From contig CBFDDP010000004.1 of assembly GCA_965603595.1 (NCBI GenBank), forward strand, positions 1 to 57,405: DNA of 57,405 nt. The letters are read 5' to 3'. Position numbers and translations under genes: made by a program. The DNA comes from an uncultured bacterium. Lineage in GTDB: Bacteria > Spirochaetota > B62-G9 > DRHN01. How positions within the stretch are numbered: the first letter of the stretch is position 1; each line of letters begins with the position of its first letter. A model generated the notes under the pieces. That model did no database searches and had not been told where the DNA came from. It saw only the letters and a list, made by a program, of their open reading frames with translations. This document shows, one piece after another, positions 1 to 57,405 of the stretch.

Positions 1-918
1 CTTCGGGTCCTGACAGCAGAGGAGCTCCAGGAGGCGCGTCGCGAGGCGAAGAAGACGGGACAGGTGGTGGAAGAGGGGAAGCTCATCTCACCTGCGGGCA
101 AGCTCCTCACTCTTACTGCCATGGAAATGGAGCGGTACGGTGTTTCATCGGGCACCTTGTCCCGGAGGGTTGAACTGTTCGAATTTCTTGAACTGGAGGA
201 CCCTCACGTCTTCGACATCGCTAAATCACCCTCTGACAAGGTGGTCGGGTTTCTCACGGGTTCCGCCTTCACGAGCATGCTCATTATCATGGGGCTTGTC
301 GCCCTGTATATCGAGATCACATCGCCGGGATTCGGGATTCCGGGAACTATCGCCATCATCTGTTTTGCAATCGTATTTGCAAGCTACGCCCTCCTGGGAA
401 CAGTCGGTTCACTGGAGCTCATCTTTTTTGTGCTTGGGCTCGTACTGCTGATACTCGAGATATTCGTCATACCGGGATTCGGCGTTGCCGGGATCTCAGG
501 GATCGCGCTCATCGTGGGGTCGCTCGTCCTGAGCATGCAGGGCTTCGTGCTTCCAGATTTCGAATGGCAGAGGGACCTGTTCAGGAGAAACATCCTCGTC
601 GTCAGCCTGAGCACCGTCTCATCGATTATCATATTCGGTATACTAGCCTATTCACTGCCGCAGATGAAACTCTTCAACAGGCTGACGCTCAGGGCCGCAC
701 AGTCGGCTGAGGAGGGTTTCACGGTACAGACAAAAGAGGAGGAGAGTAAATTCTTAGGCAAGCGCGGTGTTACAATCACGAAACTGCGGCCCGTCGGCAA
801 GGCTGAGTTCGACGGAGAACCCCTCTACGTTGAGACCGAGGGTGAATTCGTGGAGTCTGGACAACAGGTGGAAATCATCGAGGTGAGTGGAAACAGAATG
901 ATAGTGAGGAAATGCTGA
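1..918 (+). CDS. NfeD-family membrane protein, C-terminal part (5' end lies outside the window)
   Basis: Frame 1 is open from base 1, with no stop before the ORF-track Met at 64. Multi-pass hydrophobic core followed by an OB-fold-like tail (GKRGVTITKLRPVGKAEFDG...VEIIEVSGNRMIVRK). Lies upstream of floA. Confidence 0.75.
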   Translation, partial: LRVLTAEELQEARREAKKTGQVVEEGKLISPAGKLLTLTAMEMERYGVSSGTLSRRVELFEFLELEDPHVFDIAKSPSDKVVGFLTGSAFTSMLIIMGLVALYIEITSPGFGIPGTIAIICFAIVFASYALLGTVGSLELIFFVLGLVLLILEIFVIPGFGVAGISGIALIVGSLVLSMQGFVLPDFEWQRDLFRRNILVVSLSTVSSIIIFGILAYSLPQMKLFNRLTLRAAQSAEEGFTVQTKEEESKFLGKRGVTITKLRPVGKAEFDGEPLYVETEGEFVESGQQVEIIEVSGNRMIVRKC

Positions 919-919
919 T

Positions 920-1432
920 ATGCTTATCTGGATACCCGTACTGCTCTTTGTTGTAGGTTTCATAGCACTCTTTCTCGAGCTGTTTGTTCCCGCTGCAGGG
1001 CTGATCGGTGGTGCAGGTATCGTCTGCATGATTGTGGGAACGGTTCTGGGGTATCGGAATTACGGAACAACGGTGGGCACACTCTTCCTCACGGGAACGC
1101 TCATCGGTACACCTGCAATGATCGTAATCGGTTTGAAGGTGTTTCCCAGGACATTCGTGGGAAAGAAGCTCATCCTGAGTTTCTCGCAGCAAAGAGAGAC
1201 GGGTTTCACCTCCTACACCAGCGAACGGTATGAGGGACTTGAGGGAGAGGCGGGGGAGGCATTGACCATGCTGCGGCCTTCCGGCATGGCAACTATCAAT
1301 GGTCATAGGTACAGCGTCGTCACCTCGGGAGAGCTCATCGAAAAGGGTACCCGGGTCCGGGTGGTCAAGGTTGAGGGCAGCCGGGTTGTGGTAAGGCGTA
1401 TCAAATCCCAAAATGACGATACCCCCTCTTGA
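920..1432 (+). CDS. Short NfeD-family protein (membrane anchor plus C-terminal OB-fold)
   Basis: Starts 2 nt after the previous stop. Two or three TM helices, then GEAGEALTMLRPSGMATINGHRYSVVTSGELIEKGTRVRVVKVEGSRVVVRR, which is paralogous to the tail of the upstream gene. Confidence 0.75.
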   Translation: MLIWIPVLLFVVGFIALFLELFVPAAGLIGGAGIVCMIVGTVLGYRNYGTTVGTLFLTGTLIGTPAMIVIGLKVFPRTFVGKKLILSFSQQRETGFTSYTSERYEGLEGEAGEALTMLRPSGMATINGHRYSVVTSGELIEKGTRVRVVKVEGSRVVVRRIKSQNDDTPS

Positions 1433-1532
1433 TGAAACACGTTATTGTTGTATATAAGAGCCTAGGGGAGCCTGAGTAATATCAGGTTACCGGGAGCAGA
1501 TGAGTATCAAGATCAAATAGGGGAGATGTAAG

Positions 1533-2522
1533 ATGTTTCTAATACTTTATATTTTCATTGGAATCATAGCGATTATCTTCATTGTGCTGTTCATCAAATT
1601 CTTCGGACTCTGGTTCAGAGCCCTGCTTTCAGGCGCACCTGTCGGGATAGCCAAGCTCATCGGGATGTGGCTTCGCCGGGTTAATCCCTCGGTCATCGTC
1701 GACAGCCGCATCATGCTCTCCAAGGCGGGAATACCGATCGAAACGGATTTGCTCGAAACCCATTATTTGGCCCGGGGCAATGTGCTGAGGGTCAGCATGG
1801 CGCTTGTGGCCGCAAACAAGGCCAACATCCCCCTGCCCTTTCAAAAGGCAGCGGCCATTGACCTTGCCGGGCGCGATGTGCTCGATGCGGTCAAAACCAG
1901 TGTTAATCCCAAGGTGATCGACTGCCCAAACCCGGAGAAGGGCCGGCAGACCATCGATGCCGTGGCTAAGGATGGTATTCAGCTCAAGGCAAAGGCGCGC
2001 GTGACCGTTCGTGCAAACATCGAACGCCTCGTGGGAGGAGCCACGGAGGAGACCATTATTGCACGTGTGGGGGAGGGTATCGTTACCACCATTGGGTCAG
2101 CCGAAACCTACAAGGATGTGCTCGAAAATCCTGACCTCATCTCAAAGCGTGTTCTTGAAAAGGGACTCGATGCGGGGACAGCCTTCGAGATCCTCTCAAT
2201 CGACATCGCTGATGTGGACGTTGGCGACAATGTGGGCGCAAAGCTGCAGGCTGACCAGGCCGAGGCTGACCGCCGCCGATTCCAGGCTGAAGCGGAAAAG
2301 AGAAGAGCAGCAGCGAGGGCACGAGAGCAGGAGATGGTCGCCCTCGTGCAGGAGAACCGCGCCAAGGTGGTGCTCGCTGAGGCTGAGGTGCCGAAGGCCA
2401 TGGCCGAGGCATTTCGAAAGGGTCATCTCGGTATTATGGATTACTACCGTATGCGAAACATTCAGGCCGATACGGATATGAGGCAGAGCATCTCGGGTGA
2501 GGAAAAATCCAAAGAGGAGTAA
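1533..2522 (+). CDS. floA: Flotillin-like protein FloA (YqfA/UPF0365, SPFH superfamily)
   Basis: N-terminal TM helix, then [15 protein letters not shown]...LIGMWLRRV and an Ala/Glu-rich coiled-coil tail ([29 protein letters not shown]). Shows the classic nfeD-floA synteny. Confidence 0.9.
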
Positions 2523-2527
2523 AAGAC

Positions 2528-3175
2528 GTGCAGTATCTTTTTCTGCTTATATTTCTCTTCTTCATTGTACTCAACGTGGTAATCGGCCTGGCATCGAGTC
2601 GATCCAAGAAACGGAGGGCAGCCGGGCAAAAGTCCGAAGCAGGGACGACCATCTCGCATGTCCCCGGTGAAGCTCCGGAACAGCCTAGGCAGACCGAGCC
2701 CCATGAGTCAATACTGCAGCCCCAGACGGCTGAGAGCATTGTAGAGTCCCTCTATGAAGCTGAGGAAGAGAAGGCATCGCTGCCAGGCGGTGAGGGACAA
2801 ATCCCTCGTGATAAATCAGCTGTGCCGGAGGTTTCCCGTGTTGAAGGCTCACCGGAACAAATCACGGAGCTTGGACGAGAAGCTGTGATGGAAAGAGATC
2901 AATCGAAACCCATGATCGATATTACCAAGCCTTCCAGTGAGGTAAAGCTTTCTATCGAGGAAAAACCCCTTGAATCTGAAGTCAAATCTCGGGTTGTTAA
3001 AGAGCAGAGAGACCAGGAAGAAAAATTTCAAATCTATGCTCTGACCAGGGATGACGGCATTGAAGTGACTGCATGGGAGCATATCAACCGGCTCCCACCA
3101 CTGCAGCGGGCGATTATCCTCTCCGAAGTACTCGGTGCTCCCAAAGCACTGTCAGAAGGTCACCATCCCGATTAA
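2528..3175 (+). CDS. Hypothetical membrane-anchored acidic protein (occupies the yqfB position after floA)
   Basis: GTG start 6 nt after the floA stop. One N-terminal TM helix, then a Glu/Ser/Pro-rich low-complexity region. No recognisable domain. Confidence 0.5.
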   Translation: MQYLFLLIFLFFIVLNVVIGLASSRSKKRRAAGQKSEAGTTISHVPGEAPEQPRQTEPHESILQPQTAESIVESLYEAEEEKASLPGGEGQIPRDKSAVPEVSRVEGSPEQITELGREAVMERDQSKPMIDITKPSSEVKLSIEEKPLESEVKSRVVKEQRDQEEKFQIYALTRDDGIEVTAWEHINRLPPLQRAIILSEVLGAPKALSEGHHPD

Positions 3176-4030
3176 CACGAGACCCACTATGGCAACTGCA
3201 ATTCCGACCCACTGTCTGCGTAAAATCCTCTCCTTCAGAAACCTGACTGCCAGCAGAACCATAAAAGCTGGATAGATCGATGAAACGGGTGCTATGAGAG
3301 ACACCTTGCCATAGTCGAAGGCAAGAAGAAAGAATAGCGCCCCGATCAGATTGACAACAATGCCCAGCATGGTGGGGAGCCCTTCACGCCGAAAGAGAGG
3401 GGGGACAGGCCTGTTCTTACTGTCGATCAGATAGTTGCAGCCTGCCACCGCATTTCCTATGAGGGCGAGCCAGAATATGTGGGAGTATGAACCGATACGG
3501 TTGATCGATACCTTGGTAAGAAAATCACCTACCCCCAGTGCCATGGCCCCGATAAACCCCCACAGGACCCAGGTGTAGTCATGTCTGCTGCCATTAAGTA
3601 AACCATCAACGCCAGCCTTATCGTTACTCGGAAGGGCAACGATAACATCACCCGTGAGTATGAGTGCGATACCTGTATACTGAACCGGGGAGAGCTGCTC
3701 ATGCAGGAAAAAGTAGGAGAGCAGTATGGTGAAAAGGGGGTATCCCGCCACAATCGTACCGGTTAATGAGATCTGCCCCTTTGATATGGCGTAGAAAAAG
3801 AAATGGTAGAGTGCGGAGGCGGATATGATGATCACTACAACCGAGAGAGGAGGAATGGTGATATTAAACCCGCTCAGAAGGAGGACAACGGGAGTCCACA
3901 GGACAAGGGAGACGAATTTATCAAGAATGTTGTTCCAGAGAGGAGGCACATGGTCGAACCCCCTTTTGAGCAGCACATGACCGAAGGCCCAGAACAGGGC
4001 GGCACCAAATGCAAGGGGGAACCAGAGCAT
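3152..4030 (-). CDS. EamA/DMT-superfamily transporter
   Basis: 292 aa with about 10 hydrophobic helices arranged as two 5-TM halves, typical of EamA proteins. Confidence 0.75.
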   Translation of the reverse strand: MLWFPLAFGAALFWAFGHVLLKRGFDHVPPLWNNILDKFVSLVLWTPVVLLLSGFNITIPPLSVVVIIISASALYHFFFYAISKGQISLTGTIVAGYPLFTILLSYFFLHEQLSPVQYTGIALILTGDVIVALPSNDKAGVDGLLNGSRHDYTWVLWGFIGAMALGVGDFLTKVSINRIGSYSHIFWLALIGNAVAGCNYLIDSKNRPVPPLFRREGLPTMLGIVVNLIGALFFLLAFDYGKVSLIAPVSSIYPAFMVLLAVRFLKERILRRQWVGIAVAIVGLVLIGMVTF

Positions 4031-4151
4031 GGGAGGAATATACTAGGCGTAACGGATGTCCTGCAAATACAATTGATATTTTTCATTCAGTGCTGTCGTA
4101 AATGTGCAAGTGATCGGTTTGGCTTCAGTGAGGGAGGTATGTATCGCATAT

Positions 4152-4189
4152 GAAGAGAGGCGCTCTCCGATGTGAGAGTGCCTCTCTTC
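4152..4189 (-). terminator. Long GC-rich hairpin downstream of the choice-of-anchor-D gene
   Basis: GAAGAGAGGC(G)CTCTC-cgatgt-GAGAG(T)GCCTCTCTTC, a stem of about 16 bp. There is no clear U-tract, so terminator function is tentative. Confidence 0.45.
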
Positions 4190-4215
4190 ATACATGGCAG
4201 TGGAAAACAGGGTTT

Positions 4216-6135
4216 TCAGTATAGTGCGACGTAGCCGACGAGATCGATCTTGTATGGGTTCTCGTCGGCATCGTTGTTTGAAATCTGAAGCCGCGCAGTG
4301 CGCTTTTCGAGTCCCGCATTTGGTTTGTCCGGGTTGAAGATGATGGTGAAGTCAACCTTTGATCCCGCCTTGACTGTTACAGGAGTTGTCAGGTCTGCCG
4401 TGAAGTTATCGGCGTTACCGGTCACCATGAGCATCCCGCTTATGGAAAGGTCGGCTTTACCTTTGTTTTCAATGGTGAATGTCCTCTCTATCGATCCGGG
4501 GTACTCGACTGCGTCATCATCTTCGTTGAAGTAATAGATGCCGTTGTTGGCGATCTTTTTCGATCCTACCTTCACCTGTATGTCCGGCACCTCGGTAACT
4601 GCCCCCCTAGCCTGAAGGTCAAAAACATAGGGGCTTTCCTCAGTGTCCGGGTCATCATTCTCTATGTACACTGAGGCTACATCTATACCGGTATCGCTTG
4701 GTATGTAGGTAACGTCAAACAAGACGCTGTAGCCCGGAAGAATCACCGTGGGAAGTGTCGGAAGGTTTGCGAGGTGGAATTCGGTCGTATCACCGCTCAC
4801 GAATATTTCGTATATGTTCAGATCAGCATTGCCGCTGTTCTCGATCTTGAATGTGGCGGTCATTGAGGTGCCAACGCCCACGGTGGTAAAGTCATGCCCC
4901 TCCGAACCAGAGGGTATGTCAGTTCCTGTTTCGTTATTAATCACATTGATGTCAGGTGCTGGCATGTCTGCCGCAACGCCTTCCACCTTGAACGTGTAGG
5001 GCGACTCATCGGGATCATCGCTGTAGAGCTCGACATCCGCCACCAGGGGCGATCCGGGCGGTGAGTTTGGAGCAAATACGATAGGTATGGCTGCCGTGCC
5101 ACCCGGTGAGATCTGTATGGGGAAGAGTGTGGTGCAGCTGAAAACCTGTGGATCGTTTGGGTCATTTAGTGAGAATCCCGTCACATTCAGGAGCAGGTTG
5201 CCTGCGTTTTCTATGGTGATGTCCTTCGTTAAGAAATCGCCATTGAAAACTGTTCCATAATTCACCGTATCACCGTCAAATACCTCGACACTGCCCTGTA
5301 AAACACGGATGTCTGGTTCAAAATTCCCCATACCATTCACGTAAAAGGTGAAGGAGCCGTAGTTGGGATCATCACTGAAGATTTCAACTTCAACCGTATA
5401 CGTCAGTGCCTCTTCAGGTGCGAACTCAACGGTAAAATCAATGCCAGTACCCGGTGACACGCTACTTGGAAGTTCTGGTGCGATGCGGTTGAACTGGGTA
5501 ACGTCACCGCTCTTGAAGGAGATCCCGGTGACGGCCAGGTCGTAATAGGCGCTGCTGTCATTCATGACAGTGAAATCGATGAATGCGCTCGATCCTACAT
5601 GCACAGGACCGAAATCATATGCAGCAGAGCCGAGGCTCACAGAAGTTGGGCCCTGCATTACCAGTATCATGGGAGGATTGCCGCTACTCCAGGTGCCTGT
5701 ACCGCTAATGCTGAACTGATATATACCCTCATCGGGATCATTGCTCTCTATGAGCATATCGATCCCTGTCGGCACGTCTGAGGACGGTTTGAAATAGATG
5801 TCGAAGGTTGTGGTCTCACCGGGTTCGAGATTTGACGTGGTGTAGGTGGTGTCTATAACGAACTCTTTAATGGCTGTGTTGGAGGTGTAGAGCTTCTCGA
5901 TCTTGAGGGTTCGCGCCCCCTCATTCTCGATGTGGAAGGTCTGCTTGGCAATAGCGTACACATCAACAGTGCCGAAGGAGAACGAGTGCGTACTGTTTGG
6001 TATGATGTGAATGTCAGGTTGCGCTGTTGCTATCCCGAGTAGGTCTGAGCGTGTAAATGAGCAGCTCGCGAAAAGGAGGAGTAGTACTGGAATTACGAAA
6101 AAGAAAAGATACAAAGTCGCTCTGTGCTTCCGCAT
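4216..6135 (-). CDS. Choice-of-anchor-D-type surface lipoprotein with five tandem Ig-like (ASH/HYDIN-like) modules
   Basis: Start chosen at MRKHRATLYLFFFVIPVLLLLFASC (lipobox-like FASC; GGAG lies 7 nt upstream). Five modules of about 115 aa each begin with PDI.V, contain F..V.VG....F.I.N.G...L and end with DDPDE.PY.F.L.G. Confidence 0.75.
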   Translation of the reverse strand: MRKHRATLYLFFFVIPVLLLLFASCSFTRSDLLGIATAQPDIHIIPNSTHSFSFGTVDVYAIAKQTFHIENEGARTLKIEKLYTSNTAIKEFVIDTTYTTSNLEPGETTTFDIYFKPSSDVPTGIDMLIESNDPDEGIYQFSISGTGTWSSGNPPMILVMQGPTSVSLGSAAYDFGPVHVGSSAFIDFTVMNDSSAYYDLAVTGISFKSGDVTQFNRIAPELPSSVSPGTGIDFTVEFAPEEALTYTVEVEIFSDDPNYGSFTFYVNGMGNFEPDIRVLQGSVEVFDGDTVNYGTVFNGDFLTKDITIENAGNLLLNVTGFSLNDPNDPQVFSCTTLFPIQISPGGTAAIPIVFAPNSPPGSPLVADVELYSDDPDESPYTFKVEGVAADMPAPDINVINNETGTDIPSGSEGHDFTTVGVGTSMTATFKIENSGNADLNIYEIFVSGDTTEFHLANLPTLPTVILPGYSVLFDVTYIPSDTGIDVASVYIENDDPDTEESPYVFDLQARGAVTEVPDIQVKVGSKKIANNGIYYFNEDDDAVEYPGSIERTFTIENKGKADLSISGMLMVTGNADNFTADLTTPVTVKAGSKVDFTIIFNPDKPNAGLEKRTARLQISNNDADENPYKIDLVGYVALY

Positions 6136-6311
6136 TGACAGTCTCCAGAATACTAAATTGTTGCGTCTGCACGTTTTCCATAGTTCCCAATTATACAATA
6201 TATCCCAGTTTGGAATCATTTCAATATGAAAGAGAATGTTTTTCTCGACATTTTGTATGACTAGGCACTGAAAAATTTGAAATCTGCGCTATCCTGAATC
6301 ATGCTTTCTAA

Positions 6312-6638
6312 GATGGTGCGTCAGTGGATATTCAGATAATCCTGAATCAGCCCCCTTCGGCGGATGTGACCTTCAGCACCATTCAGAGTATGCTTCCGAG
6401 TAAAGGTGTGGTCGACACCTCGAGTGTTACCTTTACGTCGGTTGACTGGAATACTCTCCATACGGTGAGGGTGACGGGTGTTGATGATGCAATTGCAGAC
6501 CCTGATATGTTCTACGACATCGATCTGGGATTCGCCTCATTCAATCCCTATCCCTATCCTTATTCCATAATTCCTGCTTTACAATCCCCATGCATACCTC
6601 TACTATGTAAACGGGTTTTAAACCATCCTTTTATATGA
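6312..6638 (+). pseudogene. Orphan fragment of an adhesin-type repeat domain (possible gene remnant)
   Basis: The open frame has no ATG, RBS or signal peptide. It encodes VTFTSVDWNTLHTVRVTGVDDAIADPDMFYDIDL, a pattern typical of the ends of large surface-protein repeat domains. Confidence 0.3.
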
Positions 6639-6668
6639 AACAGCTCATTTCTGAACAGGTACAGGGCA

Positions 6669-7766
6669 ATGTTATACCGCCACTATGGAAAGACCGGAAA
6701 GAAGGTTTCCATACTCGGGTTCGGAGGTATGCGTTTCAAAAACGTTAGGGATACTGGCGAGTGCGTAGCCATGATGCTCGATGCGGCTGAAGCGGGGGTC
6801 AACTATTTCGATACGGCGCCCGGCTACATGGGTACGAAGAGCGAGCAGGTCTTCGGTGAGGCCTTTAAAGAATTCAAGAAACGGGGCATCCCATTCTACT
6901 CTGCAACCAAAACCTTCAAAGCCGATGAAAGCTCCATCAGGCGGGAACTGGATGCGCAGCTGCGCAGGCTGCATGTGGACTGCATAGATTTCTACCATGT
7001 ATGGTGCCTCACCACCCTGGAGGACTGGGAGGGACGAAAGCAAAGTGGTGTGATCGATGCGTTTTTAAAACTGAAGGAGGAGGGGCTCATCGGACACATC
7101 TGTGTCTCCAGTCACCTTATTGGAGATCAGATCAAAGGGCTTCTCCTGGAGGGGGTGTTCGAGGGGGTTCTCTTCGGTTATTCTGCCTATAACTTCAATA
7201 TCCGAGAGGCTGCCTTTGATGCGATCAGAAAGCACCGTCTCGGCTGCGTGGTGATGAACCCGCTGGGTGGAGGAATCGTACCTCAGAATCCGAAAGTCTT
7301 TGATTTCATCAGAACTCGCGAAAACGAGACCGTGGTGGAGGGGGCGCTCAGGTTCATCTTCTCGCACGAGGAGATCAATACAGCACTTGTGGGCTTTGGC
7401 ACGAGGGAGGAAGTGGCACAGGCAGTGAAGGCGGTACAGGGGTATCGTAGAATTTCCCCAGAAGAGATGACGCGCATGCGCGATCACATCAAGGAGTCCT
7501 TCCGCGGGCTCTGCACGGGATGCCGCTACTGCGATGAGTGTCCGGAGGGAATACCCATTCCCAAGTTCATGGATGCCTACAACCACAAGCTTCTGTACGG
7601 GAAGGAGCAAGAGCTCCTGGACCGGCTCAGGTGGCACTGGGACATATCTCCCCGTATCGCCGAAAGATGCACGGAATGTGAGCTGTGCGAAAAGCTCTGC
7701 ACACAGCATCTGCTCATCATGAGCAGGCTCAAGGAAATTGCTACAACCGGAAAAAGAAAAGAGTGA
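6669..7766 (+). CDS. Aldo/keto reductase with C-terminal Fe-S cluster motifs
   Basis: AKR N-terminus (GFGGMRF, VNYFDTAPGY) plus C-terminal Cys clusters CTGCRYCDECPEGIP and CTECELCEKLC. Confidence 0.8.
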   Translation: MLYRHYGKTGKKVSILGFGGMRFKNVRDTGECVAMMLDAAEAGVNYFDTAPGYMGTKSEQVFGEAFKEFKKRGIPFYSATKTFKADESSIRRELDAQLRRLHVDCIDFYHVWCLTTLEDWEGRKQSGVIDAFLKLKEEGLIGHICVSSHLIGDQIKGLLLEGVFEGVLFGYSAYNFNIREAAFDAIRKHRLGCVVMNPLGGGIVPQNPKVFDFIRTRENETVVEGALRFIFSHEEINTALVGFGTREEVAQAVKAVQGYRRISPEEMTRMRDHIKESFRGLCTGCRYCDECPEGIPIPKFMDAYNHKLLYGKEQELLDRLRWHWDISPRIAERCTECELCEKLCTQHLLIMSRLKEIATTGKRKE

Positions 7767-8803
7767 TGAGGTGCACTGGAGAGATGAAGAAGAGGATCGT
7801 TACCGCTGGTGATCGTGTGTACATGAAGTTCTTCGATATGGACTTCTTCAAGGTGCGGGCGCAGGAAGCCGATGCAGAGCTTGTTCCCTTCAAGGGTTTC
7901 GATGAGCGGAAATTCAAGCATGCCATCGAGCAGGCGGACGCACTCATTCTCATCGACCGTCCCCTCACCCGTGAACACATGTCCATCATGGAGAAGTGCA
8001 GCATCGTACTGGCCCTGGAGGTGGGATACGATTTTATCGATGTTCAGGCAGCAACCGAGCAGGGGATCGTCGTCTCGAACGTTCCCGTCTACTGCACCGA
8101 TCAGGTTGCGCTTCATGCATTCACCCTGCTGCTCGCAGTGAATAGAAAGTTGTCGACCTTGACCAACGAAACGGCAGGCGGCGGCTGGGACTACAATGTG
8201 TGTAAGCCTCTATACGAACTCAAGGACCGAAAACTGGGGATCATCGGTCTCGGGCGCATCGGACGGTCTCTCGTATCCAAGGCAAAGAGTGTCGGACTCG
8301 AGGTGATCGCATACGATCCTTACCTGGCAGACGACATTTTTGAGCTCAACGGGGTGAAGCGCTGCTACGATCTTGATGATGTGCTCAGAGAGGCCGATTT
8401 CATATCTCTGCACGTGCCTCTCACGGATGAGACCTTCCACATGATCGGCGAAGAGGAATTCAAGAAAATGAAGCGGGAGGCCGTCATCGTCAACACCTGC
8501 AGGGGCAAGGTTATCGATGAAAAAGCTCTTTACAATGCGCTGAAAAAAACTATAATTGCGGGAGGAGGCGTTGATGTTCTCGAAAAGGAGCCTCCTGATC
8601 CCGACAACCCCCTGCTCTCAATGGAGAACCTGATCGTAACGCCCCATGTGGCGTGGTACTCCGAGAACAGCATAGAGCGGCTGAAGAATCTGGGGATGGA
8701 TGAGGTTATCAGGGTGCTTGCCGGTAAAAGACCAAGGTTTATCGTAAATCCTGAAGTTTTATATACAAAGGGGGTGGATAATCGAAGTTCGCAGGAAACC
8801 TGA
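7766..8803 (+). CDS. D-isomer-specific 2-hydroxyacid dehydrogenase family protein
   Basis: GIIGLGRIGRSLV NAD-binding motif, NTCRG..ID, LEKEPP and TPHVAW catalytic-triad blocks. The start is uncertain: ATG 7766 overlaps the upstream stop as TGATG, and the alternative is ATG 7784. Confidence 0.8.
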   Translation: MRCTGEMKKRIVTAGDRVYMKFFDMDFFKVRAQEADAELVPFKGFDERKFKHAIEQADALILIDRPLTREHMSIMEKCSIVLALEVGYDFIDVQAATEQGIVVSNVPVYCTDQVALHAFTLLLAVNRKLSTLTNETAGGGWDYNVCKPLYELKDRKLGIIGLGRIGRSLVSKAKSVGLEVIAYDPYLADDIFELNGVKRCYDLDDVLREADFISLHVPLTDETFHMIGEEEFKKMKREAVIVNTCRGKVIDEKALYNALKKTIIAGGGVDVLEKEPPDPDNPLLSMENLIVTPHVAWYSENSIERLKNLGMDEVIRVLAGKRPRFIVNPEVLYTKGVDNRSSQET

Positions 8804-8836
8804 GCCGTAATTAAACTAATTAAAAAAGGAGGTCCC

Positions 8837-10303
8837 ATGCAGAACTATCAACTCACTGCTTTAATCTTTCTTATCGTCTACTATGCGTTCGTCATTGGAC
8901 TCAGCCTCTACCGGCGAATGGTGAAATCCGAGGTTGATTACTTCCTGGCCGGCCGTACCTTTCCCGCATGGATACTGGCGTTCTCCTATGCTGCTTCCTG
9001 GTTCGGGGGAGCGTCCGCAATCGTATCTGCGGACAAGGCATTTGCGGGAGGGTGGAGCGCCTACTTCGTTATGGGCGGCCCAACCATCTGTTCGGGCATC
9101 GTTTTAGTGTTCTTTGCAAAGCGGATCAGGATGTTTGCGCCCCTTTCACAGCCGGAAATGACGGAGGCACGGTACAACCGGACTGCGAGGATCATTCAAT
9201 CCATAATCATTTTCTGGTACATGATCACCTGGGCTGCTTCACAGATGATAGGGGCTGCCAATTTCGTGAGTGGATTTTTTGGCATGACCTACACCGTGGC
9301 CCTCTTTGTGGTGGTCGTCGTTGTCTGGTTCTACTGCATGTTCGGGGGGTTCAAGAGTGTTGTCACAACGGACCTGGGGCAGTTTATCTGGATCGTTGTG
9401 GCGATGCTCATCGTGCTCTTTACGGTTATAGGGCACTCCGGCGGCCTCGGGAACGTGAGGGCGGCCGTATCGCAGAGAGATATTCCAAACTTCTTCAACG
9501 TCTTTGGAAATGCCAAGTTCAGCCTGTTCTTTATCATATCCTTCTCGTTCGCCTGGGTGATCTCGGCTGAAATCTGGCAGCGGTTTTCTGCGGCGCGGTC
9601 CGTGAAGGAGGCGAAAAAGGTCTCGAGGGGCGCGCTGTTCATCAATATCCCTCTCTACTTTTTTGCGGTTGTCATTGGTATACTCGCCGTGGCCCTTTAT
9701 GCCGAAAAACCGGACACCCATATCATGGCTGCGGTCATAAAGGATTACGTGCCATGGTTCCTGGCTGGCATCAGCTTCGCAGGGCTGCTTGCAGCCGTTA
9801 TGTCCACGATGGACACTGCCCTGAACACTGGCGCACTCGTTCTGACTGAAGACATTTTTCACAGAGTCATCAACCCGAATGCGAGTGAAAAACAGCTTGT
9901 CCTGTTCGGGAGGATAGCCGTTACCATCATGGCAGCCTGCGGGATTTTCATTTCTCTTGCCATCCGGGATCTTCTGTGGGTGCTGTGGATGGCAAGCGAC
10001 ATCCTGGCAGCCGGGGTTTTCTGGCCGTTGGTACTCGGCATGTACGGGAAGTGGGGAACCTCGAAGGGTGCGATCTCGAGCATGCTGGTCGGTGGTGCCT
10101 TTACGCTGTGGCACTATCTGATCGATCTCGGAGTAAAACTCCCGAGCATCATACCGGCATGGCCCGGACGAAGCTGGCCGTTCTCCGTGTTCTGGGGAAT
10201 TGTCATAGGCTTCATCGTGTACACGGTCGTCTCGCTCGGTACGCAGTCCCCCGAGGAGAAGATGAAGGCCGAAACCTTCATGAACAGGTTTGCCGAGAAG
10301 TAG
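8837..10303 (+). CDS. Sodium:solute symporter family (SSF) transporter
   Basis: 488 aa with about 13 TM helices, N-terminal YFLAGR motif and general SSF composition. GGAGG RBS upstream. Confidence 0.8.
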   Translation: MQNYQLTALIFLIVYYAFVIGLSLYRRMVKSEVDYFLAGRTFPAWILAFSYAASWFGGASAIVSADKAFAGGWSAYFVMGGPTICSGIVLVFFAKRIRMFAPLSQPEMTEARYNRTARIIQSIIIFWYMITWAASQMIGAANFVSGFFGMTYTVALFVVVVVVWFYCMFGGFKSVVTTDLGQFIWIVVAMLIVLFTVIGHSGGLGNVRAAVSQRDIPNFFNVFGNAKFSLFFIISFSFAWVISAEIWQRFSAARSVKEAKKVSRGALFINIPLYFFAVVIGILAVALYAEKPDTHIMAAVIKDYVPWFLAGISFAGLLAAVMSTMDTALNTGALVLTEDIFHRVINPNASEKQLVLFGRIAVTIMAACGIFISLAIRDLLWVLWMASDILAAGVFWPLVLGMYGKWGTSKGAISSMLVGGAFTLWHYLIDLGVKLPSIIPAWPGRSWPFSVFWGIVIGFIVYTVVSLGTQSPEEKMKAETFMNRFAEK

Positions 10304-10400
10304 AATGGGCCGCGTTCGCGGCTGGATTTTCAGGTCGCGTGTCAATGCTGTTGAAGCGCGTAGGGGCTTCGTACGCGTGAAATAATCGACGTGAAACAAT

Positions 10401-10438
10401 GGGCGGATGTCCGACATGCGACATCCGCCCATTTCTTG
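10401..10438 (+). terminator. Rho-independent terminator after the symporter operon
   Basis: GGGCGGATGTC-cgacatgc-GACATCCGCCC (11-bp stem) followed by ATTTCTTGT. Confidence 0.8.
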
Positions 10439-10449
10439 TGTATACTCAA

Positions 10450-10478
10450 TTGACGCGCGCTGGTGAGCGATCTATATT
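10450..10478 (+). promoter_or_regulatory. Sigma70-type promoter of the corrinoid/MtmB-like operon
   Basis: TTGACG, an exact 17-nt spacer, then TATATT. Lies directly after the terminator and about 140 nt upstream of the first gene. Confidence 0.6.
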
Positions 10479-10507
10479 TAGTGCGGTAGCAAGTGTAATT
10501 AAGGTGA

Positions 10508-10609
10508 GAGTCAAGGGGACAGCTTACTTGATTTCACTTGTTCCCATGACCAGGAGTGAATGAATTACGTATGCTGCCCCCTTATTTCTGTCACCTTGAC
10601 TCGGAGGAG
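10508..10609 (+). promoter_or_regulatory. Structured 5' leader: long-range stem abutting the RBS
   Basis: GAGTCAAGGGGACAG (10508-10522) pairs at 14 of 15 positions with CTGTCACCTTGACTC (10588-10602). The enclosed 65 nt include an inner TTCACT/AGTGAA stem. The GGAGGAG RBS starts 1 nt after the 3' arm. Confidence 0.5.
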
Positions 10610-10617
10610 TGCGAAAA

Positions 10618-11256
10618 ATGGAATTATTCGAGAAGATCTATAGGGCAGTGGTGGAACGCAACCGCGATGAGGTGTTGAGGCTATCACATGAGGTTGTCGA
10701 CAGGAGGGTCGATCCAACACAGGCCATCGAGCAGGGCTTCAAGCGCGGTATGGAGCGTATAGGTGATATGTTCGCGGAGCTTGAGATATTCATCCCTGAT
10801 ATGATCACCGCAGCGGACATCATGAATGAGGGGCTCGAGATACTGCAGCCAGCCCTGAATAAGCGGGGCGGTGGCGGTACGAAGGGAAAGATTCTGCTCG
10901 GGACCATTCAGGGTGATGTACACGAGATAGGCAAGAACATCGTGCGCATACTTCTCGAGGGATCCGGTTTTGAGGTAATCGATCTTGGCAGAGACGTCAA
11001 TGTCCTCACCTTCATTGACAGGTATCAGGAGATCAGACCGGATATTATCGGTATCTCTGCACTCATGACCAACACGATGATAAATATTCCCCGTGTAATC
11101 GAAGATCTGAAGCGTCTCAATGTACGTGAGGATGTCAGGATCATGGTCGGCGGAGCCCCTGTGCTGCCCGACTGGGCGGAGGAGATCGGTGCGGATGGCT
11201 GCGGTCAGAGTGCCCGGGAAGCAGTCATACTCGCAAAACAATGGCTGGAGGCGTAA
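10618..11256 (+). CDS. Cobalamin-binding corrinoid protein (methyltransferase cognate, MtmC/MtbC/MttC-like)
   Basis: N-terminal helical cap plus a B12-binding Rossmann domain with GDVHEIGKN (DxHxxG), ISALMT (SxL) and MVGGAP (GG). ATG 10618 is preferred over GTG 10609 on RBS spacing. Confidence 0.85.
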   Translation: MELFEKIYRAVVERNRDEVLRLSHEVVDRRVDPTQAIEQGFKRGMERIGDMFAELEIFIPDMITAADIMNEGLEILQPALNKRGGGGTKGKILLGTIQGDVHEIGKNIVRILLEGSGFEVIDLGRDVNVLTFIDRYQEIRPDIIGISALMTNTMINIPRVIEDLKRLNVREDVRIMVGGAPVLPDWAEEIGADGCGQSAREAVILAKQWLEA

Positions 11257-12651
11257 ATGGTATCATACTGGGATTTCATACGGAGAATTGAAAGCGGCGA
11301 AATTATTGCTGAGGCGGACTATGACAGGAAGATCGGACAGGTGGCACAGGATATGGTTCAGAAGTACGATATACGTTATACTCCCGATGATCCGGTGCCC
11401 GCAGACGATGCACTCGCTGACAGGGTGTTCGAAGCCGCCATTGAGCTCTTCATGCAACTGGGCATATTCGTCATTGATACACGCAAGGTGGTAACCTTTG
11501 AGAGGGACGAGATCGAAGAGGCCCTGGCACATGCACCGGCAGAAGTGGTATACGGCACGGGGAATGAAAGGGTGGTGGTCCCGCACAGAATGGTTGAGGA
11601 TGAGCGGGACCCCATCGTGTTCTTTTCGGCAGTGGGTACACCAGTACCGGAGGAGGATTTTGTCAAGATCTGTATGAGCTATGTGCAGGAACCCCTTGCA
11701 GACACCTTCTCGGGCCCGCTTATAACCACCTATCGAGGGATGCCCATCGCTTCGGGGTCTCCCGTAGAGGTCGAGGCGGGTATATGGAACGTGATCAAGC
11801 TGCGCGAGGCTGCACAGTTTGCCGGCAGGCCGGATATTTCCATACACAACTTCATGTCAATTGCCGAGCGGACCGATGCCACCATTGCAGCGGCGCGGCC
11901 CGAGTTCGGTGTTCGCGAAGGTGACGGTCTATTTACGGCAGCCATTGCGGAGATGAAGGTCGATTATGAGCGGCTGAAACGCATTGCCTTTCAGATGCAC
12001 ACACCCTATGTAATCGGTGGGCTCTACGGCCCGCTCATGGGAGGGTATGCGGGCGGCCCTGAAGCAACAGCGATTGTTCTCGTGGCCCATCATTTTCTCG
12101 GACTCTTTGCCTTCAGGGCGCACAGGCACAACGGCTTCCCCATCAACATCAACCAGACCTGCAACACGACGCGGGAGATGCTCTGGCTTGTGAGCGTTTC
12201 GGGGCAGGCGATTGCCAGGAACACGAAGCTCGTCACCGTTGCAAATGCCTTCATGGCATCGGGGCCCTGTACGGAGATGATCACCTACGAGCTTGCTGCG
12301 CACTCGCTCGCAGCAACCGTTTCGGGCTGGCATCTGAATCCCTCAGCAGTTGCACGAAACCGCTTCCCGAGCCACTGCTCAGGCATGGAGCCCCGTATGC
12401 ACGCCGAGGTAGGGCATGTCGCGGCGCGTGCCGGAATCACGCGCAAGGATGCCTCGAAAATCGTGAATAAGCTTCTCGACTTCTATGAGAAGGATATCAA
12501 GACCGCACCAAAGGGTAAGAGCTTCCGTGAGTGCTACGATATCGAAACGGTGCAACCCACGGAGGAGTATACAGGGCTCTGGAAGAAGAGCAGGTCAACT
12601 CTGCATGACCTGGGTCTTGATTTCACACTGCTGAATAGCACAGGAGGATGA
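11257..12651 (+). CDS. MtmB-family (monomethylamine methyltransferase-like) corrinoid methyltransferase, non-pyrrolysine form
   Basis: Collinear with remembered Methanosarcina MtmB. Matching blocks are LGIFVIDTRKVV, ASGPCTEM, SGMEPRMHAEVG, APKGKSFRECYDIETVQPTEEY and LHDLGLDF. Uninterrupted ORF with no in-frame TAG. The start abuts the corrinoid-protein stop. Confidence 0.8.
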   Translation: MVSYWDFIRRIESGEIIAEADYDRKIGQVAQDMVQKYDIRYTPDDPVPADDALADRVFEAAIELFMQLGIFVIDTRKVVTFERDEIEEALAHAPAEVVYGTGNERVVVPHRMVEDERDPIVFFSAVGTPVPEEDFVKICMSYVQEPLADTFSGPLITTYRGMPIASGSPVEVEAGIWNVIKLREAAQFAGRPDISIHNFMSIAERTDATIAAARPEFGVREGDGLFTAAIAEMKVDYERLKRIAFQMHTPYVIGGLYGPLMGGYAGGPEATAIVLVAHHFLGLFAFRAHRHNGFPININQTCNTTREMLWLVSVSGQAIARNTKLVTVANAFMASGPCTEMITYELAAHSLAATVSGWHLNPSAVARNRFPSHCSGMEPRMHAEVGHVAARAGITRKDASKIVNKLLDFYEKDIKTAPKGKSFRECYDIETVQPTEEYTGLWKKSRSTLHDLGLDFTLLNSTGG

Positions 12652-12653
12652 GC

Positions 12654-12905
12654 ATGCCCCACGTTTCCATTAAACTGTACCCCGGAAGGACGCTCGATCA
12701 GAAAAAGGCGCTCACACAGCGTATCGTTGCAGCCATGGCGGAAACTATAGGCGCGGACGACAAGAGCATTTCAGTTTCCTTCGAGGAGGTGGCGCCTGCT
12801 GACTGGCCTGAGATGGTGGTGAAGCCGGATATTGCGGGAAAGCTCGACTGTGTGGTAAAGCTTCCGGGATATGAGTCGAAGTATTTGAAGGATATCGAGA
12901 AATAG
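12654..12905 (+). CDS. 4-oxalocrotonate tautomerase-family protein (Pro1 enzyme)
   Basis: The start at ATG 12654 gives MPHVSIKLYPGRTLDQKKALTQRIV, the canonical beta-alpha-beta tautomerase N-terminus with catalytic Pro1. A GGAGGA RBS lies inside the end of the upstream gene. Confidence 0.75.
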   Translation: MPHVSIKLYPGRTLDQKKALTQRIVAAMAETIGADDKSISVSFEEVAPADWPEMVVKPDIAGKLDCVVKLPGYESKYLKDIEK

Positions 12906-12915
12906 GGGAGCTGTC

Positions 12916-14013
12916 ATGGATATAGATCGGCTTATGAACAGCGGACTCAGGGACATCAAGCCCTATGTCGGAGGGAAGCACAAGGAGGAGGCTAAGGAGA
13001 AATACCGTATAGAGGAGCCGGTAAAGATGAGCTCCAACGAAAACCCTCTCGGTGTGTCACCCCGTGCTCTCGAGGAGGCGCAGGGTATACTGCCGGGAGC
13101 AAATGTGTATCCGGAGGGTTCCAACCGTCTGCTGCGTGAAGCCATTGCAGGTATGCATGATATAAGTTCCGAAGCCGTTGTGTTCGGAAATGGGGCCGAT
13201 GAGATCATCTACTACCTTGCCATGGGCCTCATCAACGACGGGGACGAGGTGATCATATCCCGTTTGACCTTTCCGATCTACGAGATTGCGTGCAGGATGA
13301 TGCGTGCTGCGATTGTGTACAGCGACATGAAAGGCCTTCTCATTGACACTGATGACATTTCGAAGAGAATAACCGACAAGACAAAGCTCATTGCACTGTG
13401 CAATCCGAACAACCCGACGGGACATGCCCTTCACCGCGATGATGTGTACCGTTTCATCGATACTGTTCCCAGGAACGTACTTATCATCATGGATGAGGCG
13501 TATGCTGAATTTGCCGACCCTGACCTTTTCCCCGAATCGGTGGCAAAGTTCAGGGCGGGCCATGACAATCTCTTTATCATCAAGACCCTGTCAAAGGCCT
13601 ACGGACTTGCAGGCTTCAGAGTTGGGTACGGAATCGGCGATGCGCGCATCGTCGAACTCATGAACCGGATAAAGCTTCCCTTCAACATCAGTATCGTTTC
13701 ACAGCGCGCAGCGCTCGGGGCCCTTCAGGACCATGCATTTATTGAGAAGACGATACGAAATACGCGTGAAGGCAGGGAAGATATCTATAGGGCAGTTGAG
13801 CGTCTCGGGCTCTCCTACGTTGAGTCGAGTACAAACTTCGTACTCATCGACACGGGACGGGACGGCGACCAGGTTACAGATGAGATCATGAAGCGCGGTG
13901 TCATTGTACGCTCGGCGAAGAACTACGGGACACCCAATTCGATCAGAGTCACTGTCGGGACCCACGAGCAGAACCACCGGTTTATAGCTGCCATGGAGGA
14001 GATCTTCACATAG
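12916..14013 (+). CDS. Histidinol-phosphate/aromatic aminotransferase family (class II PLP aminotransferase)
   Basis: SSNENPLGVSP, NPNNPTG, DEAYAEF and KTLSKAYGLAGFRVGY (PLP lysine). Confidence 0.8.
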   Translation: MDIDRLMNSGLRDIKPYVGGKHKEEAKEKYRIEEPVKMSSNENPLGVSPRALEEAQGILPGANVYPEGSNRLLREAIAGMHDISSEAVVFGNGADEIIYYLAMGLINDGDEVIISRLTFPIYEIACRMMRAAIVYSDMKGLLIDTDDISKRITDKTKLIALCNPNNPTGHALHRDDVYRFIDTVPRNVLIIMDEAYAEFADPDLFPESVAKFRAGHDNLFIIKTLSKAYGLAGFRVGYGIGDARIVELMNRIKLPFNISIVSQRAALGALQDHAFIEKTIRNTREGREDIYRAVERLGLSYVESSTNFVLIDTGRDGDQVTDEIMKRGVIVRSAKNYGTPNSIRVTVGTHEQNHRFIAAMEEIFT

Positions 14014-14152
14014 CAGAAATACAGGGCTCGAGCACTTCACCGATCCCTTCCTGTAGCAGCTTCAAAACATGCCGTACCTGATTGTAGAAGCCGGTGACCC
14101 TATAGTATTGCAGGGATGTATAGTATACTGTATGATTCTAAAGGGGGTGGTG

Positions 14153-14677
14153 ATGCATATGAAGGGTTCTCTAGAGGGGATGATTAAAACGGACAAAAAT
14201 CCCCTGACTATTGCAGGCCTTGTGTGTAGTAATTTCGAGCAGGCGAGTCAGAAGCAAAAAAGAGAGAATCTGTCGAAACTCTTCGCTCTGCTTGCACGGT
14301 CCTTTGAGATACAGGCAAAGGAAAAAGTAAAGGACAGTGGGAAAGCTGTATCCGAAGAAGAGCTCATTACCGATTTTCAAAAATCGATTGAGCAGGACCT
14401 GCAGACAGCGTATACCGAGGGTGAGAGCAGGGTAAGGAAGGAGGGGAACAGGGGTGCACTGCGCGCTCTGACGTGGGGAAGTAAGGTCAGCGCGATTCAA
14501 AAATCGGTGCTTAAAAGGTATCTGAAGTTCGGTGATGAGTTGCTAAAGGGGGATCAGGCAATTCACGTGTGTCAGGCCTGCGGTTTCATAGGAATCGGGG
14601 AGGCTCCTCCCGATATATGCCCTGTCTGCAAAGCCCCCTCGTCAAGGTTCACCACGCTAGCGCCAAAGAGGAGATGA
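14153..14677 (+). CDS. Rubrerythrin-like helical protein with a C-terminal rubredoxin-type zinc ribbon; diiron ligands absent
   Basis: C-terminal HVCQACGF...ICPVCKAP. The helical body contains no ExxH motifs and almost no His. AAGGGGG RBS precedes ATG 14153. Confidence 0.6.
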   Translation: MHMKGSLEGMIKTDKNPLTIAGLVCSNFEQASQKQKRENLSKLFALLARSFEIQAKEKVKDSGKAVSEEELITDFQKSIEQDLQTAYTEGESRVRKEGNRGALRALTWGSKVSAIQKSVLKRYLKFGDELLKGDQAIHVCQACGFIGIGEAPPDICPVCKAPSSRFTTLAPKRR

Positions 14678-14680
14678 CCG

Positions 14681-15304
14681 ATGTTTGCAGCTCGAAACAT
14701 TACCCTGTGCACGAAGGATTGTGTATGTCTGTTTATATGTCCTACCGGAGCGACGGACACGGAGAATGGCCAGATCGATGCGGAAAAGTGCATAGACGGC
14801 TGCAGGCTCTGCGTGGACGCATGCCCCTCCCATGCCATTTATCTTGTACATGAGCGATATCCCGAAAGGGGTTTTCCTTCTGATGATGTGATGGAGGTGA
14901 TGACGAGCCTTCTTGAGCGAAAGGCCGGGTTTTATATCAGGGCATTGACTGCTGCCGATGAAGCCTCTCCAATCAAGGACACACTGTACAGGAGCCTGGC
15001 GCTATCCAATAAGGTGCTTGCTGAGGATTGTATTCGGGAGACAGGGCATATGATACCGGAGACGGAAAAATTCAGGGATCTTGTCTCTTCTCAGGCTCTT
15101 GAGAATCTCTACTCAAATTCCTTTAAAGGTGATGAAGGGGAGTCTGTCGGAGTAATACTGAACAGCATCCTGGATGCGCTCGTGGAGAACAGGGATGCGG
15201 TAAGTGTTGCCGCCTTTTTATGCGAAGAGTGCGGTTACATTGTATTGGACAGGAAACCTGAAAAGTGTCCCCAGTGCGCCTCGACAAGCCTACAGTCCAT
15301 ATAA
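14681..15304 (+). CDS. 4Fe-4S ferredoxin-domain protein with a helical body and C-terminal rubredoxin-type ribbon
   Basis: CTKDCVCLFICP and CIDGCRLCVDACP cluster motifs; C-terminal CEECGY...CPQC. GAGGAG RBS 7 nt upstream. Confidence 0.65.
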   Translation: MFAARNITLCTKDCVCLFICPTGATDTENGQIDAEKCIDGCRLCVDACPSHAIYLVHERYPERGFPSDDVMEVMTSLLERKAGFYIRALTAADEASPIKDTLYRSLALSNKVLAEDCIRETGHMIPETEKFRDLVSSQALENLYSNSFKGDEGESVGVILNSILDALVENRDAVSVAAFLCEECGYIVLDRKPEKCPQCASTSLQSI

Positions 15305-15355
15305 CCGGTATGAGACTGTGCTCACGTAAAGCGACCTATTTGTGAAGCAACAACA

Positions 15356-15379
15356 CAAGTGCCCGGCACTTGCTTTATT
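15356..15379. terminator. Bidirectional terminator hairpin between the convergent ferredoxin-like gene and zwf
   Basis: CAAGTGC-ccg-GCACTTG followed by CTTTATT on the plus strand and a T-rich run on the minus strand. Overlaps the zwf stop codon. Confidence 0.5.
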
Positions 15380-16835
15380 CCTCAGATGCCTGCAACCAGC
15401 GCCTGCCGTCGCGGGCCAGAAACTTGTCTGCTTCCTTCGGTCCCCAGGTTCCTCTCTTGTAGGTAGCGAGCTTCGGGGCGTGTTTCGACTCCCATCCCCG
15501 TATGATCGGATCTATGAACTGCCACTCCTTTTCAATCCCATCGCTTCTCGTAAACAGAGACGCGTCGCCGTTTAGAGCGTCGTAAAGCAGCCTCTCATAG
15601 GCTTCAGGAATGGAACATACCCCGAAAGAATCTGCGTATCGAAAATCCATGTTCACGGAACGCATGTCAGCCGCAGTGTCGGGTACCTTTGCTTCGAAGC
15701 GCAGATGTATGCCTTCATCGGGCTGTACACGCAGGGCAAGCATGTTAGACGTGATGGTGTATCCCTGCGGCAGGGGGAACATCACGTGGGGCGGTTCATG
15801 AAACTGTATGATGATCTCGCTTGTCTTTTTCTGAAGCGCCTTGCCGGAACGAAGGTAGAAGGGTACCCCCTTCCAGCGCCAGTTGTCGATATGCAGCCGA
15901 AGCGCAGCATAGGTGGCGGTCTTCGAATCGGCCGGGATACCTTCAGCTTTTCTGTAACCTTCATACTGTGCCCGTACGGTTTCTTGTGAAACCATCTCTT
16001 CCGATATGGGCCGGATAGCTGAAAAGAGCTTCACCTTCTCATTACGTATCGCATCAGCCTCAAATGAGGATGGAGGCTCCATTGCCACGAGGGCGAGCAT
16101 CTGAGTCATGTGGTTCTGGAACATATCCCGGAGCACGCCCGATTGATCGTAGTATCCTGCCCTGTGCCCCACATCCACCTGCTCGGCAACCGTGATCTGC
16201 ACATTGTCGATATAATTTCTATTCCAGATGGGTTCGAAGATTGCATTGGCGAACCTGAATACCAGAACGTTCTGCACCGTCTCCTTGCCCAGGTAATGGT
16301 CGATGCGGTATATCTGGCCTTCGTCCAGGTCGCGGTGCAGCGTGTCGTTCAGTTCGTGTGCCGATTGCAGGTCCCTCCCGAAGGGCTTTTCGATAACGAC
16401 GCGCCTCCACGAACCATTCTCCCTGACCATACCGGTTCTGCCCAGGTTGCCTACAATACTGGTAAAGAGCTGCGGGGGCGTTGCAAGGTAGTAGAGGCGA
16501 TTTGTATTCCCTTTTTCATAACCTTTTAGCCTCTTATCGAATGTCTTGAAATCCTCTTCACCGGAAAAGCTCCCCGAGTGATAGTTTATCTTCTGTGAAA
16601 ATTCGGTCCATTTCCCGGCATGAGACGGCTCGCAATCCCGCCCATTTTCAACAACCCGCATTCTGTTACGGAACTCTTCGTCGGTTAGGGATGATCTCGA
16701 GTAACCGACAATGCGGAAGTTTTTGGGAAGCCTTTTCTTCCGACACAGGCTGAAAAGTGCGGGTATGAGCTTTCTCCTCGTAAGATCACCGGATGCACCG
16801 AAGATGACGACAGTGGTCGATTCTCCCATCTGCAT
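15375..16835 (-). CDS. zwf: Glucose-6-phosphate 1-dehydrogenase
   Basis: IFGASGDLTRRKL dinucleotide motif, RIDHYLGKE active-site motif, and the full-length architecture. Start chosen at MQMGEST with AAGGAG 7 nt upstream. Confidence 0.9.
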   Translation of the reverse strand: MQMGESTTVVIFGASGDLTRRKLIPALFSLCRKKRLPKNFRIVGYSRSSLTDEEFRNRMRVVENGRDCEPSHAGKWTEFSQKINYHSGSFSGEEDFKTFDKRLKGYEKGNTNRLYYLATPPQLFTSIVGNLGRTGMVRENGSWRRVVIEKPFGRDLQSAHELNDTLHRDLDEGQIYRIDHYLGKETVQNVLVFRFANAIFEPIWNRNYIDNVQITVAEQVDVGHRAGYYDQSGVLRDMFQNHMTQMLALVAMEPPSSFEADAIRNEKVKLFSAIRPISEEMVSQETVRAQYEGYRKAEGIPADSKTATYAALRLHIDNWRWKGVPFYLRSGKALQKKTSEIIIQFHEPPHVMFPLPQGYTITSNMLALRVQPDEGIHLRFEAKVPDTAADMRSVNMDFRYADSFGVCSIPEAYERLLYDALNGDASLFTRSDGIEKEWQFIDPIIRGWESKHAPKLATYKRGTWGPKEADKFLARDGRRWLQASEE

Positions 16836-16909
16836 TGCTCCGCTCCTTTTGGTAACCGGGTGGCACCGTTGCTGAATATCTCTTGTACTTATACTAATTA
16901 GGGTTAACA

Positions 16910-16986
16910 TCGAGTTTTCAACCCGTCAATAAATATATTCACATATTTTGTTCAAAGTGCATAGTGCTGGCGAACGAAGTTCGCCC
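16910..16986 (+). repeat. Intergenic repeat, copy A (short form), ending in the palindrome GGCGAAC-gaa-GTTCGCC
   Basis: TCGAGTTTTCAACCCGTCAA...GCATAGTGCTGGCGAACGAAGTTCGCCC is clearly homologous to the reverse complement of 42810-42884. Confidence 0.7.
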
Positions 16987-17079
16987 TAATTGCGGAATAT
17001 CGTGGGTCAAACCCTGTGTTCTCCTTGCAATATTTCTAGAAAGGGTTTAGGGTAAGGTGATAATAAACTGGAGGAGCAT

Positions 17080-17484
17080 ATGTTCGGCAGTTTCGGTATG
17101 ATGGAGATACTTCTCATACTCATCGTTGGTGTCGTTGTGTTTGGTGCAATCAGACTGCCGCGGCTAGCGCGTAATATATCATCGGGATGGCATGAGCTGA
17201 AACGGCTGAAAAGGGGATTTGACCTGGGCCTCGATGAGCATGATGAACAGCCCCCGCGACAGCACACACAGAACTATGGTCCTGCACAGCAGCAGTACAA
17301 TCAACCCTATTACAACGGAAGCCCTGGCCAGCAGGGTTTTGCACCGGGCCAGCAGATGAATCAGCAGGGAAATACCAATGCATTCTATGGTCAGCAGGAG
17401 CCGCCGCCTCAGCAGGAGGATGGCAGTGGACCTTCTGCAAACTCGGCAGGAATGTCCGAAGAGGATGATAAAAAATCTGGCTGA
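17080..17484 (+). CDS. tatA: Twin-arginine translocase TatA/E-family protein with a long Q/N/P-rich tail
   Basis: MFGSFGMMEILLILIVGVVVFGAIRLP (TM helix followed by an amphipathic helix), then a Gln/Asn/Pro/Gly-rich extension of about 80 aa. Confidence 0.8.
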   Translation: MFGSFGMMEILLILIVGVVVFGAIRLPRLARNISSGWHELKRLKRGFDLGLDEHDEQPPRQHTQNYGPAQQQYNQPYYNGSPGQQGFAPGQQMNQQGNTNAFYGQQEPPPQQEDGSGPSANSAGMSEEDDKKSG

Positions 17485-17499
17485 ACCCGACGAAAACAC

Positions 17500-17528
17500 T
17501 TGACTGATGAGGTGGTAAAAAGGATAAT
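17500..17528 (+). promoter_or_regulatory. Sigma70-type promoter upstream of the secreted LamG-like gene
   Basis: TTGACT, 17-nt spacer, GATAAT. Confidence 0.45.
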
Positions 17529-17582
17529 GGGTTTATAGAACCCCTTACTATTTCTAATAATAAGTGAAAGGAGGATGTATAC

Positions 17583-18299
17583 ATGAAATGGTTACACGTG
17601 TTCCTGGTTCTGCTGTTTGTCGGCGCTGCCGTAGCGGCATTCGCCGATTATAATGTCCTTTCCGATAACTTCAACAGCGGATCACTTGGCAAATGGAAGC
17701 CTGTAAGCGGCAGCTGGAAAGTCATGGACGGTACACTTTCACAGGTTGATACCAGTGAGAACATGGCCATGATCGTTGTCCCGGTACAACAGGCGGGTAA
17801 GGTGCTTTACGAGTTTGACGTAGAGTACGTAGGTGGCGGTGAGGATGATTATGCGGGTTTTGGATTTCATATCTGCATAAACGGTCCGAGCTCCATGCGA
17901 AGTTGGGGTAACGGTAAGTCCTTGCTCGGATGGGTTACCTGGGACCCCAAGGTCTATGGACCACCCGGTGCTTTTGTTCAGGTCTATGAAAGCAAGAGCA
18001 ACAGCAACATGGGCCTCTACACGAAAGTGTTTCCCGGTGCTGATCCAGTCAAGTATGGCGATCTCATCGCGATCAGTGACGAGTATCTGGATGTGCTGTA
18101 TATCGATTACCGGATTCCGGTTAAGATCATGGTCGATACGAGAACCGGAAAGGGCAAGTTTTACGATCCCTTTGCCCCCGAAGATTATTACTATCCCTTT
18201 GACCTGGGGGGACCGATCAGGGCAGGCGGTTATTTTGCACTCAGGACCAACAGTGTTGCATTGAGCTTTGACAATGTGACAATCACGAGAATGGACTGA
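17583..18299 (+). CDS. Secreted concanavalin/LamG-like (DUF1080-like) protein
   Basis: Signal peptide MKWLHVFLVLLFVGAAVAAFA, then FNSGSLGKWKPVSGSWKVMDGTLSQ, the typical opening strand pattern of DUF1080/LamG jelly rolls. Confidence 0.55.
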   Translation: MKWLHVFLVLLFVGAAVAAFADYNVLSDNFNSGSLGKWKPVSGSWKVMDGTLSQVDTSENMAMIVVPVQQAGKVLYEFDVEYVGGGEDDYAGFGFHICINGPSSMRSWGNGKSLLGWVTWDPKVYGPPGAFVQVYESKSNSNMGLYTKVFPGADPVKYGDLIAISDEYLDVLYIDYRIPVKIMVDTRTGKGKFYDPFAPEDYYYPFDLGGPIRAGGYFALRTNSVALSFDNVTITRMD

Positions 18300-18322
18300 T
18301 TGCTTAGGTAAAAAAGGAGGGA

Positions 18323-18355
18323 GGGTTATGCTCTGCTGAGCATAACCCTATTTTT
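18323..18355 (+). terminator. Rho-independent terminator
   Basis: GGGTTATGCTC-tgct-GAGCATAACCC followed by TATTTTT. Confidence 0.85.
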
Positions 18356-18441
18356 ATATAATGTAACGGGTAGACCCTCTGGATCTGTGAAGGGTGTGAG
18401 GTTGCATACCTGAATACTGTGAGCCCACCCGGTGTCCATGC

Positions 18442-20136
18442 ATGAAAAAAGTACATATTTTCCTTCTCGCTGTTTTCTCTGTAATCTTTGTACTTCAGGC
18501 AGAATGGTTCTGTCTGGCATCGAAGAGTGCGGAGTTCAGATACTTCTTCAGGGACTCCCCGGAGGAGCTGCTTGCCGATTTGAGCATTGAGGAAAAAGTC
18601 GGCCAGATACTGATATTCGGTTTTACCGGCGAAGCACTGGACAGTGATTATGAAGCGTGGGTGGCAGACGGGAGTCTTGGCAACATCAAGATATTTTTAC
18701 GAAATGTTCGGTCGCACACACAGCTTCGGGCATTGACTGATCGAATTACCCAACTCGCTCTGAGTTCACCCCACGGGATTCCTCCCTTTATTGCAACCGA
18801 TATGGAGGGTGGAACGGTCAACCACGTGCGCTACAGGGGGATATATCTTGCACCTGCGGCAGGTCTGCTGGGTGCAGCCGCGCGTGTCGAGTACAGTCAT
18901 CAGGCCGCACGTCTTATTGCCCTCACCCTCTACAACCACGGGGTGAATATGAACTTCGCTCCCTGTGTGGATGTGCTTACCAATCCTCTGAACCGTGTCA
19001 TCGGCACACGGTCCTACGGTTCAGACCCGGAGATCGTGTCCTCAATGGCCACAGCCTTTATAGAGGAGCACCGAAAACTGGGTATACTCACAACGGCAAA
19101 GCATTTTCCCGGACATGGTATGACCGCCTATGATTCACATCTCTTTTCTGCCATTGTCGATATGGAGCAGTCGGAACTGCACGATGTACACGCATATCCC
19201 TACCACCAGCTCATAGAGCATAGAAAGCTCGATGGCATCATGGTTTCCCATATCACCTACGGCCGTATCGATCCCATATATCCTGCCTCTCTTTCCTCGA
19301 AGGTCATCAACGGGTATCTCCGTGATGATCTTGGATACCGGGGTATCGTGGTTACCGATGACTTGGAGATGCAGGGTACTCAGACATACGCGGGCGACAT
19401 CGTGAAGGCATTTCTCCTCGCCTTCAGAGCGGGCAATGATCTCTTTCTCATCTCACATACGAAAGAAACACAGAGACAGCTGCTCCATGAGGCTGCCAAA
19501 CTGGTTGAAAATGGTGTACTTAGTGAGGCTGAGCTCGATAAAAAGGTGCTCAGAATTCTTGAGGCCAAACACCGTTACCTTATCCGATTCTACGGGGCCC
19601 ACGGTGGAACGGCTGTTCAGCAAAAGCTGCTGCAGCAGTCGATCAATGAGAATATACGGCTAACGGCTGACGGTATTGTTCTCATGTCCTCACAGATCGA
19701 TGCTTCGCCGCCCTCTTTTTTCAGGGAGATGGAGAAGGAGGAGAAGAGGGGGCTCATTCTCTCGCCGTCAAAGAGTTTTGGAATCCGTGCAAAGCGATAT
19801 CTCCCCTTCTGGGATATCATCGACATTGGCTTCTATCCCGATAAATACGAAAACAGGGAAAGGGTGGACCAGACGAGGGAAAAACTGAAGGAGTACGATG
19901 TCATTGTCCTCGGATTTGCAAATGAGAGACATATCCCATGGGCACGGGCATGTATGAAGGCTGATGTGCCCTTTGCGATTCTTTCCTACGACAACCCCCA
20001 GTACGCCCAGCGTTTTGCACCACATGCCCTGTTCATCGTCACCTGTTTTGCTCCATACAATCCCGCTACTGACATTCTTTTTATATCAGTTTTCGAAACG
20101 GGCAGATTCAGCCACAACTTTCCCTACAATTTCTGA
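18442..20136 (+). CDS. Glycoside hydrolase family 3 protein (NagZ/beta-hexosaminidase-like), secreted
   Basis: Signal peptide; KHFPGHG and GIVVTDDLEM motifs; extra C-terminal domain. Confidence 0.8.
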   Translation: MKKVHIFLLAVFSVIFVLQAEWFCLASKSAEFRYFFRDSPEELLADLSIEEKVGQILIFGFTGEALDSDYEAWVADGSLGNIKIFLRNVRSHTQLRALTDRITQLALSSPHGIPPFIATDMEGGTVNHVRYRGIYLAPAAGLLGAAARVEYSHQAARLIALTLYNHGVNMNFAPCVDVLTNPLNRVIGTRSYGSDPEIVSSMATAFIEEHRKLGILTTAKHFPGHGMTAYDSHLFSAIVDMEQSELHDVHAYPYHQLIEHRKLDGIMVSHITYGRIDPIYPASLSSKVINGYLRDDLGYRGIVVTDDLEMQGTQTYAGDIVKAFLLAFRAGNDLFLISHTKETQRQLLHEAAKLVENGVLSEAELDKKVLRILEAKHRYLIRFYGAHGGTAVQQKLLQQSINENIRLTADGIVLMSSQIDASPPSFFREMEKEEKRGLILSPSKSFGIRAKRYLPFWDIIDIGFYPDKYENRERVDQTREKLKEYDVIVLGFANERHIPWARACMKADVPFAILSYDNPQYAQRFAPHALFIVTCFAPYNPATDILFISVFETGRFSHNFPYNF

Positions 20137-20158
20137 ATCAACTGAGAGGTTCTTACCT

Positions 20159-21388
20159 ATGAAAACACAGCATCTGCCGCCCTATTTTTCGACCGGTGAT
20201 CCAGGTTCATTTGCACAGAAGACCCTGCGGGTTCGAAAACCTGCAATCATAGACAAGATAATCGGGGCAAACGAGTTTACAGAAGAACAGCGGCAGGCGA
20301 TGACAGCGCTGAAGGAAGAGCTCCTGCACGGAACCATCAGTGATCCCTTCAGCCCAGCACCCTACAGCACCGACGGCCTTGACGGTGATTCCCGGCAGAT
20401 GTGGCGGGATGAGATGCCTGCCTACCTCGGGAGGTCCTGGTTTGACATTCCCTTCTACTTTGCTGAGGCGCTGCTCTACTTTAAAATTTTGATCGCCATT
20501 GGTTATTTCGACCGCCGGTCCTCCTTCTATATGCGAGATCCCTATAAGCCCTTCAAGAAGAAGGAGCTCTATTCAGAAGATGGAGGGCTCGCCATTGGAC
20601 GTGCACTGTGTAAAACGATCGAAGAAGTGAAGAGTCCCGATGAAATGTTCCGGGCTATTCTTCACAACTCACTGTGGGGGAACAGGGTGGACCTCAGTCT
20701 CTTTTCTATTGCAGAGAAATCGAGGGGCAGGGTGCTTGATGAGCGGGGTGAGAATCTCCTGATCGATCATTCCACTGAGCTCGTGGATCTCATAGGCAGG
20801 GCTGCACGCGTCGATGTTATTCTTGATAATACAGGCCAGGAGCTCGTGAGCGACCTGCTTGCCGTCTGGCATGTGCTGACCATTTCCCCGCACAGGACAG
20901 TCCACCTGCATGCCAAGCGCTACCCTTTCTACGTGTCCGATGCCATGATCACTGACATTGATGAAACGATAGAGGCGCTCTCCCGGGACAGCAACCCGGC
21001 ACTCAAAAGGGTGGGGAAAGGGATTCGCTCGTTTCAAGAGCGGGGCCGTCTGCACATAGTGGATCATTTTTTCTGGAACGGACCGCTGCACTATCCCGAT
21101 CTCCCTTCCGAACTCCTGCAGGAGCTGTCAAGGTCGGATGTGGTGCTGCTGAAGGGTGATATCAATTACAGGCGCATCGTTTCGGACAGGAAGTGGAAAA
21201 TTTCATCGGACCTGGCAGATGTCGCGCATTACTTTCCAGTAAGTATTGCCCTGCTCAGGACCATGAAGAGCGAGGCCATTGTTGATATCGATGAGGAGTA
21301 TGCACTTAAGCTCGATGCACAAGACCCCGCGTGGAAGGTAAACGGAGAGCGGGGTATCATACGTGTGGTCTGCAAGGCAGCCTTGTGA
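20159..21388 (+). CDS. DUF89 / ARMT1-like damage-control phosphatase family protein
   Basis: MKTQHLPPYFSTGDPGSFAQKTLRVRKP N-terminus and the LLKGDINYRR motif. The longer ORF-track start at 19964 overlaps the GH3 gene and is rejected. Confidence 0.65.
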   Translation: MKTQHLPPYFSTGDPGSFAQKTLRVRKPAIIDKIIGANEFTEEQRQAMTALKEELLHGTISDPFSPAPYSTDGLDGDSRQMWRDEMPAYLGRSWFDIPFYFAEALLYFKILIAIGYFDRRSSFYMRDPYKPFKKKELYSEDGGLAIGRALCKTIEEVKSPDEMFRAILHNSLWGNRVDLSLFSIAEKSRGRVLDERGENLLIDHSTELVDLIGRAARVDVILDNTGQELVSDLLAVWHVLTISPHRTVHLHAKRYPFYVSDAMITDIDETIEALSRDSNPALKRVGKGIRSFQERGRLHIVDHFFWNGPLHYPDLPSELLQELSRSDVVLLKGDINYRRIVSDRKWKISSDLADVAHYFPVSIALLRTMKSEAIVDIDEEYALKLDAQDPAWKVNGERGIIRVVCKAAL

Positions 21389-21404
21389 AAGGAGACAGGG
21401 CACA

Positions 21405-21965
21405 TCAGTTGTTCTTTGCCGAAGGATACTCGATTTTAATGATCCTGTATGTTTTCTCCCCGCCGGGAAGATCGAGTCGAATGGTTTCACCCGCCTTCTT
21501 CGAGAGCAGGGCACGAGCCAGCGGCGATATCCAGCTGATTCGTCCATCTGAAGGATCGCTCTCGTCTATTCCCACGATCTGATACCACTTCTCCTCTCTG
21601 TTGTTTTCCAGGACACAGACCCTTGCCCCGAAGCGAACCTGATCAGGTTCCTGCATCCCGGGGTCAACCACCTCGAGTTTGTTGAGCATGACATCCAGGT
21701 ATTCGATCCTGCGTTCCATCTCTCTGAGACGTCGTCTCATGTTCGCATGTTCTTCCTTCCCGAGGTCTTCCCTGTGTTTGATGGCAATGGAGAGTTTTTT
21801 TAGAAGCACAGGATACTCCCTGCTCTGCAATGTCTGAAGCTCCCTTTGCACCAGTTCAGCACCCTGGGGGGTCATGTAGTTCCTCACACCAGGTGGAAGC
21901 GGGTCCTTGATGGCCGGCACATCATCGAAGTCATCGTCTGTTTCCTGTACAAAAGCCCTGCTCAT
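21405..21965 (-). CDS. GreA/GreB-family transcription elongation factor-like protein
   Basis: Coiled-coil N-terminal half and a C-terminal FKBP-like Gre domain (RFGARVCVLEN...ISWISPLARALLSKKAGE). Confidence 0.7.
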   Translation of the reverse strand: MSRAFVQETDDDFDDVPAIKDPLPPGVRNYMTPQGAELVQRELQTLQSREYPVLLKKLSIAIKHREDLGKEEHANMRRRLREMERRIEYLDVMLNKLEVVDPGMQEPDQVRFGARVCVLENNREEKWYQIVGIDESDPSDGRISWISPLARALLSKKAGETIRLDLPGGEKTYRIIKIEYPSAKNN

Positions 21966-22058
21966 CTTTATTTCCTTTACAAATCACATCCAAGTGGAGG
22001 CACCGATAGGGTATATCGCTGGGTCATCGAAACCGTGCATCCTGCCTGCACCCGGGAT

Positions 22059-22538
22059 TTACCGCGGCCAGCACCCGAGCAGGCGCCGCAGCACGATCAT
22101 CTGCCCCAGGTGATAGGCATTGTGGTCTGCCAAGAGCAGCGCTTCACGAAGTATGGTCTGACCGGAGCCATGCGAAATAGGGGCGAGAATATCCACATCA
22201 GGGTCCCCCACCAGTCCCTGCATGGCCCCGAGCTCTGCCCTGAAAACCTGCACACTGTTGTTCCAGGCCTTTTCATCGGGGTCTCCGTCATCAGGGGGCC
22301 AGTAACCCTCAGGAAAGTTCGGCGATACGTGTTCGGGATTCCTGCTGAACTCCAGTATGTCCCACTGGGCAATCCTCATGTGTTCCAGGAGTTGCCAGGC
22401 GGTGTAGGGCAGATCGTACACTTCTTTATTTCTGAGGTGCACCGGAAACCCGGCAATCACTTCATCAAAATGAACATGGGCTCCTCCGCCCCTCAACAGG
22501 TAGAGTGTGTGTTTTCTGACCTCCTCATCTCTCTTCAT
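22059..22538 (-). CDS. DinB-family (DinB_2) metal-dependent four-helix-bundle protein
   Basis: 159 aa with conserved His positions, including LADHNAYHLGQM at the C-terminus. Confidence 0.65.
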   Translation of the reverse strand: MKRDEEVRKHTLYLLRGGGAHVHFDEVIAGFPVHLRNKEVYDLPYTAWQLLEHMRIAQWDILEFSRNPEHVSPNFPEGYWPPDDGDPDEKAWNNSVQVFRAELGAMQGLVGDPDVDILAPISHGSGQTILREALLLADHNAYHLGQMIVLRRLLGCWPR

Positions 22539-22868
22539 GCCCCATCTCCTTTTTTCATACTACCCCTTTCAGGCCAGGACTTCCACTTTTTTCTAAAGGG
22601 CATGATTTGTACGGGAAGATCGAGTATATTAGCAGCAGTGAACCGGTTGGAGGTCCGAAATCGGCTCTGGTCAAAGGTGGACTCTCAGATATTGAGGGTT
22701 TTCGCAAGGAGTTTCTGTGCCATCACGGTTTCGGCATGAAAGGCGTGGATTACGAATGGAACGTGGACGTCAAATCCAAAGACCTCAAGTTTGATGTTGT
22801 AGAAGTCACCTAAACCTATTACAATCATGTCCAATTGTAACGCATGAGACGGAGAAAGGAATCTGAGC

Positions 22869-24059
22869 ATGAAGAGCCCGACCTTTCACCAATGGCCTGT
22901 CTGGGATAAGGAAGAGATCGAATCCGTCGGAGGAGTACTTACATCAGGCAACTGGTGGTGCGGTGCACCGGAGGATCAGGTGGGCAAAAATGTGTGGTCT
23001 TTCCAGAAGGAGTTTGCCGCTTTTCAGGAGTCTAAGCACTGTATTGCGGTTTCAAACGGTACGGTTGCCCTGGAGGCTGTTATGCTCGCCCTGGATATCG
23101 GCCTGGGTGATGAGGTCATTGTTTCAGACTATACCTTTGTTGCCTCGGCCAGCGCGGTGATCGCAACGAATGCGGTTCCCATATTCTGCGACATTGATCC
23201 GGAGACCCTGGTCATGGATGTCGAAAGGGCCGCATCACTCATTACTCCGCGTACCAGGGCGATCATAGCGGTACATCTGGGCGGAAACCCAGTGGACATG
23301 GAAGGGGTCTGCACTCTTGCCTCTGACCATGGACTTAAGATAATTGAGGATTGTGCCCATGCGCAGGGCTCCCGCTACAGAGGAAAACGTGTCGGAAACT
23401 GGGGAGATGCCGGGACCTTCAGCTTTCAGGCGTCCAAGGTACTCACGGCGGGAGAGGGTGGAGCGATCATCTGCAATGACGACGATTTGGCGGACAGGAT
23501 CTACAGTGTGACTGATTGCGGCAGGAGGAAGGGCGATTATTTCTATTCCCACTACGAATACGGCACCAATTACCGCATGCCGGAGCTTTCAGCCGCGCTT
23601 CTCCGTGTACAGCTGGGGAGATTCCCCTCACAGCACAAGCTGCGTAATGCCAATGCACGGTATCTTTCCGAGCGGCTACACAGTATAGATGGCATATCGG
23701 TCATGAAACCCACTCCCGGAGCGGATGAAATCGGGTACTATGTGTTCCCCTTTCTCTTCGAGCCTGAGGCTTTCAACGGAATGGGCAAAAAGGAGTTTGT
23801 GGAGAGGCTCCATGCAGGCGGTATTGAGACCGATGACTGTTATCCGCCCCTGCACACCCTTGATTGTTTCAGAAACCGAACTCTTCGGAAGGGAATCGAT
23901 TACACACAGGCCAACTGGGGTGATGAGAGTGGGGGAGACGAGCATTTTCCGGTGGTCTCAGAGGTGTACGAAAGATCGATACAACTTCCACACTACCTGC
24001 TGCTTTCGGAAAAGGAGCAGCTGGATTATATCCTTCGGTACATTGAAAGCCTGAAGTGA
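22869..24059 (+). CDS. DegT/DnrJ/EryC1-family PLP aminotransferase, BtrR/StsC (keto-inositol/keto-sugar:glutamine aminotransferase)-like
   Basis: HQWPVWDKEE N-terminus, FSFQASKVLTAGEGGAI (PLP lysine), GTNYRMPELSAALLRVQL and HFPVVSE. The pattern resembles remembered 2-deoxy-scyllo-inosose aminotransferases. Confidence 0.75.
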   Translation: MKSPTFHQWPVWDKEEIESVGGVLTSGNWWCGAPEDQVGKNVWSFQKEFAAFQESKHCIAVSNGTVALEAVMLALDIGLGDEVIVSDYTFVASASAVIATNAVPIFCDIDPETLVMDVERAASLITPRTRAIIAVHLGGNPVDMEGVCTLASDHGLKIIEDCAHAQGSRYRGKRVGNWGDAGTFSFQASKVLTAGEGGAIICNDDDLADRIYSVTDCGRRKGDYFYSHYEYGTNYRMPELSAALLRVQLGRFPSQHKLRNANARYLSERLHSIDGISVMKPTPGADEIGYYVFPFLFEPEAFNGMGKKEFVERLHAGGIETDDCYPPLHTLDCFRNRTLRKGIDYTQANWGDESGGDEHFPVVSEVYERSIQLPHYLLLSEKEQLDYILRYIESLK

Positions 24060-24176
24060 AAGGAATAATCTATCCTAGGCTCATTCCCTTTTTTATGGTG
24101 ATAATTCGGAATCTATCTTAATGTATGTTCGAAGACCAATAATGACAGGAGCTATTTATGAATATGGAGGAGATGT

Positions 24177-25106
24177 ATGAGAAATAAGAGCAAGGTGGCT
24201 GATGGATGGTGGGACTATACGACTCTGGATGAGCACATACTGGAGGATGCAGCGAAGTTGGTGGCGCAGGACCTGGAACAGCTGTCACGACCGGGGTTCT
24301 CCGTTGTCATGTACGATACGCTCGAGGAGTTTTATCTTGCAGAGGCTATGGAATATATCAGCTCATGGAAACAGGCCACGGACAGTGAACCGGCCGGTAT
24401 CTGCGGGCCTATAGGTCCAACCGAACAGCTGCCGCTCGTGGCCCGAATCGTCAATGATCTTGAGATACAACTTCATAATGCCCATTTCTGGGCCATGGAT
24501 GAGTGGTATATTGACGGGCGAGAGGTGCCTGTGGATCATCCGCTGAGCTTCGCACGAACCGACCTGGAACTCTGCTTCAACAGAATAAAACAGAGCCTGC
24601 GCATGCCGGAGGAAAACATACATTTTCCCCGCTCGGATAACCTGGATGCCTACTCCCGTTCCTATGATGAGTACAGGTGCTGTATCATGCAGGGAGGACA
24701 GGGTGAGGTGAAGCACTGGGCATTCAACGATCCGGTAAAACGGTCGGGTCAGTACAAGGACAACCCTCCGAGTCCTGAGGAGTACAGAAAACTGAAAACC
24801 CGCGTCATCGAACTGCACCCGATGACGATTATTCAGAATGCACGGACTTCCGGAGGGGGGGTTGTGTCGAATGTTCCCAGCCAGGCAATTACCGTGGGTC
24901 CTGTTGAGACGTGGAAATCGGAGAAGGTATCAATATGGCACGCTGGTGTCCATGACAACCCCTTTGGTATGCGCCTGACCACACTCATGATTTCGAAAAA
25001 GCTACCCGATTCATCGGTTCCCATGTCTCTGCTGGCTGATCACTCAAATGTGCAGTTCAATTTTTTCCGGCCTGGTATTGGGGAATGCGAAGCAGAGATG
25101 CACTGA
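24177..25106 (+). CDS. Glucosamine-6-phosphate deaminase/isomerase (NagB)-superfamily protein, divergent
   Basis: FWAMDEWYI (compare NagB FNLDEY) and [14 protein letters not shown] (compare GIGxDGHIAFNEP). It is longer than canonical NagB. Confidence 0.55.
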
Positions 25107-25127
25107 CCGCCTAAGGAGAAGAGCACA

Positions 25128-26195
25128 ATGAAGAAGCTGATCAACAGGCCTGAGGATGTGGTGCGGGAGAGCATGGAGGGAATGGCCCTGGCCCACGGTG
25201 ATATACTGGCCGTCCACTCTGATCCCGGATTCGTCTTCCGCAGGGATGCTCCGGTGAAGGGAAAGGTTTCACTCATATCAGGAGGCGGAAGCGGGCATGA
25301 ACCTCTGCACAGTGGCTTTGTGGGTATGGGGATGCTCGACGCGGCCTGTCCCGGAGAGGTGTTTACGTCTCCAACCCCTGATCAGATGCTGGAGGCGGCA
25401 CGGAAGGTACACGGCGGCAGGGGCGTACTCAACATTGTGAAGAATTACAGCGGCGATGTGATGAACTTCGAAATGGCAGCCGAGCTCATTTCGGGCGAGA
25501 ATATGGATGTACGTAATGTGCTCATCGATGACGACGTGGCGGTGAAGGACAGTCTGTACACGCAGGGGCGGAGGGGCGTCGGAACCACGGTTCTGGCAGA
25601 GAAGATATGCGGTGCCGCAGCCGAGGCAGGCTATGATCTGGAGAAGCTTGCGCAGCTGGGCACCCGCGTCTCTTCGGGTGGACGGAGCATGGGGCTGGCC
25701 CTTACTTCCTGTACCGTACCTGCAAGCGGCGTACCCACCTTTGAGCTCAATGAGAACGAGATGGAGATGGGTATCGGCATACATGGTGAGTCGGGCCGGG
25801 AGAGGAAACTCCTGCTGAGAGCGGACGAAATTACCGAGATCCTCGCCAGCAGTATCATCGAAGATCCAGCCTATACCCGTACCGTCAGGGTATGGGATGG
25901 GGAGCAGTGGCGTGAACAGGAGCTGACCGACAGGTCCTTTCAGCGGGATGAAAGGGTACTCGCTTTTGTAAACGGTATGGGGGGAACACCTCTTTCCGAG
26001 CTGTATATTGTGTTCAGGAAGCTCTGTGATCTCTGTGAGGCGAAGGGTCTGCACATTGTGCGCAGCCTCGTTGGGAACTTCGTCACCTCCCTTGAGATGC
26101 AGGGGTGTTCCATAACACTTCTGAGGGTGGATGACGAGCTCCTGAAGTTGTGGGACGCGCCGGTACGTACGCCTTCACTGAGATGGGGTGTGTGA
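25128..26195 (+). CDS. dhaK: Dihydroxyacetone-kinase substrate-binding subunit DhaK
   Basis: [10 protein letters not shown] and [10 protein letters not shown] (hemiaminal His) motifs; AAGGAG RBS. Confidence 0.9.
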
Positions 26196-26196
26196 G

Positions 26197-26850
26197 ATGG
26201 TTCACAGGGAGCAGATTGAGCAGTGGCTCAGGGTTTCAGCCGGCGTGATGGAGGAGAACAGGGAAACCCTCACGAAGCTCGATGCAGCACTGGGCGATGC
26301 TGACCACGGCATAAACATGGACCGCGGTTTTAAAAAAGTGGTAGCCATGCTCGACAGTAAGCCGGCCGGCGATATCGGTGCCCTTCTCAAGCAAGCGGGC
26401 ATGACGCTCATCTCCTCGGTGGGAGGTGCGAGCGGCCCCCTGTACGGCACCTTTTTCATGAGGGCGGGTATGGCGGTTGCCGGGAAGGAGACGCTGGAAA
26501 CCGATGATCTGGCCGCCCTGCTCGAGGAGGGGTGTAGAGGGGTTATGGAGCGTGGAAGGGCGCAGGCAGGGGAGAAGACGATGGTGGACGCCCTGCTTCC
26601 AGCGGCCCGTGCACTGGAGGAGGCCGCTCGGAAGGGTTTGGATACAACGGATGCGACAGGCAGTGCTGCCCGTGAAGCCTGCCGGGGAGCGAAGGAAACC
26701 ATTCCCCTCATTGCGCGAAAGGGCCGTGCAAGCTACCTTGGCGACCGGAGCAAAGGGCATCAGGACCCTGGCGCAACCTCCTCCTGCCTCATCATTAAAG
26801 CGCTGCACGATGTACTTGCGGCCCACTCCCCGGCCCTGCAGAAAGGCTGA
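26197..26850 (+). CDS. dhaL: Dihydroxyacetone-kinase ADP-binding subunit DhaL
   Basis: LDAALGDADHGINMDRGF and GGASGPLYGTFF motifs. Confidence 0.9.
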   Translation: MVHREQIEQWLRVSAGVMEENRETLTKLDAALGDADHGINMDRGFKKVVAMLDSKPAGDIGALLKQAGMTLISSVGGASGPLYGTFFMRAGMAVAGKETLETDDLAALLEEGCRGVMERGRAQAGEKTMVDALLPAARALEEAARKGLDTTDATGSAAREACRGAKETIPLIARKGRASYLGDRSKGHQDPGATSSCLIIKALHDVLAAHSPALQKG

Positions 26851-26853
26851 TTC

Positions 26854-29343
26854 GTGGTAGGGATTGTCATCGTCACCCATAGCAGGGAGCTTGCCGAGTC
26901 GGTGATCGCACTGGCCGGGCAGATGCTTCGCAAGGAGGTTCCCCTTGTTGCAGCCGGTGGTGTAGACGATCTCAAGCATCCCTTTGGAACCGATGTACCA
27001 AAGATAATCGCGGCAGTGGAATCCGTATACAGTGATGACGGTGTGCTGGTGCTGATGGACATGGGAAGTGCCCTTCTCAGTGCTGAAACTGCACTCGAGT
27101 TTCTGACGGAAAAACAGAAAAACCGTGTTCTTCTCTGCGAGGCACCTCTGGTTGAGGGAGCGGTTGCAGCCGCCGTCTGTTCAGAGGGCGGCGGAACACT
27201 CGATGAGGTAGCCCGTGAAGCTCGTGGCGCATTGCAGAGTAAGAAAGAACAACTCAGGGGGGAGCCCTCGGCCATCTCCGATTCTGACATGGACGGGGTT
27301 GTGGCCAAAGTCCGTGTCACTGTACAAAATCCGCTCGGTATCCATGCACGCCCTGCAGCAGCGCTTGTTTCCACGGCTTCCCGGTTTAAATCCACGGTCA
27401 TGGTTCGGAACGCAAGCAGGGGAAGCGGTGCAGTGAACGCACGGAGCATCAACCAGGTTTCTCTGCTGGGTGTACAGCAGGGAGATGAGATTGTGCTGAG
27501 TGCATCGGGGCCTGATGCGGATACTGCACTTGCTGAGCTCAAAACACTCGTTGAGAGCGGATTCGGAGAGTCGGAGCGCCGTATCGAATTGGGTACACCT
27601 GCTGCTCGTGACAGCGATGTGTCCCGGAAAGGCGGACTGTCTGGTGTCGCCGCATCTCCGGGCGTTGCCCTTGCACCGTGCCTGCTGTTCAAACCTCATG
27701 TACATGCACTGCCCCCGCGTGAACCGCAAGAACCCGAAGAAGAGTGGGCGAAGCTCACTGCTGCCATCGATGCAGTGAAGCTGGAACTTCGTGGGATGAG
27801 GGACAGGGTAGCGGCCAGGGCAGGTGATGGTGAGGCATCCATCTTTGATGCACATCTCCTCATGCTCGACGATGAGGAGCTCCTCCGTTTAGTCCATTCG
27901 AATGTATACACAGGTAAGATGAATGCAGAGCAGTCCTGGGCTGCATCGGTGGAGGAACTTCTTCAGTCATACGGCCATCTTGATTCTTCCTATCAGCGTG
28001 AACGGGGAAGGGACCTGGAGGACTTGAGGGTGCAGGTGCTTGCAATGCTCACGGGCGGTCAATCGAGAACCTTTGAGGTCGATGATGAAGCTATTGTGAT
28101 TGCAGCCGATCTCACACCTTCCGATATCGCCCTCTTCGACACCGCGAAAATAATCGGGCTGTGTACGGCCTACGGAGGTCCCACATCCCACAGTGTAATT
28201 CTCGCGATGGCACTCGGCATTCCTGCGGTTGTAGGTCTGGGGCTCGAAATCCTCCGTGTTCCCGAGGGAAGGATGGTTGCGATAGACGGTGAAGAGGGCA
28301 CAGTGTGGGTGGATCCGGAGGACCCTGATTCGTTCAGGTCCAAAAGGAGCCGATGGTTACAGTCCCGCACAGGGCCATCAACCACTGTACGGAAAGGGGT
28401 CTCAACGGTTGACGGCAGGAAGATACGCATCGTTGCGAATATCAGCAGCCTGATGGAAGCTGAAAGGGCGGTTCAATTGGGGGCCGATGGTGTCGGTGTG
28501 CTGAGAACGGAATTCCTCTTCATGAGGCGGCCTCATGCACCGTCGGAGGAGGAACAGGCAGAAATGTACCGTTCCATAGCGGACAGGATAGGTACAGGAC
28601 CGTTCATAATCAGAACCCTTGATGCCGGTGGCGACAAGCCGCTTGCCTATGTGCCCATGACAGGGGAGGCGAATCCCTTTCTCGGGGTAAGGGGCCTGCG
28701 GCTCTCCCTTGAGCACCCGGAGCTGTTTATGGTTCAGCTGCGTGCTATCTTGAGGGCCAGTCAGGGCAGGAATGTGGGTATTCTGCTTCCCATGGTATCA
28801 TCTGCTGATGAGATCAGGGAGGCCAGGGGGTATCTCACACGGGCCCAAAGGGAACTGAAGAATGAGAATGTTCCCTTTGACGACGGGGTGAAGCTCGGCA
28901 TCATGGTTGAGGTCCCTGCTGCGGCGCTTATCGCAGAGCGTCTGGCAGGGGAGGTTGACTTCATGAGTATAGGGACCAACGACCTGAGCCAGTACGTCCT
29001 GGCTGCCGACCGTGGCAGCGAGCGGGTATCTTCCCTGTGTGATGCCCTGCATCCGGCTGTTCTCCATCTTATACAGCTGACCGCCCAAGCCTGTCATGGT
29101 TCAGGAAAATGGGCAGGGATCTGTGGAGAGGTGGCGGGGGACAGGTCTGCCTTACCGGTGTTGCTGGGACTTGGAGTCGACGAGCTGAGCATGAATCCAT
29201 ACTCCATCCCGATGATCAAGGAAGCGGTATCACAGCTCCACCTCCGGGAAGCTTCCACACTCGCAGCGGAGGCTCTGCAGCTGAGCGATCCCCGGCAGGT
29301 GAGGAGGCTGGTTTCCCAGAGGCTGGGCGCCGCATTCGAGTAG
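26854..29343 (+). CDS. dhaM: Multiphosphoryl-transfer protein: DhaM (EIIA-Man-like) + HPr + full-length PTS Enzyme I
   Basis: GIVIVTHS (EIIA-Man His), VTVQNPLGIHARPAA (HPr His15), GGPTSHSVILA (EI His) and SIGTNDLSQY (PEP-utilising C-terminal domain). Confidence 0.85.
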   Translation: MVGIVIVTHSRELAESVIALAGQMLRKEVPLVAAGGVDDLKHPFGTDVPKIIAAVESVYSDDGVLVLMDMGSALLSAETALEFLTEKQKNRVLLCEAPLVEGAVAAAVCSEGGGTLDEVAREARGALQSKKEQLRGEPSAISDSDMDGVVAKVRVTVQNPLGIHARPAAALVSTASRFKSTVMVRNASRGSGAVNARSINQVSLLGVQQGDEIVLSASGPDADTALAELKTLVESGFGESERRIELGTPAARDSDVSRKGGLSGVAASPGVALAPCLLFKPHVHALPPREPQEPEEEWAKLTAAIDAVKLELRGMRDRVAARAGDGEASIFDAHLLMLDDEELLRLVHSNVYTGKMNAEQSWAASVEELLQSYGHLDSSYQRERGRDLEDLRVQVLAMLTGGQSRTFEVDDEAIVIAADLTPSDIALFDTAKIIGLCTAYGGPTSHSVILAMALGIPAVVGLGLEILRVPEGRMVAIDGEEGTVWVDPEDPDSFRSKRSRWLQSRTGPSTTVRKGVSTVDGRKIRIVANISSLMEAERAVQLGADGVGVLRTEFLFMRRPHAPSEEEQAEMYRSIADRIGTGPFIIRTLDAGGDKPLAYVPMTGEANPFLGVRGLRLSLEHPELFMVQLRAILRASQGRNVGILLPMVSSADEIREARGYLTRAQRELKNENVPFDDGVKLGIMVEVPAAALIAERLAGEVDFMSIGTNDLSQYVLAADRGSERVSSLCDALHPAVLHLIQLTAQACHGSGKWAGICGEVAGDRSALPVLLGLGVDELSMNPYSIPMIKEAVSQLHLREASTLAAEALQLSDPRQVRRLVSQRLGAAFE

Positions 29344-29387
29344 GCAGGAGCACATATGTAAAGAATCAAAAGATCCGGGACAGTGAT

Positions 29388-30614
29388 ATGAAAAAGAGAA
29401 TCGCGATTGTCGGCACACTGGACACCAAGGGAAGAGAATATGCCTTTTTAAAACAGGCCATAGAGGAGCAGGGACTGGAGACCCTCGTCATTGACGCGGG
29501 AGTCATGGGAGAGCCGCAGCTCAAGCCGGATATCGGGCGTGACAGGACAGCCGAAGCGGGGAAGGGGTCCATCAAAGCACTGCGAAAAAAGGGCGACCGG
29601 GGTGAGGCCGTGACCGTCATGGGCCGGGGAGTATCGGTTCTGCTCCCCGAGCTCTACAGCAGCGGAATGATACATGGCGTCATTGCACTGGGAGGAGGGG
29701 GAGGGACGTCGATCGCCTGCGCGGGGATGCGGGCGCTGCCTCTCGGTGTGCCCAAGGTGATGGTCTCCACCGCTGCAGGAGGAGACGTCTCGGGATTTAT
29801 AGGCATCAAAGACATTGTTATGGTGCCGAGTATCGTTGATGTGTCGGGCATCAACAGGATAAGCAGCGGTGTTTTTCAGCGGGCCGCAGCTGCAGTGTGT
29901 GCCATGGTGGAGGCGTACGTGGATGACAAATCGGACAGGCCCCTGATAGCCGCGACCATGTTTGGCAACACCACACCTGCGGTTGAAACTGCGCGGCACA
30001 TGCTCGAGAAGTCGGGCTACGAGGTGGTCGTGTTTCCCTGTTCAGGAACAAGCGGAAGGGTGATGGAGGAGCTCATCGCTTCGGGCTACATCACCGGTGT
30101 ACTCGACATGACGACCACGGAATGGGCCGATCAGCTCGTGGGCGGGGTTCTTGCGGCCGGTGAGGAGCGTATGGACGCGGCGGCAGAGCGAGGCATCCCC
30201 CAGGTTGTTGTTCCGGGCTGCCTCGATATGGTGAACTTCTGGGAGCCCGCATCTGTTCCCGATCGGTTCAATGGAAGGACATTCTATCAGCATAACCCGA
30301 ATATTACGCTCATGAGAACATCGGTGGATGAGAACAGAGAGCTGGGCCGCATACTGACTGGGAAGCTCAACAGGAGCACCGGCAGCGTGGCGGTCTTCAT
30401 ACCGCTGAGGGGTCTGAGCATGATCGATGCTCCGGGGGGCGCTTTCTGGCTGCCCGAAGCTGATCGTGCACTGTTCGATGAGCTGAAGGAGAACCTGAGA
30501 GAGGACATACCTGTGACAGAGCTTGACTGCAACATCAACGAACCAGAATTTGCCCTTGCATGCGCGAAGGCACTGCTCGAGATGCTCCGGAATAGGCGTG
30601 GTATTGAGGGGTGA
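29388..30614 (+). CDS. UPF0261 / Tm-1-like ATP-binding protein, copy 1
   Basis: MKKRIAIVGTLDTKGREYAFLKQAIEEQGLETLVIDAGV. Full-length paralogue of 33045-34265. The ORF-track start at 29109 overlaps ptsI and is rejected. Confidence 0.75.
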   Translation: MKKRIAIVGTLDTKGREYAFLKQAIEEQGLETLVIDAGVMGEPQLKPDIGRDRTAEAGKGSIKALRKKGDRGEAVTVMGRGVSVLLPELYSSGMIHGVIALGGGGGTSIACAGMRALPLGVPKVMVSTAAGGDVSGFIGIKDIVMVPSIVDVSGINRISSGVFQRAAAAVCAMVEAYVDDKSDRPLIAATMFGNTTPAVETARHMLEKSGYEVVVFPCSGTSGRVMEELIASGYITGVLDMTTTEWADQLVGGVLAAGEERMDAAAERGIPQVVVPGCLDMVNFWEPASVPDRFNGRTFYQHNPNITLMRTSVDENRELGRILTGKLNRSTGSVAVFIPLRGLSMIDAPGGAFWLPEADRALFDELKENLREDIPVTELDCNINEPEFALACAKALLEMLRNRRGIEG

Positions 30615-30710
30615 AATTCTTTTATCGGATGTTATGAAAACTGACGAATGGTATAATAAGAGGTGTCCGAAGCACGGTGTACGTGAAGCGCTCAACAGAG
30701 GGAAGAACCG

Positions 30711-31202
30711 ATGATCGGCTATAGATTCCTGAAATCCCACTGTCTCTTCGGTGGACTCACTGAAACGGATATCGAAATGATCAGACCCCTCTTGAAGGAG
30801 GAGCAGTACGGCAGTGAGGAGATTATCGTTGAGGAGGGAGGGCAGGGTGACCGGGTATACTTCATAAGTGAGGGATCGGTTGAAGTACTCAAAAAGGTGA
30901 AGCTGTCCAAAGGTACAGTGGTGCAGAGAATAGCCACGCTCGAGGTCGGTGATACCTTCGGTGAAATGGAACTCCTCGATGTACAACCCTGCATTGCCAC
31001 GGTTCGAACGCTTGAACCCACGTCCGTTTTAACCCTCTCGAATATGAACCTGTACCGAATATCCAAGATAAATCTCAAAACCTACACTATGATCATCCTG
31101 AACCTGGCACGTGCAATCAGCAGGCGTTTACGGCGCATGGATGCACTGGTTGCCGGGTCCCTCTTTGCAGCAGAAGAGGGGAAGCGTGAGGGCTCATCCT
31201 GA
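30711..31202 (+). CDS. Stand-alone cyclic-nucleotide-binding (cNMP) domain protein
   Basis: GDRVYFISEGSVEV...GDTFGEMELLD...ATVRTLE, the beta-roll/PBC pattern of CAP-family cNMP domains. No DNA-binding domain. Confidence 0.7.
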   Translation: MIGYRFLKSHCLFGGLTETDIEMIRPLLKEEQYGSEEIIVEEGGQGDRVYFISEGSVEVLKKVKLSKGTVVQRIATLEVGDTFGEMELLDVQPCIATVRTLEPTSVLTLSNMNLYRISKINLKTYTMIILNLARAISRRLRRMDALVAGSLFAAEEGKREGSS

Positions 31203-31214
31203 CGGTTAATACCA

Positions 31215-32054
31215 TCACTTAATCTTCAGATTCTTGAATGCCGAAGCCACGTTAAGTATGGCATCCTCGAGGGGAATGCGCTCAGTGGCAGAGCCTGTCT
31301 GCAGCCCGTGTCCGTCAGTAAGGTCAAGGATCTTCTGCCCGCTCCCTGGGTCAGACAGTGCGGCACCATGGGTGAGGAGTATGATGTCCTTCTTGATCTT
31401 TCGTGCTGTGTTATACATCTCCTGTGTCCGTGCAGCCGTGTCCTTCACGGTGTCGGGGTGATCGTAGCCGATTGATCCTCCGACAGTTGTACCCGCATGG
31501 AAGATGAACACGTCAGGGTCAGCTCCTTTCATAATGCGTTCCGTTTCCGACATGTTGAAGGCATAGGCAACGGTCACCATCCCCATTTCCTTCGCAGTTT
31601 TCAGCATCTCTATCTCATTGTCATAGGTGATGCCCGTGTGTTCAAGAACATTGCGGAAGTTTCCGTCGATGAGTCCGACGGTCGGAAAGTTATTTACACC
31701 GATGATGCCGATACGCATCAGCTCCCCGAGGAAGTGAGGGATTTCCCTGGTCGGATCGTTGGCATTCACCCCGGCCATGATCGGCATGTCCCTGACAACG
31801 GGCATTATTTCTCGGGAGGCGTACTCGAACATCAGACCGTTCGCATCGGACACGGGCCACATGCCCGTCATGGACCCCGCGCCATAGCTGCGCAGTTTGA
31901 CAGCGTTGTACACGCCGGCCATGTCGCATCCTGACCGTTCCAGAAACTTGGCAACGATGCCGGAGCCGCAGCTTGCCATGAACAGTGCACGGCCTGCCTG
32001 TATTTCCTTTCGCAATCTCTCGAGAACCTCTTCCCGCGTAAATCTTCGCGCCAT
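31215..32054 (-). CDS. Phosphoenolpyruvate-hydrolase-like TIM-barrel protein (C-terminal-half equivalent of Tm-1)
   Basis: MARRFTREEVLERLRKEIQAGRALFMASCGSGIVAKFLERSGCDMAGVYN opening, typical of the PF09370-type family that partners UPF0261. GGGAGGA RBS. Confidence 0.7.
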   Translation of the reverse strand: MARRFTREEVLERLRKEIQAGRALFMASCGSGIVAKFLERSGCDMAGVYNAVKLRSYGAGSMTGMWPVSDANGLMFEYASREIMPVVRDMPIMAGVNANDPTREIPHFLGELMRIGIIGVNNFPTVGLIDGNFRNVLEHTGITYDNEIEMLKTAKEMGMVTVAYAFNMSETERIMKGADPDVFIFHAGTTVGGSIGYDHPDTVKDTAARTQEMYNTARKIKKDIILLTHGAALSDPGSGQKILDLTDGHGLQTGSATERIPLEDAILNVASAFKNLKIK

Positions 32055-32134
32055 ACTGTCCTCCCTTCACATGTGGAAAAGGCCTGTGCAGCATCCGCCG
32101 CACCGCCCCTGCTTCATACGCAGACTTTTTTTGA

Positions 32135-33025
32135 TCATACCCTGCCGGTACTTCCGAACAACTCCATAAGTGAGCGAACTGCATCGCCGATGGCTTCGTC
32201 TGTTCCACCGAACAGGTCGAAAGCACCCCCTGCCCCGAGGACCTCATATCCGGGGTACCGGGAACCGGTATTCGAAGCTCGTTCCTGTATCGAATGGAAT
32301 GCGGCCTTCTTCACGGCCCTGCCGATGTTCACCTTTCGTATACCGGCCCGGATCGCCTCTCTCATGGACTGCTCGTCCACGCTCGAGCCGGCGTGCAGCA
32401 CAAGGGGAATGTTGAGTTTTACCCCTAACCTCTCAATGAGCCCGATGTCGAGCTCGACCCCCCCCTCAAGGTCTGAGTGGCGGTTCCCGACAACCACACC
32501 GAGCGCATCGATATCCGTCTTTTGAACGAACTCCTCCGCTTCATCGGGATCGGTCATCGAAAAATCACTGCCGCGGGCGTGAGGAGCGTCAGGCGGTTCT
32601 CCCATCTCCGCCTCCACGGCAATACCACGCCCGTGGGCCTTCTTTGCAAGTGCCCCTATCTTTGCGACCCGCTTCTCATAGGGCAACCCTTCATCGCTGT
32701 ACATGACCAGGTTGAAGCCATGCTCCATTGAATCGTAGACCCAGTCGAGAAAATAGGATTCGTTGAAGATGTATGAAACAGGCACCTGGGCAGCTTCTGC
32801 GGCAGCTCTGCCGGCCTGTGCATAGGATGCGAACCAGCGAAGCTCCTCACCGAGAAATCGGGGGAGATATATACCGCTGAATCCCACGATAACAGGTGAA
32901 CGGGCAGCCTCGGCTGCTCGCAGGACTGCGATGAGCGAGTGCAGGTCCCAGGTTTCGAAATAGCCGACAGCGTAGGACCCTGCTTTCGCCTGGTCCATCA
33001 TATCGTTGAAGGGAATCAGTGGCAT
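32135..33025 (-). CDS. Class II fructose/tagatose-bisphosphate aldolase-family protein with an atypical active-site motif
   Basis: Family blocks GFNLVMYSDEG, VEAEMG, GNRH and LVLHAGSS are present. The canonical HLDH block reads IFNE (VPVSYIFNES). Confidence 0.7.
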   Translation of the reverse strand: MPLIPFNDMMDQAKAGSYAVGYFETWDLHSLIAVLRAAEAARSPVIVGFSGIYLPRFLGEELRWFASYAQAGRAAAEAAQVPVSYIFNESYFLDWVYDSMEHGFNLVMYSDEGLPYEKRVAKIGALAKKAHGRGIAVEAEMGEPPDAPHARGSDFSMTDPDEAEEFVQKTDIDALGVVVGNRHSDLEGGVELDIGLIERLGVKLNIPLVLHAGSSVDEQSMREAIRAGIRKVNIGRAVKKAAFHSIQERASNTGSRYPGYEVLGAGGAFDLFGGTDEAIGDAVRSLMELFGSTGRV

Positions 33026-33044
33026 GTCAGTCTTCTCCTCTGTG

Positions 33045-34265
33045 CTATTGTTTCACCATTGTGATGAGATGTTCTGCGGCCTCGGTAGCAAAGGCGGGAT
33101 CGTTTATGTCGAGCTCCCGAATGTGAAGGGGGATGTCCCGCCTGAGCACCTCTTTCAAAGTTTCCACATAGATACGGTCGGCCTCAGGATTGTACAACGG
33201 TCCGCCCGGGGTGGAGTAGGAGCAGAAACCCTTCATGGGTATGAACCACTCAATGGGGCCCTTCCCAGGATTTACCCGTTCGGCCTGTACCCTGGCAAGG
33301 GCCCGCAGCTCGTCCGCGTTGGTACGTACGTTGGTGTACAGTGCGCTGTGACGAACGAGCTGCCGCCCCCTGAACTTTTCGGGAATTGTTTCAGGGGGGC
33401 CATAGGTATTACAGGTCACAGCGCCGGGGCAGATAACCTGCGGTATGCCCAAGCTTGTCGCCACGGTCATGCGCTCGGAGGTTGCCGCGAGGTAGCCGCC
33501 GAGCATCTCCTGAATCACCTCGATGGTGGCTAGATCGAGCACCCCGTTGATCTGTCCCTCTTTCATGAGTGATTCCATTGCCCTGCCGCCGGTCCCCACT
33601 GCATGGAAGACGATGGTGTCGAATCCGGCCTCACCCAGTACTTCCTTTGCCTTCATCGCACCGGGCGTGGTTATGCCGACAGTGGTAATCGCAATGAGGG
33701 ACTGTTCCCGTTCCGCAGCTTCGATTTCCGTCCGGGCCATTCCCGCGATAGCGCCTGCGGCACGCCCGAGTATTTTACGGCTCACCCTGTTCAGTCCCAT
33801 GATATCTGCGACCGAAAACATCATGGTGATGTCCTTGATTCCCACGAGATTCGAGGTATTGCCCGAAGCCATGGTGGAGACGAGGAGCTTGGGGAATCCC
33901 ACGGGAAGCTCCTGCATGACGAGCGCTGCAAGTGTACTTCCCTGCGTGCCACCGCATGATATGATTCCGTGTACCTTTCCTGATGCGAGCAGTTCATTTA
34001 CGACTACTGCAGCCCCCCGTGCCATAACCGGAGATATCCTCTCCCGTGTGGGGCCTTCGGCAAAAAGCGCGTTAAAGTCCTCGCCTGCTGCTTTTGCAAC
34101 CTCACGCCTCGTTATATCGGGGTCGAAGAGCGGCGGATTGATCACGCCCACATCCACGGTGAGTGTGCTACAGCCCGCCTTCTCGATATGCCTCCTGATA
34201 AAGGTGTATTCCTCACCTTTCGTGTCCATACAGCCGAGAATGACGATTCTCCTCTTCATAGACAC
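33045..34265 (-). CDS. UPF0261 / Tm-1-like ATP-binding protein, copy 2
   Basis: MSMKRRIVILGCMDTKGEEYTFIRRHIEKAGCSTLTVDVGV. AGGAGG RBS. First gene of a minus-strand three-gene operon. Confidence 0.75.
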   Translation of the reverse strand: MSMKRRIVILGCMDTKGEEYTFIRRHIEKAGCSTLTVDVGVINPPLFDPDITRREVAKAAGEDFNALFAEGPTRERISPVMARGAAVVVNELLASGKVHGIISCGGTQGSTLAALVMQELPVGFPKLLVSTMASGNTSNLVGIKDITMMFSVADIMGLNRVSRKILGRAAGAIAGMARTEIEAAEREQSLIAITTVGITTPGAMKAKEVLGEAGFDTIVFHAVGTGGRAMESLMKEGQINGVLDLATIEVIQEMLGGYLAATSERMTVATSLGIPQVICPGAVTCNTYGPPETIPEKFRGRQLVRHSALYTNVRTNADELRALARVQAERVNPGKGPIEWFIPMKGFCSYSTPGGPLYNPEADRIYVETLKEVLRRDIPLHIRELDINDPAFATEAAEHLITMVKQ

Positions 34266-34439
34266 CCTCCTGGCAAAACCTCACCTCATTTTTATCATGA
34301 TACAGGTTATTGTCAATGCTTTACTTGCCATAAAGGGTGTCGATGTGGTGACAACCTCCCTTCGTCTCGATGTACATAGGTCAACAGGTGGCAACACAGG
34401 TTTGGTGGAGTTTGCCACGTACGGTACGCCTGTCAGGGA

Positions 34440-35819
34440 TTAGTGCAACAGAGAGTCCCTTAAGGATTGTATCAGCAGATGCACCTGCCTGGTAAAATGG
34501 TTGAGAGCAAAGGGCTTTTCAATAACCCCGGCAGCTCCCTCTTTGAGCAGCTTCCGGGTCGATCGATCATTGGGGAATCCCGTAATAATAAGGACCTTGA
34601 CCTGCGGGTTTATATTTTGTAATTGACGGTAACATTCCAGACCGCCCATGCAGGGCATGACCACATCGAGTATCACGAGGTCGATGTCATCTGCGTACTT
34701 CTCATATATGCGGAGTGCCTTCCGGCCGTCTTCGGAGACAAGGGGGTTGTACCCACAGTTCTTCAAAATGCTCACGGCAAGCTCCCTGACCTGTTTTTCG
34801 TCCTCGACCAGAAGAATGGTCCCACTACCCCTCACAAGGGCCGGTATGACTGTCTCCTCTTCCTCATGCTGCGCTGTGCCATCAATGGCGGGAAGATATA
34901 CCTCAAAGGTGCTTCCTCCTCCCACCGTGCTTCTGATATCGATAAACCCGCCGTGCTTCTGAACAATGCCGTAGACAACCGAGAGACCGAGGCCCGTTCC
35001 TGACCGATCGCCCTTGGTGGTGAAGAAGGGTTCGAAGAGCCGCTCCAGAACCTCGGGGGTCATGCCTGTACCGTTGTCCGTTATGCTGAGTCGAACATAC
35101 TTTCCCGGCTGTGCGTTGAAGTGATGCAGTGCTCCTGTTTTGTCAAGAAGCACGTTGTCAGTCTCGAGGAGGATGACACCGTCTTCCTGAAATTCGTCTG
35201 ATGTTTCGCTGTTCAGTGTATCCTCAATGGCATCCCGGGCATTCACACAGAGGTTCATGATCATACGGCTTAACTGGGAATTATCAGCCTCGATGATGCT
35301 CAGGCCCGGGTACAGCTTCGTCCTCAATTCTATATCCGGGGGAAGCGTTCCTTTCAGGAGATTGTTTGTTTCCTCGATGAGCGTATTCAGGTTAAGCGGC
35401 ATTGACTTACTGGATGCCTGGCGTGTAAAGAGGCGCAGCTGATTGGTGAAGTCTTTTCCCCTGTCGCAGGCTATCTTTATCTGCATCAGGCTATTGTACA
35501 GCTCACTGTCGGGTGAGAGAGACAGCAGTTCCAGCTCTGTAAACCCGTTTATTACCTGGAGCAGGTTGTTGAAATCGTGCACAATACCGCCTGCAAGGTT
35601 GCCAAGCGCTTCGAGTTTCAGCGCCTGCTTGAACTGGGAGGTGAGCCTCCTCTGCTCATTCAACCCCTCGATGCGGTATCCATTATTCGGTTCAGCAGTG
35701 TCAGGAAGGACCGTTTTAGTGATTTCTTTGCAGAGCTCTGTTTGGCCATCATGGATACGTTTCATGATGGTACGCAGCTGTTCTTTTGTGACGAGGGGAC
35801 GGTAGAGCTGTTCTATCAT
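34440..35819 (-). CDS. Cytoplasmic hybrid sensor histidine kinase / response regulator
   Basis: H-box GGIVHDFNNLL, N-box NLCVNARDA, G-boxes DNGTGM and GTGLGLS. C-terminal canonical REC (LLVEDE, LVILDVVMP, IITG, EKPF). No TM helices. The start is uncertain (35819 or GTG 35885). Confidence 0.8.
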   Translation of the reverse strand: MIEQLYRPLVTKEQLRTIMKRIHDGQTELCKEITKTVLPDTAEPNNGYRIEGLNEQRRLTSQFKQALKLEALGNLAGGIVHDFNNLLQVINGFTELELLSLSPDSELYNSLMQIKIACDRGKDFTNQLRLFTRQASSKSMPLNLNTLIEETNNLLKGTLPPDIELRTKLYPGLSIIEADNSQLSRMIMNLCVNARDAIEDTLNSETSDEFQEDGVILLETDNVLLDKTGALHHFNAQPGKYVRLSITDNGTGMTPEVLERLFEPFFTTKGDRSGTGLGLSVVYGIVQKHGGFIDIRSTVGGGSTFEVYLPAIDGTAQHEEEETVIPALVRGSGTILLVEDEKQVRELAVSILKNCGYNPLVSEDGRKALRIYEKYADDIDLVILDVVMPCMGGLECYRQLQNINPQVKVLIITGFPNDRSTRKLLKEGAAGVIEKPFALNHFTRQVHLLIQSLRDSLLH

Positions 35820-35924
35820 AGGGCACCCGTTTGTATATATTCTCCACGCACCTATATTTTCGGTATGGGCGGGGAAAAAATACACCCCCAGATCTTATGT
35901 ATGATAGATTCCTAGAGGTTTGTT

Positions 35925-36764
35925 TCAGAGGCTCATGAGCACAATGGCCACCATGGCAAGTACAACACCCGCTATCTCCAGGGATCCCAGCCGTTCACGC
36001 CACGCAATTCTCGATACGATGAGGGTGAGAAGTATGCTTCCGCAGGTTCTGAAGGGAAAGGCCACAATGCCAGGCACATCTCTGAGAGCTCGTATGATAA
36101 ACCAGTAATTTCCTATTCCCGCAAGACCCATGGCACCGCCAGTGAGAAGTTCCCGTTTGGATGGAAGGTGGTGGCTTATAATGTCCACGCATACTGCAAT
36201 CAGGAGCATCGTAGCAAAGAGGAAGATGAAATAGGTGTTCCGATGCTGTTCCAGGTTCAGCGAAACGAGTGTTTTTACAATCAGTGCACCGGCTCCGCTG
36301 AGGATAAAGGCAGCAGACAGATAGAGGATATCCCTCTTCCCCATGCTCGAGCCCTTCTCCTTGAATTTCCCCAGAAAGACAATGCTTATAACCGCGAGCA
36401 GAAGGCTGAGCCACTGCAGGGGGCCTGGAAGCTCATGCCACAGGAGTATGGAACCTGCGGTGGGAATCGTCATGGATAGGGTGATGATGGTCCAGGAAAT
36501 ACCGAGACGAACTCCACCCTTCAGGAGATGGAAGTAGGAGAATACAGCGAAGTACAAGGAGAAACCCCCGCATGTACCGAGAAGGGCAGCTGTCGAATTG
36601 AAATGTACACTTCTTTCAGTGAAGGAGATGATGAGTGCAACGAGAAAGGAGGCGGTGCCGATTCCCGTCATTGTACCGACTGGTTCGCATCCGCTCCGAA
36701 GCGATAGTCTGTATGAAACTGTCCATCCGAGTGAGCAGAGTATGCAGGCGAGGAGGTATATCAT
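35925..36764 (-). CDS. Polytopic membrane protein, DMT/EamA-like
   Basis: 279 aa with about 10 hydrophobic helices. Immediately downstream of, and probably co-transcribed with, the DUF2807 gene. Confidence 0.55.
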   Translation of the reverse strand: MIYLLACILCSLGWTVSYRLSLRSGCEPVGTMTGIGTASFLVALIISFTERSVHFNSTAALLGTCGGFSLYFAVFSYFHLLKGGVRLGISWTIITLSMTIPTAGSILLWHELPGPLQWLSLLLAVISIVFLGKFKEKGSSMGKRDILYLSAAFILSGAGALIVKTLVSLNLEQHRNTYFIFLFATMLLIAVCVDIISHHLPSKRELLTGGAMGLAGIGNYWFIIRALRDVPGIVAFPFRTCGSILLTLIVSRIAWRERLGSLEIAGVVLAMVAIVLMSL

Positions 36765-36771
36765 CAGGGCT

Positions 36772-37485
36772 TTACAGGATCTCTTTTATTTTTCCACCAC
36801 TTGATTTTTCAACCCTCTGCTTCCTGGGGTCTCCCTTGAACTCAAGGCTCCCTGCCGATTTGACCGATCCTTCGATGAGCTCTGTGGCGTATATTTCGGC
36901 GGACCCTCCCGATCCTATCTTGATATACGCATTATCGCAGATAAGCTCAAAGGCATGCATAGTGCCACCCGTATTGATCCCACTCTCCTGATCCCGGGCT
37001 TTGCCCGAGACAGTGAGTTCTCCAGCACTTGTCACGCTGCTGGAGAGTACGGTAACATCGACCTGTATATAGACACTGCCGCTACTTGCCACTTCCACTT
37101 CGAACTTGTCGCCTCTGATCACTGTTTCGCTGTGAAGCTCGGCCCCTGAGGTGCAGCGCAATTCTCGAAGTTTTGTGTAGGTCACATATACCCGAATATT
37201 CACGTCGCTGCCCGCGAGTACAGGTGGTTTTGATTTTACCTCGAGAGTGTTGCCCGTTACCTCGGTGGCAATCTTTTCAAGTTCGATTCCCTCCACAGTG
37301 ACCTTTGCCGCTTCACTGCTTCCCTCGCTCAAATAGAGTTTGATCGGTCCTGAAACCTTGACACCGTCGAATGCCTTCAGTGTGCGATTTTCAGAATCTG
37401 CGGCATATGCAGATGATACGATAACAGATATAATCAGGAACAGGAGAAAAAACAGCACGGCTGGGCGGAGACAGTGCTTCCCCAT
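36772..37485 (-). CDS. DUF2807 / head-GIN-domain (putative autotransporter-adhesin head-like) secreted protein
   Basis: Signal peptide, then FDGVKVSGPIKLYLSEGS...VTVEG...LEKI...GNTLEVK and repeated beta-helix-like segments. Confidence 0.65.
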   Translation of the reverse strand: MGKHCLRPAVLFFLLFLIISVIVSSAYAADSENRTLKAFDGVKVSGPIKLYLSEGSSEAAKVTVEGIELEKIATEVTGNTLEVKSKPPVLAGSDVNIRVYVTYTKLRELRCTSGAELHSETVIRGDKFEVEVASSGSVYIQVDVTVLSSSVTSAGELTVSGKARDQESGINTGGTMHAFELICDNAYIKIGSGGSAEIYATELIEGSVKSAGSLEFKGDPRKQRVEKSSGGKIKEIL

Positions 37486-37710
37486 CTTTCACCTCCCCCT
37501 CGATAGGATGAACACAGGATACGATCTATACCGCAGCAAGTCAATGAAAACCGGGATGATCCTTATTGCGTTCTCGCCTATTGAGATATAGGATACAAAT
37601 ATCTCTGCGAAAAGAAATTCAGGGAACTGCCTGCAGATGCGAAACAGAGTTACCGCACCTTGTGTTGGTATCAGGAGAGACCAGAAAAAGGGATATAAGG
37701 AGGGGAGCAC

Positions 37711-37902
37711 ATGCCGGCTATAGCAACACTGGAGGAGCTGAAGGCTGTCGATGAAGCCCTGCGTAAGCTGAAGGAGGAGCACCCCGAAGCCTATGACAAC
37801 TTTTCCAGGTTCTTCAGGGACAACCGCAAAATAGGGTATAAGAACATCATCAAGATGATGATTGGAGAGGCCACACCGGAAAAGCTTAAGGGGATGGGCT
37901 GA
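37711..37902 (+). CDS. Small hypothetical helical protein (63 aa)
   Basis: Strong AAGGAGGGGA RBS 5-6 nt upstream of the ATG. Lies directly upstream of the ECF sigma gene. Confidence 0.55.
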   Translation: MPAIATLEELKAVDEALRKLKEEHPEAYDNFSRFFRDNRKIGYKNIIKMMIGEATPEKLKGMG

Positions 37903-37970
37903 TCCGAAGACTGCATCAGTGTGTAGCATAGTACCTGCAATATTTTAGCCTGAAAGTCGTCATAGATATT

Positions 37971-38528
37971 GTGAGTGCGGAATCTGAAAAGAGAAGAATT
38001 GCCGAGTTTTTCAGAGCAGAAAAGAACCGGCTGGTGAACTATGTGCGGCGCTGGGTGCAGGATACGGCCGTCCGGGACAGTGAGGACATTGTACAGGATG
38101 TCATGGTCAATGTTTTTAATGTTGCAGATATCACAGCACCTATTGACAACCTGTCAGCGTACATATACCGGTCACTGTACAACCGTATCGTGGACGGGTT
38201 TCGCCGCAGACGCTGGTATCTCTCTCTCGAAGACACCATTGATGAGCGTGGTACATTGGCACTGAAAGATACCCTTTCAGACATACGGTATGATGCGCAG
38301 AGCGAACTGGAGCGCAAGGAGATTCGTGCACAGATACGCGATGCGCTTGATGAACTGAGCTTTGAGCAGAGACGGGTGTTCATCGCAACTGAAATCGAGG
38401 GCAGGTCATATCGGGAGTTATCCGATCTGTGGGGTATACCGGTCAGCACCCTGCTCTCGCAGAAGCACAGGGCAGTTCAAAAGATACGAATCGTACTCGC
38501 ACCCTATCTCACCGAAATGAAGGAGTAA
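37971..38528 (+). CDS. ECF-type RNA polymerase sigma-70 family factor
   Basis: Region 2 (DIVQDVMVNVF...YIYRSLYNRIVDGFRR) and region 4 (LSFEQRRVFIATEIEGRSYRELSDLWGIPVSTLLSQKHRAV). Confidence 0.8.
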   Translation: MSAESEKRRIAEFFRAEKNRLVNYVRRWVQDTAVRDSEDIVQDVMVNVFNVADITAPIDNLSAYIYRSLYNRIVDGFRRRRWYLSLEDTIDERGTLALKDTLSDIRYDAQSELERKEIRAQIRDALDELSFEQRRVFIATEIEGRSYRELSDLWGIPVSTLLSQKHRAVQKIRIVLAPYLTEMKE

Positions 38529-38532
38529 GATC

Positions 38533-39000
38533 ATGACAGAATCAAATCACAAACACTGGATGTTCAGGGACAGGGCTCCATTCTTCAAGGGTGTACGTAT
38601 TGCCGGCAAGGTGGTTTTCGGTATCGCAGCTGCGGCAGTATTTGCACTGGTGTTCGGGATCCTGGTAATGTTGCTGTGGAACTGGCTTATGCCACTCATA
38701 TTCGGTCTCCCGGAAATCACCTACTGGCAGGCATTCGGCATCGTGATCCTGGTGAAGCTGGTTTTCGGAACCATAGGACAGCGGCACGACCACAGTGACT
38801 GGCGTCGACCTCGAGACAGGTGGAAAAATGGGGAGCCAAAGGCCCATGACTGGATGCAGGCCGGTGAGAATCAGCACTGGCAGTACTGGCGTGACTTTTG
38901 GAAAGACGAGGGCAGAGACGTATTCGAGAAGTATATCAGGAGAAGAGGGGCCGAAGATCATGCTGCGTCCGATGGTACGGGGAATCGGGAGGAACCATGA
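38533..39000 (+). CDS. Membrane protein downstream of the ECF sigma (possible anti-sigma or partner)
   Basis: Starts 5 nt after the sigma stop. Two TM helices, then an Arg/Trp/Asp/His-rich tail. The stop overlaps the next start as ATGA. Confidence 0.5.
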   Translation: MTESNHKHWMFRDRAPFFKGVRIAGKVVFGIAAAAVFALVFGILVMLLWNWLMPLIFGLPEITYWQAFGIVILVKLVFGTIGQRHDHSDWRRPRDRWKNGEPKAHDWMQAGENQHWQYWRDFWKDEGRDVFEKYIRRRGAEDHAASDGTGNREEP

Positions 39001-39986
39001 AGGCAATGGTACTGAGCAGCCCGGGTAGTCCACTCGAACTTATGGAGGCCCCTGATCCCGTTCCCGGGCCCGGACAGGTTCTGATCAGGATACATGCATG
39101 CGGTGTGTGCCGCACCGACCTTCATGTAGTTGATGGTGAGCTCGCCCGACCTGCTCTGCCGCTCATACCCGGTCATGAGATTGTCGGCAGGGTAATAAGA
39201 ACAGGAGATGAGGTGACGAACATTCAGGAGGGAGACCGTGTGGGCGTACCATGGCTCGGCTCCACCTGCGGTGTCTGTACCTACTGCAGAGCAGGGATGG
39301 AGAATCTCTGTGACAATGCCCTATTCACGGGCTACACCATGAACGGCGGGTACGCAGAGTATACCACCTCCGATGCACGATACAGCTTCTTCCTTCCCCC
39401 TGGATACAGTGATATCGAAGCGGCTCCCCTGCTCTGTGCCGGTCTCATTGGATACCGCTCACTCGTCATGGCTGGTGATGCGCAGGCCCTTGGCATGTAC
39501 GGATTTGGTGCCGCGGCACATATTCTGATTCAGATTGCCATTCATCAGGGCCGTTCTGTCTATGCCTTTACAAGGCCGGGTGACGTGAGTGGGCAGGAGT
39601 TTGCCCGAAGTCTTGGCGCATCCTGGGCGGGTGATTCGACAGTGACACCTCCCGCTGAACTTGACGCCGCCATCATTTTCGCGCCGGTCGGCAGCCTCGT
39701 GCCCGAAGCCCTTCGTGCAGTCCGAAAGGGGGGGGTTGTGGTCTGTGCCGGAATACACATGAGCGACATTCCCTCCTTTCCCTATCGCCTGCTCTGGGGA
39801 GAGCGATCGATACGCTCAGTTGCAAATCTGACAAGACGGGATGGAGAGGAGTTTCTGGCGATTGCCCCGAAGGTGCCCGTTCACAACCAGGTGCAGAGAT
39901 ATTCGCTCGAACAGGCAAATGAAGCGCTCGCTGACCTGAAGGAGGGGAGGGTGCAGGGCGCTGCGGTACTCAGTATCCATGCATAG
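38997..39986 (+). CDS. Zinc-dependent alcohol dehydrogenase (MDR family)
   Basis: GVCRTDLH, PLIPGHEIVGRV, and the structural-zinc block GSTCGVCTYCRAGMENLC. The ORF-track start at 38898 is rejected. Confidence 0.85.
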   Translation: MKAMVLSSPGSPLELMEAPDPVPGPGQVLIRIHACGVCRTDLHVVDGELARPALPLIPGHEIVGRVIRTGDEVTNIQEGDRVGVPWLGSTCGVCTYCRAGMENLCDNALFTGYTMNGGYAEYTTSDARYSFFLPPGYSDIEAAPLLCAGLIGYRSLVMAGDAQALGMYGFGAAAHILIQIAIHQGRSVYAFTRPGDVSGQEFARSLGASWAGDSTVTPPAELDAAIIFAPVGSLVPEALRAVRKGGVVVCAGIHMSDIPSFPYRLLWGERSIRSVANLTRRDGEEFLAIAPKVPVHNQVQRYSLEQANEALADLKEGRVQGAAVLSIHA

Positions 39987-39997
39987 ATTAGGGATGC

Positions 39998-41278
39998 CTA
40001 TCTGACGACGAGTGTGGTCCATGCACCAGGTATGTAACGGTTTATAAAATGCAGGACCTCCTCGCGTTCTACTCCGTCAATTGCCTCGAATCTCTCCTCG
40101 AGGCTCAGGACCTGCTCACCCCGCATGAGACGTTCAGCCTCGTAATGGGCCCTTTTAATGGGTGATTGATATGAAATGGCAAGGCGTGTAATCACATAGC
40201 TCTTTGCCAGGTACAGTTCCTCATCGGAGGGAGGCTCCTCTGTCAGGTTCTGGAGCACCCTTTCAGTTTCTCTGATCACCCGGTGGTAGTTCCTCTTTCT
40301 CGTGGTTGCAAGGATAAACCAGGTGTAGGGTTGTATCCGTATGGAGAAGTAGGGCGAGATACTGTAGACGAGTCCGCTCTTTTCCCGAACCTCTTCGTAG
40401 AGCCTGCCGCCAAGCGAATTGTCGAGCACTGCGTTCACGACCTCGATGAGCACGGTATCCCTGCGGTCAAAATCCTCCAGTCTCGTTCCTATGATAATCC
40501 CCGCCTGTGTTATACCGCCCCGCTTTTCCTTGAAACCGGGAAGCCTATCAGGTTGCTGTTTCCTGCTCTCTCTTTTAGGAGCTGTCTGTAACCGAGGATC
40601 AGAACCAAATGTGCTTGCGACAAGTCGAGCCATTTTCTCTCCATCCAGGTTTCCCGACAATGCCAGCACCATGTTCCCAGGGGTAAAGAATGTTCTGTAT
40701 AATGTCAGAAGCTCATTCCTCTCCATTTTCTCAATGTTCCTGATCCTCTCTTCAGGAGACGCATAGAAGTCAGGATAAAAAACTGCTCGGTAAAAGTCGA
40801 ATCCCACATGGAGTGGAGAATCCTCCTGCGTGCGTATGGTCTGTACGGCAATGTTTTTGGCCTTGACGAGTTCCTCATCCAGGAAAAGGGGATATCGAGT
40901 CAGGTCGTACATCAGTTCGAGAAGCTGGCGCATATCCTCAGAAGCGACCGTAGCCTCGATGGCCCAGTAATCTCCAGTGATATAGGTGTCAACAGAATCT
41001 CCGAGCTGCGAGATATGGAGGCTGATATCGTCTGCCGTTCTGTACTGTGTCCCCCGCATAAGTGTATCGAGGATAAGTCGATACGTTCCACGTTCCTGAG
41101 CGGTCTCAAACTGCGTTCCGCCATAGATGAGGAGGCTCATGCCTGCAAGACTGCTTTCAGCAGATTCAGAAATCGAAAACGTGAAGCCGTTATCGAAACG
41201 GTATGGGGAAGTCTGTGGATGTGCCGCCCCGTAGGTGAGCAGCAGGAACAGGGCAAGAATATACAACGTTCTCTTCAT
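39998..41278 (-). CDS. M16-family peptidase, non-catalytic-type subunit (no HxxEH)
   Basis: Signal peptide and M16 fold pattern. The position of the zinc motif reads YRLILDTL. Overlaps the upstream M16 gene by 4 nt. Confidence 0.7.
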   Translation of the reverse strand: MKRTLYILALFLLLTYGAAHPQTSPYRFDNGFTFSISESAESSLAGMSLLIYGGTQFETAQERGTYRLILDTLMRGTQYRTADDISLHISQLGDSVDTYITGDYWAIEATVASEDMRQLLELMYDLTRYPLFLDEELVKAKNIAVQTIRTQEDSPLHVGFDFYRAVFYPDFYASPEERIRNIEKMERNELLTLYRTFFTPGNMVLALSGNLDGEKMARLVASTFGSDPRLQTAPKRESRKQQPDRLPGFKEKRGGITQAGIIIGTRLEDFDRRDTVLIEVVNAVLDNSLGGRLYEEVREKSGLVYSISPYFSIRIQPYTWFILATTRKRNYHRVIRETERVLQNLTEEPPSDEELYLAKSYVITRLAISYQSPIKRAHYEAERLMRGEQVLSLEERFEAIDGVEREEVLHFINRYIPGAWTTLVVR

Positions 41279-42708
41279 AGTGATTTTGTGGTGAGGTATT
41301 TGAGGATGAGAAACAGCCGCTCAGGACCTCTTGCAGGCCGCATTTCAATGGTGACCGTCTTTTCATCGGAGAAGTAGACGCGCCCGATGCGCATGACATC
41401 CTCCTTCTGCACATTCTCGAGAGCCTGCACGTACTCAGAAACAGTCATGATCCTGTTTCTGTATGTCAGGTTTTCGAGCTGGAACCACGCGAGATCTTCC
41501 GGTCGGTCGAGATTGAGTTTCACCCGTGCAATGAGGGCCCTCTTTGCTGCCTCGAACTCTGTCAGACTGAACATGCCTCTCTTCAATGCATCCATCTCAT
41601 CCTGAATAAGGGAACGGGCGGCATCCATGTCGTCTGGATCGACGCTGAGAAACACTGCCCATATACCTGTATTCGAGTAGGCATACCAATTAGGGTAAAG
41701 CTGTTCCGTGTACCCGGACTCCGTTACGATACGGCGGTGGAGCCTGGAATGTACACCTGACGCAAACAGAATATCAAATACCTCCATGGCGAAGAAATCG
41801 TCGTCATTTTTCCCCGGTGTAAGGAACCCGTAGATGAAAAATGACTGCTTGATAGGAATTTTCTTCATCAGAGTGTTCAGTGCCGGCTCCGGGACCTCGA
41901 ACTGCACAGATGGTACCGGCCGTACTTCTCCGGTGCTGTAGAGAGCCCGGAGCTCCCTCAGTGTTTCGAAGGCATTGCACCTGCCTGCAGCAATGACGGT
42001 CATGTTCGCAGGCGAATAGTATGTGTGGTAGAAATCACGAACATCCGCGAAGGTAATGGAGCTTATGGATTGTTTCGTTCCGATAACAAAACTGGTCAGG
42101 GGTGAACCCGGGAAGATCTGTTTTACAAGCTGAGTCAGGACCATGGCCCGCGGATCATTCCTGCCCAGGGCGAGTTCCTCAAGCACGATTTCCCGTTCCC
42201 CTTCCAGGTCCTCTTCAGTAAACTGAGGATTGTGTACGATTGTTGTCAGTGCATCCATGGATTTACTAAAATGCTCGGGAAGCACGGTGAAGTAGTAAGA
42301 GGTAAGCTCCATATCGGTGACAGCGTTTACACTTCCGCCCGTCTCTCGAATGGTGGTAAGAGGACTCGATCCGTCGACCTCCCTGAGGAGAAGATGCTCG
42401 AGCAGATGTGAGATGCCGGCATTCTGCTCCGATTCATACCGCCCACCGACCTCCACTGAAATCATTCCGTAGACAACGGGGGATGAGGGGATTTCTATGA
42501 CAAGAATCCGAGTGCCATTGGGGAGCTCATCGAGGATCATAATCCCACGGGCGGTCTCAACAACCATTGGCGGTTCCTCCATGGCGGGCCCTGCTGGACT
42601 TCCAGGGTCCTTATTCTCCCCGGTGACGCCCGAACCGAAGGATGGCGTGAGGAGAAACCAGATGGAGATAATAATCAAACCGGTCCTGATTTTCATGGAG
42701 AAACGCAT
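41275..42708 (-). CDS. M16-family zinc peptidase (insulinase-like), catalytic-type subunit
   Basis: GISHLLEHLLLRE (HxxEH) and a signal peptide. An alternative start lies at 42696. Confidence 0.8.
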   Translation of the reverse strand: MRFSMKIRTGLIIISIWFLLTPSFGSGVTGENKDPGSPAGPAMEEPPMVVETARGIMILDELPNGTRILVIEIPSSPVVYGMISVEVGGRYESEQNAGISHLLEHLLLREVDGSSPLTTIRETGGSVNAVTDMELTSYYFTVLPEHFSKSMDALTTIVHNPQFTEEDLEGEREIVLEELALGRNDPRAMVLTQLVKQIFPGSPLTSFVIGTKQSISSITFADVRDFYHTYYSPANMTVIAAGRCNAFETLRELRALYSTGEVRPVPSVQFEVPEPALNTLMKKIPIKQSFFIYGFLTPGKNDDDFFAMEVFDILFASGVHSRLHRRIVTESGYTEQLYPNWYAYSNTGIWAVFLSVDPDDMDAARSLIQDEMDALKRGMFSLTEFEAAKRALIARVKLNLDRPEDLAWFQLENLTYRNRIMTVSEYVQALENVQKEDVMRIGRVYFSDEKTVTIEMRPARGPERLFLILKYLTTKSL

Positions 42709-42733
42709 AGCCTATAGAGGATATATTTACTAA

Positions 42734-42884
42734 GGGCGAACTTCGAGTTTTTCAAACATACTATATGGAATAGAAATATATACGTTTAAAAAGCATTTTT
42801 GCCATGAAATACTCGAAGTTCGCCAGCACTATGCTCATTTAAACCAAATGAATGATTCTTTTTGTTGACGGGTTGGAAACTCGA
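42734..42884 (-). repeat. Intergenic repeat, copy B (long form, inverted relative to copy A)
   Basis: Contains GGCGAACTTCGAGT...(about 70 nt AT-rich)...ACTCGAAGTTCGCC, followed by AGCACTATGC...GTTGACGGGTTGGAAACTCGA. Its reverse complement aligns along the whole of copy A. Confidence 0.7.
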
Positions 42885-42998
42885 CATTTGCCCTACTATT
42901 ACGATATGTAAGCCGGTCCTGGTTGTCAACGGTTCTTGGTAGAGAGAAGTCAGATTGACTAAAAGTCCTCGCCTTTGGTGTACAGTGGAAATGTGAAC

Positions 42999-44750
42999 TC
43001 AACAGAACCGATGCAGGAGCTCTTCGATTATGTCGGCCGAGACAGGTCTTGAGAAATGATATCCCTGTATGGCGTCGCAGCCGAGAGAGCGTAGTATGGT
43101 AAGCTGCTCACCGGACTCGACGCCCTCTGCGGTTACCCGGATGCCGAGACTGTGCGCCATTGCGATGATTGCCCTGATAATTGCCACATCATCCGAATCC
43201 CGTGTCATATTGACAACGAAGGAGCGGTCGATCTTGAGTATCTGCACGGGCAATCGTTTCAGATAACCCAGAGATGAGTAACCTATACCGAAATCATCTA
43301 TGGAGATCTGTATTCCCCTGTTCTTCAGTGATTCGAGAAGATGCACAGTCTCGTCACATCGATGGATTGCACTGTTTTCCGTGATCTCCAGTCCCAGGAA
43401 GTGAGGGTCCATCTCCGTCTGGGCGAGAACTTCATTCACCTGCATGAGCAGGTTTCGGTGTTTCAACTGCCGCATGGAGAGGTTCACCGCTATGCGAATG
43501 GCAGGGAAGCCTCGTTCCTGCCACTTCCTGTTTTGTTCGCAGGCTCTCCGCAGCACATACTCACCTATCGGTACGATAAGGCCACTTTTTTCCGCTGCCG
43601 GTATGAACTGTTCCGGCGGAATGATCCCATAGTTGGGGTGTCTCCAGCGAACGAGAGCCTCGAGGGATATGATCTTCCCCGTGCGAAGATCGAGCTGTGG
43701 CTGAAAGTAGAGGAGCAGCTCTTCATTTTCCAGAGCTTTTCGTATGTTCTTCTCATGGGCCGGTTCCTCGGGCACCCCCTTTATTATGGAAGGGGTGTAG
43801 AACAGATACTGATGCCCACCGTCCTGCTTGGCCAGATACATGGCCGTATCTGCGTTTCTTATGAGTATTTCAGCGTTTGTGCCGTCGGACGGATACACAC
43901 TGATACCGATGCTCGTGTCTATAAGATACTCCTGATCGGCAATCATGTGCGGATACTTGCATGACTCCAGTATTCGCTGCGCAACCAGAGCTGCATCGTG
44001 CTCTCCCTCGATATCGCTCAGAATTACCGAAAATTCATCCCCGCCGAACCGTGATGCCGTTTCGCTCTCACGTATGCACCCCTTGAGCCGATCGGCAAAT
44101 GACATGAGCAGCAGATCGCCGCCACTGTGGCCCATGCTGTCATTGACCTGCTTGAAGCCGTCGAGATCGATGAAGAGAATAGCCACACAGGTATCGTTTC
44201 TGCGCGCATAGGCTATCGACTGTACGAGACGGTCATGGAACAGGTGTCTGTTCGGCAACTTAGTCAGCGTGTCATGATAGGCAAGGTAACGTTCGATGGT
44301 GCGGGACCGCTCCATGGTATGCATGATCTGCTGCCGTTCCATGGCGTACCGCAGGGACCGTATGAAGTTGAACCCGTCGAGATGATCGAGTGGGAGAAAG
44401 TCCTGTGCACCGCCCTGTATGGCCTGCAGGGTTTTGGATTCATCCTTCTGACGGCCGAGCAGGATGAGGGGAATCCCATCGGCCTGTTTCCGAATTTTGC
44501 TCAGTGTTTCAGGCCCCTCGTAGAGTGAGAGGCTCAACAGCAAGACATCGAATTCGTCAGCGTCGAGCAGTTCGAGCCCTTCGGTGAGATAATCCGTCCA
44601 CTCAACATCGATCAGGTCCTCTCCCACATCAACAGCAAATGCCCTGAGCATGAGTGCCTCTTCATGGTTGTTTTCCACGAGCAGAATTCTGATCGGTTTC
44701 GTTTCCGCTGCCGATGTGCCCTTTACTGCCGGCCGTGTGAGAAGATCCAT
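42999..44750 (-). CDS. Pseudo-receiver + GGDEF + EAL cyclic-di-GMP signalling protein
   Basis: RFGGDEFSVIL (GGDEF), SLEALVRW (EAL), DDFGIGYSS. The N-terminal REC-like domain has its signature residues substituted. Confidence 0.85.
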   Translation of the reverse strand: MDLLTRPAVKGTSAAETKPIRILLVENNHEEALMLRAFAVDVGEDLIDVEWTDYLTEGLELLDADEFDVLLLSLSLYEGPETLSKIRKQADGIPLILLGRQKDESKTLQAIQGGAQDFLPLDHLDGFNFIRSLRYAMERQQIMHTMERSRTIERYLAYHDTLTKLPNRHLFHDRLVQSIAYARRNDTCVAILFIDLDGFKQVNDSMGHSGGDLLLMSFADRLKGCIRESETASRFGGDEFSVILSDIEGEHDAALVAQRILESCKYPHMIADQEYLIDTSIGISVYPSDGTNAEILIRNADTAMYLAKQDGGHQYLFYTPSIIKGVPEEPAHEKNIRKALENEELLLYFQPQLDLRTGKIISLEALVRWRHPNYGIIPPEQFIPAAEKSGLIVPIGEYVLRRACEQNRKWQERGFPAIRIAVNLSMRQLKHRNLLMQVNEVLAQTEMDPHFLGLEITENSAIHRCDETVHLLESLKNRGIQISIDDFGIGYSSLGYLKRLPVQILKIDRSFVVNMTRDSDDVAIIRAIIAMAHSLGIRVTAEGVESGEQLTILRSLGCDAIQGYHFSRPVSADIIEELLHRFC

Positions 44751-45111
44751 GCTGCCTACCTGTCCTCTGTGTAATGTTATATGGAACGGCTGTTTCGTAT
44801 TAATATTATCGTTATTCTCTGTTGAAAGATAAGTTATGTCTGACGGAGAAAAGGCTTATGGGCATGAATATTCCATGTTCTCGGCTGTTTTCACTGCAGC
44901 ACATATCTTCACTCATTGCTTACATAAATATTAAAATATCGAGAGTTGCCTTATAAAAATAGATTTAAACTGGTATAAAAATTGCTCCACAGTTGGAAAC
45001 AAGAAAAAGACAAAGTACTTCATAGGTTAATGGGGGGCCTTTCGAAGCTATTATTATGTATTTTGGCGAATCTCAAATTGAAAACACTCCTATCAATTTA
45101 GGAGAAGATGT

Positions 45112-45210
45112 ATGAAAAAGTGGATTTTGCCCTGTGTGTTGGTTGCCGTGCCTCTGCTGTTTCTGCTGGCCGGTTGTGTGTACCCAGGAACCGGAACACT
45201 AAGCTTCTAA
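45112..45210 (+). CDS. Micro-lipoprotein (32 aa precursor; predicted 11-aa mature lipopeptide)
   Basis: MKKWILPCVLVAVPLLFLLAGCVYPGTGTLSF. AGGAG lies 7 nt upstream of the ATG. Classic lipobox LLAGC. The ORF is GC-rich and sits in an AT-rich spacer. It is too short for the ORF track. Confidence 0.5.
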   Translation: MKKWILPCVLVAVPLLFLLAGCVYPGTGTLSF

Positions 45211-45614
45211 CAACTGCCTCCCTATGTAATGGTTTGAAACTTTTGTCCAATTTTCAAATCATCACAAATGATATAAATCTCCTAATACAAAGAAAAAGCT
45301 GGTTTTCAATTCATTACACATAAGCATAGGTTGATGCCCTTTACAATTAAATGACTGGCGGAGTGTTTAGTTATTTCATTATATGGGAATGAATTACAGT
45401 ATCGAGTAACATGGCACAGTTATTGCTCTAATAAGAGCAGGAAGCAATAGTGAGCGTAGACTTCAGTAGGAAATATTTTTTCAATCAGTGATGAGCTGGG
45501 AGGTTGCTGAGGTAGAGAGATTAATTGAGGCAGGGGCGGAAGGCTATCCAGCCGAGATCGTGCGCTACATAGATTATCATGGTTAGATATCATAGGTTCA
45601 AAAGGAGGACTGCT

Positions 45615-47501
45615 ATGAAACGAGTGCTAGGGTTACTCACAATTCTTATTTTCATGTTCCCATCAATACTGTGGGCTGCGAAGGCCCAAGAGGAGGCTGC
45701 AGCACCGGAAAGGGGGAAGTACCTTGCTGAACGGGGCACGATAGTGCCTCCTGAAGAGGTCTACATCGATTCCTATGTCGGATATATAAATTATCAGTAC
45801 CCGAAACCTGAAACCGACCTTGGAGTTACCCTCTACTCGGGACACCATCAGGTTTCGTCGAGAGGGCAGGAGGAGATCATACAGATAGGGATTCAGGGGA
45901 AAGAACTCAGCTTTGAGGAACTTCCACCGATGAACCTGGCCTTTGTTATTGATAAGAGTGGTTCCATGGCCGATCGTGACAAGATGGATTGGGTGAAAGA
46001 GTCATTTTATATCTTTATTGACAAGGTCCGGGATAAGGATTTTGTCGCTCTCGTCTATTTTGATAATAGTGCACAGACCGTATTTCCCTCCACGAGGATG
46101 GATTCGTCAGTTAATCGACAACGATTCAGGGATAAGGTGTATCGGGTGAGGCCAGGAGGAGGTACGAATCTCCTCGACGGCGTGAAGCTTGGATACAAGG
46201 AAGTGCTGAAGAATTACAGGTCCGAGTATATCAATAGAGTTCTTGTGTTATCCGACGGACAGGCCACCACCTCGACGCACGGGCTCATGGAAATGGCTGA
46301 GACTTACAGGGACATGGGCATCACTATTTCAACCATAGGTCTTGGTGAAGATTTTGATTTGGCATTGATGCGCAATTTAGCTCATGCTGGAGGAGGAAGT
46401 TCCCGCTTTATCTCCGGCAGGGAGGAGATGGAAAAAACCTTTGGAAGTGAACTCGATCGAATGGTCGTTCCGATTGCCTATGACCTGCAGATGAAGCTGG
46501 AGTTTTTACAGGATGTGGAAATACTCGATACCTGGGGATATGATAACCAAATTGTTGGTACCAGAGTCAACTATTACCTTCCCACTCTCCATCACCGGGA
46601 TTATGAAACCATACTGGTGCAACTCCGCATACCTCCACTGGATTTGGATGGAAAAGTTGATCTTGCACGCTTCTCATTGAAATACAGGGACCTGAGAGGA
46701 AACCTTCGTTATAAAGGCCCTTTCTATCTGGGAGTTACCTTTGTCAACATCGATTATCCGGTAACAGGTTTCTCAGATGCCATGGTACTTCGTTCAGGAA
46801 CAATGCTGCATTTTGCACAAGCCTTGCAAAAGATAGGGGAAAACTCCTACAGGAGTTATGGGGGGGAGGTTCAGTACGCCCTGAATCTCACGGTTGAAAC
46901 CCGTAAGGAACTCTTGAATGCAAAAGAGAGGCTTGATTATATTGGGTTTGATGACGAGATAATGATGCTTGATAATTATCTGAGAGTATTCAGCGGGGAA
47001 TTGGCAAAGACAGAAAGGGAGACAACGAGGATTGTTGAGGATGTAGAGATAATACCGCCTGTTCGGGAGCGCTCATTGCATGAGCATATGGAAAACCTCT
47101 ATCGTGAAATGACACTCGACCTTACAGCCAGGGGAGAAGGTACGATAGCTGTTTCAGGTTTTACCATGAAAGAAGGTAAATCGTCGGAATTAACAGCCCT
47201 TCTCGATGAGATGGCAATGGTTGAGATCACGAAGATCCCAACACTCACCGTGATAGAGCGGGACAAGATGGATATGATTCTGGAGGAACAGGCGCTATCC
47301 CTGTCTGACCTGATGGATACCAGCAAGGCTATTGATGTGGGGAGGTTGCTCACCGCAGATCATATGTTAACGGGCACTGTGATCGAAATGCCCAATTCCG
47401 TGGTAATATTCGGGAGAATCATCAATGTTGAGACATCTGAGATTGAATCGGCAGCCCAGGTCATTGTTCCCAAGAACAGGGAAGTGGAAGCACTGCTCTG
47501 A
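45615..47501 (+). CDS. Secreted von Willebrand factor A protein (YfbK-like) with a C-terminal CsgG/LpoB/FlgO-like domain
   Basis: Signal peptide MKRVLGLLTILIFMFPSILWA. MIDAS motif VIDKSGSM...GGTNL...LSDGQ. C-terminal IAVSGF...VIERDKMDMILEEQALSLSDLMD...LLTADHMLTGTV...IINVETSEI. AAAGGAGGA RBS. Confidence 0.75.
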   Translation: MKRVLGLLTILIFMFPSILWAAKAQEEAAAPERGKYLAERGTIVPPEEVYIDSYVGYINYQYPKPETDLGVTLYSGHHQVSSRGQEEIIQIGIQGKELSFEELPPMNLAFVIDKSGSMADRDKMDWVKESFYIFIDKVRDKDFVALVYFDNSAQTVFPSTRMDSSVNRQRFRDKVYRVRPGGGTNLLDGVKLGYKEVLKNYRSEYINRVLVLSDGQATTSTHGLMEMAETYRDMGITISTIGLGEDFDLALMRNLAHAGGGSSRFISGREEMEKTFGSELDRMVVPIAYDLQMKLEFLQDVEILDTWGYDNQIVGTRVNYYLPTLHHRDYETILVQLRIPPLDLDGKVDLARFSLKYRDLRGNLRYKGPFYLGVTFVNIDYPVTGFSDAMVLRSGTMLHFAQALQKIGENSYRSYGGEVQYALNLTVETRKELLNAKERLDYIGFDDEIMMLDNYLRVFSGELAKTERETTRIVEDVEIIPPVRERSLHEHMENLYREMTLDLTARGEGTIAVSGFTMKEGKSSELTALLDEMAMVEITKIPTLTVIERDKMDMILEEQALSLSDLMDTSKAIDVGRLLTADHMLTGTVIEMPNSVVIFGRIINVETSEIESAAQVIVPKNREVEALL

Positions 47502-47514
47502 TAGGATTCTGTTC

Positions 47515-48579
47515 ATGGTGGCAGCCTTTGCCTTCATTACAGGGTGTACAACAATGGATACTACTGTCCGGAGACAGAAAGACGAACCGCCTCTTGAAGA
47601 GGTGAAGACATTGGAACTTGCTCAATCCGACAGAGAGGTGCTGCTCACCAAAGCACAGCACTATCAGAACAACAGGGATTATGCCAATGCGCTGGTCAAT
47701 ATCGTACGTGCGGAGCGAGCTGAAGGGGATGAAGCGCTTGACGGCGAAATCAGTCAGTTCAAGAATAATCTCATCGAAAATTTGAACTCGAGAGCACTTG
47801 ATGAAACAGCGGCTGTTGAGGTCGGTAAGGGTCTGGATATTCCCCTGAAATATATGGTTTTCTATACGGACGGAGAGCTTATCTATCCTGCCTTCAATAT
47901 TCCAGTTACCTTCGAGGTACGCAAAGGTACAGCGCAGATAACCGGTACGAGTTTCACCAACACCAATGGTATTGCTGAGTGTGAGGTTATCAAGGTTGAC
48001 AGGTTGGATGGGGGTGAGGTTGTCATAACTGCGAGTGTATACCTTGACATAGAGGGAGAGACCTTCAATATTACAAAACTACAGAGGGATTTCATTCTGT
48101 ACCATCAAAGCATAAAAGAGCAGACCATTTCATTTGTGTTTTTTGAGTGTAACATTGATCGGATTGCGTTGAACTCAGCTTCGGGAACGCATATAGAACA
48201 ATTTTTCATCCAGAAAGGGTTTTCAGTGCTGCGTGGAATAAATGAAACCAATGAAGAGTTATTCATGGGTGCAACAGGCGGTGATGCATCATCCCTGCAC
48301 ATATACAAGGACAGATTGGATTCGCAACTCATTGCATTCACCCATATAGAGTCCGCTCCCTCAAGTAAAATGTCGGAGGGGTTCTTCTTTGCGAAATCAA
48401 GCATCACATTGACTGTCGTCGATATCTTAACGGATGAAGTGGTCTTTAATTTCGTAATCGAGGATGTCAAGGGAGCAGGAAATACGGAAGAGAAAGCAGG
48501 CATGAAAGCAATTATCGAGGCAACGGATAGATTCATTGAAAAATTAGAGGACGAAATCTCGTCTCTCGATATGCAGTAG
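47515..48579 (+). CDS. Hypothetical lipoprotein with an Ig-like (Big-type) middle domain and an LPP20/LpoB-like C-terminal domain
   Basis: MVAAFAFITGC lipobox. VTFEVRKGTAQITGTSFTNTNGIAECEV (Big-like). C-terminal VIEDVKGAGNTEEKAGMKAIIEATDRFIEKL. The exact start is uncertain. Confidence 0.6.
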   Translation: MVAAFAFITGCTTMDTTVRRQKDEPPLEEVKTLELAQSDREVLLTKAQHYQNNRDYANALVNIVRAERAEGDEALDGEISQFKNNLIENLNSRALDETAAVEVGKGLDIPLKYMVFYTDGELIYPAFNIPVTFEVRKGTAQITGTSFTNTNGIAECEVIKVDRLDGGEVVITASVYLDIEGETFNITKLQRDFILYHQSIKEQTISFVFFECNIDRIALNSASGTHIEQFFIQKGFSVLRGINETNEELFMGATGGDASSLHIYKDRLDSQLIAFTHIESAPSSKMSEGFFFAKSSITLTVVDILTDEVVFNFVIEDVKGAGNTEEKAGMKAIIEATDRFIEKLEDEISSLDMQ

Positions 48580-48787
48580 CTGGTATTGCATATCGGTTAT
48601 TTAACAGTCTCTCCAATCCAGCTATGAGTATAAATCCTGATATTGTGATAGCAGCAATGGGAAGCAGTAAAATTCCTCCAGAATACAGGCTGAATGAAAT
48701 ATTCCTGTATATTAATTGGGTAAGCTGATTTACTTGACGCGGCGCGAATGACGGGTATAGGATACAGAGGAACAAGGAGGAAGAACC

Positions 48788-49936
48788 ATGAGACGAGGAC
48801 TCATTTTTATAACCCTGGGCGTATCGCTTTTAATCTCCTTTTCGACTGCTTCAGCCTTCGATGCACGCACGGGAGATAACCTGGTCGTTTCAAGCGGTGA
48901 TGTTGTGTATGAAGACCTGTTTATCGCTGGAGACACAGTCACCATTGACGGCAGTGTTGAGGGCGACCTGTATGCAGCGGCCCGTACGGTGATTATCAGG
49001 GGTTCGGTTCGTGACAGCGCAACGATATGTGCGTCCACCATCACCGTTACAGGCTCGATCGGTCACGGGATACATGCCGCAGCCGAGGAACTGACTATCG
49101 ATGGCATGGTGCATGGCGACGTGGTCGTTGCAGGCAGGACGGTATCATTGGGCGGGGATACAGCAATCCGGGGCGATGTGATCGCTGTAGGGCAGAAAAT
49201 CATTGTTTCCTCACCTATAGAGGGCTACATACTCGGTGCAGGAAAAACCATAAGTATCAACGATAGGGTGCGGGACGACGCGACCTTTGCGGTACATACC
49301 TTGACGCTGCAGGAAAATGCCCGGCTGGGCGGGAATCTGATATATATCAGTGAAAGGGAGGCCGTTATCTTTCCCGGGGCGAAGGTCTCCGGGAAGGTCA
49401 CGCACCACATACCGGAGCTGCGGGAAAAACTGAGGGGAATCCTTCCCTTTGTTCTCATTGCAGGCGTGCTGGGCAAGATCTTATCCTTTGTCATGATGGC
49501 TGTGGCCGGCCTGGCATTTGTGCTCATCACACCGAAGTGGCTTTTCAGATTAAGTGAGTCGATCAAGCGACATCCCGGCCCCTGTGCAGGCTGGGGAGCC
49601 CTCATCCTCTTCGTAGCACCGTTGGGAATCGGTACGGCGTTCATGACCCTTGTCGGCATAACCCTTGCCGTCATTGCTTCCATGGCCTATATTGCAGCCC
49701 TCTACCTCAGCCAGATCATTACAGCCCTTCTCATCGGGAGGCTTGTGCTCGGTATGAAGGAGGAGACAGATAAACCAGGTTGCCTGTATGGTTCCTTCGT
49801 GCTGGGACTCTTCCTGATCAGGCTCGTGCGATTTATCCCGGGTGTCGGCATATTTGTGTGGGCCGTTGTGGTTTTATTCGGTCTCGGTGCATTCGTTGTC
49901 ACTCAGATGAAGGTGAAGTCCCCGGGTGCGGCGTAA
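48788..49936 (+). CDS. Exported bactofilin-like (polymer-forming, beta-helical repeat) domain fused to a polytopic membrane domain
   Basis: Signal peptide ...STASA/FD. Repeats of the pattern G.V.GD......V.I.G.V over about 170 aa, then 4-5 TM helices. AAGGAGGAAG RBS. Confidence 0.65.
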   Translation: MRRGLIFITLGVSLLISFSTASAFDARTGDNLVVSSGDVVYEDLFIAGDTVTIDGSVEGDLYAAARTVIIRGSVRDSATICASTITVTGSIGHGIHAAAEELTIDGMVHGDVVVAGRTVSLGGDTAIRGDVIAVGQKIIVSSPIEGYILGAGKTISINDRVRDDATFAVHTLTLQENARLGGNLIYISEREAVIFPGAKVSGKVTHHIPELREKLRGILPFVLIAGVLGKILSFVMMAVAGLAFVLITPKWLFRLSESIKRHPGPCAGWGALILFVAPLGIGTAFMTLVGITLAVIASMAYIAALYLSQIITALLIGRLVLGMKEETDKPGCLYGSFVLGLFLIRLVRFIPGVGIFVWAVVVLFGLGAFVVTQMKVKSPGAA

Positions 49937-49984
49937 CCCACGGGTGAATCATGTAATAATAATCGATGTGGAGCGTGTAATTTC

Positions 49985-50665
49985 ATGGATATACTTGATG
50001 ACATAGCTGTCACCCTCGATGCGGAAGCTATGATGGAACGCCTCCACATGGGCGGAAAGAGTCCCTCATTTAAAGCACTTTTTGATGAGCTCATTGTGGA
50101 AGTGCTTCCGGTCGCGAAGCCGAAGGTGCTTTTCAAGGTCTCCTACCTTGACGGGAGAACCGAAGACAATGTGACGATCGAGGGTGTAGAGTTTCACAGC
50201 AGGATACTGCGAAAAAACCTCGAAAAGGCGGAGCGTGTGTTTCCCTATATCGTAACTGCAGGTCGTGAGCTCGAAACTATACCGGTGGAAAAGGGTGATG
50301 TCATGCGGGAGTACTGCCTCGATGCGATCAAGGAGTGCATCCTCGAGGAGGCGCTCCTGCATCTCGAAGCGCACCTGCAGGCCCGGTTCCAGCCGGGGAC
50401 CATGGCGCACATGAACCCCGGTTCTCTGAAGGACTGGCCCGTCTCGCAGCAGCCTGTACTTTTCTCACTGTTTGGAGATGTTGAGGGACTAATCGGTGTG
50501 AAACTGACTGAGAGCAATCTCATGAACCCGATAAAATCGGTTTCAGGAATACACTTTCCCACTGAGGTTGATTTCAAGAGCTGTAAACTCTGCATACGTC
50601 ATCCATGCGTCAAACGCAGGGCAGCATATGATCCGGATATGGTACTGCACTATAAAGGGGGATAA
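49985..50665 (+). CDS. Stand-alone vitamin-B12-dependent methionine synthase activation (AdoMet-binding reactivation) domain protein
   Basis: MNPGSLKDWPVSQQPVLFSLF...GVKLTESNLMNPIKSVSGIHFPTE matches the remembered E. coli MetH C-terminal block [24 protein letters not shown]. Confidence 0.7.
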   Translation: MDILDDIAVTLDAEAMMERLHMGGKSPSFKALFDELIVEVLPVAKPKVLFKVSYLDGRTEDNVTIEGVEFHSRILRKNLEKAERVFPYIVTAGRELETIPVEKGDVMREYCLDAIKECILEEALLHLEAHLQARFQPGTMAHMNPGSLKDWPVSQQPVLFSLFGDVEGLIGVKLTESNLMNPIKSVSGIHFPTEVDFKSCKLCIRHPCVKRRAAYDPDMVLHYKGG

Positions 50666-50714
50666 AAAATCCTCTGAATAAAAGATAAAAAAGATATAGA
50701 GGATATCACTTCGT

Positions 50715-50733
50715 TAGCGCTTCGCGAGCGCTA
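50715..50733. other. Inverted repeat between convergent genes
   Basis: TAGCGCT-tcgcg-AGCGCTA. There is no U-tract, so terminator function is uncertain. Confidence 0.3.
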
Positions 50734-50758
50734 CGCTAGGTCGGGCTGATCGGGACGG

Positions 50759-51073
50759 TCAACCCCATTTCTCCAACTCTGCTTCCGCAGCATCAATCTT
50801 TTTCTCGATCTCCTCGATTTCCTGCAGCAGTGACTTGATATCAGCCGTGCCCTTGGAGATCGTTGCCTGACCCTTGGTGACGAGAATGTCATATACAGTG
50901 GAGCCGAGTTTTGCAAGTTTCTTTTCCGCCTGGCGTTCCTGATGCCGTACCTCCATCTTCAGGGAGGTCTTCTCCTTCAGTTCCTTGGTCTTTTCTTTGG
51001 CCTTCTCGAACACCTCCTTGGAGGTAACCTTGCCCTTGCCGATCAGTTTGTCCATTCTCTCTTTAAAGGTCAT
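50759..51073 (-). CDS. Small Lys/Glu-rich coiled-coil protein
   Basis: Start at MTFKERMDKL with GGAAGGAGGA 5 nt upstream. Heptad-like charged sequence throughout. Confidence 0.55.
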   Translation of the reverse strand: MTFKERMDKLIGKGKVTSKEVFEKAKEKTKELKEKTSLKMEVRHQERQAEKKLAKLGSTVYDILVTKGQATISKGTADIKSLLQEIEEIEKKIDAAEAELEKWG

Positions 51074-51220
51074 GAATGTCCTCCTTCCGCTCAATCGTTG
51101 TGTTTTATTTCTCTACCATAAATCCGATGATAAGAAATGTCAAAGCAAAGAGTAACTTTAAAGAGAGGGAGTGGGAAAATCCCATGAAATTCGACCTGAA
51201 AATGAGCTATAGTAATAGGT

Positions 51221-52165
51221 ATGAGTCTTACTGAGGGACAGGTCCTGGGAGGACTCTTTGGTGTCTGTATCGGCGATGCACTTGGTGTACCTGTTGAAGG
51301 ACTCTCACGATCACAGTTAAAGAAAAATCCGGTGCAAGGTTATGGGTATGGGCACGCTTTTCGAGCGGTTCCGCCGGGGTGGTGGTCTGATGATAGCTCG
51401 CTCACCCTTTGTCTTGCCGAGAGCCTCACTTCGGGAAGCCTTGACCCCTCGGATATCGGGAGTAAATTCTGCAGATGGCTTTACGAAGGCTACTGGACAC
51501 CGGGTGGGAGGGCATTTGGTATCGGATTTACCACTGCACAGGCAATTGAGAGGATCGGGGAGGGAGTCCCGCCCCCTCTTGCGGGTGGAAGGGATGAGTA
51601 CAGCAACGGGAACGGTTCACTCATGCGCATTCTCCCCCTGGCATTTTACCTGTTCGGCAGGGAGGAACCGGGCTGTTTGGAGGCTGTCCATCAGGTGTCA
51701 TCGATCACCCATGCCCATACCAGGAGCTGTATTGCCTGCTTTATTCATGTACAGTATGCGCTCAACCTTCTCCGGGGAGATTCTCCCCAGGAAAGCTATG
51801 CGAGGATGAGACAATCGGTGTCGGACTGCTACAGGGAAGGCCCGTTCCTTGACGAGCTTCCTCACTTCGAAAGGGTTTTTGGGGGGGATATATCCCGTCT
51901 GAGGGAGAGTGAAATCCGTTCCAGCGGATATGTAGTGGATACGCTCGAAGCATCGCTCTGGTGTTTTCTCAAGGAAAAGACCTTTGCAGAGACAGTGCTT
52001 CATGCAGTCAATCTGGGCGGAGATACCGATACTACTGGTGCAGTTGCCGGAGGTATCGCAGGCCTCTATTACGGTTTTGATGCAATTCCCGGGGAATGGA
52101 CCGAACGCGTCGCTCGACGCGACGATATCGTTTCTGTGGGGAAAAAACTACTGGCTGTGTATTGA
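51221..52165 (+). CDS. ADP-ribosylglycohydrolase-family protein
   Basis: GVCIGDALGVPVEG near the N-terminus and NLGGDTDTTGAVAGGIAG near the C-terminus. Confidence 0.8.
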   Translation: MSLTEGQVLGGLFGVCIGDALGVPVEGLSRSQLKKNPVQGYGYGHAFRAVPPGWWSDDSSLTLCLAESLTSGSLDPSDIGSKFCRWLYEGYWTPGGRAFGIGFTTAQAIERIGEGVPPPLAGGRDEYSNGNGSLMRILPLAFYLFGREEPGCLEAVHQVSSITHAHTRSCIACFIHVQYALNLLRGDSPQESYARMRQSVSDCYREGPFLDELPHFERVFGGDISRLRESEIRSSGYVVDTLEASLWCFLKEKTFAETVLHAVNLGGDTDTTGAVAGGIAGLYYGFDAIPGEWTERVARRDDIVSVGKKLLAVY

Positions 52166-52189
52166 GCTGAAGGAGCCTTCATAAGGAGT

Positions 52190-53653
52190 ATGCAGGTGAA
52201 AAAATCGATGTATACCATGATTATACTTGCCCTGTTTATAACTGTATTTCCTGCAGTGCTTTCTACAGGGGACAGCATCAGGGAAAATGTGGTAAAGATC
52301 TATGTGGCCACCAGGGAATACGACTATTTCAATCCATGGCAGGTGCAGGGAAGGTACAATGTTGAGGGGTCAGGTGCCATTATCAATGACCAGTATATAC
52401 TGACGAATGCGCATCTGGTGAGTAACAGCACATTCATACAGGTGAAGCGCACGGGGCAGACAAAGAAGTATATCGCCAAGGTGCTCTTCATCGCCCATGA
52501 CAGCGATCTTGCTATTTTGAAGGTAAGCAACAGTAACTTCTATCCCGACTCGAAGCCCTTCGACATTGGCGAGTTAGCAAGTGTTGGGGACGAGATCGAG
52601 GTGTACGGGTATCCGAACTGGAATGAGCAGCTTACCGTCACCAAGGGGATTGTATCACGGGTGAGTCACGAGCACTACGTTCACTCCAACGTGAGCCTGC
52701 TCACCTGTCAGATCGACGCTGCAATCAATCCCGGAAACAGCGGTGGCCCGGTCATCGCTGATAACAAGCTGATCGGTGTTGCCATGCAGATGGGGCAGGG
52801 TGAGAATGAGGGTTATATTGTTCCTGTACCCATTCTCTCCCATTTTCTGAAAGACATCTCCGACGGGAATTACGACGGTATACCCGAACTGGGAATATCC
52901 TATCAGACTATGGATAATCATGATATGCGCAGCTTCTACGGAATGAATGAGGAGCAGACCGGTATTCTCGTTCGTAAGGTCCATCCCGGCTCCCCCGCCC
53001 GGGGCCCGTTGAAGGAGGGCGATATTATTCTCTCAATCGATGGCATACAGGTGGCAAGTGACGGGACAATCCCCTTTCGGGACGAGGAGAGAACGCAGTT
53101 CAACTATATCGTGCAGCAGCGGCAGATCGGAGAGCGTATTACAATTGAGGTTCTCAGGGAAAAGGCAATCTATCAGAAGAGTATATCACTCACCAGGCAT
53201 GCCGGCGGAAGAGATGAGAGACCCGACCATGAGCCAACATATTATATCTTTGCAGGGTTTATCTTCATGCCTCTGACGGAAAACCTCCTCTACAATCTAG
53301 GGGGATGGTACGATGCGCCGCTCAATCTCTCATATGCATACTATTACGGTGAACGACGGGAGGCTGATGAGCAGATTGTCATCATCATGGATGTGCTCTC
53401 CGATGAGGTGAATGTGGGCTACGAATACCTCTACTATGAGATCATTTCCAGTGTGAATGGTAAAGAGATCACGCGCATAGAAGAAGTGGTCGCAGCGGTC
53501 AGGGAGAACAGAGAGCCCTATCATGTGATCGAAACAAACATGGGCGACAGGATCATCCTGGACAGGAGAAAGGCCCGTACAGCAAAGAGCAGGATACTGA
53601 AAACCTATGACATCAAACATGACCGATCAAAAGATCTTCGGAGCAGCAGGTAA
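52190..53653 (+). CDS. Trypsin-like S1C serine protease with PDZ domain (Deg/HtrA-related)
   Basis: Catalytic triad contexts TNAHLV, DLAILKV and GNSGGPV, a PDZ-like region (GILVRKVHPGSPA...GDIILSIDG) and a signal/anchor sequence. An alternative GTG start at 52196 fits the AAGGAG spacing better. Confidence 0.8.
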   Translation: MQVKKSMYTMIILALFITVFPAVLSTGDSIRENVVKIYVATREYDYFNPWQVQGRYNVEGSGAIINDQYILTNAHLVSNSTFIQVKRTGQTKKYIAKVLFIAHDSDLAILKVSNSNFYPDSKPFDIGELASVGDEIEVYGYPNWNEQLTVTKGIVSRVSHEHYVHSNVSLLTCQIDAAINPGNSGGPVIADNKLIGVAMQMGQGENEGYIVPVPILSHFLKDISDGNYDGIPELGISYQTMDNHDMRSFYGMNEEQTGILVRKVHPGSPARGPLKEGDIILSIDGIQVASDGTIPFRDEERTQFNYIVQQRQIGERITIEVLREKAIYQKSISLTRHAGGRDERPDHEPTYYIFAGFIFMPLTENLLYNLGGWYDAPLNLSYAYYYGERREADEQIVIIMDVLSDEVNVGYEYLYYEIISSVNGKEITRIEEVVAAVRENREPYHVIETNMGDRIILDRRKARTAKSRILKTYDIKHDRSKDLRSSR

Positions 53654-53786
53654 CTGCCGGGTTTCTGGCATCCCAATGACCTCTGCATGAGCTGTTGTCT
53701 GTACACCCGGTACCGGGTGATAGCGAAATGCCCTTCGAGGGTGGCACCAATGTGCGTACCCATCTAATGTCCCGCCTCTTTATTTC

Positions 53787-53815
53787 TTGACAGGAATTTC
53801 CATTCCGTGCAAAAT
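53787..53815 (+). promoter_or_regulatory. Candidate sigma70 promoter overlapped at the +1 region by a LacI-type operator
   Basis: TTGACA, 17-nt spacer, CAAAAT. Operator 1 begins 3 nt downstream. Confidence 0.4.
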
Positions 53816-53817
53816 AA

Positions 53818-53831
53818 TGCAAACGGTTGCA
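53818..53831. promoter_or_regulatory. LacI/GalR-type operator 1
   Basis: TGCAAACGGTTGCA is palindromic at 12 of 14 positions and fits the family consensus TGnAAnCGnTTnCA. Confidence 0.6.
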
Positions 53832-53941
53832 TGAATTTTTTGTATTCAATCTGTTTTTCATCCATATTGAGATGTTATTTACGAAAAAAGGTCATGTTTT
53901 TGTAAAAATTCGGTCATTTATGCAGATAAGTTAAAAATAAT

Positions 53942-53957
53942 TGCGAAACCGGTTGCA
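53942..53957. promoter_or_regulatory. LacI/GalR-type operator 2 (one extra central base)
   Basis: TGCGAAACCGGTTGCA has the same half-sites as operator 1 around an AACCGGTT core. It lies 30 nt upstream of the lacI-family start. Confidence 0.5.
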
Positions 53958-53985
53958 CTGAACTTCGATTATACTATCAGGTTAT

Positions 53986-55026
53986 GTGATGGATAAGCTG
54001 CCGACATTGGAGGATGTGGCCCGGAGAGCAGGGGTTTCGAAGTCCACCGTATCCCGTGTACTCAACAATTCCGCCAAGATCAGTGAAAAAACCAGAAGCC
54101 AGGTTCTCAGTGCGGCCAGCGAGCTCAATTACGAGCCCAATATCATTGCACGGAGTCTCTCGAAAAACAAGACCTTCACGATTGGCGTCATTCTCGAGGA
54201 TATACTGAACCCCTTTTTCTCGGCTGTGGCAAAGGGGATCGAAACGGCGCTCAGGGCGTCTGGTTACTCGATGATCCTGACGAGTTCTGATTTTGATTAT
54301 GAGAATGAGGTGAAGCTTACGCGCATGCTCATTCAGTACAAGGTCGATGGGATACTCCTCACGCCAATGAAACACGACGGTGAAACGATTTCTCTCCTCA
54401 AGGAGAGGGGTGTCCCCTTCTTCATCATGAACAGCAGGTCTAAAGACAAGGAAGTGAGCTGGATCGACAGCGACAATTTCGAGGGCGGCCTCATGGCTAC
54501 GCGGTATCTCCTCGAGCTGGGGCATAAAAAGTTTCTCTGTTTGCGTCATATGGCCCTCGACGGATCGCGGCTCAGATTCGAAGGTTTCAAGGCAGCTATT
54601 GCGGAAGCCGGCCTGAAGTTGTCTGACCAGGTCATACTCGGTGACGCGCACTCCAGGCGGGACGGGTATGAGCTGATCAGTCGTTTCATTGATGAAAATG
54701 GTGCGGGGTCCTTTCCCTCAGCAGTGATTGCAGTCAATGACACGGTAGCAATCGGTGTCATCGAGGCGCTTCTCGAGAGAGGCTTGCGCATCCCGGAGGA
54801 CATCTCGGTTATCGGGTATGACGATATAAACATCGCGGGTCTCATTCGCGTGCCCCTTACGACCATTCATCAGCCCAAGTTCAGGATGGGTGAAATCGCC
54901 GCATCGCAGCTCGTCGACAAGATCGAACGGGCTGAGAGGGGGGTCGCACGGCAGTTTCTCATTCAGCCAAAGCTCATCGAACGGGATTCATGCCGGGCAT
55001 GCAGGGTTATGACCGCAAGCCCATAA
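53986..55026 (+). CDS. LacI-family transcriptional regulator
   Basis: HTH TLEDVARRAGVSKSTVSRVLNN plus a periplasmic-binding-protein-like sugar-binding core. The start is GTG 53986 or ATG 53989. Confidence 0.85.
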   Translation: MMDKLPTLEDVARRAGVSKSTVSRVLNNSAKISEKTRSQVLSAASELNYEPNIIARSLSKNKTFTIGVILEDILNPFFSAVAKGIETALRASGYSMILTSSDFDYENEVKLTRMLIQYKVDGILLTPMKHDGETISLLKERGVPFFIMNSRSKDKEVSWIDSDNFEGGLMATRYLLELGHKKFLCLRHMALDGSRLRFEGFKAAIAEAGLKLSDQVILGDAHSRRDGYELISRFIDENGAGSFPSAVIAVNDTVAIGVIEALLERGLRIPEDISVIGYDDINIAGLIRVPLTTIHQPKFRMGEIAASQLVDKIERAERGVARQFLIQPKLIERDSCRACRVMTASP

Positions 55027-55083
55027 GGGAAGAGGGTAGGCCATAGTGGTGATGAGCAGTGCAGCAGTATACAGGGAGGAAGG

Positions 55084-56097
55084 GTGAAGAGCAGGGAGAG
55101 AGTGAAAAGGGCTATTGGGTTTGAACATCCCGACAGGGTTCCCATATCCCATGGCATCCTTCCCGCAGCACAGATCAAATACGGCAAAGCCCTCGATGAG
55201 ATACTCGAGGCCGTGCATGAAGATTTCGGCTGGTCATTCCTCCCCGATCTGCCCAGAGATGAGTTTCCTCCATTGTATAGGGGAGGAGAAAACTACGACG
55301 ATTTCGGCACACTCTGGAAGGTTGAGGAGGAGGGGGTGTGTGGAATTCCCGTTGCATGGCCACTCACCCAGTGGTTTTCATACGAAAATTTAACCTGGCC
55401 GGAGTTCGATGCGGGTCCACCGAGTGCCCGTCTCTACAGTGGTCATATGTTCGGGAAGAATCCCGCTTATTATGCACGGGGTGCATGGATAACCTTCTTC
55501 GAGCAGATGCAGCAGCTCAGGGGGATGGAGAATCTGCTCATGGACCTGGCGTACCTGTCGAAGGAGGTGTACCGTCTCAGAGACGACATCCTGGAATTCA
55601 ATCTTCGATGGATCGACAAATGGCTGCAGTACGAATACGATGGCCTGCATTTTGCCGATGACTGGGGAGCTCAGAACAGCCTTCTCATCTCTCCAGAGCT
55701 CTGGCGTGAATTTTTCAAACCCGTCTATCGGAGGATGTTTGACCGGGTATCTGCCGCAGGTGTTGATGTCCACTTTCATTCAGACGGAAATATCATCGAC
55801 ATAATCCCGGATCTCATAGATATTGGGGTGAAGGTGCTCAACTGCCAGGCGCCCCTGATTGGACTGGGGTTGTTGAAAAAGAACTTTGCAGGCAGGGTGT
55901 GCTTCCGTACTGATCTCGACCGACAGCATATCATGCCCTTTGGAAAACCGGAGGAGATTCGAGCCCATATCCTGGATGTTTTCACGCATCTAGGGATAGA
56001 GAAGGGCGGGATAATTGCATGCGGCGAGATCGGTCCCGACACACCTCTTGAAAATATACGGGTGATGTATGAAACATTTATGGAATATCGGTATTGA
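55084..56097 (+). CDS. Uroporphyrinogen-decarboxylase (URO-D) superfamily protein, MtaA/CmuA-like, paralogue 1
   Basis: RVKRAIGFEHPDRVP N-terminus and URO-D TIM-barrel pattern. HFHSDGN is at the HxC position and GGIIACGEIG near the C-terminus. Confidence 0.7.
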   Translation: MKSRERVKRAIGFEHPDRVPISHGILPAAQIKYGKALDEILEAVHEDFGWSFLPDLPRDEFPPLYRGGENYDDFGTLWKVEEEGVCGIPVAWPLTQWFSYENLTWPEFDAGPPSARLYSGHMFGKNPAYYARGAWITFFEQMQQLRGMENLLMDLAYLSKEVYRLRDDILEFNLRWIDKWLQYEYDGLHFADDWGAQNSLLISPELWREFFKPVYRRMFDRVSAAGVDVHFHSDGNIIDIIPDLIDIGVKVLNCQAPLIGLGLLKKNFAGRVCFRTDLDRQHIMPFGKPEEIRAHILDVFTHLGIEKGGIIACGEIGPDTPLENIRVMYETFMEYRY

Positions 56098-56155
56098 AAA
56101 AAACCTGCTGCTGTTGCTACAATGACAATAGAGACTGTATGAGTGGAGGAAGAGC

Positions 56156-57307
56156 ATGACATCAAAGGAGAGAATGCTGAAAACTCTTAACCATGAGGAA
56201 CCGGACAGGGTGCCCTTTGACCTCAATGGTACCCTGGTGAGCGGTATACATCATATCGCCTATAACAGACTCAGGGAGTACCTTGGACTGGAGCCGAAGG
56301 AGACCGAGCTCTTCGACAGGGTGCAGGGTCTGGCACGGGTACATGACGATGTGCTCGACCGGTTCGAAGTGGATACGAGAGGGGTGCTGACAGGCAGCCC
56401 ATTCGGCTGGGAGCTGCAACTGGAGGAAACGCCGGAGTATGAGCAGTTTACCGACGTCTGGGGTATCACCTGGCGTCGGCCCAAGCCCCATGGCCTTTAC
56501 TATGATATGGTCGCCCATCCCCTCAAGGGAGGGTCCCTCGATGATGCAAAGAAATACAACTGGCCTGACCCGAAGGATGAACTTCGTCTGAAGGGGATCA
56601 AGGAGGAGGCGGCAGGGCTTGCGAAGTCCGATAGTCTGGTTGTTCTCGGCACAGTGGGCATGACCGTGGGGCTGTTGCAGACATTTCAGTGGATGCTCGG
56701 ATACGAGGATTCGTTCTACTCCCTTGCAGCTGACCCCGAGCTCACACATTATATCGTTGGGAAACTTGCAGAGCTGGACATCGAGTTCTGGGAATGGGCC
56801 ATACCCTATCTCGGTAACGATATAAAGGTCATTCTCTATGCCGACGATTTCGGCATGCAGAACGGTCCGGTTTTCTCCTACGAGATGTTCGAGCGTTACT
56901 TCAAACCCTGGTACGCGAAAATATTCCAGGTTATCAAGAAACAGAAGCCCGACCTGTTCATATTCTTTCACTCCTGCGGTTCGTCCCGATACATCATCCC
57001 CGATCTTATCGAAAGCGGAGTGGATATATTCAACCCCGTTCAGTACACCTCGGCGGACATGGAAGCAGCAGGGCTGAAGAGGGATTTCGGCAAAGACCTC
57101 ACCTTCTGGGGAGGCGGTATCGATACGCAGAAGATACTGCCCAAGGGCTCGTTGCAGCAGGTGAAGGATGAGGTGCGCAAGCGCATAGAGGATTTCGCGC
57201 CGGGAGGTGGGTTCGTGTTCAATACGGTGCACAACATACAACCCGACGTACTGCCTGAGAATATCGTAGCTATGTGGGAGGCGCTGCGCGAGTACGGGAA
57301 GTATTGA
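56156..57307 (+). CDS. URO-D superfamily protein, MtaA/CmuA-like, paralogue 2
   Basis: ERMLKTLNHEEPDRVP N-terminus, FFHSCGS (HxC) and GGGFVFNTVHNIQPDV C-terminal block. Confidence 0.7.
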   Translation: MTSKERMLKTLNHEEPDRVPFDLNGTLVSGIHHIAYNRLREYLGLEPKETELFDRVQGLARVHDDVLDRFEVDTRGVLTGSPFGWELQLEETPEYEQFTDVWGITWRRPKPHGLYYDMVAHPLKGGSLDDAKKYNWPDPKDELRLKGIKEEAAGLAKSDSLVVLGTVGMTVGLLQTFQWMLGYEDSFYSLAADPELTHYIVGKLAELDIEFWEWAIPYLGNDIKVILYADDFGMQNGPVFSYEMFERYFKPWYAKIFQVIKKQKPDLFIFFHSCGSSRYIIPDLIESGVDIFNPVQYTSADMEAAGLKRDFGKDLTFWGGGIDTQKILPKGSLQQVKDEVRKRIEDFAPGGGFVFNTVHNIQPDVLPENIVAMWEALREYGKY

Positions 57308-57319
57308 GGAGGGAAATCG

Positions 57320-57405
57320 ATGAAACCACGCGAACGTTTCGTGACCGCTCTCAGATGTGAAACGCCCGACAGGGTACCGGTCTATGACTTTCTTTTCAGT
57401 CGGCG
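57320..57405 (+). CDS. URO-D superfamily protein, paralogue 3 (3' end outside the window)
   Basis: MKPRERFVTALRCETPDRVPVYDFLFS repeats the N-terminal ..E.PDRVP signature of the two upstream genes. Confidence 0.6.
   Translation, partial: MKPRERFVTALRCETPDRVPVYDFLFSR

Follow-up and report, generated by a model that had tools for sequence, protein, structure and literature searches.

Described corrinoid methyltransferases of the MtmB family

MtmB of Methanosarcina barkeri (1L2Q/1NTH) carries pyrrolysine at position 202 and is encoded next to the DxHxxG corrinoid protein MtmC. Pyrrolysine-free homologues also exist. One of them, MtqB from Methanococcoides methylutens Q3c, removes methyl groups from tetramethylammonium and choline and was reported to branch near the pyrrolysine-containing MtmBs, the remaining pyrrolysine-free MtmBs being left without a function (2026; PMC13044021). 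The statement of our first-pass annotation that no substrate had been assigned to such proteins is thus outdated. 'Ca. Formimonas warabiya' DCMF induces a pyrrolysine-free MtmB-superfamily protein on dichloromethane, with a reported ~30% identity to other family members (PMC9768040). MtgB, MtpB, MtcB and MtyB are pyrrolysine-free betaine demethylases of the MttB superfamily from anaerobic bacteria. They combine a substrate methyltransferase (MT1), a corrinoid protein (CoP), a second methyltransferase using tetrahydrofolate (MT2) and an activase, and they act on amino-acid-like betaines.

The locus described here lies in a 57,405-nt stretch of a Spirochaetota contig (CBFDDP010000004.1), hereafter the window. 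Its MT1 has the same Pfam family end to end and the same modelled fold as M. barkeri MtmB, and an adjacent DxHxxG corrinoid protein. It differs in being bacterial, in having neither pyl genes or tRNA in the window nor an adjacent MtbA-type partner, in its sequence (32-33% identity), and in an invariant His-Asn in place of pyrrolysine-202. With MtqB/MtqC it shares the pyrrolysine-free MtmB family, a cognate corrinoid protein and a presumed mechanism in which Co(I) attacks the N-methyl group; however, MtqB has a methanogen host, and the spirochaetal gene and its relatives are accompanied by amino-acid and histidine genes rather than methanogenesis genes across loci. The MtgB-type enzymes follow the same logic, but belong to another MT1 family. 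The DCMF protein is similar by description (bacterial, pyrrolysine-free, no assigned function), but was induced under an unrelated condition.

Gene order and junctions

Four forward-strand genes form the unit at 10450-14013, all of them as first annotated. CoP (10609-11256; PF02607 + PF02310; TIGR02370, 199 bits), the predicted methyl carrier, has a cap domain and a Rossmann domain with the DxHxxG motif GDVHEIGKN. It scored 178-195 bits on the MtgC/MtbC models, the 195 bits on MtgC comparing with a cut-off of 310. As annotated, its TAA stop abuts the MT1 ATG at 11257 (0 nt between). MT1 (11257-12651) ends with TGA at 12649-12651, and the tautomerase gene (12654-12905) follows after 2 nt, not the 3 nt given before. 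Its ATG at 12654 is preceded by AGGAGGA (Shine-Dalgarno), and the product begins MPHVSIKL, with Pro1; the ORF listing gives an alternative ATG at 12648. The 10-nt gap between the tautomerase stop at 12905 and the ATG of the HisC-type aminotransferase gene (12916-14013) was confirmed.

A sigma-70-like promoter for this unit (10450-10478, forward strand; TTGACG-17-TATATT, 10/12 matches) starts just 3' of a terminator-like hairpin (10398-10433, forward strand; 14-bp stem, 8 G-C pairs, then TCTTGTGTAT). It is followed by a structured 130-nt leader (folding -44.4 kcal/mol, z=-2.8), for which no conservation in relatives and no Rfam match were found. Before the hairpin, on the same strand, lie genes for a D-isomer-specific 2-hydroxyacid dehydrogenase (2HADH; 7763-8803; PF02826 E=1e-58, PF00389) and a sodium:solute symporter (SSF, PutP/PanF-like; 8837-10303; PF00474 E=6e-43; TIGR00813 185.7 bits, cut-off 184). 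Dehydrogenases of this type interconvert 2-oxo and 2-hydroxy acids; the one in the window is generic, its best matches being glyoxylate reductase, PGDH and McyI. The symporter presumably imports the substrate or a related carboxylate. An aldo/keto reductase gene with a C-terminal 4Fe-4S dicluster domain (6669-7766, forward strand; PF00248 E=1e-25, Fer4_9) is peripheral and among relatives is kept only in locus L006 (72% identical copy).

Neither an MT2 nor a RamA-type activase gene adjoins the module, as noted in the first pass. The sole MT2-like candidates in the window are two URO-D-family ORFs 42 kb off (55084-57307, forward strand; PF01208 E=8e-13 and 6e-25), with a LacI-type regulator gene (53986-55026) 5' of them. 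They had no NCBIfam match and are only hypothetically connected with the module. L006/L025 also have URO-D genes in the vicinity of MtmB-family modules, and L102 has them directly 3' of one.

A pyrrolysine-free MtmB-family protein

The 464-aa MT1 is a bacterial, pyrrolysine-free member of the MtmB and not the MttB family, and its gene is translationally coupled to that of the corrinoid protein. In Pfam profile searches, PF05369 covered profile positions 3-450 of 450 (E=4.7e-100), and PF06253 (MTTB) gave no match. Residues 5-456 aligned to PDB MtmB1 (1L2Q/1TV2) with E=9e-69. The translation contains every peptide block from which the family had been recognised, and the M. barkeri counterparts given in the first pass agree with the PDB sequence. 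The AF2 model (pLDDT 91.4) superposed on M. barkeri MtmB with an rmsd of 2.1 Å over 455 columns (TM 0.91/0.93 to 1NTH), compared with a TM of only ~0.47 to MttB/MtgB structures. The family assignment of the first-pass annotation thus held; the closest homologues are uncharacterised, and their linkage to a corrinoid protein is conserved.

The position of pyrrolysine-202 is occupied by His197. The His197-Asn198 pair was invariant among 114 homologues at 53-100% identity to the window MT1. Residues E229, E259, Q333 and Y335, which we take to be the pyrrolysine neighbours in M. barkeri MtmB, correspond to F226, L256, N330 and F332; the acidic ones are gone from the window MT1 clade. Consistent with the annotated absence of UAG and pyl genes, the ORF has no in-frame stop, and no pyl-gene Pfam family was detected among the ~50 window ORFs. 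No tRNA gene was found in the window.

Tautomerase and aminotransferase

The small protein downstream of MT1 belongs to the 4-oxalocrotonate tautomerase family (PF01361 E=4e-12) and is PptA/YdcE-like. Its best PDB match is E. coli YdcE (1GYJ), and it scored 59.6 bits on NF002324 (PptA), under the cut-off of 83. It is presumed to be an enol-keto tautomerase for a 2-oxo acid. The aminotransferase has the PLP-lysine motif TLSKAYGLAG and exceeded the hisC equivalog cut-off (TIGR01141, 327 bits; cut-off 276.55), as did five further linked aminotransferases that were tested. Its best PDB matches are histidinol-phosphate aminotransferases (E=8e-59), and one near relative is a 'putative phenylalanine aminotransferase' (4R2N). 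The combination of MT1 and CoP with these partners had not been recognised from described systems in the first pass, and it is indeed not previously described.

Gene neighbourhoods of relatives

About 100 related loci were surveyed. Of the 62 non-redundant loci, 61 have the CoP gene immediately 5' of MT1, so this linkage is conserved, but the tautomerase and aminotransferase fared differently. The tautomerase gene is linked only sporadically, in the relatives closest to the window and in a group with 66-67% identity (3' of MT1 in L016, L021, L023-24, L026-27, L029 and L042-43). Between subclades I, I' and II, the linked HisC-type aminotransferases are only 35-40% identical, a level no higher than among unrelated HisCs, and are therefore not one co-inherited partner.

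The closest relatives, from Spirochaetota where named, keep the dehydrogenase, symporter, CoP, MT1 and HisC genes. Within subclade I, to which the window MT1 belongs, the order 2HADH-SSF-CoP-MT1-HisC was found in L001-4, L006 and others; a symporter copy (78-92% identical) lies directly 5' of CoP in L001-L004 and L006, and further subclade I loci also have one. Where enough flank was available, a 2HADH gene was near the MtmB-like gene in 6/7 subclade I and 3/4 subclade I' loci. Ldh_2-hisI-hisG follow HisC in 10 subclade I loci, and in this subclade the aminotransferase gene could be nothing more than the housekeeping hisC belonging to the his cluster. The same content is reordered in L016, L042 and L043 (IclR-CoP-MT1-tautomerase-...-2HADH-SSF).

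Subclade II, a sister of the window's own (58-63% identity), has CoP, MT1 and HisC, with abutting start and stop codons, inside a complete histidine-utilisation operon (HutU-HutH-<TRAP-CoP-MT1-HisC-HutI-FTCD_N-FTCD_C). The aminotransferase gene was within 3 kb of MT1, directly downstream, in 15/15 loci, and Hut/FTCD genes were within 8 kb in 10/10; HutH scored 678 bits on TIGR01225 (cut-off 539). L013 and L047 show the order CoP-MT1-HisC-FTCD. In L090, a more distantly related His-Asn paralogue lies beside a HisC-type aminotransferase, a HutH fragment and HutU. A group at 68% identity (L010-12) keeps CoP-MT1 alone. In subclade III (53-57% identity) the linked genes encode MttB-family proteins, a molybdopterin oxidoreductase and a racemase, and an aminotransferase occurs in just 1/19 loci. 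MttB-family genes adjoin the MtmB-like gene there and in L100, which hints that the two families have different rather than equivalent tasks. One His-Asn relative, 42% identical, has genes for an ornithine-cyclodeaminase/mu-crystallin-family protein and an amino-acid permease as neighbours. Linked transporters are of the SSF or TRAP type, which usually carry carboxylates. No aromatic-amino-acid genes were found in any surveyed locus, and no hut, hisI or hisG genes in the window itself. Because the loci of any one subclade belong to related organisms, they amount to few independent observations (~4-5 contexts).

Possible substrates

Since relatives of the module sit inside histidine-degradation and -biosynthesis clusters, our best guess is that it demethylates, without O2, a methylated amino acid of the histidine type, a tentative reading to which we give a probability of about 45%. 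The strongest clue is the hut-operon setting of the sister-clade copies; together with hisC-hisI-hisG this makes two independent clade contexts pointing to histidine, and the SSF and TRAP transporters suit a carboxylate. Doubt comes from the window, with no hut, hisI or hisG, from the groups with CoP-MT1 alone or no aminotransferase, from the non-orthologous aminotransferases, and from the MT2 and activase not having been located. Furthermore, the pyrrolysine-free enzymes characterised so far all, to our knowledge, use quaternary amines. Among the papers searched, none links hercynine or methylhistidine to corrinoid methyltransferases.

The same machinery could instead act on a different N-methyl amino acid or on an amino-acid betaine, such as N-methyl-Phe/Tyr/Trp, hypaphorine, sarcosine or N-methylalanine, which we regard as rather unlikely. 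The HisC-type enzyme would then be a broad aromatic or general aminotransferase, and the tautomerase and dehydrogenase would turn an aryl- or alkyl-pyruvate into a 2-hydroxy acid, as in early Stickland-type fermentation. The resemblance of the tautomerase to E. coli YdcE/PptA fits, PptA being a phenylpyruvate tautomerase, as do the closeness of the aminotransferase to 4R2N, the generic dehydrogenase, the lack of hut or his genes in the window and the ornithine-cyclodeaminase and permease neighbours of the 42% relative; subclades at ~60% identity may also differ in substrate. Against it, both clade contexts indicate histidine, and the survey was devoid of aromatic-amino-acid genes.

It is improbable that MT1 is an MtqB-type demethylase of choline, tetramethylammonium or similar quaternary amines, with the aminotransferase, his and hut genes as synteny bystanders. 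MtqB is the sole characterised pyrrolysine-free MtmB homologue (PMC13044021), and non-orthologous aminotransferases, loci with CoP-MT1 alone and loci with MttB-family genes would all agree with such a role. However, the window MT1 is just 33% identical to M. barkeri MtmB, its clade is a separate 50%-identity cluster, and the representatives most like pyrrolysine-containing MtmB are 28-31% identical to it; the clade thus appears to differ from that of MtqB, as judged by MtqB's published placement. The 2- and 10-nt spacings argue for co-expression with the tautomerase and aminotransferase, HisC is directly 3' in every subclade II locus, and partner genes recur in rearranged order. The transporters are not of the BCCT type, which is typical for choline and betaine systems.

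A HisC-like protein activating a secondary N-methyl amine as a PLP iminium, in the role of pyrrolysine, or a module that methylates, is purely speculative, without precedent and highly improbable. HisC-family genes do lie beside MtmB-family genes repeatedly and apparently independently, even next to one of another subfamily with Val at the pyrrolysine site (L043), and both the abutting codons of subclade II and the lost acidic residues would be compatible. Yet many clade members have no adjacent aminotransferase, and those present score as ordinary HisC.

Under the histidine reading, the unit would provide that half of a corrinoid-dependent methyl-transfer system which is specific to the substrate. 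MT1, a TIM-barrel protein, would bind the N-methylated substrate, and the methyl group would pass to the Co(I) corrinoid of CoP, translated together with MT1, giving methyl-Co(III). An MT2 encoded elsewhere, possibly a URO-D-family protein, would pass it on, probably to tetrahydrofolate, with a RamA-type activase, also encoded elsewhere, keeping the cobalt reduced. His197-Asn198 and a remodelled, largely hydrophobic or aromatic pocket may stand in for pyrrolysine, in the absence of which the substrate would have to rely for activation on its own charge or on protonation, as for other pyrrolysine-free enzymes. Candidate substrates, all carboxylate-bearing and not distinguished here, are N-alpha-methyl- or dimethyl-histidine, hercynine and ring pi- or tau-methylhistidine; hercynine would take three demethylations to reach histidine, which counts against it. 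In subclade II, the histidine produced would enter the HutH-HutU-HutI-formiminotransferase pathway. In the window lineage, the HisC-type aminotransferase and Pro1 tautomerase would interconvert histidine and imidazolepyruvate, the 2-hydroxyacid dehydrogenase would form or use imidazole-lactate, and the Na+ symporter would provide transport; the pathway may serve either as a catabolic electron sink or in histidine salvage.

A probable four-gene operon around an MtmB-like methyltransferase

Four co-directional ORFs at 10609-14013 on the plus strand encode a corrinoid protein (CoP), an MtmB-like methyltransferase of 464 aa (MT1), a tautomerase and a HisC-type aminotransferase. CoP (10609-11256) combines a PF02607 cap with a PF02310 Rossmann domain, carries the DxHxxG motif as GDVHEIGKN, and scored 199 bits against TIGR02370, "methyltransferase cognate corrinoid protein". 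Its TAA stop directly abuts the ATG of MT1 (11257-12651, TGA stop at 12649-12651), as the first-pass annotation had read both the junction and the motif. The tautomerase (12654-12905) belongs to the 4-oxalocrotonate tautomerase family (PF01361, E = 4e-12 from profile position 1), with E. coli YdcE as its closest solved structure. It reads MPHVSIKL, with the catalytic Pro1 directly after the initiator Met, and its ATG at 12654 is preceded by an AGGAGGA Shine-Dalgarno sequence. The tight packing described earlier holds for the ten bases between the tautomerase stop and the HisC start, while the gap between MT1 and the tautomerase, given as 3 nt, measured 2 nt. By its sequence, the aminotransferase (12916-14013) classifies as a histidinol-phosphate aminotransferase (HisC) equivalog (TIGR01141, 327 bits against a cut-off of 276.55), and its PLP-lysine motif is TLSKAYGLAG.

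The upstream symporter gene is followed by a strong terminator-like hairpin (10398-10433), and just past the hairpin lies a promoter-like TTGACG-17-TATATT at 10450, the very position from which the first-pass annotation had started the operon. Because of these two elements, the four genes look like one transcription unit. On the same strand, 5' of the unit, are genes for an aldo/keto reductase (AKR) with an Fe-S domain, a D-2-hydroxyacid dehydrogenase (2HADH) and a Na+/solute symporter (SSF).

The leader at 10484-10625 folds as a single long hairpin (-44.4 kcal/mol, z = -2.8), with its end beside the ribosome-binding site. A riboswitch ahead of CoP was considered and dropped, since the 305-nt gap 5' of CoP gave no Rfam match above the gathering score and the leader, despite its good folding, was not conserved even in close relatives. 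For the same reasons, the leader is probably a lineage-specific structure.

Two further gene groups were recorded elsewhere in the window. At 25128-29343, the dihydroxyacetone kinase subunits DhaK and DhaL are followed by an 829-aa EIIA-Man/HPr/Enzyme I fusion, a DhaM-like phosphotransfer protein fused to EI. At 31215-34265, on the minus strand, a UPF0261 protein, a class II aldolase-family protein and a PEP-hydrolase-like protein are encoded in a row.

An MtmB fold with a rebuilt pocket

MT1 matched PF05369 over profile positions 3-450 of 450 (E = 4.7e-100, 336 bits against a gathering cut-off of 25), with no match to the MTTB profile PF06253 at E <= 0.01. It also matched M. barkeri MtmB1 in the PDB across residues 5-456 (E = 9e-69), an alignment in which the MtmB blocks given in the first-pass annotation proved correct. 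The AlphaFold2 model of MT1, made from 37 homologues (pLDDT 91.4), is a TIM barrel. The superposition on M. barkeri MtmB that had been proposed was carried out with Foldseek and gave a TM of 0.91-0.93 and an rmsd of 2.1 A against 1NTH/1L2Q, compared with a TM of 0.44-0.51 (~0.47) and 11-15% identity against MttB/MtgB structures. MT1 is thus a member of the MtmB family and not of the MttB superfamily (COG5598/PF06253), as had been claimed.

The pyrrolysine (Pyl) of MtmB (GMGV-X-GPE) aligned with His197 of MT1 (ISI-H-NFM), and the ORF is uninterrupted, with no in-frame UAG. No pyl-gene family (pylTSBCD) was found among the ~50 window ORFs scanned, and the window holds no tRNA gene. MT1 therefore does not qualify as a Pyl-MtmB, having neither a UAG-encoded Pyl nor pyl genes within the window, which agrees with the earlier reading. 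His-Asn at the Pyl position was invariant in all 114 full-length homologues (53-100% identity). A relative with 72% identity, P0161, was examined as a possible Pyl-containing protein and rejected: it is a contig-edge fragment starting exactly after the Pyl-equivalent site, and its upstream frame reads ...IPIHNFMS.

The residues that we take to be neighbours of Pyl in MtmB (E229, E259, Q333 and Y335) correspond to F226, L256, N330 and F332 in MT1, and L256, Y257, F332 and H359 were near-invariant across the MT1 clade. The pocket of MT1 is rebuilt, which goes beyond the mere loss of Pyl. These proteins are probably mislabelled as "methylamine--corrinoid protein Co-methyltransferase" in the JGI annotation.

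Relation to other pyrrolysine-free MtmB homologues

The first-pass annotation knew of no substrate assigned to a Pyl-free MtmB-family protein. This is outdated, as tetramethylammonium and choline have been shown to serve as methyl donors to cob(I)alamin for MtqB of Methanococcoides methylutens Q3c, a Pyl-free MtmB homologue (Kashyap et al., Front Microbiol 2026, PMC13044021). A dichloromethane-induced Pyl-free protein of the MtmB superfamily has also been described, with no function assigned (PMC9768040).

An exhaustive search with MT1 matched 1007 representatives of 50%-identity clusters at E <= 1e-3 and 222 at E <= 1e-30. Across the family, the Pyl position is occupied by nearly any residue. 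The whole MT1 clade forms a single 50%-identity cluster, and the next representatives were 41-44% identical. MtqB has been placed near the Pyl-MtmBs (PMC13044021), whereas the representatives nearest Pyl-MtmB (41-42% identity to M. barkeri MtmB) were only 28-31% identical to MT1. This distance, measured through Pyl-MtmB-like representatives, suggests that MT1 lies outside the MtqB clade. The machinery as such is of a known kind, Pyl-free MtmB homologues having been known before. What is new here is the clade, with its invariant His-Asn and rebuilt pocket, its amino-acid context in bacteria, and a concrete substrate hypothesis.

Gene neighbourhoods of the relatives

Neighbourhoods were surveyed in 9 genome loci, 79 metagenome loci and 15 loci around selected homologues (single loci are named by L numbers). 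They were annotated with a reference set from Pfam-annotated examples, and counts refer to non-redundant loci. The genome loci came from Spirochaetota MAGs, except L007, which is from a Peptococcaceae MAG. CoP was encoded directly upstream of MT1 in 61 of 62 loci, and the linkage noted in the window extends to the homologues. By falling identity to the window MT1, the relatives were divided into subclades I, I', II and III. Loci inside each subclade stem from related organisms, so they represent about four to five independent contexts, not a hundred.

Subclade I, the window's own (76-100% identity), comprised Spirochaetota MAGs wherever the genome record names the host. Its gene order is [AKR]-2HADH-SSF-CoP-MT1-(tautomerase)-HisC, with a HisC-type gene within 3 kb in 9/11 loci and Ldh_2-hisI-hisG after it in ten; the window itself holds no hut, hisI or hisG genes. 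In subclade I' (64-72% identity), three loci at 66-67% (L016, L042 and L043) have the same gene content as subclade I in a rearranged order, IclR-CoP-MT1-tautomerase-(AFOR, HisC on other strand)-2HADH-SSF, and a group at 68% identity retained CoP-MT1 alone.

Histidine degradation genes surround the module in subclade II (58-63% identity), in the order HutU-HutH-<TRAP transporter-CoP-MT1-HisC-HutI-glutamate formiminotransferase-cyclodeaminase (FTCD). A HisC-type gene lay directly 3' of MT1 in all 15 loci, and Hut/FTCD genes were found within 8 kb in 10/10. The lyase qualified as a true HutH, scoring 678 bits on TIGR01225, where the cut-off is 539. PDB relatives of the TRAP binding protein gave only generic DctP names and no ligand. 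Two loci (L013 and L047) carry CoP-MT1-HisC-FTCD behind another regulator. In L090, HutU is encoded a few kb away from the main copy (53% identity), and a His-Asn paralogue (44% identity) has a HisC-type gene and a HutH fragment as neighbours. The L051 contig consists of two perfect inverted copies, HutI-AT-MT1-CoP-TRAP and then TRAP-CoP-MT1-AT-HutI (AT being the aminotransferase). This is most likely an assembly artefact, and it was therefore not counted as two observations.

In subclade III (53-57% identity), an aminotransferase occurred in only 1 of 19 loci. Neighbours there were MttB-family genes, a molybdopterin oxidoreductase, an Asp/Glu racemase, a cucumopine-synthase-like protein, an M20 peptidase and a fumarate-reductase-like flavoprotein. 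In L005, L008, L014, L072-L075, L079-L083, L095 and L098, one CoP is common to the MtmB-like gene and at least one Pyl-free MttB-family gene; these islands also carry a DUF3830/cucumopine-synthase-like protein and an NMT1-type binding protein. The CoP common to both families in one island suggests that a multiply methylated compound is demethylated stepwise by MttB-type and MtmB-type enzymes.

The aminotransferase was rejected as one co-evolving partner, its between-subclade identities being only 35-40%. The window HisC was 54% identical to that of L017 and only 35-37% to those of L016, L018 and L013, and for the same pairs the MT1 proteins were 60-67% identical. Two explanations are considered: repeated recruitment of HisC-type genes, or a subclade I gene that is simply the housekeeping hisC of a his cluster. 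Under each of them the module stays tied to histidine, but the idea of MT1 and the aminotransferase as a fixed enzyme pair loses ground.

Second modules were seen in two subclade I' loci. L043 (10160-14162) encodes IclR-HisC-type aminotransferase-CoP-MtmB-family protein, the last being 37% identical to MT1 and having Val in place of Pyl. The association with HisC-type genes thus spans at least two MtmB subfamilies. In L016 (1975-4007), a further CoP precedes an MtmB-family gene that is broken into ORFs of 231 and 219 aa in different frames, either as a pseudogene or through an assembly error; a split molybdopterin oxidoreductase adjoins it.

Candidates for the missing components

Of a three-component system, the locus holds the cognate DxHxxG CoP beside MT1, and neither the methyl acceptor methyltransferase (MT2) nor the activase. 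No MT2 adjoins the module and no RamA-type activase family was found among the window ORFs scanned, in line with the first-pass annotation, and neither recurred in ~100 related loci. De novo clustering of unannotated ORFs from all loci revealed no recurrent hidden component, only ABC ATPases, TPR proteases and M24 peptidases. Two ORFs on the same strand, 55 nt past HisC (14069-15304), encode a rubrerythrin-like protein with a C-terminal rubredoxin-type domain and a 4Fe-4S protein with a likewise rubredoxin-type end. They were rejected as activase substitutes, as they are not conserved beside the module in L001-L009.

Candidates for MT2 are URO-D-family genes. Two such ORFs (337 and 383 aa; PF01208, E = 8e-13 and 6e-25) lie at 55084-57307 on the plus strand, reaching the right end of the window, and are preceded by a LacI-type regulator (53986-55026, plus strand). 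They had no NCBIfam match and may act as MT2-type methylcorrinoid methyltransferases, or else belong to another methyltransferase system that extends past the window. URO-D genes also adjoin related modules in L006/L025 and L102; in L006, the closest genome relative, the gene follows HisC-IclR. L102 (6317-10860), from a Firmicute with sporulation genes close by, reads GntR-CoP-MtmB-family-URO-D (450 aa)-CobW. Its MtmB-family protein is 44% identical with Cys-Asn at the Pyl site, and the locus is a candidate for a compact, complete MT1-CoP-MT2 set in the MtmB family.

Proposed substrate and biological meaning

MT1 and CoP probably make up that half of a corrinoid-dependent methyl-transfer system which sets substrate specificity, with Co(I) on CoP taking a methyl group from a substrate bound inside the MT1 barrel. 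Transport by SSF and TRAP proteins argues for a carboxylate-bearing substrate, and the gene neighbourhoods, which point to histidine, argue for a methylated histidine. We give this reading a probability of about 45%. Candidates would be N-alpha-methyl- or dimethyl-histidine, hercynine, and pi- or tau-methylhistidine. In subclade II, the histidine product would enter the Hut pathway. In the window lineage, HisC, the tautomerase and 2HADH may interconvert histidine, imidazolepyruvate and imidazole-lactate, either as an electron sink for methyl oxidation or, run backwards, as histidine salvage beside his genes.

A less likely reading is that the substrate is a different N-methyl amino acid and that HisC serves as an aminotransferase of broad specificity. 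Less probable still is a free quaternary amine, the substrate type of MtqB, with the neighbours as bystanders: one subclade I' group does retain CoP-MT1 by itself, but the HisC-type gene directly 3' of MT1 in all 15 subclade II loci speaks against this reading. That the PLP protein activates a secondary amine, or that the module runs in the methylating direction, is speculative and very improbable.

If a methylated histidine is the substrate, the His-Asn clade may represent the first corrinoid-dependent demethylase for such compounds (hercynine, N-alpha-methylhistidines, and ring-methylated forms from anserine or actin), a claim that we rate slightly below the substrate assignment itself. Among the papers of the literature library searched, none linked hercynine or methylhistidines to corrinoid methyltransferases, and we know of no anaerobic degradation route for methylhistidines derived from hercynine/ergothioneine or from muscle. 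The clade would then reveal a new anaerobic fate of these compounds, giving anaerobes an oxygen-independent route from methylhistidines to histidine catabolism or salvage. Pyl-free MtmB homologues fill hundreds of sequence clusters, with function known for MtqB alone, and the neighbourhood of this clade names a concrete, commercially available substrate class, which makes the annotation directly testable. On an MtmB scaffold without Pyl, the clade would reveal a mechanism using the invariant His-Asn and a remodelled pocket, and would take the chemistry of Pyl-free MtmB proteins beyond free quaternary amines to an amino-acid nitrogen.

What the first reader, a model, noticed from the sequence alone, without database searches (positions are those of the whole stretch)
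22869..34265. Convergent 11-kb cluster joining a PTS-type DHA kinase to two Tm-1-like (UPF0261) proteins, a PEP-hydrolase-like TIM barrel, an atypical aldolase and an inosose-type aminotransferase
The plus arm carries a BtrR/StsC-like DegT aminotransferase, a divergent NagB-superfamily protein, DhaK, DhaL, a DhaM-HPr-EI fusion, UPF0261 copy 1 and a stand-alone cNMP-binding protein.

The minus arm converges on it, 12 nt apart at 31202/31215. It carries UPF0261 copy 2, a class II aldolase homologue and a PEP-hydrolase-like TIM barrel.

UPF0261 plus the PEP-hydrolase-like barrel are the two halves of plant Tm-1. As far as I know, they have no established biochemical function in bacteria.

Here they are embedded among enzymes that make, phosphorylate and cleave small ketoses or amino-ketoses. 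That gives a concrete metabolic context and suggests an undescribed amino-sugar, aminocyclitol or ketose catabolic pathway.
Basis: partly seen in the sequence, partly recalled or inferred. Interest (0 to 1): 0.75.

Follow-up and report, generated by a model that had tools for sequence, protein, structure and literature searches.

The report
Modular Tm-1-like kinase / DHA-kinase gene cluster
An uncultivated spirochaete carries a real, conserved cluster built around two Tm-1/MarK-type ATP-binding kinases, their TIM-barrel partner and an unusual aldolase-like enzyme, and its neighbours give a testable metabolic context for protein families whose normal function is still almost unknown.

Summary

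The cluster is modular. The core is UPF0261-1, a non-canonical cNMP-domain protein, PEP_hydrolase, an aldolase-like gene and UPF0261-2. It is intact and under strong purifying selection (dN/dS 0.07-0.12) in every relative seen.

DegT and dhaKLM are ancestral, because the full arrangement recurs in a relative with about 70% protein identity. They were deleted independently in two closer lineages.

The minus arm belongs to a widespread triad that the searchable literature does not describe: UPF0261, PEP_hydrolase and a class-II-aldolase subfamily. In this subfamily the catalytic Asp-His is replaced by an invariant Asn-Glu (79 of 80 loci). Elsewhere the triad sits in sugar-type operons with a SorC regulator, a xylose-isomerase-like TIM barrel, a formyltransferase-like gene and lipoyl-E1/E2 genes.

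The best reading is a catabolic route for a small (amino-)hydroxyketone or ketose. The substrate and the chemistry are inferred, not shown.

The parts
22869..24059 (+). DegT/DnrJ/EryC1-family PLP aminotransferase. It is an accessory module, ancestral to the clade and lost in close relatives.
   Evidence: Pfam PF01041, E = 1.7e-100. No NCBIfam equivalog cut-off is reached. The best PDB relatives are AHBA synthase 1B9H and BtrR 2C7T, E about 1e-60. The gene is absent from L001 and L003. L004 keeps only its last 83 bp. A 394-aa DegT gene (Pfam PF01041) occupies the corresponding position in the 70% relative.
22854..24066 (.). 9-nt direct repeat GAAAGGAAT (22854-22862 and 24058-24066) that brackets the DegT gene.
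   Evidence: Read directly from the sequence. Strain L001 has a single copy of the repeat and no DegT. This fits a precise repeat-mediated deletion.
24177..25106 (+). 309-aa NagB-fold enzyme ('N309'), probably an amino-sugar deaminase or aldose-ketose isomerase.
   Evidence: No Pfam family. TIGR00502 scores 28.5 bits against a cut-off of 236.9. The AlphaFold model has pLDDT 80 and pTM 0.83. The top 20 Foldseek PDB hits are GlcN6P deaminases, E about 1e-15. There are more than 8000 homologues, 73-79% identical across phyla. In three distant genomes the next gene is a PIG-L deacetylase.
25128..26195 (+). DhaK, the dihydroxyacetone-binding subunit of a PTS-type DHA kinase.
   Evidence: TIGR02363 scores 464.5 against a cut-off of 406. 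E = 7e-128 to E. coli DhaK structures. The [14 protein letters not shown] and GIGIHGE motifs are kept.
26188..26850 (+). DhaL, the ADP-binding subunit.
   Evidence: TIGR02365 scores 248 against a cut-off of 138.
26854..29343 (+). DhaM fusion of EIIA-man, HPr and full-length Enzyme I. It is a self-contained phosphoryl relay starting from PEP.
   Evidence: All five Pfam domains are present. The motifs VTHS, GIHARPA, GGPTSHS and ICGE are in the translation.
29388..30614 (+). UPF0261 copy 1 (Tm-1/MarK family). It has no cognate PEP_hydrolase gene of its own, and a Pro replaces the MarK acceptor-binding His.
   Evidence: PF06792 plus PF23189. E = 3e-67 to MarK 9MPY. The DTKG Lys is kept. The 'VFPCSGTSG' motif is shared with its nearest clade. 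Orthologues elsewhere are followed by a PEP_hydrolase gene in 44 of 67 loci. L176 and L166 still have that partner.
30711..31202 (+). Stand-alone cNMP-binding-domain protein with no output domain and a non-canonical phosphate-binding cassette.
   Evidence: PF00027, E = 2.7e-15. It lies between the two UPF0261 units in the window and in every relative of this clade where that stretch is on the contig: L001, L002, L004, L005, L174, L175, L176, L166 and the contig. Arg and Ser/Thr of the cassette are replaced by Cys/Ser/Ala and Ile/Val in all nine matched loci (five distinct lineages).
31215..32054 (-). PEP_hydrolase-like TIM barrel, the partner of UPF0261 copy 2.
   Evidence: PF09370, E = 5e-83. 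E = 5.5e-59 to 2P10. It is 84-86% identical to the barrel next to copy 2 in L174 and L176, but only 37-41% identical to barrels next to copy-1 orthologues.
32135..33025 (-). Class-II-aldolase homologue of the 'FNE' subfamily.
   Evidence: PF01116, E = 4e-49, but far below all NCBIfam cut-offs. The best PDB hit is YdjI 6OFU. The Asp-His of the 'LDH' motif is replaced by invariant Asn88-Glu89, while His183, His211 and Glu138/140 are kept. The FNE motif occurs in 79 of 80 homologous loci.
33045..34259 (-). UPF0261 copy 2 (Tm-1/MarK family). It keeps both the ATP Lys and the acceptor His.
   Evidence: PF06792 plus PF23189. E = 3.4e-66 to MarK. It has DTKG and VFHAVGTGG. It is 41% identical to copy 1. 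A promoter-like site lies at 34316-34288; this is a consensus match only.
34440..35885 (-). Hybrid histidine kinase/receiver directly upstream of the minus arm. Its membership of the system is uncertain.
   Evidence: HisKA, HATPase_c and Response_reg. It is syntenic in L001, L004, L005 and L088. It is not adjacent in the 70% relative.

Best explanation
The region is a modular catabolic locus of an uncultivated spirochaete.

Shown:

- The core is two diverged MarK/Tm-1-family UPF0261 proteins facing each other, with a small CRP-type ligand-binding protein between them.
- On the minus arm sit the TIM-barrel partner of copy 2 and an aldolase-like metalloenzyme whose Asp-His is replaced by Asn-Glu.
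- This core is conserved and under purifying selection.
- The minus-arm triad is widespread and lies in sugar-type operons elsewhere.
- DegT, the NagB-fold 309-aa protein and a self-sufficient PEP-driven DhaKLM are ancestral add-ons that can be lost.

Inferred mechanism:

1. A small amino- or hydroxy-ketone or ketose is stripped of its amino group by the DegT transaminase and/or the NagB-like deaminase-isomerase.
2. It is phosphorylated by UPF0261 at the expense of ATP, as MarK does (ATP to ADP).
3. The PEP_hydrolase-like barrel and the Asn-Glu aldolase-like enzyme rearrange and cleave the phosphorylated ketone into C3-level products.
4. Any free dihydroxyacetone or other short ketose is captured as DHAP by DhaK/DhaL. 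These are charged from PEP through the fused EI-HPr-EIIA protein.
5. The cNMP-domain protein probably senses a non-cyclic-nucleotide ligand and modulates the two kinase units.
For: -
- UPF0261 kinase chemistry is documented in PMC12624787. The ATP-contacting Lys is conserved in both copies, and the acceptor His is conserved in copy 2.
- UPF0261 and the TIM barrel co-evolve and are fused in plant Tm-1 (PMC5028733).
- The full arrangement is conserved at about 70% identity and includes ABC permeases. dhaKLM sits directly upstream of copy 1 in a third lineage.
- Core genes are intact, with dN/dS 0.07-0.12 against L004, which lacks DegT and dhaKLM.
- The triad of UPF0261, PEP_hydrolase and FNE-aldolase is present in 22 of 31 aldolase loci that have enough flank.
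- The recurrent operon elsewhere is SorC, AP_endonuc_2, UPF0261, PEP_hydrolase, Formyl_trans, aldolase, E2, lipoyl-E1alpha, E1beta.
- Copy-1 orthologues sit next to sugar ABC transporters, Gfo/Idh/MocA enzymes and xylose-isomerase-like barrels (these family names were assigned by eye from the sequences and were not checked against Pfam).
- There is a precedent for an aldolase that uses free DHA being linked to a PTS EI-like protein: the E. coli gldA-fsaB-ptsA operon (PMC6643234).
Against: - No substrate, product or activity has been shown for any protein here.
- DegT and dhaKLM were lost twice while the core persisted, so the core does not need them.
- Outside this spirochaete clade the plus-arm genes are not linked to UPF0261.
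- Copy 1 lacks both its barrel partner and the MarK acceptor His, so it may not be a kinase.
- The aldolase-like protein lacks the catalytic Asp and may not cleave C-C bonds at all.
- MarK works without a TIM barrel, so the role of the barrel is pure inference.
- The window has no transporter next to the cluster.
- No terminators or promoters were found above background.
Confidence: 0.4

Rival explanations
1. The region holds two independent units that merely abut. The plus arm would be an ordinary DHA/glycerol-type and amino-sugar utilisation operon. The minus arm would be a separate copy of the widespread triad of UPF0261, PEP_hydrolase and aldolase. There would be no shared pathway.
For: - The triad occurs in dozens of loci without any plus-arm gene.
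- dhaKLM and DegT are lost without affecting the rest.
- The one outside case of DhaKL near UPF0261 (L054) is a GlpF-DhaKL unit.
- The 309-aa protein normally pairs with a PIG-L deacetylase, not with UPF0261.
Against: - The convergent pairing of UPF0261-1 and cNMP against PEP_hydrolase and UPF0261-2 is kept in every member of the clade where both arms lie on the contig, from 66% to 96% identity.
- dhaKLM is inserted immediately upstream of UPF0261-1, with a 44-bp gap, in three lineages.
- The whole arrangement recurs at about 70% identity.
Confidence: 0.25
2. The core is a regulatory or signalling device rather than a set of enzymes. The ATP-binding UPF0261 proteins, the so-called 'TIM-barrel signal transduction' protein, the cNMP-domain protein and the adjacent hybrid histidine kinase would sense a metabolite and control other genes. 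The metabolic genes would be targets or bystanders.
For: - A stand-alone ligand-binding protein always lies between the two units.
- A hybrid kinase-receiver gene is adjacent.
- HD-GYP-type and PAS-kinase genes lie near UPF0261 pairs in L166 and L179.
- Tm-1 itself acts by binding, not catalysis (PMC5028733).
- Copy 1 has lost the MarK acceptor His.
Against: - MarK is a true enzyme.
- The triad is embedded between catabolic enzymes and under SorC/DeoR regulators in most loci.
- The histidine kinase is not conserved next to the cluster at 70% identity.
- Signalling genes are common neighbours everywhere.
Confidence: 0.15
3. The cluster is a biosynthetic locus for a modified amino sugar or aminocyclitol, for example a cell-surface or secondary metabolite. 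DegT would install an amine, and the other enzymes would build the carbon skeleton.
For: - The nearest solved relatives of the DegT protein are biosynthetic enzymes (AHBA synthase, BtrR).
- Formyltransferase-like genes accompany the triad elsewhere.
- One locus (L100) has a DegT gene upstream of the triad.
Against: - No glycosyltransferase, nucleotidyltransferase, cyclase or exporter is linked.
- ABC importer permeases, SorC/DeoR regulators, a DHA kinase and 2-oxoacid/acetoin-type E1/E2 genes are typical of catabolism.
- DegT is dispensable.
Confidence: 0.1
4. The cluster is a MarK-like pathway for aromatic ketones, with phenol phosphorylation followed by carboxylation.
For: Both copies are clear homologues of MarK, E about 1e-66.
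Against: - No acvCDEF-type biotin carboxylase or phosphatase genes are in the window neighbourhood.
- MarK His348, which binds the ketone, is Ile in copy 1 and Tyr in copy 2. His219 is Pro in copy 1.
- Neighbours everywhere are sugar-type genes.
Confidence: 0.05

Closest known systems
MarK (Saro_1862) of Novosphingobium aromaticivorans, PDB 9MPY. It is the only UPF0261 protein with a demonstrated activity (PMC12624787).
   Same: Same two-domain UPF0261 architecture, E about 1e-66. The DTKG lysine that contacts ATP is conserved. Copy 2 keeps the His that hydrogen-bonds the phosphoryl acceptor.
   Different: MarK is a lone homodimeric kinase at the head of an acetovanillone carboxylase operon. 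Here there are two paralogues, a TIM-barrel partner, an aldolase-like gene and sugar-type neighbours. The ketone-binding His348 is not conserved, and copy 1 has Pro instead of His219.
Plant Tm-1 / Tm-1-like protein, a fusion of UPF0261 and the TBST (PEP_hydrolase) domain (PDB 3WRV-3WRY; PMC5028733).
   Same: Same two families, which co-evolve. They are split into neighbouring genes here, as in most bacteria.
   Different: Tm-1 is known only as a stoichiometric inhibitor of tobamovirus replicase. Here copy 2 is separated from its barrel by an aldolase-like gene, and copy 1 has no barrel of its own.
PTS-dependent dihydroxyacetone kinase DhaKLM of E. coli (PDB 1OI2, 4LRX; PMC6643234).
   Same: DhaK and DhaL pass the equivalog cut-offs. 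The DHA-binding His and Asp motifs and all three phospho-His motifs of the relay are present.
   Different: DhaM is fused to a complete Enzyme I, so the kinase can draw on PEP without a general PTS. There is no DhaR regulator. The operon continues into a UPF0261 gene.
Class II ketose-(bis)phosphate aldolases: YdjI (6OFU), FbaA, GatY/KbaY.
   Same: Same PF01116 TIM-barrel fold. Two of the three metal-binding His residues and the VEAE glutamates are kept.
   Different: The catalytic Asp and the first Zn-binding His ('LDH') are replaced by invariant Asn-Glu ('FNE'). All curated family cut-offs are missed. The genomic partners are UPF0261 and PEP_hydrolase, not sugar kinases of known type.
NagB glucosamine-6-phosphate deaminase.
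   Same: Same fold by Foldseek, E about 1e-15. MDEW and H-x-A-F-N-D-P motifs resemble the NagB MDEY and DGHIAFNEP motifs (judged by eye).
   Different: About 18% identity. It scores far below the NagB cut-off and has 40-50 extra residues. It forms its own very conserved family, usually next to a PIG-L deacetylase.
DUF1537 four-carbon acid-sugar kinase pathways (OtnK, OtnC, OtnI) and the Lsr (phospho-AI-2) pathway. These resemblances are from my own knowledge and are analogy only.
   Same: The logic is alike: a novel kinase, an aldolase-fold enzyme and a TIM-barrel isomerase convert a small oxo-sugar to DHAP, with or without an acyl-CoA, under a SorC- or LsrR-type regulator.
   Different: The protein families are unrelated, and no homology was tested or is implied.

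Membership tests
UPF0261 / MarK-type kinase | Both UPF0261 domains (PF06792 and PF23189) score above the gathering cut-off. | tested here: met
   Copy 1 scores 203 and 301 bits. Copy 2 scores 207 and 235 bits.
UPF0261 / MarK-type kinase | The ATP-contacting lysine (MarK K16, Tm-1 K20) in the D-T-K-G motif. | tested here: met
   GTLDTKG in copy 1 and GCMDTKG in copy 2. D12, T13 and K14 are invariant in alignment A1.
UPF0261 / MarK-type kinase | The His that hydrogen-bonds the phosphoryl-acceptor oxygen (MarK His219). | tested here: inconclusive
   His is present in copy 2 (VFHAVG). Pro is present in copy 1 and its nearest clade (VFPCSG).
UPF0261 / MarK-type kinase | The aromatic-ketone pocket (MarK His348) and linkage to the acvCDEF carboxylase and phosphatase. 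| tested here: not met
   the residue is Ile in copy 1 and Tyr in copy 2. No carboxylase or phosphatase genes are among the neighbours.
UPF0261 / MarK-type kinase | ATP-dependent phosphorylation that yields ADP. | not testable with these tools
   This needs an enzyme assay.
Split Tm-1-like pair (UPF0261 plus PEP_hydrolase/TBST) | A UPF0261 gene next to a PF09370 gene on the same strand. | tested here: met
   Met for copy 2, with the aldolase-like gene in between. The barrel is the orthologue of copy-2 partners elsewhere. Not met for copy 1, whose partner is missing here but present in L176 and L166.
PTS-dependent DHA kinase (DhaKLM) | DhaK and DhaL score above the NCBIfam equivalog cut-offs. 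| tested here: met
   TIGR02363 scores 464.5 against 406.25. TIGR02365 scores 248.1 against 138.3.
PTS-dependent DHA kinase (DhaKLM) | The DHA-binding residues of DhaK: the His that forms the hemiaminal, plus the Asp and His of the active site. | tested here: met
   GIGIHGE, KNYSGD and GGGSGHEP align with E. coli DhaK. Residue roles are from my own knowledge of the E. coli enzyme.
PTS-dependent DHA kinase (DhaKLM) | A phosphoryl relay of EIIA-man His, HPr His and EI His, with the EI PEP-binding domain. | tested here: met
   Five Pfam domains. The motifs VTHS, GIHARPA, GGPTSHS and ICGE are present.
Class II fructose/tagatose-bisphosphate aldolase | The PF01116 fold. | tested here: met
   (168 bits).
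Class II fructose/tagatose-bisphosphate aldolase | The catalytic Asp and the adjacent Zn-binding His (the 'LDH' motif). | tested here: not met
   They are replaced by Asn88-Glu89, which is invariant in the subfamily (79 of 80 loci have FNE).
Class II fructose/tagatose-bisphosphate aldolase | A score above any curated equivalog cut-off. | tested here: not met
   The best score is 152 bits against a cut-off of 423.
NagB glucosamine-6-phosphate deaminase | Sequence-family membership (TIGR00502 or Pfam Glucosamine_iso). | tested here: not met
   28.5 bits against a cut-off of 236.9. No Pfam hit even at E = 10.
NagB glucosamine-6-phosphate deaminase | The NagB fold. | tested here: met
   The model has pTM 0.83. 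The top 20 PDB matches are GlcN6P deaminases, with TM-scores of 0.56-0.63 on the query and 0.67-0.78 on the target.
Inosose-type (BtrR/StsC) aminotransferase | The DegT fold and closest similarity to enzymes that act on free carbocycles rather than NDP-sugars. | tested here: inconclusive
   AHBA synthase and BtrR rank first (E = 2e-60 and 1e-59). Perosamine synthetase is close behind (E = 5e-53). Substrate class cannot be assigned.
cAMP/cGMP-binding CRP-type domain | The PF00027 domain. | tested here: met
   (56.5 bits).
cAMP/cGMP-binding CRP-type domain | The Arg and Ser/Thr of the phosphate-binding cassette that hold the cyclic phosphate. | tested here: not met
   The motif is FGEMELLDVQP[C/S/A][I/V]AT in all nine matched loci (five distinct lineages). 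The motif was aligned to the CRP cassette by eye, from my own knowledge.

The most novel reading that the evidence does not exclude
The triad of UPF0261, PEP_hydrolase and the Asn-Glu 'aldolase' is the catalytic heart of a widespread and so far undescribed catabolic pathway. In most carriers it is extended by a xylose-isomerase-like barrel, a formyltransferase-like protein and a lipoylated E1/E2 complex. In this reading the ATP-dependent Tm-1-type kinase and its PEP-mutase-like barrel activate a small oxo-sugar or hydroxyketone, possibly as an enol phosphate, for C-C cleavage to DHA or DHAP plus an acyl unit. That would define the ancestral biochemical job of both halves of plant Tm-1.
Probability: 0.3. 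Interest if true: 0.75.

Novelty: new variant of a known kind. Interest (0 to 1): 0.55.

Why it matters
UPF0261 and its PEP_hydrolase-like partner are found across bacteria, archaea, fungi and plants, where they are fused as the virus-resistance protein Tm-1. Yet only one UPF0261 protein, MarK, has a known activity, and the barrel has none.

This locus and its relatives supply three concrete handles:

- A third, always co-located enzyme: the Asn-Glu aldolase subfamily.
- A recurrent 7-9-gene sugar-type operon in which to look for a substrate.
- A natural experiment. DegT and dhaKLM were lost twice while the core stayed constrained, which separates obligatory components from optional ones.

Together these make the function of the families directly testable by genetics and enzymology.

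Tried and rejected
- A megablast of the 11.4-kb region against all complete E. coli genomes found no match, so this is not an enterobacterial island.
- An exact-sequence look-up of the window's own UPF0261-1 found nothing on record. The organism was inferred from a 96% homologue named as a Spirochaetes MAG.
- Literature searches for UPF0261, Tm-1-like, PF09370, PF06792, COG5441, COG5564, 'PEP hydrolase' and Mll9387 found nothing on bacterial function beyond MarK and the co-evolution papers.
- An anti-phage defence reading, prompted by the antiviral role of Tm-1, was rejected. PADLOC gives no hit for the core. Only the generic cNMP domain resembles the sensor domains of Pycsar effectors.
- The single outside link between DhaKL and UPF0261 (L054) was examined and set aside. 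There DhaKL follows a MIP/GlpF channel gene and is separated from the UPF0261 pair by DUF362 and LplA-like genes.
- Homologues of the formyltransferase, E1/E2, xylose-isomerase-like barrel, PIG-L and the 160-aa gene were searched for in the window and not found.
- The promoter and terminator scan gave counts no higher than in shuffled sequence, so no operon boundaries are claimed.
- A Pfam scan of PEP_hydrolase at E = 10 gave no second family that would hint at its chemistry.

Full report
**1. What is in the window**

Plus strand:

- A DegT-family aminotransferase, 22869-24059.
- A 309-aa protein with no Pfam family and only a weak NagB hit, 24177-25106.
- DhaK, 25128-26195, and DhaL, 26188-26850. 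Both score above their NCBIfam equivalog cut-offs.
- An 829-aa fusion of EIIA-man, HPr and complete Enzyme I, 26854-29343.
- UPF0261 copy 1. Its real start is the ATG at 29388, giving 408 aa.
- A 163-aa protein that consists of a cNMP-binding domain only, 30711-31202.

Minus strand:

- UPF0261 copy 2, 33045-34259.
- A PF01116 aldolase homologue, 32135-33025.
- A PEP_hydrolase (PF09370) TIM barrel, 31215-32054.

The two arms end 12 nt apart.

Flanking genes:

- Upstream lie G6PD, a GH3 hydrolase, an ARMT1-like phosphatase, GreA and a DinB-like gene.
- Beyond the minus arm lie a hybrid histidine kinase/receiver, an EamA transporter and a DUF2807 protein.

The closest database relatives are from Spirochaetes MAGs. 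There is no match in E. coli genomes.

**2. Individual proteins**

*DhaK and the relay protein.* DhaK matches the solved E. coli DhaK structures over its full length (E = 7e-128) and keeps the [14 protein letters not shown] and GIGIHGE motifs. The relay protein keeps the three phospho-His motifs and the EI PEP-binding domain. This is therefore a self-sufficient PEP-driven DHA kinase. The mechanism is as described for E. coli in PMC6643234.

*DegT.* Its best solved relatives are AHBA synthase and the 2-deoxy-scyllo-inosose aminotransferase BtrR. NDP-sugar enzymes are close behind, so substrate class cannot be assigned.

*The 309-aa protein.*

- The model is good (pLDDT 80, pTM 0.83).
- All of its top 20 PDB fold matches are glucosamine-6-phosphate deaminases.
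- It belongs to a very large, very conserved family: more than 8000 homologues, 73-79% identical across phyla.
- In three distant genomes the gene is followed immediately by a PIG-L-type deacetylase gene.

*The two UPF0261 copies.*

- They are 41% identical to each other.
- Each matches MarK (9MPY) and Tm-1 at E about 1e-57 to 1e-80.
- MarK is an ATP-to-ADP kinase for phenolic ketones and the first UPF0261 protein with a known activity (PMC12624787).
- Both copies keep the ATP-contacting Lys.
- Copy 2 keeps the His that binds the acceptor oxygen in MarK. Copy 1 and its nearest clade have Pro there.
- The ketone-binding His348 of MarK is not conserved in either copy.

*The aldolase homologue.*

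- Its best solved relative is YdjI.
- The catalytic Asp and the adjacent metal-binding His are replaced by Asn88-Glu89.
- This 'FNE' motif is invariant in an alignment of 20 relatives and present in 79 of 80 homologous loci.
- The other two His ligands are kept.
- It is a distinct subfamily and may not be an aldolase in the strict sense.

*The cNMP-domain protein.* It lacks the Arg and Ser/Thr of the phosphate-binding cassette in all nine matched loci, which represent five distinct lineages.

**3. Close relatives: what is conserved and what is not**

Contigs that carry UPF0261-1 homologues gave the following picture.

| Relative (identity of UPF0261-1) | Arrangement |
|---|---|
| L001, L002, L003 (96%) | Collinear with the window. 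DegT is precisely missing between two copies of a 9-nt repeat, GAAAGGAAT. dhaKLM is reduced to fragments by nested internal deletions. |
| L004, L005 (89%) | Only the last 83 bp of DegT remain. dhaKLM is cleanly deleted. |
| L174, L175 (78%) | dhaKLM-UPF0261-cNMP converging on PEP_hydrolase-UPF0261. No 309-aa gene. L175 shows that the aldolase gene is absent; L174 ends before that position. |
| JGI contig (about 70%) | Full arrangement, extended upstream: ABC permeases, URO-D-like, DegT, PTE, 309-aa, DhaK, DhaL, DhaM/HPr/EI, UPF0261, cNMP, converging on PEP_hydrolase, aldolase, UPF0261. |
| L176, L166 (66-67%) | UPF0261-1, its own PEP_hydrolase, a 160-aa gene and cNMP, converging on PEP_hydrolase-UPF0261-2. 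|

Three conclusions follow.

- The invariant core of this clade is two convergent UPF0261 units with the cNMP protein between them.
- DegT, the 309-aa gene, dhaKLM and the aldolase-like gene are modules. DegT and dhaKLM were ancestral to the window lineage and were lost at least twice.
- The window's single PEP_hydrolase is the orthologue of the copy-2 partner (84-86% identity). It is not the copy-1 partner (37-41% identity). Copy 1 has therefore lost its own barrel.

Core genes are intact in the strains that lack DegT and dhaKLM. They show dN/dS of 0.07-0.12 against L004.

**4. Distant relatives**

*Copy-1 orthologues.* A scan of one genome per species with a copy-1 alignment returned 80 loci, 51-65% identical, from Planctomycetota, Chloroflexota, Verrucomicrobiota and other phyla.

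- 44 of the 67 loci with enough flank have a PEP_hydrolase gene directly adjacent.
- None has the aldolase, 309-aa, cNMP or DegT genes.
- One locus (L054) has DhaKL, but behind a GlpF-type channel gene.
- Recurrent further neighbours look like sugar ABC transporter components, Gfo/Idh/MocA oxidoreductases, xylose-isomerase-like barrels, SDR enzymes and cupins. These names were assigned by eye from the representative sequences and were not checked against Pfam.

*FNE-aldolase relatives.* A metagenome scan with the FNE-aldolase alignment returned 80 loci.

- 22 of the 31 loci with at least 3.5 kb upstream carry a copy-2-type UPF0261 (about 50% identity) and a PEP_hydrolase (about 47% identity) just upstream.
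- The recurrent gene order is SorC regulator, AP_endonuc_2 barrel, UPF0261, PEP_hydrolase, formyltransferase-like, FNE aldolase, E2, lipoyl-E1alpha, E1beta.
- L086 and L087 share the window's order, and L087 also has the formyltransferase-like gene.

The minus arm is thus a member of a widespread triad embedded in sugar-type catabolic operons. I found no description of it in the searchable literature. That literature documents only the co-evolution of UPF0261 and the barrel (PMC5028733; PMC8963296).

**5. Interpretation**

The most economical reading is a modular catabolic locus. The shown facts are gene identity, conservation, selection and neighbourhoods.

The inferred mechanism has three steps.

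1. Amine removal by DegT and/or the NagB-like enzyme.
2. ATP-dependent phosphorylation by UPF0261.
3. Conversion or cleavage by the barrel and the Asn-Glu enzyme, with PEP-dependent capture of free DHA or another short ketose by DhaKLM.

The E. coli gldA-fsaB-ptsA operon is a precedent for linking a DHA-producing or DHA-using aldolase with a PTS EI-like protein.

I give this reading 0.4. The rivals are:

- Two independent units that merely abut, 0.25.
- A sensory or regulatory device, 0.15.
- Biosynthesis of an amino sugar or aminocyclitol, 0.1.
- MarK-like aromatic-ketone catabolism, 0.05.

A defence role is not supported.

**6. Verdict**

The system is a new variant of a known kind, namely a catabolic cluster built on a MarK-family kinase. 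Its value is that it makes the function of the Tm-1 halves testable. Interest is 0.55.

Noticed in passing
window 10609-12651: A corrinoid (B12-binding) protein gene is followed by a full-length MtmB-family methyltransferase gene of 464 aa that covers the whole Pfam model with no in-frame stop. It is therefore a non-pyrrolysine MtmB homologue in a spirochaete.
   Followed up: no
window 22854-22862 and 24058-24066; L001 4513-4522: A 9-nt direct repeat, GAAAGGAAT, brackets the DegT gene. The 96% strain has one copy of the repeat and no DegT, which looks like a repeat-mediated precise deletion.
   Followed up: yes
window 25144-29383, compared with L001, L003 and L004: dhaKLM is decaying in sister strains. 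L001 and L003 lack 25244-25646. L001 also lacks 26091-28945, and L003 lacks most of 26264-28918. L004 has a clean deletion of about 25144-29383. The flanking genes stay intact.
   Followed up: yes
window 24177-25106; L169, L172, L173: The 309-aa NagB-fold protein defines a very large family with no Pfam model: more than 8000 homologues of constant length, 73-79% identical across phyla. In distant genomes it sits directly upstream of a PIG-L deacetylase gene. This suggests an uncharacterised deacetylase/deaminase pair.
   Followed up: partly
L098, L106, L118, L120, L122, L124, L144, L157 (metagenome loci): A recurrent 7-9-gene operon has the order SorC, AP_endonuc_2, UPF0261, PEP_hydrolase, Formyl_trans, FNE aldolase, E2, lipoyl-E1alpha, E1beta. 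I found no description of it in the searchable literature.
   Followed up: partly
window 29388-30614, residue 217: The His equivalent to MarK His219 is Pro in copy 1 and in its nearest clade ('VFPCSGTSG'), and Gly in P0031. More distant copy-1 orthologues keep His.
   Followed up: partly
window 30711-31202: The stand-alone cNMP-domain protein lacks the Arg and Ser/Thr of the phosphate-binding cassette in all nine matched loci (five distinct lineages). Its only PADLOC similarity is to the cNMP-sensor part of Pycsar effectors.
   Followed up: partly
window 18442-21388: A GH3 hydrolase gene followed by an ARMT1-like damage-control phosphatase gene is syntenic in L001 and L004. L174 begins within the ARMT1-like gene, so GH3 cannot be seen there. 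The real start of the ARMT1 gene is probably near 20159, not 19964.
   Followed up: no
window 34440-35885: The hybrid histidine kinase/receiver has only about 90 residues ahead of HisKA and no recognisable sensor domain. The GTG start at 35885 may be over-extended, because the L001 alignment crosses a stop near the N-terminus.
   Followed up: no
window 6669-10303: An aldo/keto reductase fused to a 4Fe-4S dicluster domain, a D-2-hydroxyacid dehydrogenase and a sodium:solute symporter lie in a row.
   Followed up: no
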